A stretch of DNA of 61,837 bases, filler included, from Nemertoderma westbladi (Eukaryota > Animalia > Xenacoelomorpha), in the NCBI GenBank assembly GCA_032718475.1. It is 3 parts of 3 records of this genome, joined end to end, with 100 filler letters (N's around TTAATTAATTAA, not from the genome) between each part and the next. Parts side by side here need not be neighbours in the genome. Positions count along the whole stretch, not along the records: positions 53,071 to 61,837 come from JAUCBJ010005074.1; 2 more parts are not named here. One strand, 5' to 3'. The position numbers were made by a program, and so were the translations under genes. Every line of letters starts with the position of its first letter. Within the stretch, counting starts at the first letter, position 1. Shown here in pieces: positions 1 through 61,837 of this stretch. The notes beneath the pieces are model-generated. The model did no database searches and was not told the origin of the DNA. It worked only from the letters and a program-made list of their open reading frames with translations.

Positions 1-129
1 TAAAACCAATAACCAAATGTAAGTTTGTATTTGGTGTATTATATCCATTATCCAAACAAATTCCAACCAATATACATATCTATTGCTAGTGTATGTAAGT
101 ACCTATATTACTTCTGGTGAAAATCTTAT

Positions 130-725
130 CTTCTGCTGCTTTAAATGGTCGAACCTTAAGTTTCCGACGTATTCGATGTGACTTCCAGATCCTGCATTGC
201 CCTTACAATACTGCCCATACCTTATTCTTTCCCACACGTATCCCTTCTACCAGATCCATTATCACAACATAGCAAGAAAATATGCGAATTAAAATTATTA
301 GTTTTAATTATTTAAAAAGATTCATAACATTTTAAGCTTTTTCATTATCTAAAATGTTTGCGATTTAATATATTTTTGATTGGATAGAAATTATTCGTGA
401 TTAAACAATTTTACAAATCGAGCATCCGGTACATCCAATAAAGGCAGTGGATGTGACAAACATCCAATAAAGGCAGGGGCTTAAAAATGTGCTTTCCACT
501 CGAACTCTAACTTGCACCCTTTTTCTCTGTAATTTCTGGGCGTTTTCAGAAAAGACTGGTCAGAAAAGACTGGGAGTGTAAAGAAAAGGGTTGGACTGAG
601 AGAATTCTGGAGCTTGGGAGTTAGTGTGGCACCCTCCCAGCCTTATAGGTTGCCTCGGATTTTTCATATTCACAGATAACTCTTTCTTGTTTATTTTCAC
701 AATAACATTCAACCTCAACCAGTAT
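130..725 (+). repeat. Older diverged duplicate of 20570-21095 (eroded RTE LINE piece plus unique/SINE-like flank)
   Basis: Collinear shared words: ACCTTAAGTTTCCGA, GATCCATTATCACA, GTGACAAACATCCAATAAAGGCAGG, TCTCTGTAATTTCTGGGCGTTTTCAGAAAA, CTTGGGAGTTAGTGTGGCACCCT, CAACCTCAACCAGTATT. Confidence 0.8.
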
Positions 726-837
726 TTCCATTTATTCAACTGTTCCTAGCGAAACAAAATTAATTTCACCAACAACGAGGGACTTTCACAGTGCGTGATG
801 GATCAGTTTCATATTCCAGGTAATGTAAAGTTCGTTT

Positions 838-973
838 TTATTGTATTTTCTTCTTCACTTCGTTTCTTTTATGGAACTTGTTTCGACAGAATTTACAGCA
901 GTACAGAAGTAAAGTAACCAATATTACAACTCCAATAAGTACAAACAGCAACACGTCAATGAGAAAATATTGG
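838..973 (-). pseudogene. 3' fragment of a third UGT (transmembrane helix and KKXX tail)
   Basis: Reverse strand reads QYFLIDVLLFVLIGVVILVTLLLYCCKFCRNKFHKRNEVKKKIQ*, matching the C-termini of the two full UGTs. Similarity stops abruptly at 973/974. Confidence 0.88.
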
Positions 974-1424
974 CATCTCCGAGCCAGCTAGCAGCTCTAC
1001 ACCCCCGCAGAGACTATGTTGACCAATAATGGGCAGGATTAAATTTGTACTCAATAATTGTGCCGCTTTAATTACGTTTAGATCAATTAAAGACACATTT
1101 ATTAAAGCAAATCACTTGAAATAATTAAAGACTATAATAGAATGGGGTATGTGGATTTCATCTGTATAATTTTTAAGTATAATTATTTAAATCTTATACT
1201 GTAAAATAATTAATTTCCTTTATCAGGCAGGTTGAAAATGCAGTTTTTACCGTAATCAACTTAATTAACTAATTAATTGCTATTATCTTAGCTTCTCGAA
1301 GGCCACACGGAAATTCAACTTGGAAAATTTCTAAACTTTGGCCAGACTACATGTGTACCAAGTTTGGTTAAATTTCATTAACATTTGGCTGAGTTATTAA
1401 CGTTTAAAATTGGACACGACAGAA

Positions 1425-4400
1425 CAACACGTTCGTGGGGCCTTCGCGCAGCACGAGGCCCAGTTATGAGATACAAATTAAAACTGAGCGACTGTATCAC
1501 AAAATCAGTATTTGAGAAATTTACCCACACCACCAATCAATTAAAGAAAGGGGTACAGTACGTGTTCAGCCCTTTTAATCTGCACCCCCCCCCCCCCCCA
1601 CCCTTCCCACCCACCAATACATAACTGTGACATCTACCACCCATGGAAGGGTAGCCCGAACTTATTTCCAATCGCACGTTCAATATGCAAAGCCAGGTGG
1701 TTTATAGGAATATAATAAACGCAGTACTCGTTTTCATTATAAGCCTCGTTGCGTTCGTCCTGTTTTGTATTTAAATATATTTCTTAAACGCAGGCTAGGA
1801 CGATCTTTATAATAATAATAACTAGGGATGCGATCAATGTGTGAAGCCAGGTGGTTTATATAATAATATAGTCAACGCAGTACTCGTCTTCTTTATAAGC
1901 CTCGTTGTGTTCGTCCTGTTTTGTATTTAAATATATTTCCTAAACGCAGACTGACGATCTTTATAATGCGTTCAATAGGCGAAGCCAGGTATGGTTTTGG
2001 TTTATAGGAATATAGTCTACGCAGCACTCTTCCTCATGAGCCCGATAGTGTGGCAATGTAGATGCAGCAGTTGCACGCGACCAGCCGGAAACTCAGAGCA
2101 ATAGGACTACTGCTTGTACAATGGGTGTCAATTTCAATACCGCCGGGCACTGGGTGATAGCAGAGTGAGATTAAAAGACCGAATTATTTCATCCTCGGTT
2201 ACGGTTAGTCCAGTTTGCCCGTAGCGGCAGCGATACCGAAAGTTGAGGTAACAGACAGAGGCAGCATTGGTGGTGAGTTGTTTGATTTCAATTCCAACAC
2301 TTTTCTGGGCAGCTGGGTAGACTCTGGTGGTAGTGGGTACCTGAACTAAGAATGCCAGTCAGCTGGTTAGTCCGCATAACTTCCATGGTTGCAGTTGCCG
2401 AGTCAATGGATGGTTGGTAGGGATAGGCCTAGGCCTATTGCTATTATTGTATTGGCAGATTGGTATGTACATCTACATCTGATTATACCAGTTGTCGGTG
2501 CCGTCGGTCGTACCAATACATAGTCTTTAATTAACATATTTAACCGTTAACAAGAGTAGAAACCGCAAACGAAGAAATTCATTTTCTTCCATCGCTGACA
2601 GGAGCGTAGAAATGCGGTTTAGTACTGTCGTAGTTCAGTACAGGTACCGTACCGGTAGTTCTGTAGTTGGCAGTTGCTACCAGTCCGGTTCTACAGTCTG
2701 ACAACCAACAGTAGGGCGGTACGGCACCAACGGACCCTCTAATCTAATTCAGGATCGCAGTCCAGCACTCCGGAGTCTGCACTGCAGTGCATAGCATGGC
2801 TAATTACTGAATTAGGGCCTACAGAATTAGGCCTGTCCTGAACCACGTACGTACCAGTATACGTGATCTATAATCACTGCACCGGTACCGCGGTACCAGT
2901 CAGCCAGTACCGTAAAACACCGAATACAGTATGGTATTGCAGTATTGCTGTATTGTCTGATTGCAGGATTCCTGATTCAGGGATTGACATTGAGTATAGT
3001 AGGCCTACCGGTACAGGCAGACAGGCCACAATGGTATTACTGCATGCAGTACTGTGTTTCGTAATTTGCTAGAAACCCAGCTGATTTAGTCTCCTAGCAA
3101 CCTGCTGATGTCAAGCGTTATAATTTTGGATAAATAAATTTATTATAACTGTAAGACAGTTACACTGGTGCTGCACGAAGGCCCCAAGCAAATTCAACTT
3201 GGAAAATTTCTAAACTTTTGACAGACTATTTGTGTACCAAGTTTGGTTACATTTCATCGAGGATTGATCGAGTTATTAACGTTCAAAATTGAACACCGCA
3301 AAAAAAGCGACAGAACGACAGAACGACAGGTAGAACCCTGTAATTACAGACCTGTTAGTATCTTAAGTATTGTATCTAAAATTCTAGAACGTTCTGTTTT
3401 TCTACAGCTGGAGGCACATCTTAGTAGGCTAAATCTGATCTATGAACTTCAGTCCGGTTTTCGTAAATCATATTCTACAGACACCTGCCTTATTAACTTA
3501 ACTGATACAATTAGATGTAATAACGCAAAGGGTTTATATACTGGTATGGTAATGTTGGACCTACAAAAGGCTTTCGATACTGTAGATCACGAAATTCTGC
3601 TTGGTAAGTTAGGCCTGATGGGTGTAGGTTCTATAGACTGGTTCAAGTCCTACCTGTCAGACAGAGGTCAAACTGTAGTCATTAGCAAATCGCTGTCTAC
3701 TGTACAAGAGATTACCTGTGGTGTACCGCAAGGTAGTATATTAGGTCCTCTGCTTTTTGTATGCTATGTAAATGATATGATAAGTAGTATAGATCCCGAT
3801 TTTAAACTCATTTTATATGCCGACGACAGTGCTCTTATTTTCTCTCATAAAGATCCTATCCATATTTCCCAAAAGTTAAGTGCAGTTCTAGAATCCTGTA
3901 ATGAGTGGTTGGTTGATAATAAGCTATCCATTCACTACGGTAAAACTGAAAGTATTTTGTTTGGTTCCAAAAGAAAGTTAAAGAAGGTAACTAAGTTTGA
4001 AGTCACTAGTAATGGACATAAGATTGAAAATAAAAAGGAAGTTAAATATTTAGGCGCCACATTGGATAACTGCTTATCAGGAGAAAGTACAGTGAAAAAT
4101 ATTTTCTCGAAAGTTAACAGTAGGCTTAGGTTTCTATACAGAAATAAAAATAGTTTAAACACCGACTCCCGCAAGTTACTTTGCTCTTCTTTAATACAGT
4201 GTCACATGGACTATGCTTGCTCTTCTTGGTATGAAGGCTTAACCAAACAGCTTAAATGTAAATTACAAGTAGCTCAGAATAAAGTAGTACGATTTATTAA
4301 AGACTACAAACCTAGGCACCACCTAACTCCAGATGACTTTTCTGAATCTGGACTACTTAACTTAGATAGTAGAGTTAAGCAGCTACGCCTTAACCATGTG

Positions 4401-5071
4401 CATAAAGTGTATAATGGTAAATGTCCCAATTACCTAAAACAAAAATTCAACAGAGTACGCGATACACACTCTTACAGTACCAGAGCTAGTGCTTCAAACT
4501 TCTACCTCCCGAATTGTAAATCCTTTGAATCTGATACTTTCTTTTTTAACGGCATAAAAAATTGGAACGCTCTGCCTAATGAAATTAAAAACCTAAATAA
4601 TCAACATTCTTTTAAATCTGCAGTTAAATCTCATCTCCGTGTGCAATGTAAAAATAGGTACAATAGTCCTACAGTAAGTTATTAGCTTATTAATTATTTA
4701 CTATTTATGCTGTAAATACGTTTTATAATAAATTGTTCTGTACATTACATCTTTATCGTTGAGTCGGGCATTGTCACGCTCTCGGTAAAGTTGTACATGT
4801 ACATAGTGTAATTACGTTTTATATTGGTTTTAGGTTAGCGTAGTGTAATATTGTATTTGTAACCAAGTAACATAAAGGACCCCCTTGGAAATAAGCTGCA
4901 AAGCTTTAGGGGTAATCCTATATGTTATGTTGGACAATACCTTTATACCGGTACATTGTTTGGTGTATTTGTTATTGTTTTTACATAATGTATAAATAAA
5001 TCTATCTATCTATCTAGGTTGATTAATAGTACCCCTACGCTAAGGCTCACTCACTTCGTGGCTCGCCCCAC
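1425..5071 (-). mobile_element. Helentron/HINE-like non-autonomous element B, copy 1, interrupted by a CR1/L2 LINE
   Basis: GTGGGGC/GCCCCAC subterminal inverted words, (CTGTCGTT)n microsatellite, AAACTTGGTACACA core, roughly 120-bp internal repeats at 1680-2030. Classification is inferred from architecture. Confidence 0.55.
3332..5015 (+). mobile_element. 5'-truncated CR1/L2-group LINE with open RT frame (to stop at 4685)
   Basis: [34 protein letters not shown] and HSYSTR motifs; AATAAA then (TCTA)n tail; AGGT duplicated at 3328-3331 and 5016-5019; absent from the duplicate site at 15318. Confidence 0.93.
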
Positions 5072-5203
5072 AACAGAGCAACAGACACACCGATTGAGTT
5101 AGTGGTACCTGTATGCTAAGCTCGCTTACTTTCGTCGCTCGGCCCACAGACACACCGATTGAGTTAGTGGTACCTGTATATGCTAAGCTTGCTTACTTTC
5201 GTC

Positions 5204-5786
5204 TACTACTACTACTACTACTAGGATCGGCATGCTGCATTGCAGCTGCATTTTTAAGAATGCTGTGCCGGCTTGTCAACAAAATTGCACCGCCACAACT
5301 CCCTATCACCCATGACATTTGCTAGATCATCCGCATCTTTAAGGCCAGTGTCCTTTAAGATGCGTCTCAAGAAAGTCATGGGCTGTCCACCATGCTTATT
5401 CACTCCATGAGGCTGCCAAAGTACAAGATTATGCACTGGCTGGTCCTCACGGCGAAAGCAATGTCCTGCAAAGCGGAGGCGATTTTGTTCTAGTGTCAAG
5501 CTTGGGGGAACCAATGAGACACCTCCAATGTTATATAGTGTCTGGTTGGAGATGTGTGCATTGTACTTGACACAATGAACCCGGCGTAGCATTCGTGTGA
5601 ATGTGCCATCCAGAGATTTGGTGTCCTCAGCAGTTAGAGCCCAGCATGGACTCCCGTAGAGGAGTACTGGAACTACTGCTGCTCTAAATAATCGGACCTT
5701 AAGTTTCCGATTAATTCTCGGTGATTTCCAAATCCTGGAAAGCCTATTCAAGGCTGTCCATGCCTTTCCCTTACGTATCGTAAGGA
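5204..5786 (-). mobile_element. 5'-truncated RTE-clade LINE
   Basis: KVRLFRAAVVPVLLYG and RLRFAGHCFRR motifs; (TAG)n tail; 10-bp TSD TACTTTCGTC at 5194-5203 and 5787-5796; empty site near 15496. Confidence 0.93.
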
Positions 5787-6689
5787 TACTTTCGTCACTC
5801 GCCCCACAAGCAATCAGTATAGGAGATATTGGTTGGATATACAATAAATACACCAAATACTAACATTCGTATTGGTATTATTTTGTAATTTTACAACCTA
5901 TTTTTCCATAATTATTGCTATTTTAATAAATAGTAATAAATAATATGTAAACTAAACAATGATGCGGCCCATTTAATTATGAAACTATTATTCACTGCTG
6001 GTGTCAATATAACAATAGGGCGGGGGCGGCCTATGTACAGCCCAATATTTAAAGTATAGTGGGATAAAACAAAACTGTGTAAAAATAATTTACTATTATC
6101 AAAGCTGAAGATATGGGTATGGAGAATGGAGGTATGGAGATATTACTATGCTTTATTGCATATTAGCCCCAATCTCCCTCTTGTCAACACAAGGTGCTGA
6201 CGGGACTTTGGGGTAAATATATTAATTATATGTACTTACAATCACTTGTAATTACATTATAAGAATCATATAATACAAAACAAATATTTAAAGCTTTCAA
6301 TGTCTTAATACATAATGTAATTTTCTTAAGTATAGTTGCATTTTCTCCAATGGTAAATGACTATTTATCCCAAAAATTCCGAATTTTTTCAAACCTGTAA
6401 ATTAACCTATTAATTAACCTGTTAGGAAGCCACTAAAAAGCAAATATCACTAGGCCTAATTTAGTAAAGAATATTCCACGTAATTATTATTAATTGATCA
6501 CATAATTAACACACGAAGAATTACAAATATCACTGATTTTATTTCCCTGCATTAATTATCAGATCAGTACAGTAACAAAGTCAGACTCTATGACATCACA
6601 AAATTAAAGGAGGAAATGTTATAATAATTAAATACATTACGTCTACATTACTCTGATAAAACGTAACGGGGGGTGGCGGATTTGGGGTT

Positions 6690-6815
6690 GGGTGCAACCT
6701 TCGCCTTGTACAACCTTCGCCTTGTACAACCTTCGCCCGTGTACAACCTTCGCCTGCTTCCAACCTTCGCCCGCGTCCAATCTTCGCCCACAAGGCAATC
6801 TTCGTCCGCGAGCAA
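6690..6815. repeat. Short tandem CAACCTTCGCC-type repeats (about 16-20 bp); fewer units in the duplicate at 16405-16490
   Basis: Seen directly; possibly subterminal repeats of a small DNA element. Confidence 0.7.
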
Positions 6816-7412
6816 CCAGCAACCAATAATATTTGTGTTGGTAACCATTTTAGTTACCAATTGAGGGAAAGGAGCAGTGTTATAAACATGATGTAGTTAG
6901 TAATTTTTTTGCGAGATTAGTTGATAATAACACATTTATATTTACATTCATATTTTGTTATTTTTCGTAAAATAACAAAATATCAGGGTAATTAATATAG
7001 ATGTGGCACATATTTGTTGTTTCTGACACGATGTTACTATTTCTTAGAATTTTCCTGGTAACATATCCTGTCATCCTTACATTCACTTATTTTAGACTGC
7101 CCTATCTGTTTCAAAACCTATAAAAGTTATTCCTCGCAGGAATAACGTATTATTATTTAATGCGAATTCCTGTCCTCTGATAACAAAAATCATTTAGTAA
7201 ACCTTTGTGGTTCTAGGTTGTGAATCCCATATTTTTGTTTATAATTAATTAATGACTTGCTACAACATAAGCTTCTGCGTTAATATATTCATTATTACTG
7301 AATGTTTTCACACTAAAAGAGAATAGGATGTCAGGTATCTTGAATGCGATTATGCCTAAGTTTGAGAATACAATAATTATGCAAATTAATTAATGTCGAT
7401 TAATCTTGTAGT

Positions 7413-9044
7413 CTATCGTGTTTTCATTTTTACTTTGTTCCTTTTGCGAAACAGGTTTTGGCAGTATTTACAGCAAAACAGAAGAATAGTAACGGATATT
7501 ACAACTCCAATAAGTACAAACAGCAACAAGTCAATGAGAAAATATTGGAAGAAATTCAGATTGTGAGCAGCAGATTGAAGATGTTGTGAACCATGCTGGA
7601 TTACGTGTTCCGTCCAAAAAGTAAATGTTTCTATTGGAGGAACGGGTGTAGATTTCATCACTTTCGACCAATATTGAACATTTGTGGAATATGAGCCATT
7701 CATAAGGACCATTTGGATTTCATCATAGAATCTTTCACAAGTCAACGTCTTCATGTGACTTATCACCCTGGCCATACCCCTTCGTTCTAAATGAACCAAA
7801 TTATATTCAGCATCAGGACCAATCAGAAAACTAAGTATCGGAACCCCGTTATAAATTCCCTCGTAGAGACTGCTGAGACCGCCGTGTGTAACAAACAATC
7901 TTGTCGCTGGATGACCTATTAAATCGCGTTGTGGCAGCCAATCAAGAAAGTGAACATTACTTGGTAAATCTTTTCTGTCGAATCCCTTGATTGCACGACA
8001 AAAAACTTGCTGTTTCACCTTTGCAAATCCAATCATTAACTCCTTTATAAATTCTTTAGGTAATGATTTCACAACAGATCCTACAGAAAACACAATAATT
8101 CCATGCTCTTTTGAGGAGTCTATAATTTTCATAATATTATAAGGTAAGGGTTTTGGTTTACTCAATTTAAATCCTCCTATATATGCGACATTTGGCATTG
8201 ACGGTCTGGGATATTCGAAGATCACATTTGAATAAATAAATGTGAACTCTGCCTGGGCGAAAGTATCAAACATACTAACATTTGGCTGAATGTCGAGTTC
8301 TTGTTTGATGGTGTCTCCAGCCCAACGCAGTGCGTAATCTCTGAAAATGCTTCCAGCAGAATAAGCCAAGACATTAACGAATCTTTGAAGGAAACTCATC
8401 TCATCCGTAAATCCAGTTACTGATACAGGAACATAGGATAAAGGCGAAGGAACATTGCTAATGCTATAGAATAGTGCAGGTTCCATTGGATACTGAGTAG
8501 CGGGAATAAAGTTAATGTAAGGAATCCCCAACTTCTGTGCCATTAGATTACCACAACCGAAGGGCAGACCACTAACGACGCGAATATTGATCACGGCCAT
8601 ATCCCATTCCACTTCTTTTAGTTTGTCAAACATGTTATCATCAGTTAATATGAGACGGCACATTTCTGAACTAATTTCCATTAAATCTGTGAAACCACCA
8701 GATAACATGATATCCATGGTAGATTTTTCTTGAACTTTATTGTTAAATAAAGATGTTGTAAATTTCTCAGCACGTCTGTTTAAGTTGGTTTCCATAGTAC
8801 CATTACCTCCGTATTTATAAAGCGTATAATTCGCATCATCTAATGTTTTGAGAGCATGTCCCGCAGTCATGCCTACATTGTGACCTCGGGCAGCTAATGC
8901 ATTAGCCATTTCATGTCCCAATAGATAGTGACTACGTACAACTGTGGATACTACTGGTACCCATATTAGGATGTTGGACGATAAATTACTTTCGATCAGG
9001 GTCAGAACTATAATCACAAGCAGTGTTAAACTTGTTTTAATCAT
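7413..9044 (-). CDS. Membrane-bound UDP-glycosyltransferase (GT1 family), 543 aa, intronless coding region
   Basis: First ATG at 9044; signal peptide; RSHY catalytic-His region; signature WLPQRDLIGHPATRLFVTHGG; C-terminal transmembrane helix and KMKTR (KXKXX) ER-retrieval tail. Confidence 0.95.
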   Translation of the reverse strand: MIKTSLTLLVIIVLTLIESNLSSNILIWVPVVSTVVRSHYLLGHEMANALAARGHNVGMTAGHALKTLDDANYTLYKYGGNGTMETNLNRRAEKFTTSLFNNKVQEKSTMDIMLSGGFTDLMEISSEMCRLILTDDNMFDKLKEVEWDMAVINIRVVSGLPFGCGNLMAQKLGIPYINFIPATQYPMEPALFYSISNVPSPLSYVPVSVTGFTDEMSFLQRFVNVLAYSAGSIFRDYALRWAGDTIKQELDIQPNVSMFDTFAQAEFTFIYSNVIFEYPRPSMPNVAYIGGFKLSKPKPLPYNIMKIIDSSKEHGIIVFSVGSVVKSLPKEFIKELMIGFAKVKQQVFCRAIKGFDRKDLPSNVHFLDWLPQRDLIGHPATRLFVTHGGLSSLYEGIYNGVPILSFLIGPDAEYNLVHLERRGMARVISHMKTLTCERFYDEIQMVLMNGSYSTNVQYWSKVMKSTPVPPIETFTFWTEHVIQHGSQHLQSAAHNLNFFQYFLIDLLLFVLIGVVISVTILLFCCKYCQNLFRKRNKVKMKTR

Positions 9045-9532
9045 TTTATAATATGACAAACACACTTTGCAGATTGACTATGGAATATTGATGATATTTG
9101 AAATTAGTTTTATGACGAATAATATTCTGGTTTTGGTGGCCAAAATAAAATCCTTGTTATGATTATTATAGATAAACAAAAATACTTAACTATAAACTGC
9201 AGATATAAATATTTCGAATTAACCTATGTTTTCATAATGTAATTTCATAATGCAAAAAATAATTGAAGAAGCGCTACCCACCCACCCTCTCATTGGCTGT
9301 TTTCCCACTTATGAGAAATAAGAACGGAAATGTTAGTGTTGCACCAGTGCAACACTATGCAGCAAAGGGTTAAAAAATCCAACAGATCCAAAAAATCAGG
9401 TATTCCATCTAAGATGAAATTTACGTCTGTCGATGGTATACAAATTACCAATGATCAATGGAGTATCCCATCCCATAAGCACACATTGTGTAATCTTTAA
9501 CACTACATAATTATATCACCTTGATACATTAT

Positions 9533-10032
9533 ACTACTACTAGGTCTAGCGAGCTGTGACAGTGGAAATGAGATCCTCCAAGGCTTCCGATTTATTATCC
9601 TTAGTGTCACAATTTCATTTCTCCATAGTCCAGTATCCATTTCAAGTTTGTCTATTTATGCCATAACCGGTCGTCCACGGCTACGCCTTCCTTGTGTTGG
9701 TTGTCGGAAAAGTAGATCTGGCATGACCTCATGTTTACTTCTCCAGCAGTGCCAACTGAATCGTAATCTGCATTCACTGAGAGTGGTTGATCAGGTGGTA
9801 TTGTACCTTAAAGCTTGCTGTTTGTCATGTGTTGATGTAACGGGCCACCTGATGTTTATAGCTGCCTAAGTAGTCTTTTTTGTTTACTTCTCCAGCAGTG
9901 CCAACTGAATCGTAATCTGCATTCACTGAGAGTGGTTGATACAGATGGTATTGTACCTTAAAGCTTGCTGTTTGTCATGTGTTGATGTAATGGGCCACCT
10001 GATGTTTATAGCTGCCTAAGTAGTCTTTTTGT
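9533..10032 (-). mobile_element. Old RTE LINE 3' fragment with an internal tandem duplication of about 150 bp
   Basis: Reverse strand ECRLRFSWHCWRSKHEVMPDLLFRQPTQGRRSRGRP..DTGL; (CTA)n tail at 9533-9542; 9733-9880 is repeated at 9881-10032. Confidence 0.75.
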
Positions 10033-10246
10033 AACAACGAAATATAGTATAGTATGTAATACCCTACATTCGGGTCCCCAATGCGATAAGGCAAGGTGTG
10101 TGTGCCCTGGCAGCTAACCTTTCTCTTAGCATAGTGGGTATTCAAGAACACCGAATACGGACTGGGCAGACTGATGAGGTTCTGAATAAGCAGGTGGTGG
10201 CAGTTGTCAACTTGCCCGTGCATCAGCAGATGATAGCTGTGCGTAA

Positions 10247-10524
10247 GTAATCTCTGAAGATGTTTCCAGCAAAATAAAGCATGACATTAATGAACCTTTG
10301 TATGAAACTCATAAAAAGGTATTGTTATAATGTTATCGGTAAACCCGGTAACTGAACATAGGATAAAGGCGAAGGAACATTGCCAATGCAATAAAATAGC
10401 GCGGGTTCCATCGGGAGCTGAGTGACAGGAATAAAGTTAATGAAACGAATTCACAACTTCTGTGCCATTAGATTACCACAACCGAAGGGCCCAATATTGA
10501 TCACAGCCATATCCCATTCCACTT
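10247..10524 (-). pseudogene. Internal fragment of a fourth UGT copy
   Basis: Aligns to 8335-8615; reads EWDMAVINIGPFGCGNLMAQKL and later NVPSPLSYV, with indels. Confidence 0.85.
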
Positions 10525-10610
10525 ATTACTACTGTATATAATAATGGCGCATTTATTTTGTACCCAAATGAAATTCGGGGTTATGTTCAAACGGAAATAA
10601 ATGTGTAATA

Positions 10611-11555
10611 GGGTTGCTGCGCGAAAAATTGTTTGGGCTTGAAACCATTGAATAAGGGGTAACAAGGTGCCCTGAATCGAGTGGTGGGGTCTGTTTTTTG
10701 TAAAAATACTAGGATATGGTGGAAATAGCGGGTTAATCAAAGTAAGCAAGGGTGCCAATTTTGAAAATCGGTTTTCGATCCATTCAAATACACATTAAAT
10801 CTCCATCAGTTTTCACAAGGTTTATATAAATTGAAGTGGAGAGTCTTGCGCGTCTTTTGCCACTACAATAAATTAAATTAAAGATGATGAAGATTGATAA
10901 AATGCTGTTCACAATGGCAAACTCGACAGATTGCCTGACTGGTATGCTAGTACTCAGCCCCTTTAGCCTATTGCAGTATCTGAGTATTGTAGCTTACTTC
11001 ATTAAGTTTGGTTTACGGGTGACCGATACACAATTTTAATATTCAAGTAGCCTACTACCATTTATTATTATAGTACCGGCTCACCTGTATTACAAGTTTA
11101 GTGTTATTTTAAATCTAATCTTTATGCCTTATCGTACTCAATACAGCTTGGAATGCAGTACTGCTGCTGCTGGAAACGCATTTTAACAATGTCCTCAACG
11201 GACTAAATTTAATTAATTAATTGTATTGTCAAAAGACGCGTAAGACTCGCCACTTTAATTGACTTTAATTGCTATATGTGAAATGATTGAGATTTAATAT
11301 GTATTTGAATGGATCGAAAATCACTAGCCAGTGAAACCAAGATAAGAAATTATCAGAGCACTGCGTAGAGACGTCAAATAAGTAGCAGCCAATCACAGCC
11401 GATTTTTACAATTGGCTTCCCGAGGTTACTAAACCCGCAATGTCGACAATTTCCTGGCGTTTTTACAAAAAACACACCCCGCCACTCGATTCAGGACAAC
11501 TTGTTACCCCTTATTCGATTGTTTCTAGCCCAACAATTTTTTCGCGCACCAACCC
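10611..11555. mobile_element. Non-autonomous foldback/MITE-like DNA element with long imperfect terminal inverted repeats (TIRs)
   Basis: GGGTTGCTGCGCGAAAA... at 10611 is the reverse complement of ...TTTTCGCGCACCAACCC at 11555; inverted similarity runs about 270 bp inward; TA on both sides. Confidence 0.82.
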
Positions 11556-12123
11556 TAGTTATCCGTCAAAATCGTACAAGTGATCGGCTACATATAGTAC
11601 ACACAATAATGTCAAATGAAACTGTATTAATGTCAAGATACCGCTGTTTTTATTTTATTGCAGAGTACATTAGTTATTACAAGGGAAAAATGACAGGCAA
11701 TAACATCTGCTTTTTCAATGTCATTCATTACTTTCGTACTATCACTACCAACCATTGTTCCATATGGTTGTCCCTTGTTATTGATATTCGACACGTTTGT
11801 AATATTGATTGCAATTACCTAGAACAGCTAATGCAATATGTCATGTAACAAAAACAAAAAGTATAAAATATACACCCAATTCAATTTAATCAATTTCAGA
11901 AATTTGAAGTAAATGTGACGTTATAAAGCCGTTAATCAACAACCGAAAACATCAACAAGGTTGAGAAAGCTAAGGAAGATCTTTAATTGGCCTACAAAGG
12001 GAAATAAATTTAGATAATAGCATGTCTATAAGTAATATCATCAGTAATATTACAGATACATCGCTGAATATCACATGCCGTCAGAATAATACATATTAAG
12101 TCACTTTACCTCTCAACTACTAC

Positions 12124-15100
12124 TGTAGGCCACAGCCTACACGTTCGTGGGGCCATCGCGCAGGACGAGGCTCAGTTATCACCCCCTCCCCCCCCCCCCC
12201 ACCCTTCCCACCCACCAGTACTTTATAACTACCGATGCCTTCAATAGGCGAAGCCAGGTATAGTTCATAGGACTATAATAAACGCAGTAGGCAGTACTCG
12301 TCTTCATTATTATAAACGTCGTTGTGCTCGTCCTGTTTTGTATTTAAACATATTTCCTAAACGCAGACTGACGGACGATCTTTATAACTACTGATGCCTT
12401 CAATAGGCGAAGCCAGGTATGGTTAATAGGAATATAGTCTACACAGTACTCGTCTTCATTATATGCCTCGTTGCGCTCGTCGCTCGTCCTGTTTTGCATT
12501 AAAATATTTTTCCTAAACGCAGACTGACGACCTTTATACAGTTATAACTATGCGAAGTTTCGAAACTGTGCGAGTAACTGCTGATACATCTATGTGGAGA
12601 TGTGTGATACAACGCCAACGCATCGTATGCCGATGTAGTAATATGGGTATTGAAATAATATTAAATCAATGTACACTCTTAAAGCTGCAGCGAAAAAATG
12701 TAGATAATTTCCTAGGTTACATATAAAATAATAATATTATTTTTAAGAACATTAATTTTACTACTTTGCAAAAATTCAATTAAAAAATAACCAGACAAAT
12801 ATATTGCGGAATAAACTATTTCAGATATAAGCCTACAACAGTCATTATATCTTCTGTCATCTGCGATAGTAAGTAATACAACATTTATAGTATAGAGTCA
12901 ATAGGAATTGAAATACAGGCAGTGTATGGTTGGAGTTATGTCTGGGTTGCTATAGCAATACTACTGGCTGCCTATTACAGTACAATTCGCCTCTGGTAAG
13001 GCTACACCAACATCTCCCAGCCAGCTAGCAGCTCTACACCCCCGCAGAGACTATGTTGACCAATAATGGGCAGGATTAAATTTGTACTCAATAATTGTGC
13101 CGCTTTAATTACGTTTAGATCAATTAAAGACACATTTATTAAAGCAAATCACTTGAACTAATTAAAGACTATAATAGAATGGGGTATGTGGATTACATCT
13201 GTATAATTTTTAAGTATAATTATTTAAATCTTATACTGTAAAATAATTAATTTCCTTTAACAGGCAGGTTGAAAATGCAGTTTTTACCGTAATCAACTTA
13301 ATTAACTAATTAATTGCTATTATCTTAGCTTCTCGAAGGCCACACGGAAATTCAACTTGGAAAATTTCTAAACTTTTGCCAGACTACATGTGTACCAAGT
13401 TTGGTTAAATTTCATTAACATTTGGCTGAGTTATTAACGTTTAAAATTGGACACGACAGAACGACAGAACAACACGTTCGTGGGGCCTTCGCGCAGCACG
13501 AGGCCCAGTTATGAGATACAAATTAAAATGAGCGACTGTATCACAAAATCAGTATTTGAGAAATTTACCCACACCACCAATCAATTAAAGAAAGGGGTAC
13601 AGTACGTGTTCAGCCCTTTTAATCTGCACCCCCCCCCCCCCCCCCCCCCACCCTTCCCACCCACCAATACATAACCGCGACATCTACCACCCACAGAAGG
13701 GTAGCACGAACTTATTTCCAATCGCACGTTCAATATGCAAAGCCAGGTGGTTTATAGGAATATAATAAACGCAGTACTCGTTTTCATTATAAGCCTCGTT
13801 GCGTTCGTCCTGTTTTGTATTTAAATATATTTCTTAAACGCAGGCTAGGACGATCTTTATAATAATAATAACTAGGGATGCGATCAATGTGTGAAGCCAG
13901 GTGGTTTATATAATAATATAGTCAACGCAGTACTCGTCTTCTTTATAAGCCTCGTTGTGCTCGTCCTGTTTTGTATTTAAATATATTTCCTAAACGCAGA
14001 CTGACGATCTTTATAATGCGTTCAATAGGCGAAGCCAGGTATGGTTTTGGTTTATAGGAATATAGTCTACGCAGCACTCGTCCTCATGAGACCGAGTTAT
14101 AGTGTGGCAATGTAGATGCAGTAGTTGCACCCGACCAGCCGGAAACTCGGAGCAATAGTCCTACTGCTTGTACAATGGGTGTCAATTTCAATACCGCCGG
14201 GCACTGGGTGATAGCAGAGTGAGATTAAAAGACCGAATTATTTCATCCTCGGTTATGGTTAGTCCAGTTTGCCCGTAGCGGCAGCGATACCGAAATTTGA
14301 GGTAACAGACAGAGGCGGCCTTGGTGGTGAGTTGTTTGATTTCAATTCCAACACTTTTCAGGGCAGCTGGGTAGAATCTGGTGGTAGTGGGTACCTGAAC
14401 TAAGAATGCTAGTCAGCTGGTTAGTCCGCATAACTTCCATGGTTGCAGTTGCCGAGTCGATGGATGGTTGGTAGGGATAGGCCTAGGCCTATTGCTATTA
14501 TTGTATTGGCAGATTGGTATGTACATCTACATCTGATTATACCAGTTGCCGGTGCCGTCGGTCGTACCAATACATAGTCTTTAATTAACATATTTAACCG
14601 TTAACAAGAGTAGAAACCGCAAACGAAGAAATTAATTTTCTTCCATCGCTGACAGGAGCGTAGAAATGCGGTATAGTACTGTCGTAGTTCAGTACCGGTA
14701 CCGTACCGGTAGTTCTGTAGTTAGCAGTTGCTACCAGTCCGGTTCTACAGTCTGACAGTAGTAGGGCGGTACAGCACCAACGGACCCTCTAATCTAATTC
14801 AGGACCGCAGTCCAGCACTCCGGAGTCCGCACTGCAGTGCATAGCATGGCTAATTACTGAATTAGGGCCTACAGAATTAGGCCTGTCCTGTACCACGTAC
14901 GTACCAGTATACGTGATCTATAATCACTGCACCGGTACCGCGGTACCAGTCAGCCAGTACCGTAAAACACCGAATACAGTATGGTATTGCAGTATTGCTG
15001 TATTGTCTGATTGCAGGATTCCTGATTTAGGGATTGACATTGAGTATAGTAGGCCTACCGGTACAGGCAGACAGGCCACAATGGTATTACTGCAGTACTG

Positions 15101-15516
15101 TAATTTCGTAATTTGGTAGAAACCCAGCTGATTTCAAGCGTTATAATTTTGGATAAATAAATTTATTATAACTGTAAGACAGTTACACTGGTGCTGCACG
15201 AAGCCCCCAAGCAAATTCAACTTGGAAAAAGTTTGGTTACACTTCATCGAGGATTGATCGAGTTATTAACGTTCAAAATTGAACACCGCAAAAAAAGCGA
15301 CAGAACGACAGAACGACAGGTTGATTAATGGTACCCCTACGCTAAGGCTCACTCACTTCGTGGCTCGCCCCACAACAGAGCAACAGACACACCGATTGAG
15401 TTAGTGGTACCTGTATGCTAAGCTGGCTTACTTTCGTCGCTCGGCCCACAGACACACCGATTGAGTTAGTGGTACCTGTATATGCTAAGCTTGCTTACTT
15501 TCGTCACTCGCCCCAC
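12124..15516 (-). mobile_element. HINE-like element A with element B (13471-15373) nested in its microsatellite
   Basis: An uninterrupted inverted copy of A is at 55621-57131; terminal hairpin TGTAGGC-CACA-GCCTACA at 12124-12141 lies next to GTGGGGC (12147); GCCCCAC at 15510-15516; duplicated head modules at 15374-15516. Confidence 0.65.
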
Positions 15517-17915
15517 AAGCAATCAGTATAGGGGATATTGGTTGGATATACAATAAACACACCAAATACTAACATTCGTATTGGTATTATTTTGTAATTT
15601 TACAACCTATTTTTCCATAATTATTGCTATTTTAATGAATAGTAATAAATAATATGTAAACTAAACAATGATGCGGCCCATTTAATTATGAAACTATTAT
15701 TCACTGCTGGTGTCAATATAACAATAGGGCGGGGGCGGCCTATGTACAGCCCAATATTTAAAGTATAGTGGGATAAAACAAAACTGTGTAAAAATAATTT
15801 ACTATTATCAAAGCTGAAGATATGGGTATGGAGAATGGAGGTATGGAGATATTACTATGCTTTATTGCATATTAGCCCCAATCTCCCTCTTGTCAACACA
15901 AGGTGCTGACGGGACTTTGGGGTAAATATATTAATTATATGTACTTACAATCACTTGTAATTACATTATAAGTATCATATAATACAAAACAAATATTTAA
16001 AGCTTTCAATGTCTTAATACATAATGTAATTTTCTTAAGTATTGTTGCATTTTCTCCAATGGTAAATGACTATTTATCCCAAAAATTCAGAATTTTTACA
16101 AACCTGTAAATTAACCTATTAATTAATTAACCTGTTAGGACGCCACTATAAAGCAAAAATCAGTAGGCCTAATTTAGTAAAGAATATTCCACGCAATTAT
16201 TATTAATTGATCACATAATTAACACACGAAGAATTACAAATATCACTGATTTTATTTCCCTGCCTTAATTATCAGATCAGTAGAGTAACAAAGTCAGACT
16301 CTATGACATCACAAAATTAAAGGAGGAAATGTTATAATAATTAAATACATTACGTCTACATTACTCTGATAAAACGTAACGGGGGGTGGCGGATTTGGGG
16401 TTGGGTGCAACCTTCGCCCGTGTACAACCTTCGCCTGCTTCCAACCTTCGTCCGCGTCCAATCTTCGCCCACAAGGCAATCTTCTTCCGCGAGCAACCAG
16501 CAACCAATAATATTTGTGTTGACAATATTTATGTTGACAGATTTTAGTTACCAATTGAGGGAAAGGAGCAGTGTTATAAACATGAAGTAGTTAGTAATTT
16601 TTTGCGAGATTAGTTGATAATAGCACATTTATATTTACATTCATATTTTGTTATTTTTCATAAAATAACAAAATATCGGGGTAATTAATATAGATGTGGC
16701 ACATCTTTGTTGTTTCTGACACGATGTTACTATTTCTTAGAATTTTCCTGGTAACATATCCTGTCATCCTTACATTCACTTATTTTAGACTGCCCTACCT
16801 GTTTCAAAACCTATAAAAGTTATTCCTCGCAGGAATAACGTATTATTATTTAATGCGAATTCCTGTCCTCTGATAACAAAAATCATTTAGTAAACCTTTG
16901 TGGTTCTAGGTTGTGAATCCCATATTTTTGTTTATAATTAATTAATGACTTGCTACAACATAAGCTTCTGCGTTAATATATTAATTATTACTGAATGTTT
17001 TCACACTAAAAGAGAATAGGATGTCAGGTATCTTGAATGCGATTATGCCTACGTTTGAGAATACATTAATTATGCAAATTAATTAATGTCGATTAATCTT
17101 GTAGTCTATCGTGTTTTCATTTTTACTCTGTTCCTTTTGCGAAACAGGTTTTGGAAGTATTTACAGCAAAACAGAAGAATAGTAACGGATATTACAACTC
17201 CAATAAGTACAAACAGCAACACGTCAATGAGAAAATATTGGAAGAAATTCAGATTGTGAGCAGCAGATCGAAGATGTTGTGAGCCATGCTGGATTACGTG
17301 TTCTGTCCAAAACGTAAATGTTTCTATTGGAGGAACGGGTGTAGATTTCATCAGTTTCGACAAATATTGAGCATTTTTGGAATACGATTCATTCATAAGG
17401 ATCATTTGGATTTTGTTGTAGAATTGTTCACCAGTCAACGTTTTCATGTGACTTATCACACTGGCCATACCCCTTCGTTCTAAATGCACCAAATTATATT
17501 CAGCATCGGTGCCCATTGGCAAACAAAGAATCGGAACCCCGTTATAAATTCCCTCGTAGAGACTGCTGAGACCGCCGTGTGTAACAAACAATCTTGTCGC
17601 TGGATGACCTATTAAATCGTGTTGTGGCAGCCATTCAAGAAAGTGAACATTACTTGGTAAATCTTTTCTGTCGAATCCCTTGATTGCACGACAAAAAACT
17701 TGCTGTTTCACTTTAGAAAATCCAAGCATCAACTCCCTTATAAAATCTTTTGGTAATGATTTCAATATTGATCCTACAGAAAACACAATAATTCCATGCT
17801 CTTTTGAGGAGTCTATGATTTTCATAATATTATAAGGTAAGGGTTTGGGTTTACTCAATTTAAATCCTCCTATATATGCGACATTTGGCATCGATGGTCT
17901 GGGATATTCGAAGAT
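13011..17915 (+). repeat. Copy 2 of the tandem segmental duplication
   Basis: See 974-8220. Confidence 0.93.
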
Positions 17916-18719
17916 TAAATTTGAATGTATGAAAGTGTATTCTGCCTGAGCGAAAGTATCAAACATACTAATACTCGGAAGTATGTTGAGTTCTTGTTTG
18001 ATGGTTTCTCCAACGCTAAGGAATGCGTAATCCCTGAAGATGCTTCCAGTAGTGAAGGCAATGACATTCATGAATCTTTGAAAGAAACTCATATTATCCG
18101 TAAACCCAGTGACTGGTACGGGAATGTAAGACAAAGGTGAAGGAACATTCGCCAAATGATATAATACTGCAGGTTCCATCGGGATCATACCAGGGATGAA
18201 GTTGATATAGGATATCCCTAATTTTTGTGCCATTAAATTGCCACAACCAAACGGCATAATGTTGATCACAGCCATATCCCAAGGCACTTGTTTCAGTTTG
18301 CTAAACATGGTCTCATCAGTTAAGATAAGTCGACACATATCTGAACTAACATCCATTAAATCACTGAAACCACCAGAAAGCAGGATTTCCTTAGTAGATT
18401 TATCTTGGACTTTTTGGTCAAAAAATGATGTTGTAACTTCCTCTGCGCGCCTGATTAAGTCGCTTTCCATGGTACCATTACCTCCATATTTATAAAGCGT
18501 ATAATTCGCATCATCTAATATTTTGAGAGCGTGTCCCACAATCATACCAACATTGTGACCTCGAGCATCTAAAGCCTTTGCCATTTCATGTCCCAAAAGG
18601 TAGTGACTGCGTCCAACTGTTGAAACACCTGGTATCCATATTATAATGTTGGATGATAAATTGCTTTGGATTAGGGTCAGACATACTGTTATTACTAGAG
18701 CTAAACTTGTTTTAGTCAT
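17106..18719 (-). CDS. Membrane-bound UDP-glycosyltransferase paralog, 537 aa, intronless coding region
   Basis: First in-frame ATG at 18719; signal peptide; RSHY; WLPQHDLIGHPATRLFVTHGG signature; transmembrane helix; KMKTR tail. Confidence 0.95.
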   Translation of the reverse strand: MTKTSLALVITVCLTLIQSNLSSNIIIWIPGVSTVGRSHYLLGHEMAKALDARGHNVGMIVGHALKILDDANYTLYKYGGNGTMESDLIRRAEEVTTSFFDQKVQDKSTKEILLSGGFSDLMDVSSDMCRLILTDETMFSKLKQVPWDMAVINIMPFGCGNLMAQKLGISYINFIPGMIPMEPAVLYHLANVPSPLSYIPVPVTGFTDNMSFFQRFMNVIAFTTGSIFRDYAFLSVGETIKQELNILPSISMFDTFAQAEYTFIHSNLIFEYPRPSMPNVAYIGGFKLSKPKPLPYNIMKIIDSSKEHGIIVFSVGSILKSLPKDFIRELMLGFSKVKQQVFCRAIKGFDRKDLPSNVHFLEWLPQHDLIGHPATRLFVTHGGLSSLYEGIYNGVPILCLPMGTDAEYNLVHLERRGMASVISHMKTLTGEQFYNKIQMILMNESYSKNAQYLSKLMKSTPVPPIETFTFWTEHVIQHGSQHLRSAAHNLNFFQYFLIDVLLFVLIGVVISVTILLFCCKYFQNLFRKRNRVKMKTR

Positions 18720-19559
18720 TTTATAAATTAATAGTAAAATACACAATCATCTTTTTAGTATAAAAAGTATTAATAGGAACATAATTATCCATATCCTATA
18801 CCATCAATTATGGCTGGCTAGCTACTATACTTCGCTAATATTTACTTTCTTGTCACCTTTGACCAGTGACCACCAGTTAGGTAATTAATTACCACTGAAA
18901 TATCGACCTTGAATTTTTTGTAACGCTTTATACACATTTAATTCTGGTTCTTTCTATGTTTATCCACATTTAAACCATTATTGTTTGATTCCAGCAATAA
19001 GCAGCCAGTCAATGTATTAAGACTAAAACGCCTTAAAGAGGAAAAGAGGAGGAAATGTGTCCTGAGGTTGGGGTTAGCAACATCTATTAGTATGCTGGTC
19101 CCTATCGTACACCAATGTTATGTACAGATCAAAATTTAAATGAGAAGAAATCACAACATACAAATTAAACTGTAGGTAGAGCCTTTTCCCATGAGAAGAA
19201 ATCTCACCCCTTTTTAAACAATCGAGGGTTTTGTCTGATCTCAATTGCAGCAAAGTCATTCAATGATTCATTATATTTTGTTTAATGAGTTTTATGTACC
19301 CAGTGTCACGTTCTCGCCTTTTTACGAACTGTTGTCAAAAATATATTGTCCATATAGTTTATTTCCAAATTTATGTATTTCTGTTCCCCGCACCCTATTA
19401 TGGCCTATGTATGTAAGAGTTTATATGTGAAAAACAAAAATTGTGGTTTCGTACAATGCAAAATTATAATTGCGGATAAACTGACGTATGTGTCTTATAA
19501 AAGTAAAAGTAAATTTTCTTCGGTCGCTAGGCCAGGGATTACGCACTAAGTCTGACGAC

Positions 19560-19750
19560 TTATTTCCAAACTTCAGTACTCATATAGCTACCACTGAAGG
19601 ATGCAAGGCAAAGATGCACCCTAGCTGGTCCCTTTAAACCATTCGTGCCGAAACGAAAACTGCCCTGGCCTATGTAAGGATCGAACCCACGACCTAAGGG
19701 AGATGTTAATTCAATGCAAGCACTACACCTGAACATAAAGCCGCCACACC
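19560..19750 (-). mobile_element. Possible tRNA-derived SINE remnant
   Basis: Reverse-strand B-box-like GTGGGTTCGATCC near 19678-19691 with a weak A box upstream; no convincing cloverleaf. Confidence 0.35.
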
Positions 19751-20129
19751 TTGATAAATAGACGCATGTTAACCGCCACCTTACTATGGTAAGTAAATAA
19801 CGCCAAACTATCATCACAATAAAAATACAGAAAATAAATAAACAAATAAAAACAGTTTAAATTAAAGTCCGCCTTTCCATAGCCCATGACAACAAAATTT
19901 ATAATTGTTGTTTTATCTATTATTGATATGAATGGAAAGCTTGCTGTATGTAGGATTCTAAAACTGTTTAAGAAAGATATCTTCAGTATTGAGATATGAT
20001 AAATTTTGCAATTCACTAGAAGTCCTAGCACTATTACTACTAATACAAGGGGGCTGCACATTGAGATGCCATGCTGGCTTAACAAAAAATGTGTGCCACT
20101 GTCATGTGATCCACATTGACATGCTACAA

Positions 20130-20690
20130 TGCAGGATGTATTAATAATGCTATGCCGTCTTATCGACAAAATTGCGCCGCCACAACTCCCTATCACCCAT
20201 GACATTTGCTAGATCATCCGCATCTTCAAGGCCAGTGTCCTTTAAGATGCGTCTTAAGATAGTCATGGGCTGTCCGCCATCATGCGTATTCACTCCATTA
20301 GGCCGCCAAAGCACAACATTATGCACTGGCTGGTCCTCACGGCGAAAGCGCAATGTCCTGCGAAGCTGAGGCGGTTTTCAAATCTCAAGCTTGGGGGACC
20401 AATGAGATACCTCCGATGTTTTATAGTGTTCGGTTGGTGATGTGTACATTGTACTTGACACACTGAAATGACTTAGCATTCATGTGTATGTGCCATCCTC
20501 TAATTTGGTAACCTCAGCAGATAGAGCCCAGCATGAACTCACATAGAGGAGTACTGAAACTACTGGTGCTCTAAATAATCGGACCTTAAGTTTCCGATTA
20601 ATTCTATGTGACTTCCATATCCTGGATAGCCCTTTCAACGCTGTCCATACCTTTTCCGTACTTATCCTGTCTTCCGGATCCATTATCACA
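20130..20690 (-). mobile_element. Degenerate copy of the same RTE family
   Basis: RREDQPVHNVVLW..LKDTGLEDADDL and KLKVRLFRAPVVSVLLY in broken frames. Confidence 0.88.
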
Positions 20691-21109
20691 GGTAACATAG
20701 CCAGAAAACATACGAATTACATTAATTATCTCAAAAGATTCATAACATGTTAAGCTTTCTCATTATCTGAAATGTTTGCAATTTAATATATTTGATAGGA
20801 TAGAAATTATCAATTTTACAAATTGTGTATCCGGTTCAGTGTGACAAACATCCAATAAAGGCAGGTTTAAAATGTGCTTCCCGCTCTAACTCTAACTTGC
20901 ACTGTATTTCTCTGTAATTTCTGGGCGTTTTCAGAAAATAACTGGTGGTTTAAAGAAAAGGGTTTGACAGAGATAATTTTGTACCTTGGGAGTTAGTGTG
21001 GCACCCTAGCAGCCTCAAAGGTTGCCTCGTATTTTTTGTTTTTTTTGTCTTTTTTGTTTATTTTCAAAAAAAAACACTCAACCTCAACCAGTATTGAGTA
21101 TTGAGTATC

Positions 21110-23216
21110 GAGTTGGTCATATACCTCGAATAAAATTAAAAAAACTGACAAATTTGATATTTGTTATAAAGATTTAGAAAAAATTTGTGAAAAACATGTT
21201 CAGAAAAAAACAGTATCACCTCGAAAAATGCCCGATAAACCTTGGATGACTGAATCTCTTGTATCCAGTACCATACAAAAAAATAAATTATACCGGAAGT
21301 ACTTAAAAAAACCCAACAGAATCAAACCACTCAATATTTAAAAAGTACCGTAATAAATTAACATCTTCGCTACGTTCAGCAGAAAAACTATACTACCATA
21401 AACAATTTCAAGAGAACTCAAACAACATAAAAAAACATGGTTGATTATAAACTCTGCTCTATCTAAGTCTAAGAAATTAAACATTCCACGTCAGTTAACA
21501 GTTCGATCAGATAACGCAATAGAAACTATCACAGATCCTTCAAGAATCGCAACTATTCTAAATAATCATTTTGCTACGATAGGACCACTACTTAATAACA
21601 AAATCCCTTCATCAAACCGCTCCCCACTGCGCCATATCCAACACTCTAACAGATATTTTAACTCTTTTTCATTAGTAGAAACTTCACATGTAGAAGTGCA
21701 ATACTACCTTCTTCATCTCAATCCTAAATCCTAATGATACTCTTCCAACTAAACTTATAATGTTAGCAGCTCAACCTATTTCTATCCATCTCAATTACTT
21801 AATAAACCTCTTCATCTCTCTCGGTTTTTTTCCAGACTCACTTAAAATTGCGAAAATTATCGCATCTTTCAAATCTGAAGACCCATCCGATCCAAGCAAT
21901 TATAGACCCATATCCCTTTTGCCTGTCCTTAGTAAAATAATAGAACAAATAACCAATTCACAGTTACTTTCATATCTCAATAAATTCTCAATTCTCTCAT
22001 TCTCCCAATATGGTTTCCGTCATAAAATCTCAACTTATCATGCATTACTTTCTGTAGTTGAAAAAATCTATCAGGCCTTAGACGATAAGAACTCAACATG
22101 CGCCATTTACATAGACCTGAAAAAAGCATTTGACACCATCAATCACGAGATTTTTCTCAAAAAACTTGAATGTTACGGTATTCGCGGCATCCCCTTACAA
22201 TTAATAACTAGTTTTTTTATCATATAGATTCCAATGTGTTTCTATCTCTAATCATCATTCATCCCTTCTATCTCTAACCTGTGGAGCGCAGCAAGGCGGG
22301 GTTCTGTCACCATTGCTATTCCTTCTATATATTAGTGACCTACCTAAATGTACTAACCTATTAACTACTCTCTTTGCCGACGATACGACTCTCTTTCAGT
22401 CAGCAAACAATATAATGAACCTAATTATTGATACTAATATAGAGATGTCTGATTGGTTGATCGATAATCGCTAATCTCTAAATCTTTCCAAAACTGAATA
22501 TACTATCTTTACGAACTACCGGCATAATTTAGATAATTTACCTCCAATAAAAATAAATTCCAATAATGCAAAAAAATCCCAATGTACAAAATTCTTAGGC
22601 ATCTATGTAGACAATAAACTCTCATGGAAACCTCACATAAAATATATTATTACGAAAATTTCTAGAACTTCAGGCATTTTTTATAGGTTGCGCCATATTT
22701 TTCCTCTGAATATTCTACGTCAGCTGTACTTTACTTTGATACACCCCTATCTATCCTATGGACTAATTCTGTGGGGGAGTACGTACTCTACTATAATAAA
22801 ACCGCTTCGTACTAAAGTAAATATATTAATCAGATGCATAACATTTTCTCAATATGAAGCCTCTTCAAATCCCATTTACAAAACACTCCACATTCTACCT
22901 CTTAATCTACTATATAAACATCAACTAGCGCTCTTCATGTATGACATAAATAACTCTCTATCCGGAACTACTGATATAGGAAATTTTTTTAGAAAAACTG
23001 AATCAATACACAGGTACCTCACTCGCTCTTCCTCTCGCGGCGATTATTACATACAAACTGCCCGACTCACGTCTACCCAACAATCCGTAAGCTTCCAAGG
23101 CCCCCTGATCTGGAATGTCATCCCACCCTATATCCGGGAAAAGAAATCCAAAGTTTCATTTTCCCGAACTTACAAAAAAATACTGTTCTCTCAAATATAA
23201 TAGGTCTCCTCTAATT
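21110..23216 (+). mobile_element. Disrupted CR1/L2-group LINE ORF2, cut by the gap
   Basis: KPWMT, LNNHFATIG, NYRPISLLP, DLKKAFDTINH, FADD (about 22374) and HRYLTR across stops and frameshifts. Confidence 0.9.
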
Positions 23217-23316
23217 NNNNNNNNNNNNNNNNNNNNNNNNNNNNNNNNNNNNNNNNNNNNTTAATTAATTAANNNNNNNNNNNNNNNNNNNNNNNNNNNN
23301 NNNNNNNNNNNNNNNN
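23217..23316. other. Artificial scaffold spacer N44-TTAATTAATTAA-N44
   Basis: Exactly 100 nt with a six-frame stop word; identical construct at 52971-53070. Confidence 0.97.
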
Positions 23317-26300
23317 GGATCTAAAGCCACGTGGAGTGGTAGGTAATATGTCCTGTCCGTATTTGGTTCGTCAACCGGTAGCTCCACGGCCCATCCCTTC
23401 TCAATGTACTTCTTGATGGTTCTATGGATGTACTCGTTTTTCTCGGGGCTCCGCTTCAGTGTCTGTTTCAACTTGCGAAGCCTCGTAAGCACCATCCCTT
23501 TATTATCGGGCAACGGTAGCTTCGGTAGCTTCCATACCATTCCTATGGTATACCGTCCCTCTTTGCACATCATGGACTCGTCTACGCTCTGTTGAGCCTG
23601 TTTGTCCTCCACCGAGGTCCCTACCCCGGTCTCTTTTAATCCCTCAAAATCTTGTTTGAGCAGTCTTTTAAGCTGCTCCTCTGCTCTCTCATCACCTATT
23701 TCCTGCATAGTTCCTGCGAACATGCATCCTGATGTCTCCGACATCCTAAATGGTATCTTACTCTTGATTGGGCCACTCAGTGTCCACCCGAATGGCGTCA
23801 ATATCGCCACTGGGTCACTCTCCCTGTCTTCGCCGAAGACCGTTTGCATCCTCTCGTGGGCCGTCGGGCAGTCCATGCCTACTATGATGGATACTTTCCT
23901 GACGTCCACCTCCGGGATTGAGAAGTCAATATTATCCAGGAACTTATATTGCTCGACCTCGATGTTAGTTGGTCGCCTGGCATTGATATTGATTGACTCT
24001 ATCACTTGGATGGGGTCGATAGTTGCCCCGTAGTTACATCCCGGTGCGACTGCTGCAATCGCGCACCGTCCGGTTCTCATCTCCAGGACCTCGTCTTTGC
24101 TCGAGATGGTTGTTACTGCCATTCTACTTGCCCTCGTCCTCAATCCTATTTCTTCGGCCACCCAATCCTCAATTAAAGTGAAGGCAGCTCCGCTATCGAC
24201 CAGCATCAGAGTGGTTACTGATCGATTGCCTTCCCCAATCACTCGCACCGGTACTACCCCAAGTAGCACCGTTCCTCTCTTCTTCGCCCCTACTGTGCTC
24301 GTCGCCATTGTTTGGCCTTTATTTCGACGGTACTTGACCGGCGTCTCCTCGCATTGCCTTGCTCGATGTCCACCCATCACACATCGCGAGCAGATCTCAT
24401 TTTTGTCCGCGTATACTACCTGATCCTCTCTGGGTAATGCTTGCCAGTAGCTGCAGTTCATGGTTAGATGTTTTGCATTTGTATGTAGCTGGCATTTAGC
24501 CTCTGGGTCGTAGCCGTCCTTGTACAGTGCATCGCGTATCGCAACTGCATTTGTACTAAAGTCCCTACTGTTTTTATAGTTTGTGCTCGGCCTACTGGAT
24601 GTATTGGGGTTATGTTTGTTCGTGTTGTTGGTTTTCCCCTGTCCGGCCTTACTCTCTGCTAACTGTGGACTCGCAGTCCCCTGCGTCGCTGCGTATGGCA
24701 GTGATTGTCTGAGCTTTGGTAATGAATTCGACGTATTGTGCTCCGGTTTCGGTCGATGGTAGTCCGTCTTCGGTCCCTTTCCCAGACTGTCTTCGCTATA
24801 GACTGGGTCGGTTATTAGTTCTGCTTCGTAGCTTAGGAAGCTAGACATTTCCTCTAGACCCGGTTCCGCACCCTTTTTGTCTCTAGTGGAGAAAGCGACT
24901 CTTCTCCACTTGTTACGCAGCCATATCGGCAGTGCCTGCGCTATCGTGGTGATGTTGTTGGAGGCGTTGAGCTCATATGGTGCGTCCAACGTCTTTAACA
25001 CGATCAGCGCCTTTTCAACTTTGTTAGCAAACGTCTTAATGCTAACGGGATTATCCTGTAGGCCACCCGTTGTTATGCCTCTCAGGGTTTGCCTGATGAT
25101 CTTGGCTGGGTGCCCGTATTCCCTGTCCAGTGCCCGCCATGCTGTCGTGAAGCCCCCTTCTATACCCTGGTATTGCCTCACGATGTCGTATGCTGGGCCT
25201 CCCGTGTATACTTGCAGATACTTTAGGCACTCCGCCTGCGTCAAATTTTTTGTTAGTATCTCGTTGCTATACATGCGCCGAAACTGAAGATATTCTTCCG
25301 GCCTACTCCCATCGAATTTGAATGGTTCCACGGGTGGTAACTCGATCCTTGTTTTTAACGCATCGATTAACGTGGCCATCCCCACTGCTTGCGCCTCTAA
25401 TGGGTTCGATGGATGTTGCATGGTTTCCCTTGCTTGGTGCGGTCCACCCGTTCTATTCTCTGCTCTCCTCTGACTTGGGTATATCATTGGGGGTAGCGGC
25501 CCCCTCCATATTTCTGTGTCACACGATTTGTTTTCGTCCAAGGGATTCGTTCTCGCTTCTATCGGGGTATATTGTTGATATTGCGATGGGGGAATGTCAC
25601 CCTGTCCCCCCCCCACCAATATGTTTGGTACTGGGGTTGATGTTAATATATTGGGGCCCATGCATTTATCCGCAATAATTCCCCCCTCCCCTGGGTATAT
25701 GTTATAACCTTTGGTGCTGTAGTCATACTGCTGCACTGGTACCGGTATAGGCCTATCAGCTTCTGGCCTACCTACCGGAATGTATTCCGCGACTTCCGGG
25801 TCTAATCCCGTTGTCCGCGCTATCCTATCGCCTACGGTGCTCCTGTCAGCATGGCCTACGGTATGTGCAGTAAGGCCTACAGTATGTCCTACAGTCTGTA
25901 TGTGCTCGGAATCGAAGTTTATTCTTCTCGAATAGTCCTCCCCGCGGCTACCGTATTCTCGATCGGTAGGTACATCCCGACGGAAAGTTTCCCTTCGACC
26001 CCCTCTGCTGCTCTCTTCTTCGCGTCGGTACGTCACGTACCTCTCTCTCGGCGCGTAGTGCGCCTCGTCGGGTCGCGTCTCTCCGGGACGACGGCAATCT
26101 CCCGTAGTTCGACCCCACCGACTCTCTTCTTCCATCTCAATCACCGACGGCTCACTATCCGTCCTCACTCTTCTATCGTTCGCGGCGATGCTTCTCCTAT
26201 CATCTTCTCCTCTTCTTCCCTCAGTGTAGTATTCCCGCTCGTGAGATCTCTCGTTGACCTCCCGGTTAAACTCCACTGTTCTTCTTCTCTCTTCTGATCG

Positions 26301-29022
26301 GGCTTGACACTCCGTCCGCCCTCTCGCGGCGTCAACCTGCATCTCTCTGCTCGATCGCCCGCCGCTGGGGACACTCGCGGTCCCCCTATTACTTTCCGTC
26401 GCCGTGTGTTGCGGTTTACCTACTTCGGCCCGCGCATTATCCGCCGACGCCTGTGGGACACTCTCTGCCCCCCCCCCTCTCGTCACTAACTTCTCGCGGT
26501 GGGGTGCTCGTAGCCCCCCCCCACCCGCCACTTCTAACTTCGGTACCTCTTACTACACTCCTGTACCCTTCTTGTGGGGCGCTCTCCGCCCCCCCCTTCT
26601 CGCCGCTAATCTCACGTGGTGGGGCGCTCGGAGCCCCCCCCCACTCGCCACATCTAACTTCACTATTTCCTACCTCGTCTCTACACTTTTCTCCCGTCGA
26701 CACAACATTTACATTGGGGCTGGGTCCGCTTACCCCCGCCCCTCTCTCCACTACTACCTGGCCTACCAGGCCTACTTCGGGTTGTCTCAACCCCGCCGAT
26801 TCCGGCCTACTAACTACGAGGCCTACCAGGCCTACCTCGGGTTGGCCCAACCCCGCTACTTCCGCCCTACTGACTACGTGGCCTACCAGGCCCACCTCGG
26901 GTTGGCTCAACCCCGCCGTCTCCGGTCTACCCACTGCGTGGCCTACCAGGCTCGCCCCGGGTTGACTCAACCCCGCCGTCTCCGGCCTACTTACTACGTG
27001 GCCTACCAGGCCCTCACCCGCCGGGCTATGTGCGTTGGACACGTCTACATTAATAATACCACTGTGATTATCCTGCGCACCAAAGCTAGAAACAATATGT
27101 TGCGTTATAACAGTATTCGGATTATTTTGTAAAATCGAATTCGGGTTATTATTTAAATTATTTGGATCATTTTGTGAAATCGAATTCGGATTATTACTTA
27201 AATTATTTGGACTATTCTGTATAACTACATCACTAGAATTACTCTGTACGTCAATATTAGAATCGTTCTGATTTAAAATAATATTATTACTATTAGGTAA
27301 CGTATTTCCTGCAATAAAAATTTGGTTAGAGTCGTCCAATACAGTATTATTAATATTAGCGTTATCTACTGTATTAGTGTTATTACCCCCCCCGCTCGTA
27401 CGATCACACCAGTTTCGTGTCCGTAGTGTGGTCCCTGTCAGTGGAGTATTAATAAACGTATCCACGACCCCCGGCTCCTCTGAAATGTTCGAGCCTGCCC
27501 CTCTCTCAGACACTCCTGCCCGCGCCCGTTCCACCTCGCGCGCGTGTACAGCCGTATACTCTACGAATTTGTCTCGCTGTTTCTCTAACTCTATTCGGCC
27601 ACTCTCCACTCTTGTTACTTTCTCCTTTGACTCTCGTTTTTCCTGCTCGATCAATTCCAGCTCTCTCCTAATCCCCTCTCTTCTTCTCGCCTTACGCTCT
27701 TTGCGTTCACTTTCCTCTCTCGCCTCACGTTTCTCGCGTTCACTTTCCTCTCTCGCCTCTCGTTTCTCGCGTTCCGCCTCGCGTTTCTCCTCGCGTTCCC
27801 TTCGTTCCCTTCTCTCTCTCGCCTCGCGTTCCTCGCGTTCTCTCTCGCGTTCCGCCTCGCGTTTCTCGCGTTCTGCTTCGCGTTTCTCGCGTTCTGCCTC
27901 GCGTTCTCTCTCGCGTTCCCTCTCTTCCCTCAACTCTATCTCCTCACACTCCCTAAGGTTCCTCGCGGCCCTTTCGCCCCTCTCCCTCAACTCTTTAATC
28001 GACACCGTTTCCCTCTCTAGCATCACTCTCCCCTCCTCTAGCCGTCTACCTAGTTCTCTATTCGCCTCTACCACTACATTGAAACGGTGTCTAGCCTCTA
28101 TCTCTCTCACCCGTCTTTCTTTTTCGGAGGATGTAACAGACTTATCGGTTGCGACGGATTCCCTCCGCCTTCCCGACCCGCTGGCTCTCCCCCCCTTTCC
28201 GGAACTCCCTCCGACCGACGAGACCGAACCCGCGGGGTCAACCTCGGGTTCGCCCTCCTCTGGTCTGTTCCAACCTACTGTCTTTATACCCCGGGCATCG
28301 ATTAAGTATGGCCCTAAGTACACTACCCTAGGTTCTATACTCCCATACCGCCATGAGTCATACAGTTCCTCGGCGACCCAAGTCGCTCTCTCCTCGGCCA
28401 ATCCTCTCTGCCCGAAGCGCACTAGATAATATAAATGTCTATTCGACTCACCTAGTCCTAGGTTCAGTTTTACCTCGTCTATCCTCTTCCCTTCTCTGGC
28501 CTCCTTTATCAGTCTCCGGGTCGCGTTGTAGGCCCGTCGAAGTCGCTCGGAAACCCCGACGTCCTCGTCGCCGACCCCTCGTCCGTCTCTCCGGGTTCGA
28601 CGTCGTACCGGCGGCCCCACCGTCGCCGTTCCGGTGGGCCGTGCGTCGCCCTCGGCCTGCGGTTGGCCGGCGACATCGGTGTCGACATCCCCGTCGTCTC
28701 TCCGGGTCCGGCGTCGTACCGTCGGCCCCACCGTCGCCGTCTCGGTGGGCCGTTCGTCGCCCTCGGCCTGTGGCTGGCCCGCGACGTCGGTATCGACATC
28801 CCCGCTGTGTGTCGACTCGTCTCTCTCTTCCTCGAGCCCGATCTCTCTATCCTCCGGCTCGATCTCTGGTTCCAGGCGGTCCCCCTCTACTCGAATCCCC
28901 GGTTCGCCCGGTACGGATGGCTCCGGTGTCGTGGGCGTATATCGCCTGGTCGCGGCCTCGCGGATCGTTAGATCGTCGTCGTCCGGGGTCCGCGTGGGTG
29001 TCACTTCACCCGACTCGCTCAT
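23317..29022 (-). CDS. BEL gag-pol polyprotein, split into two ORFs by one extra base in a C10 run (26468-26477)
   Basis: ATG at 29022; the sister repeat unit reads EKGGAESAPQ, and deleting one base gives ERGGAESVPQ, which fuses the two ORFs. Confidence 0.75.
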
Positions 29023-29127
29023 CTTTTGTCTGTTGGTGGCTGGTGGTATCTGAGTCTATTAGGCTAGGGCAGCAGTTGTTATTTAGTTACTGTGACGGGA
29101 TCATCCGGAGATGAACCCGATTTATCC

Positions 29128-29628
29128 TGTTTTAGTTCACGCGTCCCCGCCGTGTGAAAGAGTGTAAGTTGAGGTTACTGTTGTTCGTTATATTGTGATC
29201 TTGAGACGTGATATAGATATAGATATAGATTGATGTTATACACTGACGTTCACAGGTTGACGGGATGACGGTAACTAAAATCCCGGTACTTCCCTAATTG
29301 TAACTTACTGTACCACCAGTAACACTGAGATAACTGAGGTAATATGATTACTGCTTACTGGTTATATCGCACGGTGGCCTTATTGCTACTCAATCGGTGC
29401 CAGCCCCCCTCTGATTGGTTGCTACCCTTGTTGGCGCCCTTTGAGGTGTTCCCGTTCACCCCAGCTATTCTCTCCCTTGTCAGGATACTAACCCCTGACC
29501 CTTATTGTGTGCTTCTCCTTCCCATTCTGTTGGGGAGACACGAGTTGGTTTGGGACCTAATCTCGTGTCCCCCAATATTGCTTATTGGCTTAACTTTGTG
29601 GAGTATTGGCGGGATTGATTCGCTAACA
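29128..29628 (-). repeat. Candidate 5' LTR of the BEL element
   Basis: TGTT...AACA ends upstream of the ATG; the second LTR is not in view and no clear primer-binding site was seen, so the inner boundary is a guess. Confidence 0.35.
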
Positions 29629-29818
29629 CATTCCACCAATAACTTCCTGAGATATTACCAAAATTCAACGGTATACATTCCACCAATAACTTCCTGATAT
29701 ATTACCAAAATTCAACGGTATACATTCCACCAATAACTTCCTGAGATATTACCAAAATTCAACGGTATACATTCCACCAATAACTTCCTGAGATATTACC
29801 AAAATTCAACGGTATACA
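29629..29818. repeat. 47-bp tandem repeat, 4 copies
   Basis: Unit CATTCCACCAATAACTTCCTGAGATATTACCAAAATTCAACGGTATA. Confidence 0.95.
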
Positions 29819-32419
29819 TACGATATAATTCTAATGTTTTTTTTTTACTACTCTAGAATATCAATTACGCGTAATGATAAAACAAGATGGGGAGTTTTAA
29901 AAGCTCAACTAAATAGTAATTAATATTCTAGAATAAAGACAAAAACATTAGAATTCTCAAAATAAACACCTTAGAATTTTAATAATATCTTCGAGAATTT
30001 TTGTTCAAATTAAAACGGTTTTCAGATTCAGAATATGGAGATGAAGCCCAGTTCTAATGATATCTAGATTACACTCACTCCAAAGGCGGGAAATAAAGCC
30101 GACGGATATGATTAAATATTGCGAAATAGCACAGAAATTCAGAAATCCGGCTCCGCCAGCAGTAAGATAAGTTGTCGAACTATCAGTATACCAAATTTCC
30201 TAGCATTTGAGTGAAATTTGTAAACATTAGGGGGGGGGGGGGGGTGGGGGTCCGATAAAAAAAGGTTGTTGTATGAAGTGTGATGGTGTAAACAAAAAAT
30301 TCATATTCGTATGTATACATTGGGTTTGTATAATAAACCATTATAATATGAGAGTGACTGGACGATGGTTAGCTGGTTGTATGTAAAACAGATATCTCTA
30401 TTTATTGAGTTCAGTTAATATCAAAGACAAACAAAGTTATATTACTTTAATATAATTCAAATTCCAATTTAAAGTAAAGTAACTTACCGTACCGGTATTA
30501 ACCCCACTGTGACAGATAGGTCGAATTTTTAACAGTAAATCAGATTCTAAAACTTTAACATTTTCTACGAAATAATTTGTTCAAAATGATGTTTGAGATA
30601 TGTATTTGTTCAGGAAGTCGCCACTTGGTGGTGTATATGACTATGTCGTTTAGTAACCCTATTATATGGGTTTGTCTAGGGGGGGTATTGGTTGCCTGTG
30701 TGTTACTGGCTATGGAACGCCCAGCTAGATCCTCACATATTTCCCTACTTGCTCCACTTCCTGGGAAGCTGTGAGCCAAGGAAAGGTTGCCTGGTGCAGC
30801 TCTCGGCTGGCATTGGAATTCCCAATAACTGCTCAAACTCAATTTTATATCACTAGAGTTATCAATCAGTCCGTAACTCTGTTACTGCTATTCAGCTATT
30901 GAATATAAATCATTTCAGTATAGATTTATGTAAATAGTTTACCCTGTTATATTATTATCAATTTACCGCCTTTCTTATGGCTTTTCTAACTAAGACTGAC
31001 TGTTAGGGACAGGACAGGTATAATTAATTAATTTATGGTATAATGTCGTTCAGCATTAGCATTAGCATTCCTGCTTAACACAAAATACCCAGTGCGATGT
31101 TAATTTCCTTTTAATCATGAATGAGGCTTATCGTTAATGAGTCGGTATTTTGCGTGGAAAGTCCACATTTTTATTCCACATTACTGTTAGAGTAAAAGTA
31201 TATCAAAAAGTATATAAAAATTAATTATGCCAATTTTTTTCCTTTAGCAATATGGATTTTACATAGTTCACCCCAACAAGGTAAATATTGGTGGGATTTT
31301 CCGCAAATTTGGTGTAGAGACTGAAGTTTTATCAGTTTATCATTTTCTCTGGTACAATATTAGGAATATTACTGTATAAAGGCAGTTTGTCCTAACACTG
31401 TAACAAAACAAGGGGTTGTAACCAGCCCGTCAGATTTGTCGACGCCAAAAATCCTTGTTCCCAAAAATTTTACCTGCTATATCATTAACTATTGTTGTTT
31501 TTATACTTACTTAGCCTACAAAGCAATTCAAAAACAGTATCAAAGAATATTTTCACATACAAAGTACTGTATTTGGAAATTCAACTGTGAACTTAAACTG
31601 TTTATGCAAAGTAAACCCACGTCCCAAATTTCAAAACATCCGTGAAGAATAACTACTGTAGTTGTAACTATTGTAGTACATCGCGTAGGTTTATTGTAGT
31701 AAATTTAGTTACAATAATTACTGCCGCTGAGATACATCACAGCAGATATACAGTACTGCAGTACAGCAGTAGGTAGGTTAGGCGTTAGAAAATCAAGTGT
31801 TGGGAAAACAGATGAAAGGAAGCAACCAAAATAATAAACTAAAGTTAGTTAGCACGTGTCGCAAAATTATACTGAGTAGCAAGTGTTGAAATCAGTAAAA
31901 ATACTACCTGAGTAGTATCAGGACTCTTTTAGCTGAAAATTGTAAAGCTTAATTAAATTTAATAATTCAGGGGGAATTATTATTTTGATTCTTTACTTGA
32001 TTTCTGGAACAAATTAAACTATAAAACTTGTTTTGATAAAATACTAACATATTAATAGTTTAAATTTATTTAGTAAATTAGTATAACAAGTTAAGTAAAG
32101 TTTACTTGCGAATTAAACTTAAATTATGAAATGCGTGTGTCTCATTTTATTAATTAATCTTTACATTTTGATTGTAAATCTTATTTATTCAATAAGATTG
32201 ATTACCTGAAAACTTACAATGATTGGTACTACAGTACTTGTATGTGCATCTGGACATGGATAAGTCACATGGGTCGATAGATAGCAATATTAACTCGTTG
32301 GGACATTGGCTCAATTGTACATGATGCCTTATTTGGTATAATTTTATTGTGTGATAATTGGAGTTTGAACAGATTGCTGGACACGACATCCCACACACAA
32401 TAAACTAGTCTAATACGAC

Positions 32420-33200
32420 ATTCCGTTCAGCCGTTATTCAGTTCCACAAATTCACTCATGTCAGCATGTCAACAGACGACACCAGTACAACTGACTACAC
32501 TAACAGACTAATGTGCGTGCATGTGTGTGTGCCAGTACAGCAGTACCGGTACATGCTCTTCCCATTTCTGTATTTGAAAGTCAGGAAGTGCAGAAGTGGG
32601 TGCGAGCGCGAGGTCTACTGCAGTACAGCAGTACCGGTACTGTCTATTTCCTCATTTCAGTAATCGACTATCAACTAACTGACTAGGCATTGCCAGACAT
32701 CCGGTTCGACTTGGTTTCCGCACCTTGACTACCGGACTACAGCATATTTAACTACTGAACTACCGGCAGACCGGTACAGTTCTGCAGTTGGACATTCTGA
32801 TACTGATAGTAGGCCTACCAGAATACAGGAATAGTGATCCATACTGCCATACCCCAGTACCCAGTGGCCTGTACCTGTGTACAGACCTATCTCCAAAAGC
32901 AGCAATACAGCAATAATATTTTACTTAGGTATACCATATACCGGTAAGTAACTGCCGGGCCGGTCACCGGTTGCCGGTAATTCATTCAATTTTAATTCAA
33001 GGTTTCAAGTACCCGTACTGCCGTACCTAATTACCGGGGTGTCGGTTACCAGGTTACTGCATTAGGCCTACTGCATTTAGGTTTAGATGCAAATTCCGTT
33101 TTCTTCGAAAAATATTTAGTTTAAATAATTATTTACAATCAACTCGTTTTGGCTTAGGCAAATCATTTAAAAATAATTTATCTATCGCTTCAAATCAAAC
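32420..33200 (+). promoter_or_regulatory. Probable promoter/5' UTR region of the kinase, saturated with micro-duplications; possible UTR intron
   Basis: Less AT-rich and CpG-containing; CAGGAAGTG ETS-like word at 32582; donor-like GGTAAGT at 32943; acceptor-like TTAG near 33157. Confidence 0.45.
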
Positions 33201-34361
33201 ATGTCTGATGATCAAATAGCCATTCCTGAATCCGGCCGAAAGCTGTTCGCCAGCCTCTCCAAGGATAAATTCCCTGACCTCTCGGGCCACAACAACTGGC
33301 TCTCTAAATGCCTTGTCGAGAACAACGACATCTACTTCAAACTTTTCGACAAGAAAACAAAAAATGGTTTTCCCTTCCTCGACGCCATAAAGACGGGTAT
33401 CCAGAACGCCGGACATCCGTTTATAATGACGGTGGGCTGCGTTGCGGGCGACGAGGAGAGCTACACCGAGTTCGCGGATCTCTTCGATCCCGTAATCGAT
33501 AAACGCCACGGCGGATACAGCAAGGACCGCAAACACGTGACGGACCTCGACTACACGAAGCTCAAGGGGGGCGACCTGGACCCCAAGTACGTGCTATCGT
33601 CCCGTGTACGCACAGGACGCAGCATCCGGGGCCTGGCGCTGCCGCCGTTTACCAACAAGGAGGACCGCAAGAAAGTCGAGAAGATAGTAGTCGACGCTTT
33701 GGCGTCTCTAGACGGGGAATTCAAAGGGAAGTATTACTCGTTGGAGACGATGAGTGAAGCTGATCAGGATAAACTCATCGACGATCACTTCCTCTTCGAT
33801 AAGCCGGTTTCTCCGCTGCTTCTCAGCTCCAACATGGAGCGGGATTGGCCGTCGGCTCGGGGGATCTGGCATAACGACGAGAAGTCCTTCCTAGTGTGGG
33901 TCAACGAGGAGGATCACACCCGGGTTATATCCATGCAGAAGGACGGGAACATGAAGGAAGTCTTCCGGAGGTTCTGCGAAGGTCTCCAGAAGGTAGAGGC
34001 GGCCGTGAAGAAGGCCGGATCCGGGTTCATGTGGAACGAGCATCTGGGCTACGTGCTCACGTGTCCCAGCAACCTCGGGACCGGACTGCGAGGCGGAGTC
34101 CACGTAAAGATCCCGCACGTCTCAGCCCACGCCGAGTTCGAGAACGTGCTGACCCGTCTCCGTCTACAGAAGCGCGGCACCGGAGGGGTGGACACCAAGG
34201 CGGAGGGCGGGATATTCGATATCTCCAACTCGGATCGGCTGGGATTCTCCGAGGTTCAGCTTGTTCAGTTCGTCGTCGACGGGGTCAACCTCCTCGTCGA
34301 CATGGAGAAACGTCTGGAGGCCGGTAAGGATATCGCCGATCTGATACCCGCACAGAAGTAG
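33201..34361 (+). CDS. CK: Creatine kinase (cytoplasmic-type phosphagen kinase), 386 aa, intronless coding region
   Basis: [18 protein letters not shown] specificity loop, [36 protein letters not shown] and RGTGGVDT; no mitochondrial presequence; single domain. Confidence 0.93.
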
Positions 34362-35009
34362 TTGAATTGCTACAGAAACTCTTAACTTTAGTTTATCGGA
34401 AATTCAATAGGTTCTTTTTGTTGTATCAGGTTTTTAGGTTGAATTTATTGATTCTATTAGACTCATTGTTTTAGCGACTAAACATCTCACCAAGTCTATC
34501 TCAATTCATCATCACTAAATAATTATTAACTAAAATGATTCTCTCTATACCAAAATGTTTACTTACACTAACTAAGGATTAATTTATCAGTGTGTGTTAC
34601 AATTAGTTTAATCATTGACACTGCGTGCTTATATGTGCTGTTAGTTAACAAGGATAATAATTATGTCATTAACACTCTAAACGCATCGATAACTCGTTAT
34701 TAGTTTATTATTCAGTTATATTATTATATATTATGATTTGCGGAATTGGCATTCAGAATTACATTTATTCATATCGGGTTTGGGATGGATTGATTTATCC
34801 TCGGGGTTGGGCGAATTATTTACCGGGGAACTAAATTCAATCATAATCTTATTGACATTGAATCACCCCCCTCCATCGCACGGCTCAGCCCATGTTGCTA
34901 CAGGCCAGGCTTCTAAAAATGGCATTGGCAGAGGATTGGTTTAGCCAATGAGGTATATTAGTTGGGGATACTGATCCTACCTAAAACGGCGCGTTCGTAA
35001 TTTTATGTT

Positions 35010-35100
35010 CGTTGTGGGCAGTGTCTGACATGTTTCGGCGCAGGTTCAAATCCTAGTTAAGGCTAAATAAATTTCGCTTGGCAAAACACTTGAAGGCTAA
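35010..35100 (+). mobile_element. Possible SINE remnant
   Basis: B-box-like GGTTCAAATCC at 35043 followed by CTTGGCAAAACACTT, resembling CORE-SINE sequence. Confidence 0.3.
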
Positions 35101-35808
35101 TGCTTAGGCAAACCGAGCGGAACTATAACTATGGCAACTTACCATGACTACTGTGTATATGGTAGGTCATACAGTCTGTGTCGAGTAGATGCACAATATC
35201 CACTACTCACTACCCCCACCCCTCTACCTATACCAATGCATTAGCTGAATAATATAATATTTAGCTTTTACTGCTGCTTAAGTGAAGAGGAGTAACTAAA
35301 ATTTAATTTAGCGACTCCAAACGTTTGTAATTATTTTTTGACCCCCACGGCAATACAAAATACTGCACCTTATCGAACAATTTTTCAATCTGTGTTTTAT
35401 TCAGTGTATTTTTTTTTTATGAAGCGGTTCAAATCATTATGTATATCCAGTGCCATAAAGCAATGTTGGCTGAAATTGAGCTTCGGCCATTTTATACACA
35501 ATAATGCTCAAAAAGCGCCGTTTTGTGTTTTCAGTCAGAATTGTTTAAGAAATAGAAATAGATTCTGAGAAAAATGGGTTTAACGATGAAGGAAAAATAC
35601 AGATAATAGGATCTTTCATGTTTCGACAATAACTTTTAGCAATTTTATTCATATCTTTTTTACTTTGGGAGCCTTTCTGATTGGCCTTAAACAATTGAAA
35701 AATACTTGTAGATTTTAAATCTCCATTAATTTCGGCACAGGATATGATCATAAAAAAATTTAACATTTTCAAAATATCGAAGGTTGAAAAATATCGAGAG
35801 TAAAAATA

Positions 35809-35980
35809 TTATTAAGGTACAGATTAGCCAGTGAGTTTGTGAGTTAGTGCCCGATCACAAGAACAGTGATGGTTTCGTTAAGATGGCACAATAGATACCA
35901 TTATTATTAAGGTACAGATTAGCCAGTGAGTCTGTGAGTTAGTGCCCGATCACAAGAACAGTGATGGTTTCGTTAAGATG
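35809..35980. repeat. Direct repeat of about 78 bp, 2 copies
   Basis: TTATTAAGGTACAGATTAGCCAGTGAG...TTCGTTAAGATGG occurs twice. Confidence 0.9.
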
Positions 35981-36504
35981 GTTATTCTAAGGAATCAGCT
36001 CACCCTGATCAAATGTAAGGGGTACCTGACCTTCAACCTTGGGAGATAGTGTGGTGACAACCGTGCCTTATAGGTAACAACGGAGACTTCAGGTTACCTA
36101 CGTTGTATCGTGATTAGCACGTTCACCTATCCTATAATAACTATATCAATTACAGTATAAATTACATCATTAAAATTACTAATAACATTCTTTGTCGTTC
36201 ATTTAGGCCTTTGCAGTTCAGATTTAGCACGCCATCTACCGTTTAGTAAAGTAATTTAATTATTATAATAGAAGTTACTATTGTGTTTATTAGGTGGCGC
36301 TCCAGTAGTTGATTGGCGTCCGTGTTTCTGTGATGTATACTAGGGGGCCATAAACCCGGTTTATGTAAGTCAAATCAAATCATTGAGAAGCCTGTGTAGG
36401 AAAGTTATTGACGGCAATAAAACAGGTTGAACCTCAGTGGCGGTGGTTGGATTGTTGGGTAGAGCTGCCTTGCCTGTCTGGGAAGTACGACTGGGTGATA
36501 TAGC

Positions 36505-36990
36505 ATCATCAGCCAGGGCTGCGTGTCTGCTTGATGTACCAGCCAGGGCTGCGTGTCAAGCTGATGTTCTATCAGCCAGGGCTGAGTGTCTGGTTGATGT
36601 ACCAGCCAGGTCTGCGTGTCTAGCTGATGTACCATCAGCCAGGGCTGTGTCTCTTGTTGAAGTACCATCAGCCAGGGCTGTGTCTCTTGTTGAAGTACCA
36701 TCCATCAGCCAGGGCTGCGTGTCTAGCTGATGTACCATCCATCAGCCAGGTCTGCGTGTCTAGCTGATGTACCATCCATCAGCCAGGGCTGCGTGTCTAG
36801 CTGATGTACCATCAGCCAGGGCTGTGTCTCTTGTTGAAGTACCATCAGCCAGGGCTGTGTCTCTTGTTGAAGTACCATCCATCAGCCAGGGCTGCGTGTC
36901 TAGCTGATGTACCATCCATCAGCCAGGTCTGCGTGTCTAGCTGATGTACCATCCATCAGCCAGGGCTGCGTGTCTGCTTGATGTATCATC
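36505..36990. repeat. Minisatellite, 27-34 bp units
   Basis: CATCAGCCAGGGCTGCGTGTCTAGCTGATGTAC variants, about 15 copies. Confidence 0.93.
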
Positions 36991-37064
36991 ATGGTGATAT
37001 TGTGATAATTAGTCGATTCGTTTCATATAAAATATTGAATGAATAATACATTTGTCATAAAAAT

Positions 37065-39890
37065 AAAATAAAGTCAGGTTAAAATAAAAAAGTTTGTTTG
37101 TAAGCTTATTTTGTGAAAAAGTAAGTTTGTTTGAATCAGGTTAAAATAATTCAGTTATTTGTGAAATAGTTTGTTTGAGTGAGATTAAAACAAAAAACGT
37201 TTTTGTATGTAAGTCTGAGTCAGGTTACAATGAAGAAGTTTTTGTGTGTAAGTCTGTTTGAAAGAGTCTGTTTGTGAGAAAGTTTGTTTGAGTTTTGTTT
37301 GAGTCAGGTTAATTTATAAAAGTTATTTGTGAGGAAATTTGTTTAGTGTGATCTAAATAATTCAGTCATTTGTGAGTAAGTTTGTTTGAGTCAGGTTAAT
37401 TTATAAAAGTTATTTGTGAGGAAATTTGTTTAGTGTGATCTAAATAATTCAGTCATTTGTGAGTAAGTTTGTTTGAGTCAGGTTAATTTATAAAAGTTAT
37501 TTGTGAGGAAATTTGTTTAGTGTGATCTAAATAATTCAGTCATTTGTGAGTAAGTTTGTTTGAGTCAGGTTAATTTATAAAAGTTATTTGTGAGGAAATT
37601 TGTTTAGTGTGATCTAAATAATTCAGTCATTTGTGAGTAAGTTTGTTTGAGTCAGGTTAAAATAATTCAGTTATTTGAGTCACATTTAAATATAAAAATA
37701 TCTGTGAGTAAGCTGGTTTGAGTCATGCGTGCTTGTTTGTTCATAATTGTGGTTGACTATGTTCTACGCATGTCCTTAGATCATCATAATGATGATGGGG
37801 TGATGATAACTCCACCTACTGGCTCCAGAAGTCGAGGAAATCCTGCCAAGTACCTAACTGATCTAGACTTTGCTGATGACTTAGGAGTACTCTCAGAATC
37901 ACATCACTAGAGGGAGCCCAACGGCTCCTCAGCTCATTAGAACATGCTGCTTCTAGTGTTGGTCTTTTTATCAACTCCAGAAAGACCAAAATTTTGACAG
38001 TTAACTTTGAAAGTTCTTAGCAAGTCTCTGATCGGATGAGCATAAGTTCAAAGGATGGTATGCTTGAGCATGTGGACGACTTCTGTTATCTGGGATCATG
38101 GATCCGGAAGTCAGGTGAGGACCTTCGAATACGTAAGGGAAAGGCATGGGCAGCCTTGAATAGGCTTTCCAGGATTTGGAAGTCACCGAGAATTAATCGG
38201 AAACTTAAGGTCCGATTATTTAGAGCAGCAGTAGTTCCAGTACTCCTCTATGGGAGTCCATGCTGGGCTCTAACTCCTGAGGACACCAAATCTCTGGATG
38301 GCACACGCCATGTTCATTGTGTCAAGTACAATGCACACATCTCCAACCAGACACTATATAACATTGGAGGTGTCTCATTGGTTCCCCCAAGCTTGACACT
38401 AGAACAAAATCGCCTCCGCTTTGCAGGACATTGCTTTCGCCGTGAGGACCAGCCGGTGCATAATCTTGTACTTTGGCAGCCTCATGGAGTGAATAAGCAT
38501 GGTGGACAGCCCATGACTTTCTTGAGACGCATCTTAAAGGACACTGGCCTTGAAGATGCGGGTGATCTAGCAAATGTCATGGGTGATAGGGAGTTGTGGC
38601 GGTGCAATTTTGTCGACAAGCCGGCACAGCATTATTAAAAATGCAGCTGCAATGCAGCATGCCGATACTAGTAGTAGTTGAGTCAGGTTAAAATAATTAA
38701 GTTATTTGAAAGTTTGTTTAGTTAGGTTGTTTTTAATTTGAAAATAAATTTATTTGAGTCAGGTTAAAATAAAAATATTTTTGTATGTGAGTTTGTTTGA
38801 GTCAGGTTAAAATAATTCAGTTATTTGTGAGTAAGTTTGTTTGAGTCAGGTGTGAGTAAATTTATTTAGTGTGGTCTAAATAATTCAGTTATTTATGAGT
38901 AAGTTTGTTTGAGTCAGGTTAATTTATAAAAGTTATTTGTGATTAAATTTGTTTGAGTCACATTAAAATATAGAAATATATGTAAGTAAGCTTGTTTGAG
39001 TCAGGTTAATTTATAAAAGTTATTTGTGATTAAATTTGTTTGAGTCACATTAAAATATAGAAATATATGTAAGTAAGCTTGTTTGAGTCAGGTTAATTTA
39101 TAAAAGTTATTTGTGAGTAAATTTATTTAGTGTGGTCTAAATAATTCAGTTATTTATGAGTAAGTTTGTTTGAGTCAGGTTAATTTATAAAAGTTATTTG
39201 TGATTAAATTTGTTTGAGTCACATTAAAATATAGAAATATATGTAAGTAAGCTTGTTTGAGTCAGGTTAATTTATAAAAGTTATTTGTGATTAAATTTGT
39301 TTGAGTCACATTAAAATATAGAAATATATGTAAGTAAGCTTGTTTGAGTCAGGTTAATTTATAAAAGTTATTTGTGAGTAAATTTATTTAGTGTGGTCTA
39401 AATAATTCAGTTATTTGTGAGTAAGTTTGTTTGAGTCAGGTTAAAATAATTCAGTTATTTGTGAGTAAGTTTGTTTGAGTCAGGTTAAAATAATTCAGTT
39501 TATTTGTGAGTAAGTTTGTTTGAGTCAGGTTAAAATAATTCAGTTTATTTGTGAGTAAGTTTGTTTGAGTCAGGTTAATATAAAAAGGTTTTTGTGAGTA
39601 AGTTTGTTTGAGTCAGGTTAATATAAAAAGGTTTTTGTGAGTAAGTTTGTTTGAGTCAGGTTAAAATAATTCAGTTATTTGTGAGTTATTTGAGTCAGAT
39701 TAAAATATAAAAATATCTGTGAGTAAGCTTGTTTTGAGTCAAATTGAAATAATTAGTTTTTTTTTGTTTTGAGTCAGGCTAAAATTAAAAAGTTATTTGT
39801 GAGTAAGTTTGTTTCATTCAGGTTAAAATAAAAAAAGTTATATATGTGAGTAAGTTGATTTGAGTGAGGTTAAAGTAATTCAGTTATTTT
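37065..39890. repeat. AT-rich satellite with roughly 40-bp monomer and roughly 84-bp dimer higher-order units
   Basis: Recurrent GTAAGTTTGTTTGAGTCAGGTTAA; exact 84-bp repeats at about 37300-37660. Confidence 0.92.
37725..38677 (+). mobile_element. RTE LINE fragment inserted in the satellite
   Basis: LDFADDL RT motif, FCYLGS, same C-terminus as 5204-5786, (TAG)n tail, TTGAGTC on both sides. Confidence 0.92.
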
Positions 39891-40914
39891 AGTTTAAGTT
39901 TGTTTTATATTTTTTGGAATTATTTGTGGGAAGTTGTGTGTAAGTTTTGTGGCGCAAGTTGTTGTGTTTCTAAGTTGTATATATTTTATTCCCTTTCTAA
40001 TGAAATTACGATTATTATTCTCGGGACTTGAATTAAATAAAATACGAATATACAATAACCAGTAACAACCATAAACACAGTAACAACTAGTTTTGTTCGT
40101 TATTCTTACAACCACAGTATCCCATTCGCATTCATAGAATCCCAAATCAGTATACTCTATGTAATAATTCAGCCCTTTCTTGGGTACTGATTGCAGCACA
40201 ATGTATTCTCGGCACCCTATTGGTTGGCCGTTAGATTGAGTCACCAATGGCAGTTACCTTCAACACATGTGAGTAATGTGTTTATTCCATAATGAGCTGG
40301 CAAGATTATACTACTAACTGAGTGTAGCTCACCCAGTAAATACCATCTCCTCATTGGCTATTCCTACAGGGCCAATCCTACAGACTCTAATTCTCTTTTA
40401 AAATCTCAACATGTGCTTCAGAGTTCTTTGTTGTTAGTATTTGTGCGGCCCTAGATTTATCGTTTTGCTTAACTTTATTATTTTACTTCGTCAGCATTCA
40501 ACATTTATGTTGGTTTTTCTAATATATATTGCGAACGAGGAGATTTTTAAGGTTTTTGTTTGCGTTTTGTTGTGGTTCCTTCTACCCATTGGTATGTCGG
40601 TTCTCGCTACCAGTATGGTCCTAGCTGAGGTTCAGGCTACAGACAACGGTTCTAACTCACCTTCTTTAGCGATTGTGCCCTTGTTAATGAGAAGGAAACG
40701 TCGTCTTCCTAAAATACCATTTACGTGGAACGATTCTGCGGACCAACCAACACATAAGAAAGGTTTGTCTTCTACTTTTAATTAATACGTGGAACGTTTG
40801 TGAGGAACAGCCAGCCAATGAGAAAATCTTGTCGCATATTAAAGTGCCGCATCCATTGAAATAAACCTAATTTGTTGTTGAAATCACATGGTTTATTCAC
40901 TGCACTTCAGAGAT

Positions 40915-43035
40915 GGTTTATTTTACTGTGATTCAATTAAGTTAGTTTATTTTACAGTGATTCGATTAAGTTAGTTTATTTTACAGTGATTCAATTAAGT
41001 TAGTTTATTTTACAGTGATTCAATTAAGTTAGTTTATTTTACAGTGATTCCATTAAGTTAGTTTATTTTACAGTGATTCAATTAAGTTACCAGGATTTCA
41101 CTTTTCGGTCGACTTTTTATTGGAATTTTATATATGAAGATTTTTTTTAATTTATCTTTATTAAGTGTTTTATAACGCTTATTTCTGTCTTATAACCTGT
41201 ACATATACTAATTCGTTTATTGTTTTGGTTAAATTCAGCCCTTCTGTAACCTGTGTTTTTAGTGAAAACCTGGTATTCTTCACATGGGGGTAACTGCAAA
41301 GTGAAATATATCGGTAGAAAGTCTGGTATTCTTCACATGGGCCGTTTATTTTACTGTGATTCAATTAAGTTAGTTTATTTTACAGTGATTCAATTAAGTT
41401 AGTTTATTTTACAGTGATTCAATTAAGTTAGTTTATTTTACAGTGATTCAATTAAGTTAGTTTATTTTACAGTGATTCAATTAAGTTAGTTTATTTTACA
41501 GTGATTCAATTAAGTTAGTTTATTTTACAGTGATTCAATTAAGTTAGTTTATTTTACAGTGATTCAATTAAGTTAGTTTATTTTACAGTGATTCAATTAC
41601 GTTAGTTTATTTTACAGTGATTCAATTAAGTTAGTTTATTTTACAGTGATTCAATTAAGTTAGTTTATTTTACAGTGATTCAATTAAGTTAGTTTATTTT
41701 ACAGTGATTCAATTAAGTTAGTTTATTTTACAGTGATTCAATTAAGTTAGTTTATTTTACAGTGATTCAATTAAGTTAGTTTATTTTACAGTGATTCAAT
41801 TAAGTTAGTTTATTTTACAGTGATTCAATTAAGTTAGTTTATTTTACAGTGATTCAATTAAGTTAGTTTATTTTACAGTGATTCAATTAAGTTAGTTTAT
41901 TTTACAGTGATTCAATTAAGTTAGTTTATTTTACAGTGATTCAATTAAGTTAGTTTATTTTACAGTGATTCAATTAAGTTAGTTTATTTTACAGTGATTC
42001 AATTAAGTTAGTTTATTTTACAGTGATTCAATTAAGTTAGTTTATTTTACAGTGATTCAATTAAGTTAGTTTATTTTACAGTGATTCAATTAAGTTAGTT
42101 TATTTTACAGTGATTCAATTAAGTTAGTTTATTTTACAGTGATTCAATGAAGTTAGTTTATTTTACAGTGATTCAATTAAGTTAGTTTATTTTACTGTGA
42201 TTCAATTAAGTTAGTTTATTTTACAGTGATTCAATTAAGTTAGTTTATTTTACAGTGATTCAATTAAGTTAGTTTATTTTACTGTGATTCAATTAAGTTA
42301 GTTTATTTTACTGTGATTCAATTAAGTTAGTTTATTTTACAGTGATTCAATTAAGTTAGTTTATTTTACAGTGATTCAATTAAGTTAGTTTATTTTACAG
42401 TGATTCAATTAAGTTAGTTTATTTTACAGTGATTCAATTAAGTTAGTTTATTTTACAGTGATTCAATTAAGTTAGTTTATTTTACAGTGATTCAATTAAG
42501 TTAGTTTATTTTACAGTGATTCAATTAAGTTAGTTTATTTTACAGTGATTCAATTAAGTTAGTTTATTTTACAGTGATTCAATTAAGTTAGTTTATTTTA
42601 CAGTGATTCAATTAAGTTAGTTTATTTTACAGTGATTCAATTAAGTTAGTTTATTTTACAGTGATTCAATTAAGTTAGTTTATTTTACAGTGATTCAATT
42701 AAGTTAGTTTATTTTACAGTGATTCAATTAAGTTAGTTTATTTTACAGTGATTCAATTAAGTTAGTTTATTTTACAGTGATTCAATGAAGTTAGTTTATT
42801 TTACAGTGATTCAATTAAGTTAGTTTATTTTACTGTGATTCAATTAAGTTAGTTTATTTTACAGTGATTCAATTAAGTTAGTTTATTTTACAGTGATTCA
42901 ATTAAGTTAGTTTATTTTACTGTGATTCAATTAAGTTAGTTTATTTTACTGTGATTCAATTAAGTTAGTTTATTTTACAGTGATTCAATTAAGTTAGTTT
43001 ATTTTACTGTGATTCAATTAAGTTAGTTTATTTTT
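40915..43035. repeat. 29-bp AT-rich satellite (about 6 copies at 40915-41090, about 58 copies at 41345-43035)
   Basis: Unit TACAGTGATTCAATTAAGTTAGTTTATTT. Confidence 0.97.
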
Positions 43036-43168
43036 CTGTGTTTCGATTTATTTATATTCCGATAATTCAATTAACATGGAACCTTAGAATATCGAAAGTC
43101 ACATATCATATTCATTGACAATAATTATTTTATTTACAATGTATCTTTTCAAGACAATCTGACTGACT

Positions 43169-45897
43169 ACATACCAATCGTTCCACTCACGTGTCGCACA
43201 TACCAATCGTTCTACTCACCTGTCGCACATACCAATCGTTCCACTCACGTGTCGCACATACCAATCGTTCCACTCACGTGTCGACATACCAATAGTTCCA
43301 CTCACCTGTCGCACGTACCAATCGTTCCACTCACGTGTCGCACATACCAATCGTTCCACTCACGTGTCGCACATACCAATAGTTCCACTCACGTGTCGAC
43401 ATACCAATAGTTCCACTCACCTGTCGCACATACCAATCGTTCCACTCACCTGTCGCACGTACCAATCGTTCCACTCACGTGTCGCACATACCAATCGTTC
43501 CACTCACGTGTCGACATACCAATAGTTCCACTCACCTGTCGCACATACCAATCGTTCCACTCACCTGTCGCACGTACCAATCGTTCCACTCACGTGTCGC
43601 ACATACCAATCGTTCTACTCACCTGTCGCACATACCAATCGTTCCACTCACGTGTCGCACATACCAATAGTTCCACTCACGTGTCGACATACCAATAGTT
43701 CCACTCACCTGTCGCACATACCAATCGTTCCACTCACCTGTCGCACGTACCAATCGTTCCACTCACGTGTCGCACATACCAATCGTTCCACTCACGTGTC
43801 GACATACCAATAGTTCCACTCACCTGTCGCACATACCAATCGTTCCACTCACCTGTCGCACGTACCAATCGTTCCACTCACGTGTCGCACATACCAATCG
43901 TTCCACTCACGTGTCGACATACCAATAGTTCCACTCACCTGTCGCACGTACCAATCGTTCCACTCACCTGTCGCACGTACCAATCGTTCCACTCACGTGT
44001 CGCACATACCAATCGTTCCACTCACGTGTCGCACATACCAATAGTTCCACTCACCTGTCGCACGTACCAATCGTTCCACTCACGTGTCGCACATACCAAT
44101 CGTTCCACTCACGTGTCGCACATACCAATCGTTCCACTCACGTGTCGCACATACCCATCGTTCCACTCACGTGTCGCACATACCAATCGTTCCACTCACG
44201 TGTCGCACATACCAATCGTAACACTCACGTGTCGCACATACCAATCGTTCCACTCACCTGTCGCACATACCAATCGTTCCACTCACGTGTCGCACATACC
44301 AATCGTTCCACTCACGTGTCGCACATACCAATCGTTCCACTCACGTGTCGCACATACCAATAGTTCCACTCACCTGTCGCACGTACCAATCGTTCCACTC
44401 ACGTGTCGCACATACCAATCGTTCCACTCACGTGTCGCACATACCAATCGTTCCACTCACGTGTCGCACACACCAATCGTTCCACTCACCTGTTGCACAT
44501 ACCAATCGTTCCACTCACGTGTCGCACATACCAATCGTTCCACTCACGTGTTGCACATACCAATCGTTCCACTCACCTGTTGCACATACCAATCGTTCCA
44601 CTCACGTGTCGCACATATACCAATCGTTCCACTCACGTGTCGCACATACCAATAGTTCCACTCACGTGTTGCACATACCAATCGTTCCACTCACGTGTCG
44701 CACATACCAATCGTTCCACTCACGTGTCGCACATATACCAATCGTTCCACTCACGTGTCGCACATACCAATCGATCCACTCACGTGTCGCACGTACCAAT
44801 CGTTCCACTCACGTGTCGCACATACCAATCGTTCCACTCACGTGTCGCACATATACCAATCGTTCCACTCACGTGTCGCACATACCAATCGTTCCACTCA
44901 CGTGTCGCACATATACCAATCGTCCCACTCACGTGTCGCACATATACCAATCGTTCCACTCACCTGTCGCACGTACCAATAGTTCCACTCACGTGTTGCA
45001 CATACCAATCGTTCCACTCACGTGTCGCACGTACCAATCGTCCCACTCACGTGTCGCACATACCAATAGTTCCACTCACGTGTTGCACGTACCAATCGAT
45101 CCACTCACGTGTCGCACGTACCAATCGTTCCACTCACGTGTCGCACATACCAATCGTTCCACTCACGTGTCGCACGTACCAATCGATCCACTCACGTGTC
45201 GCACGTACCAATCGTTCCACTCACGTGTCGCACATACCAATCGTTCCACTCACGTGTCGCACATATACCAATCGTTCCACTCACCTGTCGCACGTACCAA
45301 TCGTTCCACTCACGTGTCGCACATACCAATCGTTCCACTCACGTGTCGCACGTACCAATCGATCCACTCACGTGTCGCACGTACCAATCGTTCCACTCAC
45401 GTGTCGCACATACCAATCGTTCCACTCACGTGTCGCACATATACCAATCGTTCCACTCACGTGTCGCACATATACCAATCGTTCCACTCACGTGTCGCAC
45501 ATACCAATCGTTCCACTCACGTGTCGCACATATACCAATCGTTCCACTCACCTGTCGCACGTACCAATCGTTCCACTCACGTGTCGCACATACCAATCGT
45601 TCCACTCACGTGTCGCACATACCAATCGTTCCACTCACGTGTCGCACATATACCAATCGTCCCACTCACGTGTCGCACATATACCAATCGTTCCACTCAC
45701 GTGTCGCACATACCAATCGTTCCACTCACGTGTCGCACATATACCAATCGTCCCACTCACGTGTCGCACATATACCAATCGTTCCACTCACCTGTCGCAC
45801 TACCAATCGTTCCACTCACGTGTCGCACATACCAATCGTTCCACTCACGTGTCGCACGTACCAATCGTTCCATTCACGTGTCGCACGTACCAATCGC
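43169..45897. repeat. 29-bp satellite, about 93 copies
   Basis: Unit CATACCAATCGTTCCACTCACGTGTCGCA with 28- and 31-bp variants. Confidence 0.97.
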
Positions 45898-47851
45898 AAG
45901 ATCGTCAAGCGACTCTAATTTTGTTCGAATTGCGTTACAATTAAATGACATGGACTGAGTAACATTCATTGCCTTAATCCCCCTATTATGAGAAACTTTA
46001 TTACTATAATTTGAACTGCGTGAAATATTTCACAGTTGGTTACATTTGTAATTATAATTTTTTTGTTATTTAAATTGTTTTACTATTACCAACTTCCATT
46101 CGATATAATACTCAGTTCAGTTGTGGGTACTCCCGCACTTATGTGGCTCGGCATCGGGCCAGGGCGGTGTTGTTAGGTCTCCTTATATATTACGGCATGA
46201 GATGAGTTCTGTGGTGATGGAGAATATGATGACCTTATATTATATAGGAATACTACCAGAGCTTTTTATATTAACTTATTTAATTAATTAGTTATTGATT
46301 GCTATGAATTTCTCCGAGAAGTTCTGATTCTCCGTGTGGTGCGAGCCATGTATTCAGATAAACTGTAATGGGATGTTCTTATATATTCTTGCAAAATTAA
46401 TTGTTTTAATTATTCAAAATTAATTATTTTGTATCGCCACCGTTTTTTTTTCGTCCAACAACCTAATCATTTATTCAAACAGTGGCGCTAATTGGCCACA
46501 ATTGAAATAAAGTTTTATTTATTGTTTTGGTTAGAAAACACCGACATGTAACTTGGTCCTTTCCCTTAATGCTAGAATTTATGCTAGAGTTTTTAAACCC
46601 AATAAACGCATATTTGTTGTTTGCGGTCATTTTGCGCAATTCACTCAATTATTTACGAAATGTTAATGCACAACAGCGCGAAATACTCTATACAAAATAA
46701 TGAACATTGCCCAAATCATCATACAACTGGCAATCACTCTCTTGCTGTAATTGCTACGTCATTAGCCGACAACTGTTATAAAAATAAAACTAAAATAAAA
46801 CTGTACAAAAATGTTACAAAAATAAAACTGTAACCTCAGATCTAGTCTTTAGACTCTCGGTTTATTGTTTTGGTTAGAATAGCCTGCGACTATTCCTCTG
46901 CCTCATTAGAATAACGGTTGTCGTTGTCGGCTGCGGTTTTCGGCGTATCGTGTAAATACAAACCCTCTCCCGCAATAAACCACGAGCACTTCGGCGCCAT
47001 ATCGTATATACTTACAGTAAACACTGAGATATTCTACAAAAAGTGACTTACTTACTTTACCTAGAATGACCTCTTATTGGTATTGCACAACACACTGCAA
47101 ACAATATTAGGTATGTCGTCTTAGTGTGACTCATTGTTGGCAAATATAAGTAACAAAAGGAGTCATAATATGTATAGGGTATACCGGTACCGGTACACAC
47201 AACTACAACAGCAAAGCCAAACATTAATGTAATAATAATTACTAACCAACTTCCAGCTATGCTATTATGGTATTTTGTTCTGCCGCACTCTCTGTTTGGG
47301 CATTAAGGTAACATTGATTAATGTTTTGAACTAAGGGTATCCTGTTTTTGGTTTCGGTTACTCTCTCTCTCTCTCTCCCTCACACACGGGCAGCTTACAG
47401 TGAATGCGGCTCTATGAGTCAGTAATGATTGTTTGCTCCTATTGTGCCGGTCTCGCCAGTGTAATAGGGGCCGCCGTCCGCATACTGCCGCCTTGACTTC
47501 TCTCTCCCTACGGTCTGGGGCCGGGGCCGGCCCTCGCTGTGTGACTAATACTTACGTCATTAGGGCATTGGCCGTCAGTGCGATGACGTGTATCAAGGGC
47601 AGTGTGCGTGCGGCGTCGTGGTTGAGTTACATCACTCTGTGTCACGTTGCGTAATGGCTAGCGTTCTAATAACCCCGATAATTAGTTACTGCTGGTCGGA
47701 CATAAGGTCCCAGATGTCAGGGATTTATTAAAATAAACATCTCGCACAGTTTGTCAAACTGAAAGTAATCGATAGAAAGTCAACTACTATTCTATTCAAA
47801 TAATTTCTTTATAAATCACCAGTGGGAATGTAACGTAATTTTTAAAACAGT

Positions 47852-47946
47852 CACACCCGGAGAGTTGCACTCACGCTACCGTTCACACCCCATCTACACA
47901 CCCGGAGAGTTGCACTCACGCTGCCGTTCACACCCCATCTACACAC
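47852..47946. repeat. Tandem duplication of about 45 bp
   Basis: ACACCCGGAGAGTTGCACTCACGCT(A/G)CCGTTCACACCCCATCTAC occurs twice. Confidence 0.9.
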
Positions 47947-49132
47947 GCGAAGGGCCTATGTCTTAGTATTACCAGAACCACCATCCCATTAACTGTTCTA
48001 GACCGTTGTAGCATTCCGATTATGACACGAGGATGTAATTTCTAACGCAATACTGTATGTATTTTAGTTAATTCGTGTATTATATACGAGTTTTTAGACT
48101 AATTTTATACATTAAATACCCCTGATTTCTGGGTGATAACATGCCCATCTCCCGTATTGTGTCATATCTCTATGACTCATCGATAGACCATATGGTGTGT
48201 GCGTTGTGGTTGCTAGGACACGGCTGGTGGTTCCATTCCCTCCCACTATGTGCAACAGATGCGGAACTAAGTTAATCAACCAACTGTATCGGGAATTCAA
48301 TGGATTTAATTGTATACCACTTCTTGTAAACATACGAGTCATTAGAGTCAGGCAGTTTTGGTTCTCATCAACGCGGTTTACTATAGAGTAGCGATTTATA
48401 ATAGACCCCTTACTTAATCTAATATTGAAAAGGTGATTTATTATTATTGTTAACGGATGTAATTGTCATTTAGCGATATTTTATTTATATATAACAACAA
48501 CGTTTTACTTATGGATGAAGAGAGAAGGTGGGTAGCCTACTGAAACTAACAGATATACAGTAGTATGGATATATTATGGAACCAATTTAATATATAAATT
48601 ACTACAATATTATATAATTCAACAAAATCCTATTAAAAATATTGCAAGTAACCAGTAAATTTAATATGTAGTGTGTATAATATCTATATAGTATGTATAG
48701 TAGTAATATGTATATCGATATGTAATGCTGAACACAGAATACAGGTCGATTTTACCCTGGAGAGGTATAATTTTGATTGCAACAATAATATTCATCCCCA
48801 TCTGCTACAATTTGAAGAAGACTATTACATAATAATACCTATAATTAAAACAATTAATTATTATAATTCTTTAGTTAATAAAAACAGTATATCATTCCGG
48901 GGATGGAATTTATAGGTCATCTAATATAATTAATTGTTTAAAGATTAGCAAGCAATACTATGTAATTGCATTGATAAAACCCATAAATAAAGCTTGGATA
49001 TAAAATGTAAAATCGGGATGCAAAAGATCACTTTCTGAGCTACGAAAGGAAAATTGGATACAACTTATCTGGATACAAGCGGTCCGTTTACCTTACAAAA
49101 TGAAAAATACGAATGTGCGAAGTTAAGAACAG

Positions 49133-49242
49133 TCGGGGGGGAAGTGTCCGGGGGGGAAGTGTCTGGGGGGGAAGTATCCGGGGGGAAGTGTCCTATTTGA
49201 GCGGGGGGGAACTGTCCGGGGGGGGGGGGGGGAGAGTCCGAA
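49133..49242. repeat. G-rich tandem repeat, about 15-bp units
   Basis: GGGGGGAAGTGTCC repeated about 6 times; G-quadruplex-capable. Confidence 0.85.
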
Positions 49243-51319
49243 CACCAGTAGTATGTCTGATAACATATGTTTTCTTTAACAATAATACTTATTGATTAAA
49301 TCTGATTTATTTTAATCTTCCTAATGTAGCCATTACAATGGGATTATGTTAATTGAATTGATTTTACGACATACACTTTTTTTGTCTCTTTATGCTACAC
49401 CGCACGTGAACGACAAGACAATTAAATTGAATTACTCCCACCTGCTCTCTCTACCATAGCCCAGTATGGAGGAGTCCCTTTCATTATCTTTTAAACCTGT
49501 ACAGGAAGTGGCCGTATTTCGTAGCATTATAGTTGTATCGCAATTTGTAACCTTAATAAACTCAAGTGTTGGGGTGTGTATGTGTGGTGGTTTCAACTCT
49601 AAACCAAAGTGTGCCCACATTATTATCGGGACATCCATCTCTCTCTCTCCCTCTGACGATTTCAACCCAACACAATTCTTCACTCACTCCATCCCCTGTT
49701 TTCCGGCTTTTAAACTTTTTATTAAACACATCCGGCTGGTATTTCGTACAACAAGGACAACTCGCTGTATACCAATGAAGCGGTTTCTTTTAAGAGTTTC
49801 ATATACGCTTGACTGATTGATACAGACATATAACGAAGTTTTTAAATTTACTTGTGACCGTTAAGTGACTAATACTTATGTAGCTATGAGTCATAACAAA
49901 CTGCTCATTTTGCCATTCGCCGGCGAACTGTTAGTATACTTACTATCTCTCTACATCTACGAATCAAATCATCCCATCCCACTTACTTACATTAAAACTT
50001 AACAACGAATATTTATTAATTATTATACGATGGGGGATTTTCATTTCCGTTAAATGATACAGTAGATTCCCTCTCATGATTAATTTCAACTTTCTTATGT
50101 TATCTTCTACCTTATAGTCAAGCTCATTAGAGTTCACGAATTATTAGTAGGACGGATCCACCATGGATGTCCTTATTTCTCACACGTGTTTGTTTGTTTG
50201 TTTGTTTTTGTTTGTTTGTACACACAACTTCTTGCATTTAATGTTGATGGAATTGGATGAAATTTTGAATATAAGGTTCATTATCGGACCTATCATTATA
50301 GTTGAGTATGCGAGGTTTTGATTGCTAGTTATCTGTGTATATTATTGTACTTGTGGTTCAAGTTCCTTTGTCTCTATTACTATATATACATATCTCGAAC
50401 AAATATCAATGAAATAATACTTAGGATAGATCGTTAGAAAGCTTTCACCCTAACTCCTAACTTGCACCGCAGATATCTCGAACCGCAAACTGCTAATTAT
50501 CTCGGGCTAATTCATTAATTAGCGTTAATTAATGATTTTGTTAGTTTTTGCTACAATGTCATTGCCGCTCCCATCCCGGTTAGGAGCCCATATAGTTAGA
50601 GCATTTATTGCATTCATTGACTGTATATTCCGTCGTGCTCAATTCTCCTTGTTAAACTGGTCCTGCACACAATGTGTTATGTTCAGTTGCTGTGCGCTGA
50701 TAGGAATAAAGCAGTGAGTGTAGTCGTCGAGTTATGTGTGAACGCCAGTTTCCGCTTTAATTTCACAAATTTTTGGACCACATAATAATTTAGATTGAGG
50801 TCAGTAACCCCGCCCTCCTGCCCTGGGATTTTTTCCAGCTCAATAAAGGTTTGTCTATAGAGAACTAAGCATACTTGCCATATACAAAGGAGATTATATC
50901 TTGTGGCACTACTGAATTATTATTAAAACTACTCAATTACTTGCATAGTGTCCCCGTGTGGTTAGTAAATTCAGGATGAGTCATTAACTTGGGCGCCATT
51001 AGCAGTATTAATGCAGCTTAAAGTTGCTCCTCCCACATACATTGTCCCTTATTGTCGGCCTTGTCATCAGAGAGTTGAGTGGAACTCACGGTGAAGCATG
51101 GGAGGGGATGTGGAGTGAGTCATCCTTAAGCTGACAAAGTTAGTGCTGTGTGGGATATGTACTGTAGTAGCTTGCCAAAGTTAGCATCTCTTTACTTTAC
51201 ATAAGATAGAGATTATTGTGTACTTAGTAGAGTTGTTTTCTTAGGTATATGCGCAGTGAGACAATGAGACGAGAAAAAATATTTTTTCAGTGTAGTCTTT
51301 ATTACTTAACTATTATTAC

Positions 51320-51425
51320 AGATAAGGGGGGGGGGGGGACTTTCTACGCAATCAAAATTCATCCCTCTCCAGGGGAAATTCGACCCAAATAACAGCTGAT
51401 TACTTCCAAAAATAAAACTGCAACT
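51320..51425 (+). repeat. Dispersed repeat, second copy at 58051-58170
   Basis: Poly-G then AAAATTCATCCCTCTCCAG.GGAAATTCGAC.CAAATAACAGCTGATTACT. Confidence 0.8.
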
Positions 51426-52417
51426 TGTTCTATTGACTCTAGTTTATTGTTTTGGTTAGAATAGTGTGCCACTGTAACCTGCTCCTTTCCTTAATTGATA
51501 ATTTAACATTGATGCGGTATATTAATTCGCCAAAAGGGATTTGCGTCAAGTTCCCCCGTGTCTATTATTTATACGATTATTTGCTCCAGACTACCAGACC
51601 AAAAGTCCATCTTATCCACGCTCACTCATAGTACATTACATACGTATCTGATCATGACATGGCATTCATGCGTTCATTATTTTAATTTGGGTGCATTTTA
51701 TTTTAATTAGTAATTGCTGTATATTCCATTTTCATACATATGAGTGGATCTCATTAAAATGATTTATTATCGATTAGCGCGACATGGTTTGTGTTTCTTC
51801 TGCATGGGGGATCTAGAATTCTCGAGTTCTATTCGCTTTGTAGAGAAGTATCCCGGGGCTGTTGTCTCTTGCAGTATACTGTTAGTTCGCTTGTGCAGTC
51901 CACAGTGTAATTGTCATCTGCTCAGAGGTCCAGATACAAATTCTTGGAATAGGAAAATCGTTAACGCTACAGCTTTGATGACTAATTGCTCGGCTCATCT
52001 GGCAGCCTGTCAATTTATTCTGAGTCTCATTTGTGTAACACTATTCTCTTGTAATCAGTTCTTTCTACATTGGCTGTATCCGCTGTTGATCTTATTCTGT
52101 ATTGAGTTTTTATGTCTCGGAATTTGTTTACATTCTCGTGGGACGAGCCACGAAGTAAATGATCATTCAGCCTACAGATTAGTGCTGGTCATATAAGTCG
52201 GACTTCGTAGTGTGTCGTAAAAAGTTTTCGAGAATTACGACAATTTCACTCGAGGGCCACAGGTCTTGCTCAATAAATTAACCCGACTTTTATTTTCGCA
52301 CCAAATGTCATATATTTATTCATTAATAACAATATGTTTCTAGCAGAGAAGCAAGCCCCCTATTATTTCGCGCATTAGTTGTAAAATAAATAGTTTAAAA
52401 TTTCTTTCATTTTGTTA

Positions 52418-52970
52418 TCAATGCATACAACAGACCTTCTCTACGCGCACTCAATGCATACAAACCTTCTCTACGCGCACTCAATGCATACAAACCTTCT
52501 CTATGCGCACTCAATGCATACATACCTTCTCTACGCGCACTCAATGCATACAAACCTTCTCTACGCGCACTCAATGCATACAAACCTTCTCTACGCGCAC
52601 TCAATGCATACAAACCTTCTCTACGCGCACTCAATGCATACAAACCTTCTCTACGCGCACTCAAGGCATACAAACCTTCTCTACGCGCACTCAAGGCATA
52701 CAAACCTTCTCTATGCGCACTCAATGCATACAAACCTTCTCTACGCGCACTCAATGCATACAAACCTTCTCTACGCGCACTCAATGCATACAAACCTTCT
52801 CGACGCGCACTCAAGGCATACAAACCTTCTCTACGCGCACTCAATGCATACAAACCTTATCTACGCGCACTCAATGCATACAAACCTTCTCTACGCGCAC
52901 TCAATGTATACAGACCTTCTCTACGCGCACTCAATGCATACAGACCTTCTCTACGCGCACTCAATGCATA
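52418..52970. repeat. 30-bp satellite running into the gap
   Basis: Unit CTACGCGCACTCAATGCATACAAACCTTCT, about 18 copies. Confidence 0.97.
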
Positions 52971-53070
52971 NNNNNNNNNNNNNNNNNNNNNNNNNNNNNN
53001 NNNNNNNNNNNNNNTTAATTAATTAANNNNNNNNNNNNNNNNNNNNNNNNNNNNNNNNNNNNNNNNNNNN
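52971..53070. other. Artificial scaffold spacer
   Basis: N44-TTAATTAATTAA-N44. Confidence 0.97.
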
Positions 53071-53943
53071 TCAGTTATGCGTGATTTAATCTTAATGACC
53101 GAAAAACATTGTGATAACATAATAGTAATAACAGGAATGTTTATTGAAGTTAGAATTTAATATCATCAAAATATGTTCGGTAAAAAGATACACTTCGGAT
53201 TCCCTAATAACAGAATGAATTTCATCGCGGTTGTTAGTTGATTAAATAGGTTGAGATACGAAGGGACAGGGAAGTTGTAAAGAAGAGCTGTCATAGGTCA
53301 ATGTGTCTTATTGTCATTGTATGCGGTATTAGAGGTGGTGATAATTGGTGAGAGTTGAATAGTGAATGTAGCAATTAGATTACCCGGCCAAGAATGTATA
53401 GTGGTATGTAGATATCAGCTGATATTATAAACATTATATTATATTGAATGCTAGCGGTTGGATTTTGTGGGCTAATATGCTCGAGCTGACTTGTTACAAG
53501 CATTGTACGAAGTAAGGGGTATTTTTTTACTGGTCATGTACAATCTGTAACATGGATGTTATAAATCATTAACCCATCTTGACTATACTATAATAGTCGA
53601 GTGAAGCAAACGTAGTCACCGTATGTATACGTTCAGTTTTACTGAACACTGTCGCCATTTTCTTTGGTCATTTTATTGTCTTCTATTGGAAGTTTTGCCA
53701 CAATGGCTTACAGTCAACGTTAAACAATTATTTACATACCGTAGCTATCTTTTCATGAAAATTTTTTCACATTTCTCAAAATTCTCTCTGTACTTTGTAC
53801 TTTATAATATTGCGGTATTATTGTTTAGTTATAGAAATAGGGGCTTCGGGCTGCCGCCATTGATTAGATTTTCACTTCCACCAATAACCTTACTTTACAT
53901 TTATCCTCCAATCAGCAATACATTTACCACCACTGAATATTTT

Positions 53944-54460
53944 GTGGGGCGAGCCACGAAGTGAGTGAGCCTTAGCGTAGGGGTAGGCCTACCATTAATC
54001 AACCTATCGTTCTGTGCGTTCTTTCGAGGTTTTTTTGCAGTGTTCAATTTTAAACGTTAATAACTCTGCGAATCCTCGATGAAATCTATCCAAACTTGGC
54101 ACACATGTTGTTTGGCAATGGTTTAGACATTTTCCAAGTAGAATTTACGTGTGGCCTTCGAGAAGCTAAGATAAATGCAGTTAATTAGGTAATTAATTAA
54201 TTGCGGTAAAAAAAAGGCATTTTCAAGCCTGTATTTTAGAGGAAATTAATTATTTTATCGTATAAGATATAAATAATTAGACTTAAAAGTTATTATGATG
54301 TAATCCCCATACCACATTCCATTATAGTTTTTAATTAGTTCAGCGTTATTAAATCTGTTTTTAATTGATCTAAAGTAATTAGAACGACATTAACTGCTTA
54401 GTTATTGGCCAGCAGATTAGAATTCGCTGATAGAATTCTTCTAGGATGGGGTGTGTAGAC
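53944..54460 (+). mobile_element. HINE-like element 5' part (B-type head joined to A-type body)
   Basis: GTGGGGCGAGCCACGAAGTGAGTGAGCC head, then GTGGCCTTCGAGAAGCTAAGATAA body as in 55810-56100. Confidence 0.65.
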
Positions 54461-54695
54461 TTACTATATCTGGATCAGCAGGCAGCAGCAGTAAGTTAAT
54501 TGGGATGACGGACTGGGCTGGGTATGAAATTTCTACGGAGCCCCTAAAGGGACATGGGTTTCCCCCTTTTTTTAAATCAGGCCCAGAGATACTAAGTCAG
54601 GGCCAGAGATACTAAGTCCGGCCCGGAAATACTATCTCAGGCCCGGAGATACTAAGTCCGTCCCAGAGATAGTAAGTCTGCGCCAGAGATAATAA

Positions 54696-55051
54696 CAATG
54701 TGTTGGCAAGCTGTATTTTTCGAGGTGTTTGTTATTATACATTTATTATAGGAAGTGATCTAGGGGTCTTTACCTCGAATGATAAGTTTTATTTTACCGA
54801 AAATAACTAATCGAATCCGACACCACGCCGATGAGACCCAGTAAGGTCGAAACGCGTACGTGGTTTGGAGAGATATGAGATATTAATTTCAAGAAAAAAT
54901 TACGCGATTCCTAAATTTGTACACTACCCGGTTAAAAAAGTACGCATGTGATGGGATTAGTCCTACAATTGCGCCAATAAAACGATAAGTTATTTTCGGT
55001 AAAATAAAACTTATCATTCGAGGTAAAGACCCCTAGATCACTTCCTATAAT
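54696..55051 (+). mobile_element. 356-bp insertion, Penelope-like or retrozyme-like remnant
   Basis: 11-bp TSD AGAGATAATAA (54685-54695, 55052-55062); perfect 65-bp inverted repeat 54744-54808 / 54988-55052 enclosing a hammerhead motif. Confidence 0.7.
54816..54869 (+). ncRNA. Minimal type I hammerhead ribozyme (U4C variant)
   Basis: Stem I ACCACG/CGTGGT, core CCGATGA, stem II GACC-CAGTAA-GGTC, GAAA, palindromic ACGCGT stem III, GUA cleavage triplet ending at 54858. Confidence 0.8.
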
Positions 55052-55620
55052 AGAGATAATAAGGCCGACCCTGAGATATTATCTCAGGCCCGGAGATACT
55101 AAGTCCGGCCTGGAGATAATAAGTCCGGCCCGGAGATACTATCTCAGGCTCGGACATACTAAGTCCGGCCCGGAGATACTAAGATCGGCCCAGAGATACT
55201 ATCTCAGGCCCGGAGATACTAAGTCCGGCCAGGAGATACTATCTCAGGTCCGGAGATACTAAGTCCGGCCTGGAGATACTATCTCAAGCCCAGAGTACTG
55301 TACTATCTCAGGTCCGGAGATACTAAGCCCAGCCAGGAGATACCAAGTCCGGCCCGGAGATACTATCTCAGACCCTGAGATAGAGTCTCTAGCCTGGAGG
55401 GAAATTCAATTTGAGTATTAAGTTGGACTGGCAAACTGGGGTGGGGTGGTGGTTTACTGGCTGACTGGCTAATCGCCTCCAGTCCATCACCAGTCACCCA
55501 GTAGTCATTCTGTCGTTTTCACTAGCTGCGTTACTGATTTTACTTTAACGCTACCTTACTCCTATCTCACAAATTGAAATGTGAAACTCATGTTTCCGTG
55601 TTTCTTGTTCCCGTCAAGAT

Positions 55621-57131
55621 GTGGGGCGAGCGACGAAAGTAAGCGAGCTTAGCATACAGGTACCACTAACTCAATCGGGGTGTGCCTGTCGTTCTGTCGT
55701 GTCCAATTTTAAACGTTAATAAATCAGCCAAATGTTAATGAAATTTAACCAAACTTGGTACACATGTAGTCTGGCCAAAGTTTAGAAATTTTTCAAGTTG
55801 AATTTTCGCGTGGCCTTCGAGAAGCTAAGATAATAGCAGTTAATTAGTCAATTAAGTTGATTAGGGTAACAACATCAATTTTAACCTGCCTCATTAAAGG
55901 ATATTAATTATTTTCTAGTATAAGATTTAAATAATTATACTTAAAAGTTATACAGCTGTAATCCCCATACAACATTCCATTATAGTTTTTAATTAGTTCA
56001 AGTGATTTGCTTTAATAAATGTGTCTTTAATTGATCTAAACGTAATTAAAGCGGCACAATTATTGAGTACAAATTTAATCCTTCCCATTATTGGTCAATA
56101 TAGTCTCTGCGGGGTGTAGAGCTGCTAGCTGGCTGGGAGATGTTTGTGTAGCCTTACCAGGGCAGAGGGGAATTGTTCTGTAATAGGCAGCCAGTAGTAT
56201 TGCTATAGCAACACAGACATAACTCCAACCACACTGCCTGTATTTCAATTCCTATTGACTCTATATTATAAATGTTGTATTACTTACTATCTCAGGTGAC
56301 AGAAGATATAATGACATAAATTCTCATGGCTGTTGTGGGCTTATATCTGAAATAGTTTATTCCGCAATATATTTGTCTGGTTATTTTTTAATTGAATTTT
56401 TGCAAAGTAGTAAAATTAATGTTCTTAAAAATAATATTATTATTTTATATGTAACCAAGGAAATTAACTACATATTTAAGAGCAGCTTTAAGAGTGTACA
56501 TTGATTTAATATTATTTCAATACCCAAATTACTACATCGGCATACGATGCGTTGGCGTTGTATAACACATCTCCACATAGATGTATCAGCAGTTACTCGC
56601 AGTTTCGAAACTTCGCATAGGTATAACTGTATAAAGATCGTCAGTCTTGGTTTAGGAAAAATATTTTAATGCAAAACAGGACGAGCAACGAGCGCAACGA
56701 GGCATATAATGAAGACCAGTACTGCGTAGACTATATTCCTGTAAACCATACCTGGCTTCGCCTATTGAAGGCATCGGTAGTTATAAAGATCGTCCGTCAG
56801 TCTGCGTTTAGGAAATATGTTTAAATACAAAACAGGACGAGCACAACGACGTTTATAATAATGAAGACGAGTACTGCCTACTGCGTTGAAGGCATCGGTA
56901 GTTATAAATTACTGGTGGGTGGGAAGGTTGGGGGGGGGGGGGTGTGGGGGGGGCGGGTGCAGATTAAAAGGGGCGAACACGTACTGTCCCCCTTTCTTTG
57001 ATTGAGTGGTGGTGTGGGTAAATTTCTCAAAACCTGATTTGTGATACAGTCGCTCAATTTTAATCTGTATCTGTTAACTGAGCCTCGTCCTGAGCGATGG
57101 CCCCACGAACGTGTCTGTACTTGTAGAACAG
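55621..57131 (+). mobile_element. Uninterrupted HINE-like element A
   Basis: Reverse complement of 12140-13470 plus 15374-15450; GTGGGGC at 55621, GCCCCAC at 57100-57106, imperfect hairpin at 57115-57131. Confidence 0.7.
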
Positions 57132-57332
57132 CCATTGATTTGGAATTGAGAACCCAGTTAGCTGATTGGCTGCAATTTGTTTCTGTTGATTGCTGTGTCA
57201 GTGCTACAATGTCTATGAACCTGTTCTGTGTTTTATCTCCGGGCCGGACTTAGTATCTTAGGGCCTGAGATAGTATCTCCGGGCCGGACTTAGTATCTCA
57301 GGGCCTGAGATAGTATCTCCAGGCCGGACTTA

Positions 57333-57921
57333 CTACTACTACTAGGATCGGCATGCTGCATTGCAGCTGCATTTTTAAGAATGCTGTGCCGGCTTATCGA
57401 CAAAATTGCACCGCCACAACTCCCTATCACCCATGACATTTGCTAGATCATCCGCATCTTCAAGGCCAGTGTCCTTTAAGATGCGTCTCAAGAAAGTCAT
57501 GGGCTGTCCACCATGCTTATTCACTCCATGAGGCTGCCAAAGTACAAGATTATGCACTGGCTGGTCCTCACGGCGAAAGCAATGTCCTGCAAAGCGGAGG
57601 CGATTTTGTTCTAGTGTCAAGCTTGGGGAAACCAATGAGACAGCTCCAATGTTATATAGTGTCTGGTTGGAGTATGTGTGCATTGTACTTGACACAATGA
57701 ACCCGGCGTAGCATTCTTGTGAATGTGCCATCCAGAGATTTGGTGTCCTCAGCAGTTAGAGCCCAGCATGGACTCCCATAGAGGAGTACTGGAACTACTG
57801 CTGCTCTAAATAATCGGACCTTAAGTTTCCGATTAATTGAGATAGTATACCATCTTTTGAGCTTATGCTCATCCGATCAGAGACTTGCTGAGGGCTTTCA
57901 AAGTTAACTGTCAAAATTTTG
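57333..57921 (-). mobile_element. RTE LINE fragment with internal deletion
   Basis: Same family as 5204-5786; (TAG)n tail; GGCCGGACTTA on both sides (57322-57332, 57922-57932). Confidence 0.92.
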
Positions 57922-58170
57922 GGCCGGACTTAGAAAAAAAAGGGGAACCTATGTCCCTTTAGGGGCTCCGTAAATTTCTGTAGGAGAAGTAATGGATTAT
58001 TTATATTCCTAGCTAGCCAGTGGCATCGCTCTTTGCCTGTCTGTTTCTGCAGATAGGGGGGGGGGGGGGGGGGGGGAACTGGAAACTGGACGCAATAAAA
58101 ATTCATCCCTCTCCAGTGGAAATTCGACGCAAATAACAGCTGATTACTCTAAAAAATAAAACTGTAACCT

Positions 58171-58585
58171 GTGGGGCGAGCCACGAAGTGAGTGAGCCTT
58201 AGCGTAGTGGTACCATTAATCAACCTGTCGTTCTGTCGTTCTGTCGTTCTGTCGTTCTGTCGTTCTGTCGCGTTTTTTTTCAGTATTTTATTTTAAACGT
58301 TAATAACTCGGCCAATCCTTGATGAAATCTATCCAAACTTGGTACACATGTTGTTTGGCAAAAGTTTGAAAATTTTCCAAGTAGAATTTGCGTGGGGCCT
58401 TCGTGCAGCATCAGTGTAACTGTTATTGCAGTTATAATAAATTTATTTATCCAAATTTAAAATGCGTTAAATTATTATTACTGTAGGATAAATCAGCTGG
58501 TTTTCTGACAAATTTTGCAATTCTGCATGTACCATGTGTACCGGTACTGTCAGGCTGTACTCAATCCCTGAATCGAGAATCCTGC
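58171..58585 (+). mobile_element. HINE-like element B 5' part
   Basis: B head, (CTGTCGTT)5-6, and inverted similarity to 2960-3330. Confidence 0.7.
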
Positions 58586-58826
58586 TAGGGTGCATTTATA
58601 GTCAGATGCCGTCCGATCCGATCCGATCCGATCCGATGCATTTCGGCAATTATTGTAGCTACAACTGTCAGACTGCAGACTGTACAAGCCTAGCTGCTTA
58701 GGCTAGGCCTACTTCTAACACTGAACGCAGTCTGGTTGTATGACTATTGCTGTATTGGCCTATTGCTATTGTCTGATTGTATATGGCATGGCAGTACTGC
58801 AGTATGCAGGTATGGCAGTACACAGT

Positions 58827-59650
58827 ATGGGATCATTCGTAGCTCAGTAGCTCTGTAGCTGACTGTGGTGTTCAGAAGGAAATCGGACGCGCGTTGGATG
58901 TCCTGGAATGGAGTCTACCGACCAACTTGCAGGGTGAGGCTGTCCCTCTGCAGCTCTGATCCTGGGCGGTGGAGACTGTGCTGATCAGGATGGCGGAAAC
59001 GGGAAGCGGGAAGACCGGGGCATTCTGTATCCCGATACTACAGCTGGTCCATGAAACTCTACGGTACAAACTCCGAGATGGAAAACTCGATGGGAAATCG
59101 GGGGGAAGAACTAGGCCTACGAAATTTCAGTTGAACCCATTCGATAGAGCGATAGAGGTGACCAGTTGGCCATCTCCCCGGACGGATTGCTGTGTCATGC
59201 GCGTGGCCAGAGGAGTTGGCACGGTACCCGGACGACTAAAGGAATAGTCGGATCCGGTCGTTACTATTCAGCTATTACGAGGCGACGGTAAAGGACGAGG
59301 TGCGAGGGGCCATGTCGGGTTGGTTGGAGCACCGGAAGCGCGACACTCGATATCGGGACTGATAAAAATAGTTTTGGCTTCGGAGGAAACGGTAAGAAGT
59401 GCTTCGGGCGGCGTTTTGACGACTATGGACAACCATACGGACTAGGCGACGTGATCGGTTATCGGATCGATCTGGATGTGGGCACAATTGGGTACCGGTA
59501 CAGTAAAAACGGAAGTGATCTCGGGAAAGCTTTCGACAGTTCGAGATTCCCGCTAATTTACGCAAACTCCCGTTATTCCTGTATTCCCGCAGTCTGTGCT
59601 GTCGTATCTTTAAAGAATGCTGAAATTATGTTTATTTTCGCCGAATTTAT
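58827..59650 (+). pseudogene. DDX1: DDX1 DEAD-box helicase 5' fragment (Q motif, motif I, SPRY domain), frameshifted, no introns
   Basis: EWSLPTNLQ, PLILGGGD, ETGSGKTGAF, LNPFDRG, WHGTRTTKG, CRVGWST, GTDKNSFGFGG.GKK, SKNGSDLG.AFEIP, LKNAE. A SPRY domain after motif I is diagnostic of DDX1. Confidence 0.9.
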
Positions 59651-59699
59651 CCGTTTATCTGCGCATCTTCTTTCCGGGTACACCATTGTATCCCGGGCG

Positions 59700-59880
59700 C
59701 CGTTTTGTACCTACAATGTACCAAGTTGTGTAACTTTTGTACCCATTGTACCAAGTTGTGTACCTTTTGTACTTATTATGTACCAAGTTGTGTACCTTTT
59801 ACACCTACTATGTACCAAGTTGCGTACATTTTGTACCTATTATGTAACAGTTGTGTACGGTCTTGTACCTATTTATGTTT
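59700..59880. repeat. Degenerate tandem repeat, about 30 bp
   Basis: TGTACCAAGTTGTGTACCTTTTGTACCTA-like units, about 5 copies. Confidence 0.85.
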
Positions 59881-61041
59881 CCTAAAGTAAAGATGTGTAA
59901 TCTGATTATTATTATGATTGCTACATAACATGGTATAGAGAGGTCAGTAATGGTTGACCGATGCGCCTGTAAATAGCCTCTCGTCAACAAGTCAACCCCA
60001 CCGACTAGCGGTACTGGCTGTTTTTGCTGACGGGGCTCTGTCGAACAACGCGTCCCTGATAGCAGTAAAGGGGGTCTCTTTATTGAGGGGCAGTATTATT
60101 ATTGCCGCGGAACTGCCCCAACTCATCACCTCTCCCACTCCCGCTCTCCGACGAAAATGAACATAAAATCAACACACACCAACCCGCTACCCTACCCCGA
60201 CAGCCGACACCCACCCACACCTACTATCTGAAAGATTGTACTCAATACAAAAAAAACAGGATAAGTTGAATCATACAACTAAAGCGGTAAGCTTGCAAGA
60301 CGAATGCATGATTTACTGAGAATATCGGTCATAATCTCACTTCATGCAATACTGTACATATTGTTCAAAACTTTTACTAAATTAATTGCAATGCTCACCT
60401 ATCATTTCGCCTATCATTACTCTTACACACTCATAACTCATGCATGTTAAAAATTAAGGTAAATGGTACTGTACAAATCTGACAAATACTGGGATTGTAA
60501 TTCATCTCGCATGATATAAACTAACGAACAAATTGGCAATTAATATGGCTGATATTTACTTCCTTTTCATGTATATTTTTCAGAAATATTTCAAATGCAT
60601 TAATTTACATATTTTCAGGCCCTTTCATCCCATTTTACCAAATTTTACTTTCAGGGATTTTAAGTTCCATGCGGTATAGGGTTCCGCAACTTTTAGTGGC
60701 AACACAAGAGACATCTAACTCAGGGTAGGGTATTCCTTAAATACCCCCTGTAGGTGTTGGGCTGGGCTCCTATGGGTAAGATACAGCATAGCGCACTACC
60801 CAACTAACAAATTTCCACTAAATCTTCCACTTTCTTCTCTAAAACGCTCAAACTACCGTCCCAACTTCAGAAAAACAGAATAAAATTGGATTAGTTAGTA
60901 ATAAATACTATTACTATTTAATAAAGGTTCTATACCTATAATGATAACGGACAATATCTCTACTAAATACCCAACAAAACAATCCATCTAAGCACTTATT
61001 CCCAATTAACAGATTACAATTACATCTCTCTATGGTATACA

Positions 61042-61106
61042 GACGTTTCGGCCTAGGACGTTTCGGTCCAGGACGTTTCGGCCCGGACATTTCGGCCCGG
61101 ACGATT
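61042..61106. repeat. 13-14 bp tandem repeat
   Basis: GGACGTTTCGGCCC about 5 copies; likely transposon subterminal array. Confidence 0.8.
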
Positions 61107-61837
61107 CGGCCCGGACGTTTCGGCCCATGACTGTAACTGAATGAAAAGGCTAACTTGTTTGATATGATAATTATTATTCATTAAAATTATAATTATTTCA
61201 CAATAACATACAAACACTTAATAAAATATCTTGCATGAAATGGCTATTTAATTTACCTTTATTTCAAAATAAAATAAACATTAGGGAAGTGGTGCTCTGG
61301 TTCCATAGACAATTCGCCATCAATTATGTTATGCGGCCGAAAAAATGAAAGTCAGAACAAATCTATTGGTCTCGAGTACCACATTGCTAATATACAATAC
61401 TACCAAAGCGAATCAATTTCACGAACCATTTAGGGCTTAAATCTTGTCTGATCGATATATTTTGGAGATACTTCATAAACTTTAAACATTACTCAATTGA
61501 TAATTCTTGTAGCTGGACAGTGTATTGCAGCTATGTCTTAATGATCTGTTGAAACAATAAATCTCATCTTCGATGATAGATGCTTTATACCCATAGATAA
61601 CGACGTATAATGCTTTTATTAATACATATTTTATTTCACTTCGCATCCACTCTGGTCCTTTTAATGCGCATACATTTCATCTAAATTTAAATTTAATACG
61701 TATATATTTCATATAAATTTAATACGCATATATTCTTTCTCATTCCATATGACATCCAGTCTGTCTCATAATTATTAGCAATGCTCCTTTAATGGAATAT
61801 TTCTAATCTAGTATATTTTTAAGACCAACATTAAAAT

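Follow-up and report, generated by a model that had tools for sequence, protein, structure and literature searches.

Excision footprints are usually observed in laboratory assays, few at once. Among the closest described systems, as set out in excerpts of the cited sources, in Sleeping Beauty the cuts fall 3 nt within the element, giving CAG overhangs and a footprint that has one extra target copy (PMC7351741), and ZB is reported to leave Tc1/mariner footprints of 0-3 bases (PMC7913693). Transib and RAGL elements duplicate 5 bp and have ends that begin with CAC (PMC1131882, PMC7204232); one Transib family prefers a cCAWTGc target, and hAT and RAG cut via hairpins on the donor flank, as Transib is expected to (PMC1131882). 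Duplications of 5 bp are also given for hAT5 (PMC12730594, citing Repbase Reports), and hAT ends invariably have G as their third base (PMC1131882). In NuwaI, of the PHIS superfamily, CWG is a pre-existing target that becomes duplicated (PMC4482050).

How does a locus in Nemertoderma westbladi compare? Next to a creatine kinase (CK) gene, this genome carries a dense patch of motifs in which a 5-mer is repeated exactly on either side of CAG or CTG (5-mer-CWG-5-mer). These motifs are probably heritable scars left by a cut-and-paste transposon that has CAG...CTG ends, a 5-bp duplication, and a Sleeping Beauty-like 3-nt overhang. The window, that is, the whole stretch of DNA analysed, has 61,837 nt and joins three records of assembly GCA_032718475.1 with filler, and its neighbouring parts are perhaps unlinked; window positions 23,317-52,970 are JAUCBJ010008973.1 and include both CK and the main patch:

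33201..34361, plus strand: CK frame, intact and uninterrupted, 386 aa, motif-free
32423..33057, no strand assigned: main patch, 16 exact 5-mer-CWG-5-mer motifs
Starts of the main-patch motifs: 32423, 32457, 32499, 32533, 32586, 32621, 32750, 32762, 32777, 32821, 32839, 32850, 32870, 32903, 33013, 33045
31328..31771, no strand assigned: upstream minor patch, 4 exact motifs, including a stacked pair at 31751/31759

The first-pass annotation had reported at least 14 such cases in about 640 bp; the 15 examples it listed all lie where it placed them, and one more, at 32850, brings the count in 32423-33057 to 16 (11 CAG and 5 CTG). It gave a chance expectation of about 0.02 under uniform base composition. 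Across 5000 dinucleotide shuffles of the 635 bp, motifs average 0.027 per shuffle and never exceed 2, and sequences generated by Markov chains of order 2-4 fitted to the same region contain no more than 5 (3000 runs each) against the 16 observed. The spacer is specific: of the 42 CAG/CTG in the main patch, 16 have perfect 5/5 flanks and six more have 4/5, whereas five control trinucleotide classes, representing other 3-nt spacers, yield 0-2 perfect flank matches. The length is equally sharp: among 176 CWG sites in four patches, flank duplication is perfect at length 5 in 38 cases, at length 4 in 3, and at lengths 6-9 in none. The adjacent coding sequence, described as intact at first pass, is so; the CK frame is roughly 65-70% identical to most listed animal CKs and forms a long branch, left unplaced by an unfinished quick tree of 91 rows.

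The whole window holds 60 exact 5-mer-C[AT]G-5-mer motifs; six come from an 8-bp microsatellite inside a dispersed repeat and do not count as scars. With all 13 duplicate or microsatellite hits removed, 47 independent sites enter the statistics on 5-mers and strands. CAG and CTG, one word read on two strands, occur at these sites in a ratio of 27:20, and the 5-mers, strands merged, are of 33 distinct kinds. This diversity upholds the earlier view that the carpet is not a satellite. One main-patch motif, at 32903, doubles as a perfect 8-bp tandem repeat and might have arisen by plain duplication instead of as a scar.

The dispersed repeat itself, which we take to resemble non-autonomous Helentron/DINE-1 elements, lies at 1061-1428, 3063-3334, 13098-13478, 15131-15450, 53943-54389, 55620-56142, and 58170-58514, and adjoins two scar patches. 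Other repetitive DNA includes two neighbouring 29-bp satellites at 40770-45900, with different sequences and about 59 and 93 copies, and LTR-retrotransposon-like gag and protease frames (DUF1759, aspartyl protease) on the minus strand at 23265-29055, interrupted by an assembly gap. An Rfam search of the window returned no matches.

Polymorphisms of 8 bp between haplotypes had been anticipated, and they exist. Contigs of four public runs (X1-X4, at most three samples) were compared over 31250-34600. The 12 indels listed, of 31, include six of 8 bases, and five of these six are the gain or loss of exactly one unit: in three, one unit of the window is missing (31758, 32499, 33044), and in the other two, behind 32410 and 32644, a 5-mer that stands alone in the window is expanded to 5-mer-CTG-5-mer. 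The sixth, behind 33089, is a misfit, a 5-mer duplicated around a non-CWG spacer. Besides the stacked pair 31751/31759, one unit of which is absent in X1, X2, and X3, the polymorphic sites are:

32499..32511, no strand assigned: filled in the window; X1, X2, X3 lack the 8 bases
33045..33057, no strand assigned: filled in the window; X1, X2, X3, X4 lack the 8 bases
32411..32415, no strand assigned: empty in the window, 8-base insertion in X1, X2, X3 giving 5-mer-CTG-5-mer
32645..32649, no strand assigned: empty in the window, 8-base insertion in X1, X2, X3 giving 5-mer-CTG-5-mer

X1, X2, and X3 show all five scar events and X4 shows that at 33044; since X1-X3 differ from the window in the same way, the runs amount in effect to one alternative haplotype. 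Among the rows listed, the haplotypes differ within 32400-33100 by 4 scar indels and 8 substitutions. Duplicated blocks within the window provide no clean 8-bp empty/filled pair of the CWG class.

At 32411, 32499, 32645, and 33045, the empty allele lacks a CWG where the insertion would go, and thus has none to copy, save where the 5-mer itself contains one. Together with the 33 different 5-mers, this contradicts replication slippage; slippage or selection for a binding motif is a very improbable and largely refuted origin of the carpet, even though one of the 16 motifs is a perfect 8-bp tandem repeat and duplications of 5-7 bp are common in the patches. Nor is the carpet an artefact of assembly: the X2 contig crosses the region with 92 gap letters, 72 of them in listed rows, and because just 20 are unlisted, at least 12 of the 16 motifs must be present in this independent assembly. 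Just before the CK start codon, at 33190-33199, the window has a bare 5-base duplication, of which X1-X3 have one copy only and X4 shows both states; it may be a zero-spacer form of the scar.

Insertions of the same kind interrupt a dead gene in another part of the window, preceded by a second patch:

58850..59650, plus strand: DDX1 pseudogene, truncated, intronless, next to the dispersed repeat
58745..58860, no strand assigned: second patch, 6 exact motifs, directly 5' of the DDX1 pseudogene

The homologues of this pseudogene came from a HMMER search (a prior homologue search with the same piece had returned none), and the piece was compared with five of them in a frameshift-aware alignment blind to the motif. 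The motifs at 58946 and 59264 are 8-base insertions relative to all five homologues; that at 59532 is an 8-base insertion relative to four and one of 9 bases relative to the fifth, and that at 59574, the weakest case, appears as a 7-base or merged insertion. At 59296, a 5-mer-TG-5-mer is a 7-base insertion relative to five of five. The CWG motifs are, then, 8-bp insertions, and those inside a dead frame cannot be promoter words maintained by selection. The pseudogene has also gained a 6-bp insertion at about 59490-59493 and an 8-bp insertion at about 59143. It has acquired many small insertions in all, is free of stop codons where the two best homologues align with it, and was possibly captured together with its promoter.

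Where do the insertions fall? Five patches (3,795 bp in total), with borders set after the hits were seen, hold 47 motifs, or 12.4 per kb; the other 58,042 bp hold 7 (0.12 per kb), with about 2 expected. CK has 18 motifs in the 1.5 kb upstream, and the DDX1 pseudogene has 6 in the 0.35 kb upstream and others inside. None lies within 1.5 kb upstream of either of two UGT genes or downstream of CK, and the CK, UGT, gag-pol, and LINE frames are likewise free of them. Patches thus mark the 5' ends of two of four host genes (CK and DDX1, not the two UGT genes), and one patch is gene-less:

2305..3025, no strand assigned: third patch, 8 exact motifs, without a recognised gene

From these few patches, the source element may be suspected of targeting open chromatin. 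The UGT genes belong to a tandem duplication (974-9051 and 13011-18726) that carries two uninterrupted UGT frames about 91% alike, whose best matches are about 30-38% identical; a UGT 3' fragment lies at 839-973 and a degraded UGT piece at 10247-10527.

The third patch is itself duplicated, at about 14359-15100, and the two copies have an identical centre base at 8 of 8 common sites; their scars are therefore inherited. This agreement on CAG or CTG argues against programmed, ciliate-like somatic excision of germline-limited elements, a scenario otherwise invited by many scars, no element, and an assembly that is probably somatic. Such excision, or an assembly artefact of the kind that the X2 contig contradicts, is an extremely improbable source of the motifs.

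What chemistry would leave a scar of this form? The first-pass annotation had proposed a non-specific 5-bp target duplication. The length is exactly 5 and the sequence varied, as proposed; the target is less indifferent than that, with a palindromic N-A-N-T-N bias (49 of 94 symmetrised sites have A second and T fourth in the 5-mer) such as would be expected of a two-fold symmetric transposase. A 3-nt staggered excision had also been suggested. The spacers fit such a putative cut as a graded series: after removal of the exact motifs, the patches still contain shorter forms with no spacer (9 versus 2.6 expected), with C/G (10 versus 1.3), and with CA/TG (6 versus 0.4), each count reached in 0 of 500 shuffles. 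Trimming of a 3' CAG overhang at either end would be expected to give this series. Periods 8 and 9 are mildly raised after the same removal (counts as high as those observed come up in 11 and 5 of 500 shuffles), so that other duplication processes act too, and periods 10-12 show no enrichment in the patches.

The model that accommodates these forms has several steps. A cut-and-paste DNA transposon with presumed CAG...CTG ends would insert, duplicating a 5-bp target, and later excise. Its transposase would cut the non-transferred strand 3 nt inside each end, leaving a 3' CAG on both flanks; the two overhangs would pair C-G, A-A, G-C and be ligated, the mismatch resolving to CAG or CTG, and nibbling ahead of joining would produce a CA, C, TG, G, or empty spacer. 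More tentatively, accessible germline DNA at some gene starts would be struck repeatedly, and full-length insertions would be purged or depart, with coding hits persisting in dead genes only.

Set against the described systems, the scar is most readily read beside Sleeping Beauty and Tc1/mariner, with which, as excerpted, it shares a constant CAG/CTG between duplicated target bases and the retention of 0-3 terminal bases. The difference is in the target: TA is duplicated there, whereas here it is a varied 5 bp with the N-A-N-T-N bias, and TA flanks both sides of the CWG spacer at none of 47 sites. The relation to NuwaI, on the excerpt available, is a reversal: the trinucleotide is the same, but here CWG is the new, unduplicated part.

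Could a known 5-bp family, hAT5 or Transib-like, have left the scar via unusual cutting or repair? The duplication length suits both Transib/RAGL and hAT5 (PMC12730594); the G at position 3 of hAT ends (PMC1131882) is compatible with CAG, and the cCAWTGc preference of one Transib family (PMC1131882) comes close to the N-A-N-T-N bias. But the excerpts describe Transib/RAGL as having GC-rich targets and ends that start with CAC (PMC7204232), compared with a CAG end predicted here from the scar, and excision through flank hairpins (PMC1131882), in these elements as in hAT5, would be expected to leave flank-dependent palindromic filler, not a CWG spacer that is constant and independent of the flanks. 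An origin from such a family is thus quite unlikely, and the transposase implied by the scar appears to fit none of the families checked (Tc1/mariner, Transib/RAGL, hAT5, NuwaI) as these sources portray them.

A host enzyme is another conceivable agent: a domesticated transposase, or a nuclease with a polymerase or reverse transcriptase, might add a fixed CAG at 5-nt staggered breaks in accessible DNA, without any mobile element taking part. In its favour, the scars are highly uniform and no element was found beside the 47 in the patches. The 2-nt spacers tell otherwise: CA/TG accounts for 6 runs and AG/CT for 2, one of the latter in native coding sequence, which is what end overhangs predict, and a 5'-truncated retro-insertion would give AG/CT instead. 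We know of no host enzyme that adds a fixed CAG at 5-nt staggered breaks, and this explanation is unlikely. It is further weakened by two TA-type insertion classes and a matching MITE, which suggest that ordinary transposons come and go in these patches:

TA-GGCC-TA, positions: 2424, 2430, 3000, 32810, 33063, 53984, 58704, 59112
TA-CCGG-TA, positions: 2650, 3006, 32544, 32632, 32939, 58539, 59493
10611..11555, no strand assigned: MITE, 945 bp, TA duplication, GGG...CCC ends, inverted repeats of ~125 bp

Within the CWG patches, TA-CCGG-TA occurs 7 times versus 0.48 expected and TA-GGCC-TA 7 times versus 0.05; outside, they are less dense (5 and 4 versus about 0.5). They look like 6-base Tc1-type scars of elements with CC..GG and GG..CC ends, respectively, and the TA-GGCC-TA at 53984 is absent from two other copies of its host repeat. 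The MITE contains internally inverted segments and, at 10975, a single CWG scar. Its GGG...CCC ends and TA duplication would yield TA-GGCC-TA, which makes it a candidate source of that class but not of the CWG scars.

The element behind the CWG class did not come to light in the window. The first-pass annotation had envisaged an element with terminal inverted repeats, CAG ends, and a 5-bp duplication; a strict CAG...CTG search of the window found none, and a relaxed search for inverted ends in the window gave 258 pairs, the best of which, with matches at 12 of 20 bases, is no better than chance. One candidate, 48744/51385, was rejected as part of another dispersed repeat. A Pfam scan of 118 window frames (115 of at least 62 aa that avoid the masked arrays and the main genes, together with UGT1 and two frames from retrotransposons) identified RT, UGT, DEAD/SPRY, and gag/protease domains and no DDE transposase. 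A literature search, with Repbase and Dfam outside its coverage, found no description of the scar or of a family with such chemistry. A metagenome scan with a repeat word of the N. westbladi genome gave no matches; two metagenome matches to a stacked-scar word were motif-selected, look unrelated to the host, and are not counted as support. An unrelated eukaryotic contig (L001) has similar words at 670-740, with two exact motifs just upstream of a gene; picked by the motif pattern itself, it is a lead only.

If the scars are insertions near a gene start, do they enter its transcripts? X4 is listed as "DNA?" and was treated as RNA by inference, on the strength of its GT..AG joints and its depth profile, which is 10^4-10^5 over the CK frame and a few hundred upstream. 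Its contigs suggest an intron:

32460..33119, plus strand: likely first intron of minor CK transcripts, from single low-depth contigs of X4

The X4 joints, which run from 32459, 32547, and 32579 to 33081-33158, have GT donors at 32460, 32549, and 32580 and AG acceptors ending at 33080, 33119, and 33157; a further GT donor is likely at 32513. The first-pass annotation had placed the carpet upstream of CK; its 16 motifs are there, but part of the main patch appears, with X4 read as RNA, to be the leader and first intron of minor CK transcripts, and the splice contigs, single and of low depth, cannot place the transcription start. Two donors read GT-CAG, one in the exact scar at 32457 and the other in a one-mismatch scar at 32577; lying within scars, they would owe to the scar their +4/+5 donor bases, going by the donor consensus. 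X4 depth rises about a hundredfold near the 33119 acceptor (33100-33200), and most CK transcripts may begin or be trans-spliced in that interval.

In sum, inserted 8-mers make up at least 128 of the 635 bases of the main patch, or 152 with the TA-type classes included. The chances seem evenly balanced that an undescribed cut-and-paste lineage, which combines a Tc1-type 3-nt overhang with a 5-bp duplication, uses germline gene starts as hit-and-run landing pads, such that about one fifth of the CK 5' patch is scar, roughly one scar arises per two substitutions, and 5-mers ending in GT create working splice donors. With 4 scar indels to 8 listed substitutions, scars look like a leading natural class of mutation in this regulatory DNA. 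What the scar predicts about its maker, namely its ends, the length of its duplication, and its pattern of cutting, amounts to a precise search image for the transposase. Found by a regular expression, it would also map past germline accessibility, and the turnover of promoters and leaders due to vanished transposons would become testable. If the transposon reading is true, such visits would be a major source of change near gene starts.

Follow-up and report, generated by a model that had tools for sequence, protein, structure and literature searches.

Eight-base-pair insertion units in dead coding DNA and gene leaders of Nemertoderma westbladi, likely excision scars of a cut-and-paste DNA transposon

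The 61,837 nucleotides of Nemertoderma westbladi DNA analysed here, referred to as the window, contain short units in which a 5-mer is repeated around the trinucleotide CAG or CTG. In this study, we show that these units are inherited true insertions, each made up of five duplicated bases and at most three bases of CAG or CTG. With a probability of roughly 0.7, they are the repair scars of a cut-and-paste DNA transposon with a 5-bp target duplication and CAG ends, which inserts and later excises. A piece of the DDX1 gene serves by its dead reading frame as a ruler for the insertion process.

Positions 58827..59640 (plus strand) hold a 5' fragment of DDX1 disabled by insertions. The origin from DDX1, claimed in the initial annotation, is backed by Pfam DEAD and SPRY domains, by a match to the human DDX1 SPRY structure 4xw3 (E 2.8e-18) and by a frameshift-aware, motif-blind alignment to P0003, a eukaryotic DDX1. 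The piece comprises the start codon, the Q motif, motif I and the whole SPRY insert, about 245 codons or the 5' third of the gene. As is characteristic of DDX1, motif I (AETGSGKT) is followed by SPRY inserted in the first helicase domain. Homology stops at about 59640, short of a complete frame through motifs II-VI, and frameshifts persist, features at odds with a functional DDX1. Processed pseudogenes retain the 3' end with poly(A) and are truncated at the 5' end; here the 5' third is kept and a 32-bp minisatellite follows at 59703. In an intron-loss test for such an origin, the intact parent gene was colinear and intron-free over the same part in the DNA-like runs X3 and X4 (see below). The dynamic programming alignment to P0003 recovered inserts of 8, 7, 6 and 8 letters at 58949, 59301, 59494 and 59536, with larger or shifted gaps at the other unit sites. 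The aligned frame contains no nonsense codon, in agreement with the earlier view that nonsense changes contribute little to the decay. Once the nine named units are deleted, about 200 codons (VLIRMAETGSGKT ... KLPLFP) read through in one frame without a stop. The proposal that footprint removal restores the protein thus holds for this frame; it does not hold for the entire protein, as two non-footprint frameshifts are left, after GGGD (~58977) and after LFP (~59590), and only the 5' third is present.

All motifs listed previously were found at the positions given for them, except GGTAC-C-GGTAC, which starts at 59491 and not at 59492. The units within the fragment, which have no strand assignment, begin with the double unit TAGCT-CAG-TAGCT-CTG-TAGCT at 58840..58860 (units at 58840 and 58848); in the public runs a single unit stands here in the majority copy, and loose contig ends fall at 58847 in X3 and X4. 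The unit CTCTG-CAG-CTCTG (+8; 58946..58958) is recovered by the P0003 alignment, and the intact gene is 12 letters shorter over 58857-59071. A net +4 relative to the intact gene at 58977..58993, including a degenerate GAT-CAG-GAT, is a frameshift absent from the initial annotation and was located by the P0003 alignment, the intact contig and unit removal. At 59142..59157 (+8; 70 letters in the intact gene and 78 in the window) the plain 8-bp duplication described earlier, CGATAGAG x2, is present and is equally readable as CGATA-GAG-CGATA, one base away from a CAG unit, so that it may be either a mutated unit or a simple duplication. The unit CTATT-CAG-CTATT (+8; 59264..59276) and the truncated unit CGAGG-TG-CGAGG (+7; 59296..59307) together account for 65 letters in the intact gene against 80 in the window, the latter unit being recovered by the P0003 alignment as well. 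The truncated unit GGTAC-C-GGTAC (+6; 59491..59501) is evident from the P0003 alignment and from the intact contig, whose loose end after 59478 lacks it. TTCGA-CAG-TTCGA (+8; 59532..59544) is recovered by the P0003 alignment, and TATTC-CTG-TATTC (+8; 59574..59586) by unit removal, the alignment recovering 7 of its letters. Upstream of the DDX1 start, footprint-dense, leader-like DNA (58640..58826, plus strand) contains four perfect units and truncated ones, as found by motif scan.

Contigs from four public runs (X1-X4; three samples from three studies, one of them maybe the source of the window) were aligned to 58640-59700. Intact DDX1 is present as a low-depth contig in X2, X3 and X4, is colinear with the fragment and differs from it by about 15% (69 substitutions over three aligned pieces). 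It falls short of the window by 12, 8 and 15 letters at the stretches where the latter holds 8+4, 8 and 8+7, and its loose end is without the 6-bp unit; the units are therefore derived insertions. The alignment to the functional gene, suggested in the initial annotation as a check, hereby supports its reading of the units as true insertions: motif-blind alignment recovers most of them, and the intact contig is without the lengths tested. The same annotation named assembly artefact as a way to be wrong; the units recur in high-depth contigs from three samples and are not assembly errors. Third codon positions account for 23 of the 32 listed differences between fragment and intact contig (40 of 51 rows covered), a bias that may reflect past function or decay of GC-rich third positions. 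In the intact DDX1 (X2 record 12, loose end before 58857) a unit ATTAT-CAG-ATTAT overlaps the gene's own start codon. The first ~620 nt of intact DDX1 and the coding sequences of creatine kinase (33201-34361) and of both UGT genes (7413-9077; 17106-18746) are intron-free. This suggests an intron-poor animal genome, even though leader introns exist in creatine kinase and are alternatively spliced.

The initial annotation regarded the fragment as a single decayed pseudogene. Sequencing depth points elsewhere: unit-carrying contigs reach depths of 855-1174 in X3 and 834-944 in X4, as compared to 19.9 and 14.4 for intact DDX1, and the creatine kinase locus has a depth of 21-28 in X3. Probably the fragment belongs to an apparently transcribed repeat with some 30-60 copies, a rough estimate, depth not being a copy number. 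In the majority copy the first unit, at 58839-58846, is missing, a bare 5-bp duplication stands at 59257, and gap accounting places an extra +8 near 58820-58834; low-depth contigs of X1 show net insertions of +8 and +16. On the left, the carrier ends with a terminus common to other repeats in the window. An end module of this interspersed repeat (terminus TGTGGGGCGAG, 8-bp microsatellite, core) occupies 58170..58590 on the minus strand, as deduced from terminus copies and alignment, adjoins an interrupted host repeat at 58169 and is the probable end of the unit carrying the DDX1 piece. The terminus TGTGGGGCGAG has nine copies with at most one mismatch in the window, plus one unrelated match. 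The microsatellite (CTGTCGTT)n lies at 58225-58270, near this end; CTGTCGTT joins a 5-mer to CTG, and a scar may have seeded it. To the right, high-depth contigs extend more than 500 letters beyond 59700, and within them the far end of the carrier was not found.

One run, X2, is labelled 'DNA?' and no run bearing the stretch is recorded as RNA; it shows GT..AG joints and a depth of 20,000-130,000 over the creatine kinase open reading frame (ORF) with none in most upstream bins, and from spliced joints and depth alone we read it as RNA-like. Its repeat contigs have depths of 671-804 and keep the units: by gap accounting at most 8 of the 53 spanned unit letters can be missing from record 11, and none are missing from record 14, which retains its two units. 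The units are therefore not spliced out, which answers the question of RNA retention raised in the initial annotation. With X2 read as RNA, the repeat family, not necessarily the window's own copy, appears to be transcribed. A second hot spot, found by motif scan and alignment at 2280..3070 (no strand assigned), contains eight perfect units and lies inside a repeat that is duplicated at 13011-15324 and has the end module in common. These repeat copies (974-3334 and 13011-15324) are 1.9% apart, and the adjoining UGT-containing segments 7%. Each copy has a footprint-rich, non-coding interior, which may be another captured leader.

The units are far more frequent than expected by chance. Six perfect X5-CAG/CTG-X5 units are found in 58827-59620 (794 bp), where 0.025 are expected and 200 Markov simulations gave a maximum of 1; the whole window contains 60 against 1.75 expected. 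A scan of repeat lengths singles out k=5 (60 vs 2), as compared to k=3 (34 vs 36), k=4 (16 vs 8) and k=6 (5 vs 1.3). With tandem arrays masked, CAG (33) and CTG (22) top all trinucleotide middles, the next reaching 10. The spectrum of middles, with each event counted once, was compared to 300 simulations in three hot spots that had been selected from the data beforehand. CAG/CTG middles occur in 38 events vs 0.3 expected, CA/TG/CG in 8 vs 1.0 and C/G in 9 vs 2.3, numbers reached in 0/300 simulations each. Empty middles (8 vs 4.3; reached in 22/300) give a weak signal, and middles of four and five letters (9 vs 5.9 and 3 vs 6.2) are hardly or not at all in excess. Control DNA, too, has about twice the Markov expectation of 5-mer repeats around an empty or 1-base middle, which weakens the case for the shortest variants. 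A mild rise in other 3-base middles (9 vs 3.9) is perhaps due to mutated units. The middle holds constant over 37 different 5-mers, both CAG and CTG are found on transcribed strands, and the middles differ in 3/3 independent stacked double hits outside the microsatellite. The target 5-mer is palindromic in composition (H-A-N-T-D) without symmetrising: among 47 independent sites, position 2 is A in 23/47 and position 4 is T in 26/47, position 1 is G in 5/47 and position 5 is C in 2/47. Repeats of 2 bases (k=2) are not enriched in the hot spots. The motifs TAGGCCTA (7 vs 0.05) and TACCGGTA (6 vs 0.5) are also enriched there and may represent another type of scar, at TA sites. Comparison of eight pairs of repeat copies within the window revealed no clean X5-CWG-X5 indel except one 8-bp microsatellite step.

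Units also cluster in front of another gene. At 32400..33060 (plus strand) the motif scan found 16 perfect units in 661 bp, 156-778 bases before the creatine kinase start. GT..AG spliced joints in X2 place this hot spot in the 5' non-coding exons of the leader and in the first intron, and X3 contigs show it to be polymorphic. No perfect unit lies in the ORFs of creatine kinase and of the two UGT genes (4.4 kb), or in the 1.5 kb upstream of either UGT ORF; the promoter rule is thus not universal, or the UGT transcripts start further away. Comparison of the creatine kinase locus to X2 and X3 revealed 16 indels, and 5 of the 12 listed are exact units: those at 31758, 32499 and 33044 are present in the window only, those at 32410 and 32644 in X3 only. 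The remaining listed indels are one bare 5-bp duplication and six unrelated changes. One X3 contig of 1,138 nt shows four units vs six substitutions, its 44 gap letters summing exactly. At this locus, units differ between samples nearly as often as single letters do, and loose contig ends from other loci in the public runs also show X5-CAG/CTG-X5 units. The creatine kinase is at most 74% identical to any of the matches listed and forms a long branch without a supported sister; a second paralogue in X2 and X3 is about 85% identical over short pieces.

How might such units arise? We propose that a transposase acting as a dimer makes cuts 5 nt apart in the two strands of a palindromic H-A-N-T-D target, whereby five bases would be duplicated on insertion. 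Excision would then cut 3 nt inside the CAG...CTG ends of the element, as in Sleeping Beauty. The two CAG overhangs could anneal with one A:A mismatch, to be resolved to CAG or CTG, and trimming of the overhangs would leave CA, TG, CG, C, G or nothing. Such a transposon would prefer open DNA at transcription starts and hit the same 5-mers again; selection would clear its scars from working ORFs, with those in leaders, introns and dead coding DNA surviving. The DDX1 fragment, sitting in a repeat of presumably tens of copies, would be kept a target by its apparent transcription. We see even odds for a further-reaching proposal: the animal may host an undescribed DDE transposon, or a domesticated enzyme, whose 5-bp target is palindromic and whose donor cuts lie 3 nt inside the ends, as in Tc1. 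It would seek out transcription starts and move in and out at such a rate that, across the genome, 8-bp scars match point mutation as a source of variation in promoters and 5' leaders.

The footprint reading of the initial annotation, which named no mechanism beyond this word, is well supported. The window was searched for an element that could leave such footprints. No filled site of the form X5-CAG-TIR...TIR-CTG-X5 was found in the 61.8 kb, only chance-level or minisatellite pairs, and the search of the window turned up no element combining a 5-bp target site duplication (TSD) with a DD34E/D transposase or terminal inverted repeats (TIRs). Pfam scans detected no transposase domain in 57 frames (7 + 50); the 50 come from 59 listed frames of at least 75 aa, the nine omitted including known LINE pieces and antisense frames. 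Exact-pattern scans of metagenome contigs gave 0 loci. Since the dead coding DNA bears at least nine scars but no resident element, residence times would have to be very short. The sole CAG-ended inverted repeat seen, an element at ~54526-57980, contains subrepeats of 20 bp, has its CAG at the right end and is interrupted by other repeats; it is flanked by TA (Tc1-like) rather than by a 5-bp duplication. The inverted repeats 10609-11557 and 54744-55052 were rejected, being without CAG ends and without 5-bp duplications. Furthermore, the window contains abundant LINE reverse transcriptases and a BEL/Pao-type retroelement frame (DUF1759, aspartyl protease) at 23265-29055, after an 872-aa Glu/Arg-rich open frame. 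The gaps 23217-23316 and 52971-53070 each consist of 44 N, TTAATTAATTAA and 44 N and look like artificial scaffold linkers, so that the joins across them may not be real.

The absence of filled sites from the window, even from dead coding DNA, would also be expected if there were no resident element at all and a host or domesticated nuclease or integrase cut open promoter DNA with a 5-nt stagger, a short CAG/CTG oligomer being added during repair or by abortive integration. The very high local rate at the creatine kinase locus and the concentration in 5' leaders fit such an enzyme too. Nevertheless, we consider it unlikely, since the overhangs of a transposon yield just such an unvarying middle, with truncations anchored at its ends, and since, by our estimate, short-lived elements numbering a few hundred in a large genome would seldom be met within 62 kb. 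The truncation series G/TG/CTG and C/CA/CAG is predicted likewise by abortive target-primed reverse transcription, in which a LINE or SINE with a 3' end CTG copies one to three bases and duplicates its target, and LINE reverse transcriptases are plentiful in the window. LINE target duplications vary in length, in contrast to the duplication here, which is fixed at 5 bp at a palindromic target; together with the hard limit of three bases and little or no excess at four to five, this makes a LINE or SINE origin improbable.

In leader DNA of low complexity, imperfect 8-bp duplications could also come from replication slippage or templated end-joining; the unit at 59142 can be read as a plain duplication, and the (CTGTCGTT)n array at 58225 did grow by repetition. 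As a general explanation it is largely refuted and highly improbable, given that the middle is the same whatever the flank, is missing from the ancestral sequence and differs between stacked units in 3/3 cases. Even less credible is the idea that the units are assembly artefacts, or are removed in RNA so that the gene works. The stop-free conserved frame after unit removal and the third-position bias (23/32 listed differences to the intact gene) would agree with it, but high-depth contigs of three samples contain the units, records 11 (at most 8/53 unit letters missing) and 14 (both units) of the RNA-like X2 retain them, the fragment stops at about codon 245, and a separate intact DDX1 contig of 2,347 nt exists. 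Somatic programmed excision was set aside as well: at the creatine kinase locus 0/37 listed substitution rows fall on a middle base, and in the duplicated repeat the middle is identical at 8/8 sites in common.

If excision scars are the correct reading, regulatory DNA of this lineage evolves largely by stereotyped 8-bp insertions, and a mobile element with few resident copies writes promoter and leader variation. A 5-bp duplication around element-derived CAG/CTG predicts a transposase that mixes target stagger and donor cut in an unreported way, and the unit geometry provides an exact search pattern for the element. The scars are polarised and countable, and could therefore be used to date copies, to type populations and to mark open chromatin in a poorly known animal.

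Known hAT elements leave flank-derived palindromic bases on excision, and hAT/Transib relatives cut via flank hairpins. The middle in the window differs from such a footprint, being constant across the 37 5-mers and showing no copying of the flank. After Transib/RAG-type cutting the donor keeps no bases of the element, whereas the window scars hold CAG/CTG. Partial similarities to both groups exist: hAT5 of the hAT group, compared here by its description only, has a 5-bp TSD in an animal (PMC12730594), and the CMCT clade including Transib is described with CA..TG termini and TSDs of 2-5 bp (PMC12730594), which CAG..CTG ends and a 5-bp duplication fit. Excision of Muta1 is reported as mostly precise (PMC5225508).

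The carrier repeat has parallels of its own. Multicopy capture of gene fragments in animals is known from Pack-TIRs (PMC8277862), and like these and the Helentron derivatives HINE/DINE-1 (PMC4067079) the carrier belongs to multicopy, often transcribed repeats with host gene fragments; as in HINE/DINE-1, a microsatellite lies near one end (PMC4067079). In contrast to the TT/T-rich target of HINE/Helentron elements, the bases beyond the carrier terminus, in the assumed orientation, are not T-rich, and a test for subTIR and 3' stem-loop gave a weak fold (-2.1 kcal/mol) and no inverted partner to the right. We leave the carrier unclassified, because the T-rich target feature fails and the other end was not found. 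With respect to location, the (ACAGT)n repeat of Trichoplax adhaerens, 54% of which is reported within 1 kb upstream of genes (PMC2871265), resembles the units in that short CAG/CTG-containing sequences crowd gene starts; it is a microsatellite with a 5-bp period, for which that account offers no transposon origin, whereas the window units have an 8-bp step and accept any 5-mer.

Within the part of the literature covered, we found no account of an X5-CWG-X5 scar and no described family that combines a 5-bp TSD with a Tc1-like inside cut. The middles match those of Sleeping Beauty, whose footprints are described as TA-(CAG, CTG, CA, TG, C, G, CG, none)-TA (10.1101/659086) and arise via 3-nt staggered cuts and end joining (10.1101/659086; PMC6943129). 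As in this Tc1-mariner element, CAG/CTG stands between duplicated targets in the window and is accompanied by a minor series of CA, TG, CG, C, G and none. Unlike Tc1/mariner, the duplication is a variable 5-mer, H-A-N-T-D, instead of TA, and unlike the cell-culture result reported for Sleeping Beauty, the window units are a natural, polymorphic record of an element that would be known from its scars alone. The feature is real and represents a known process with a new geometry.
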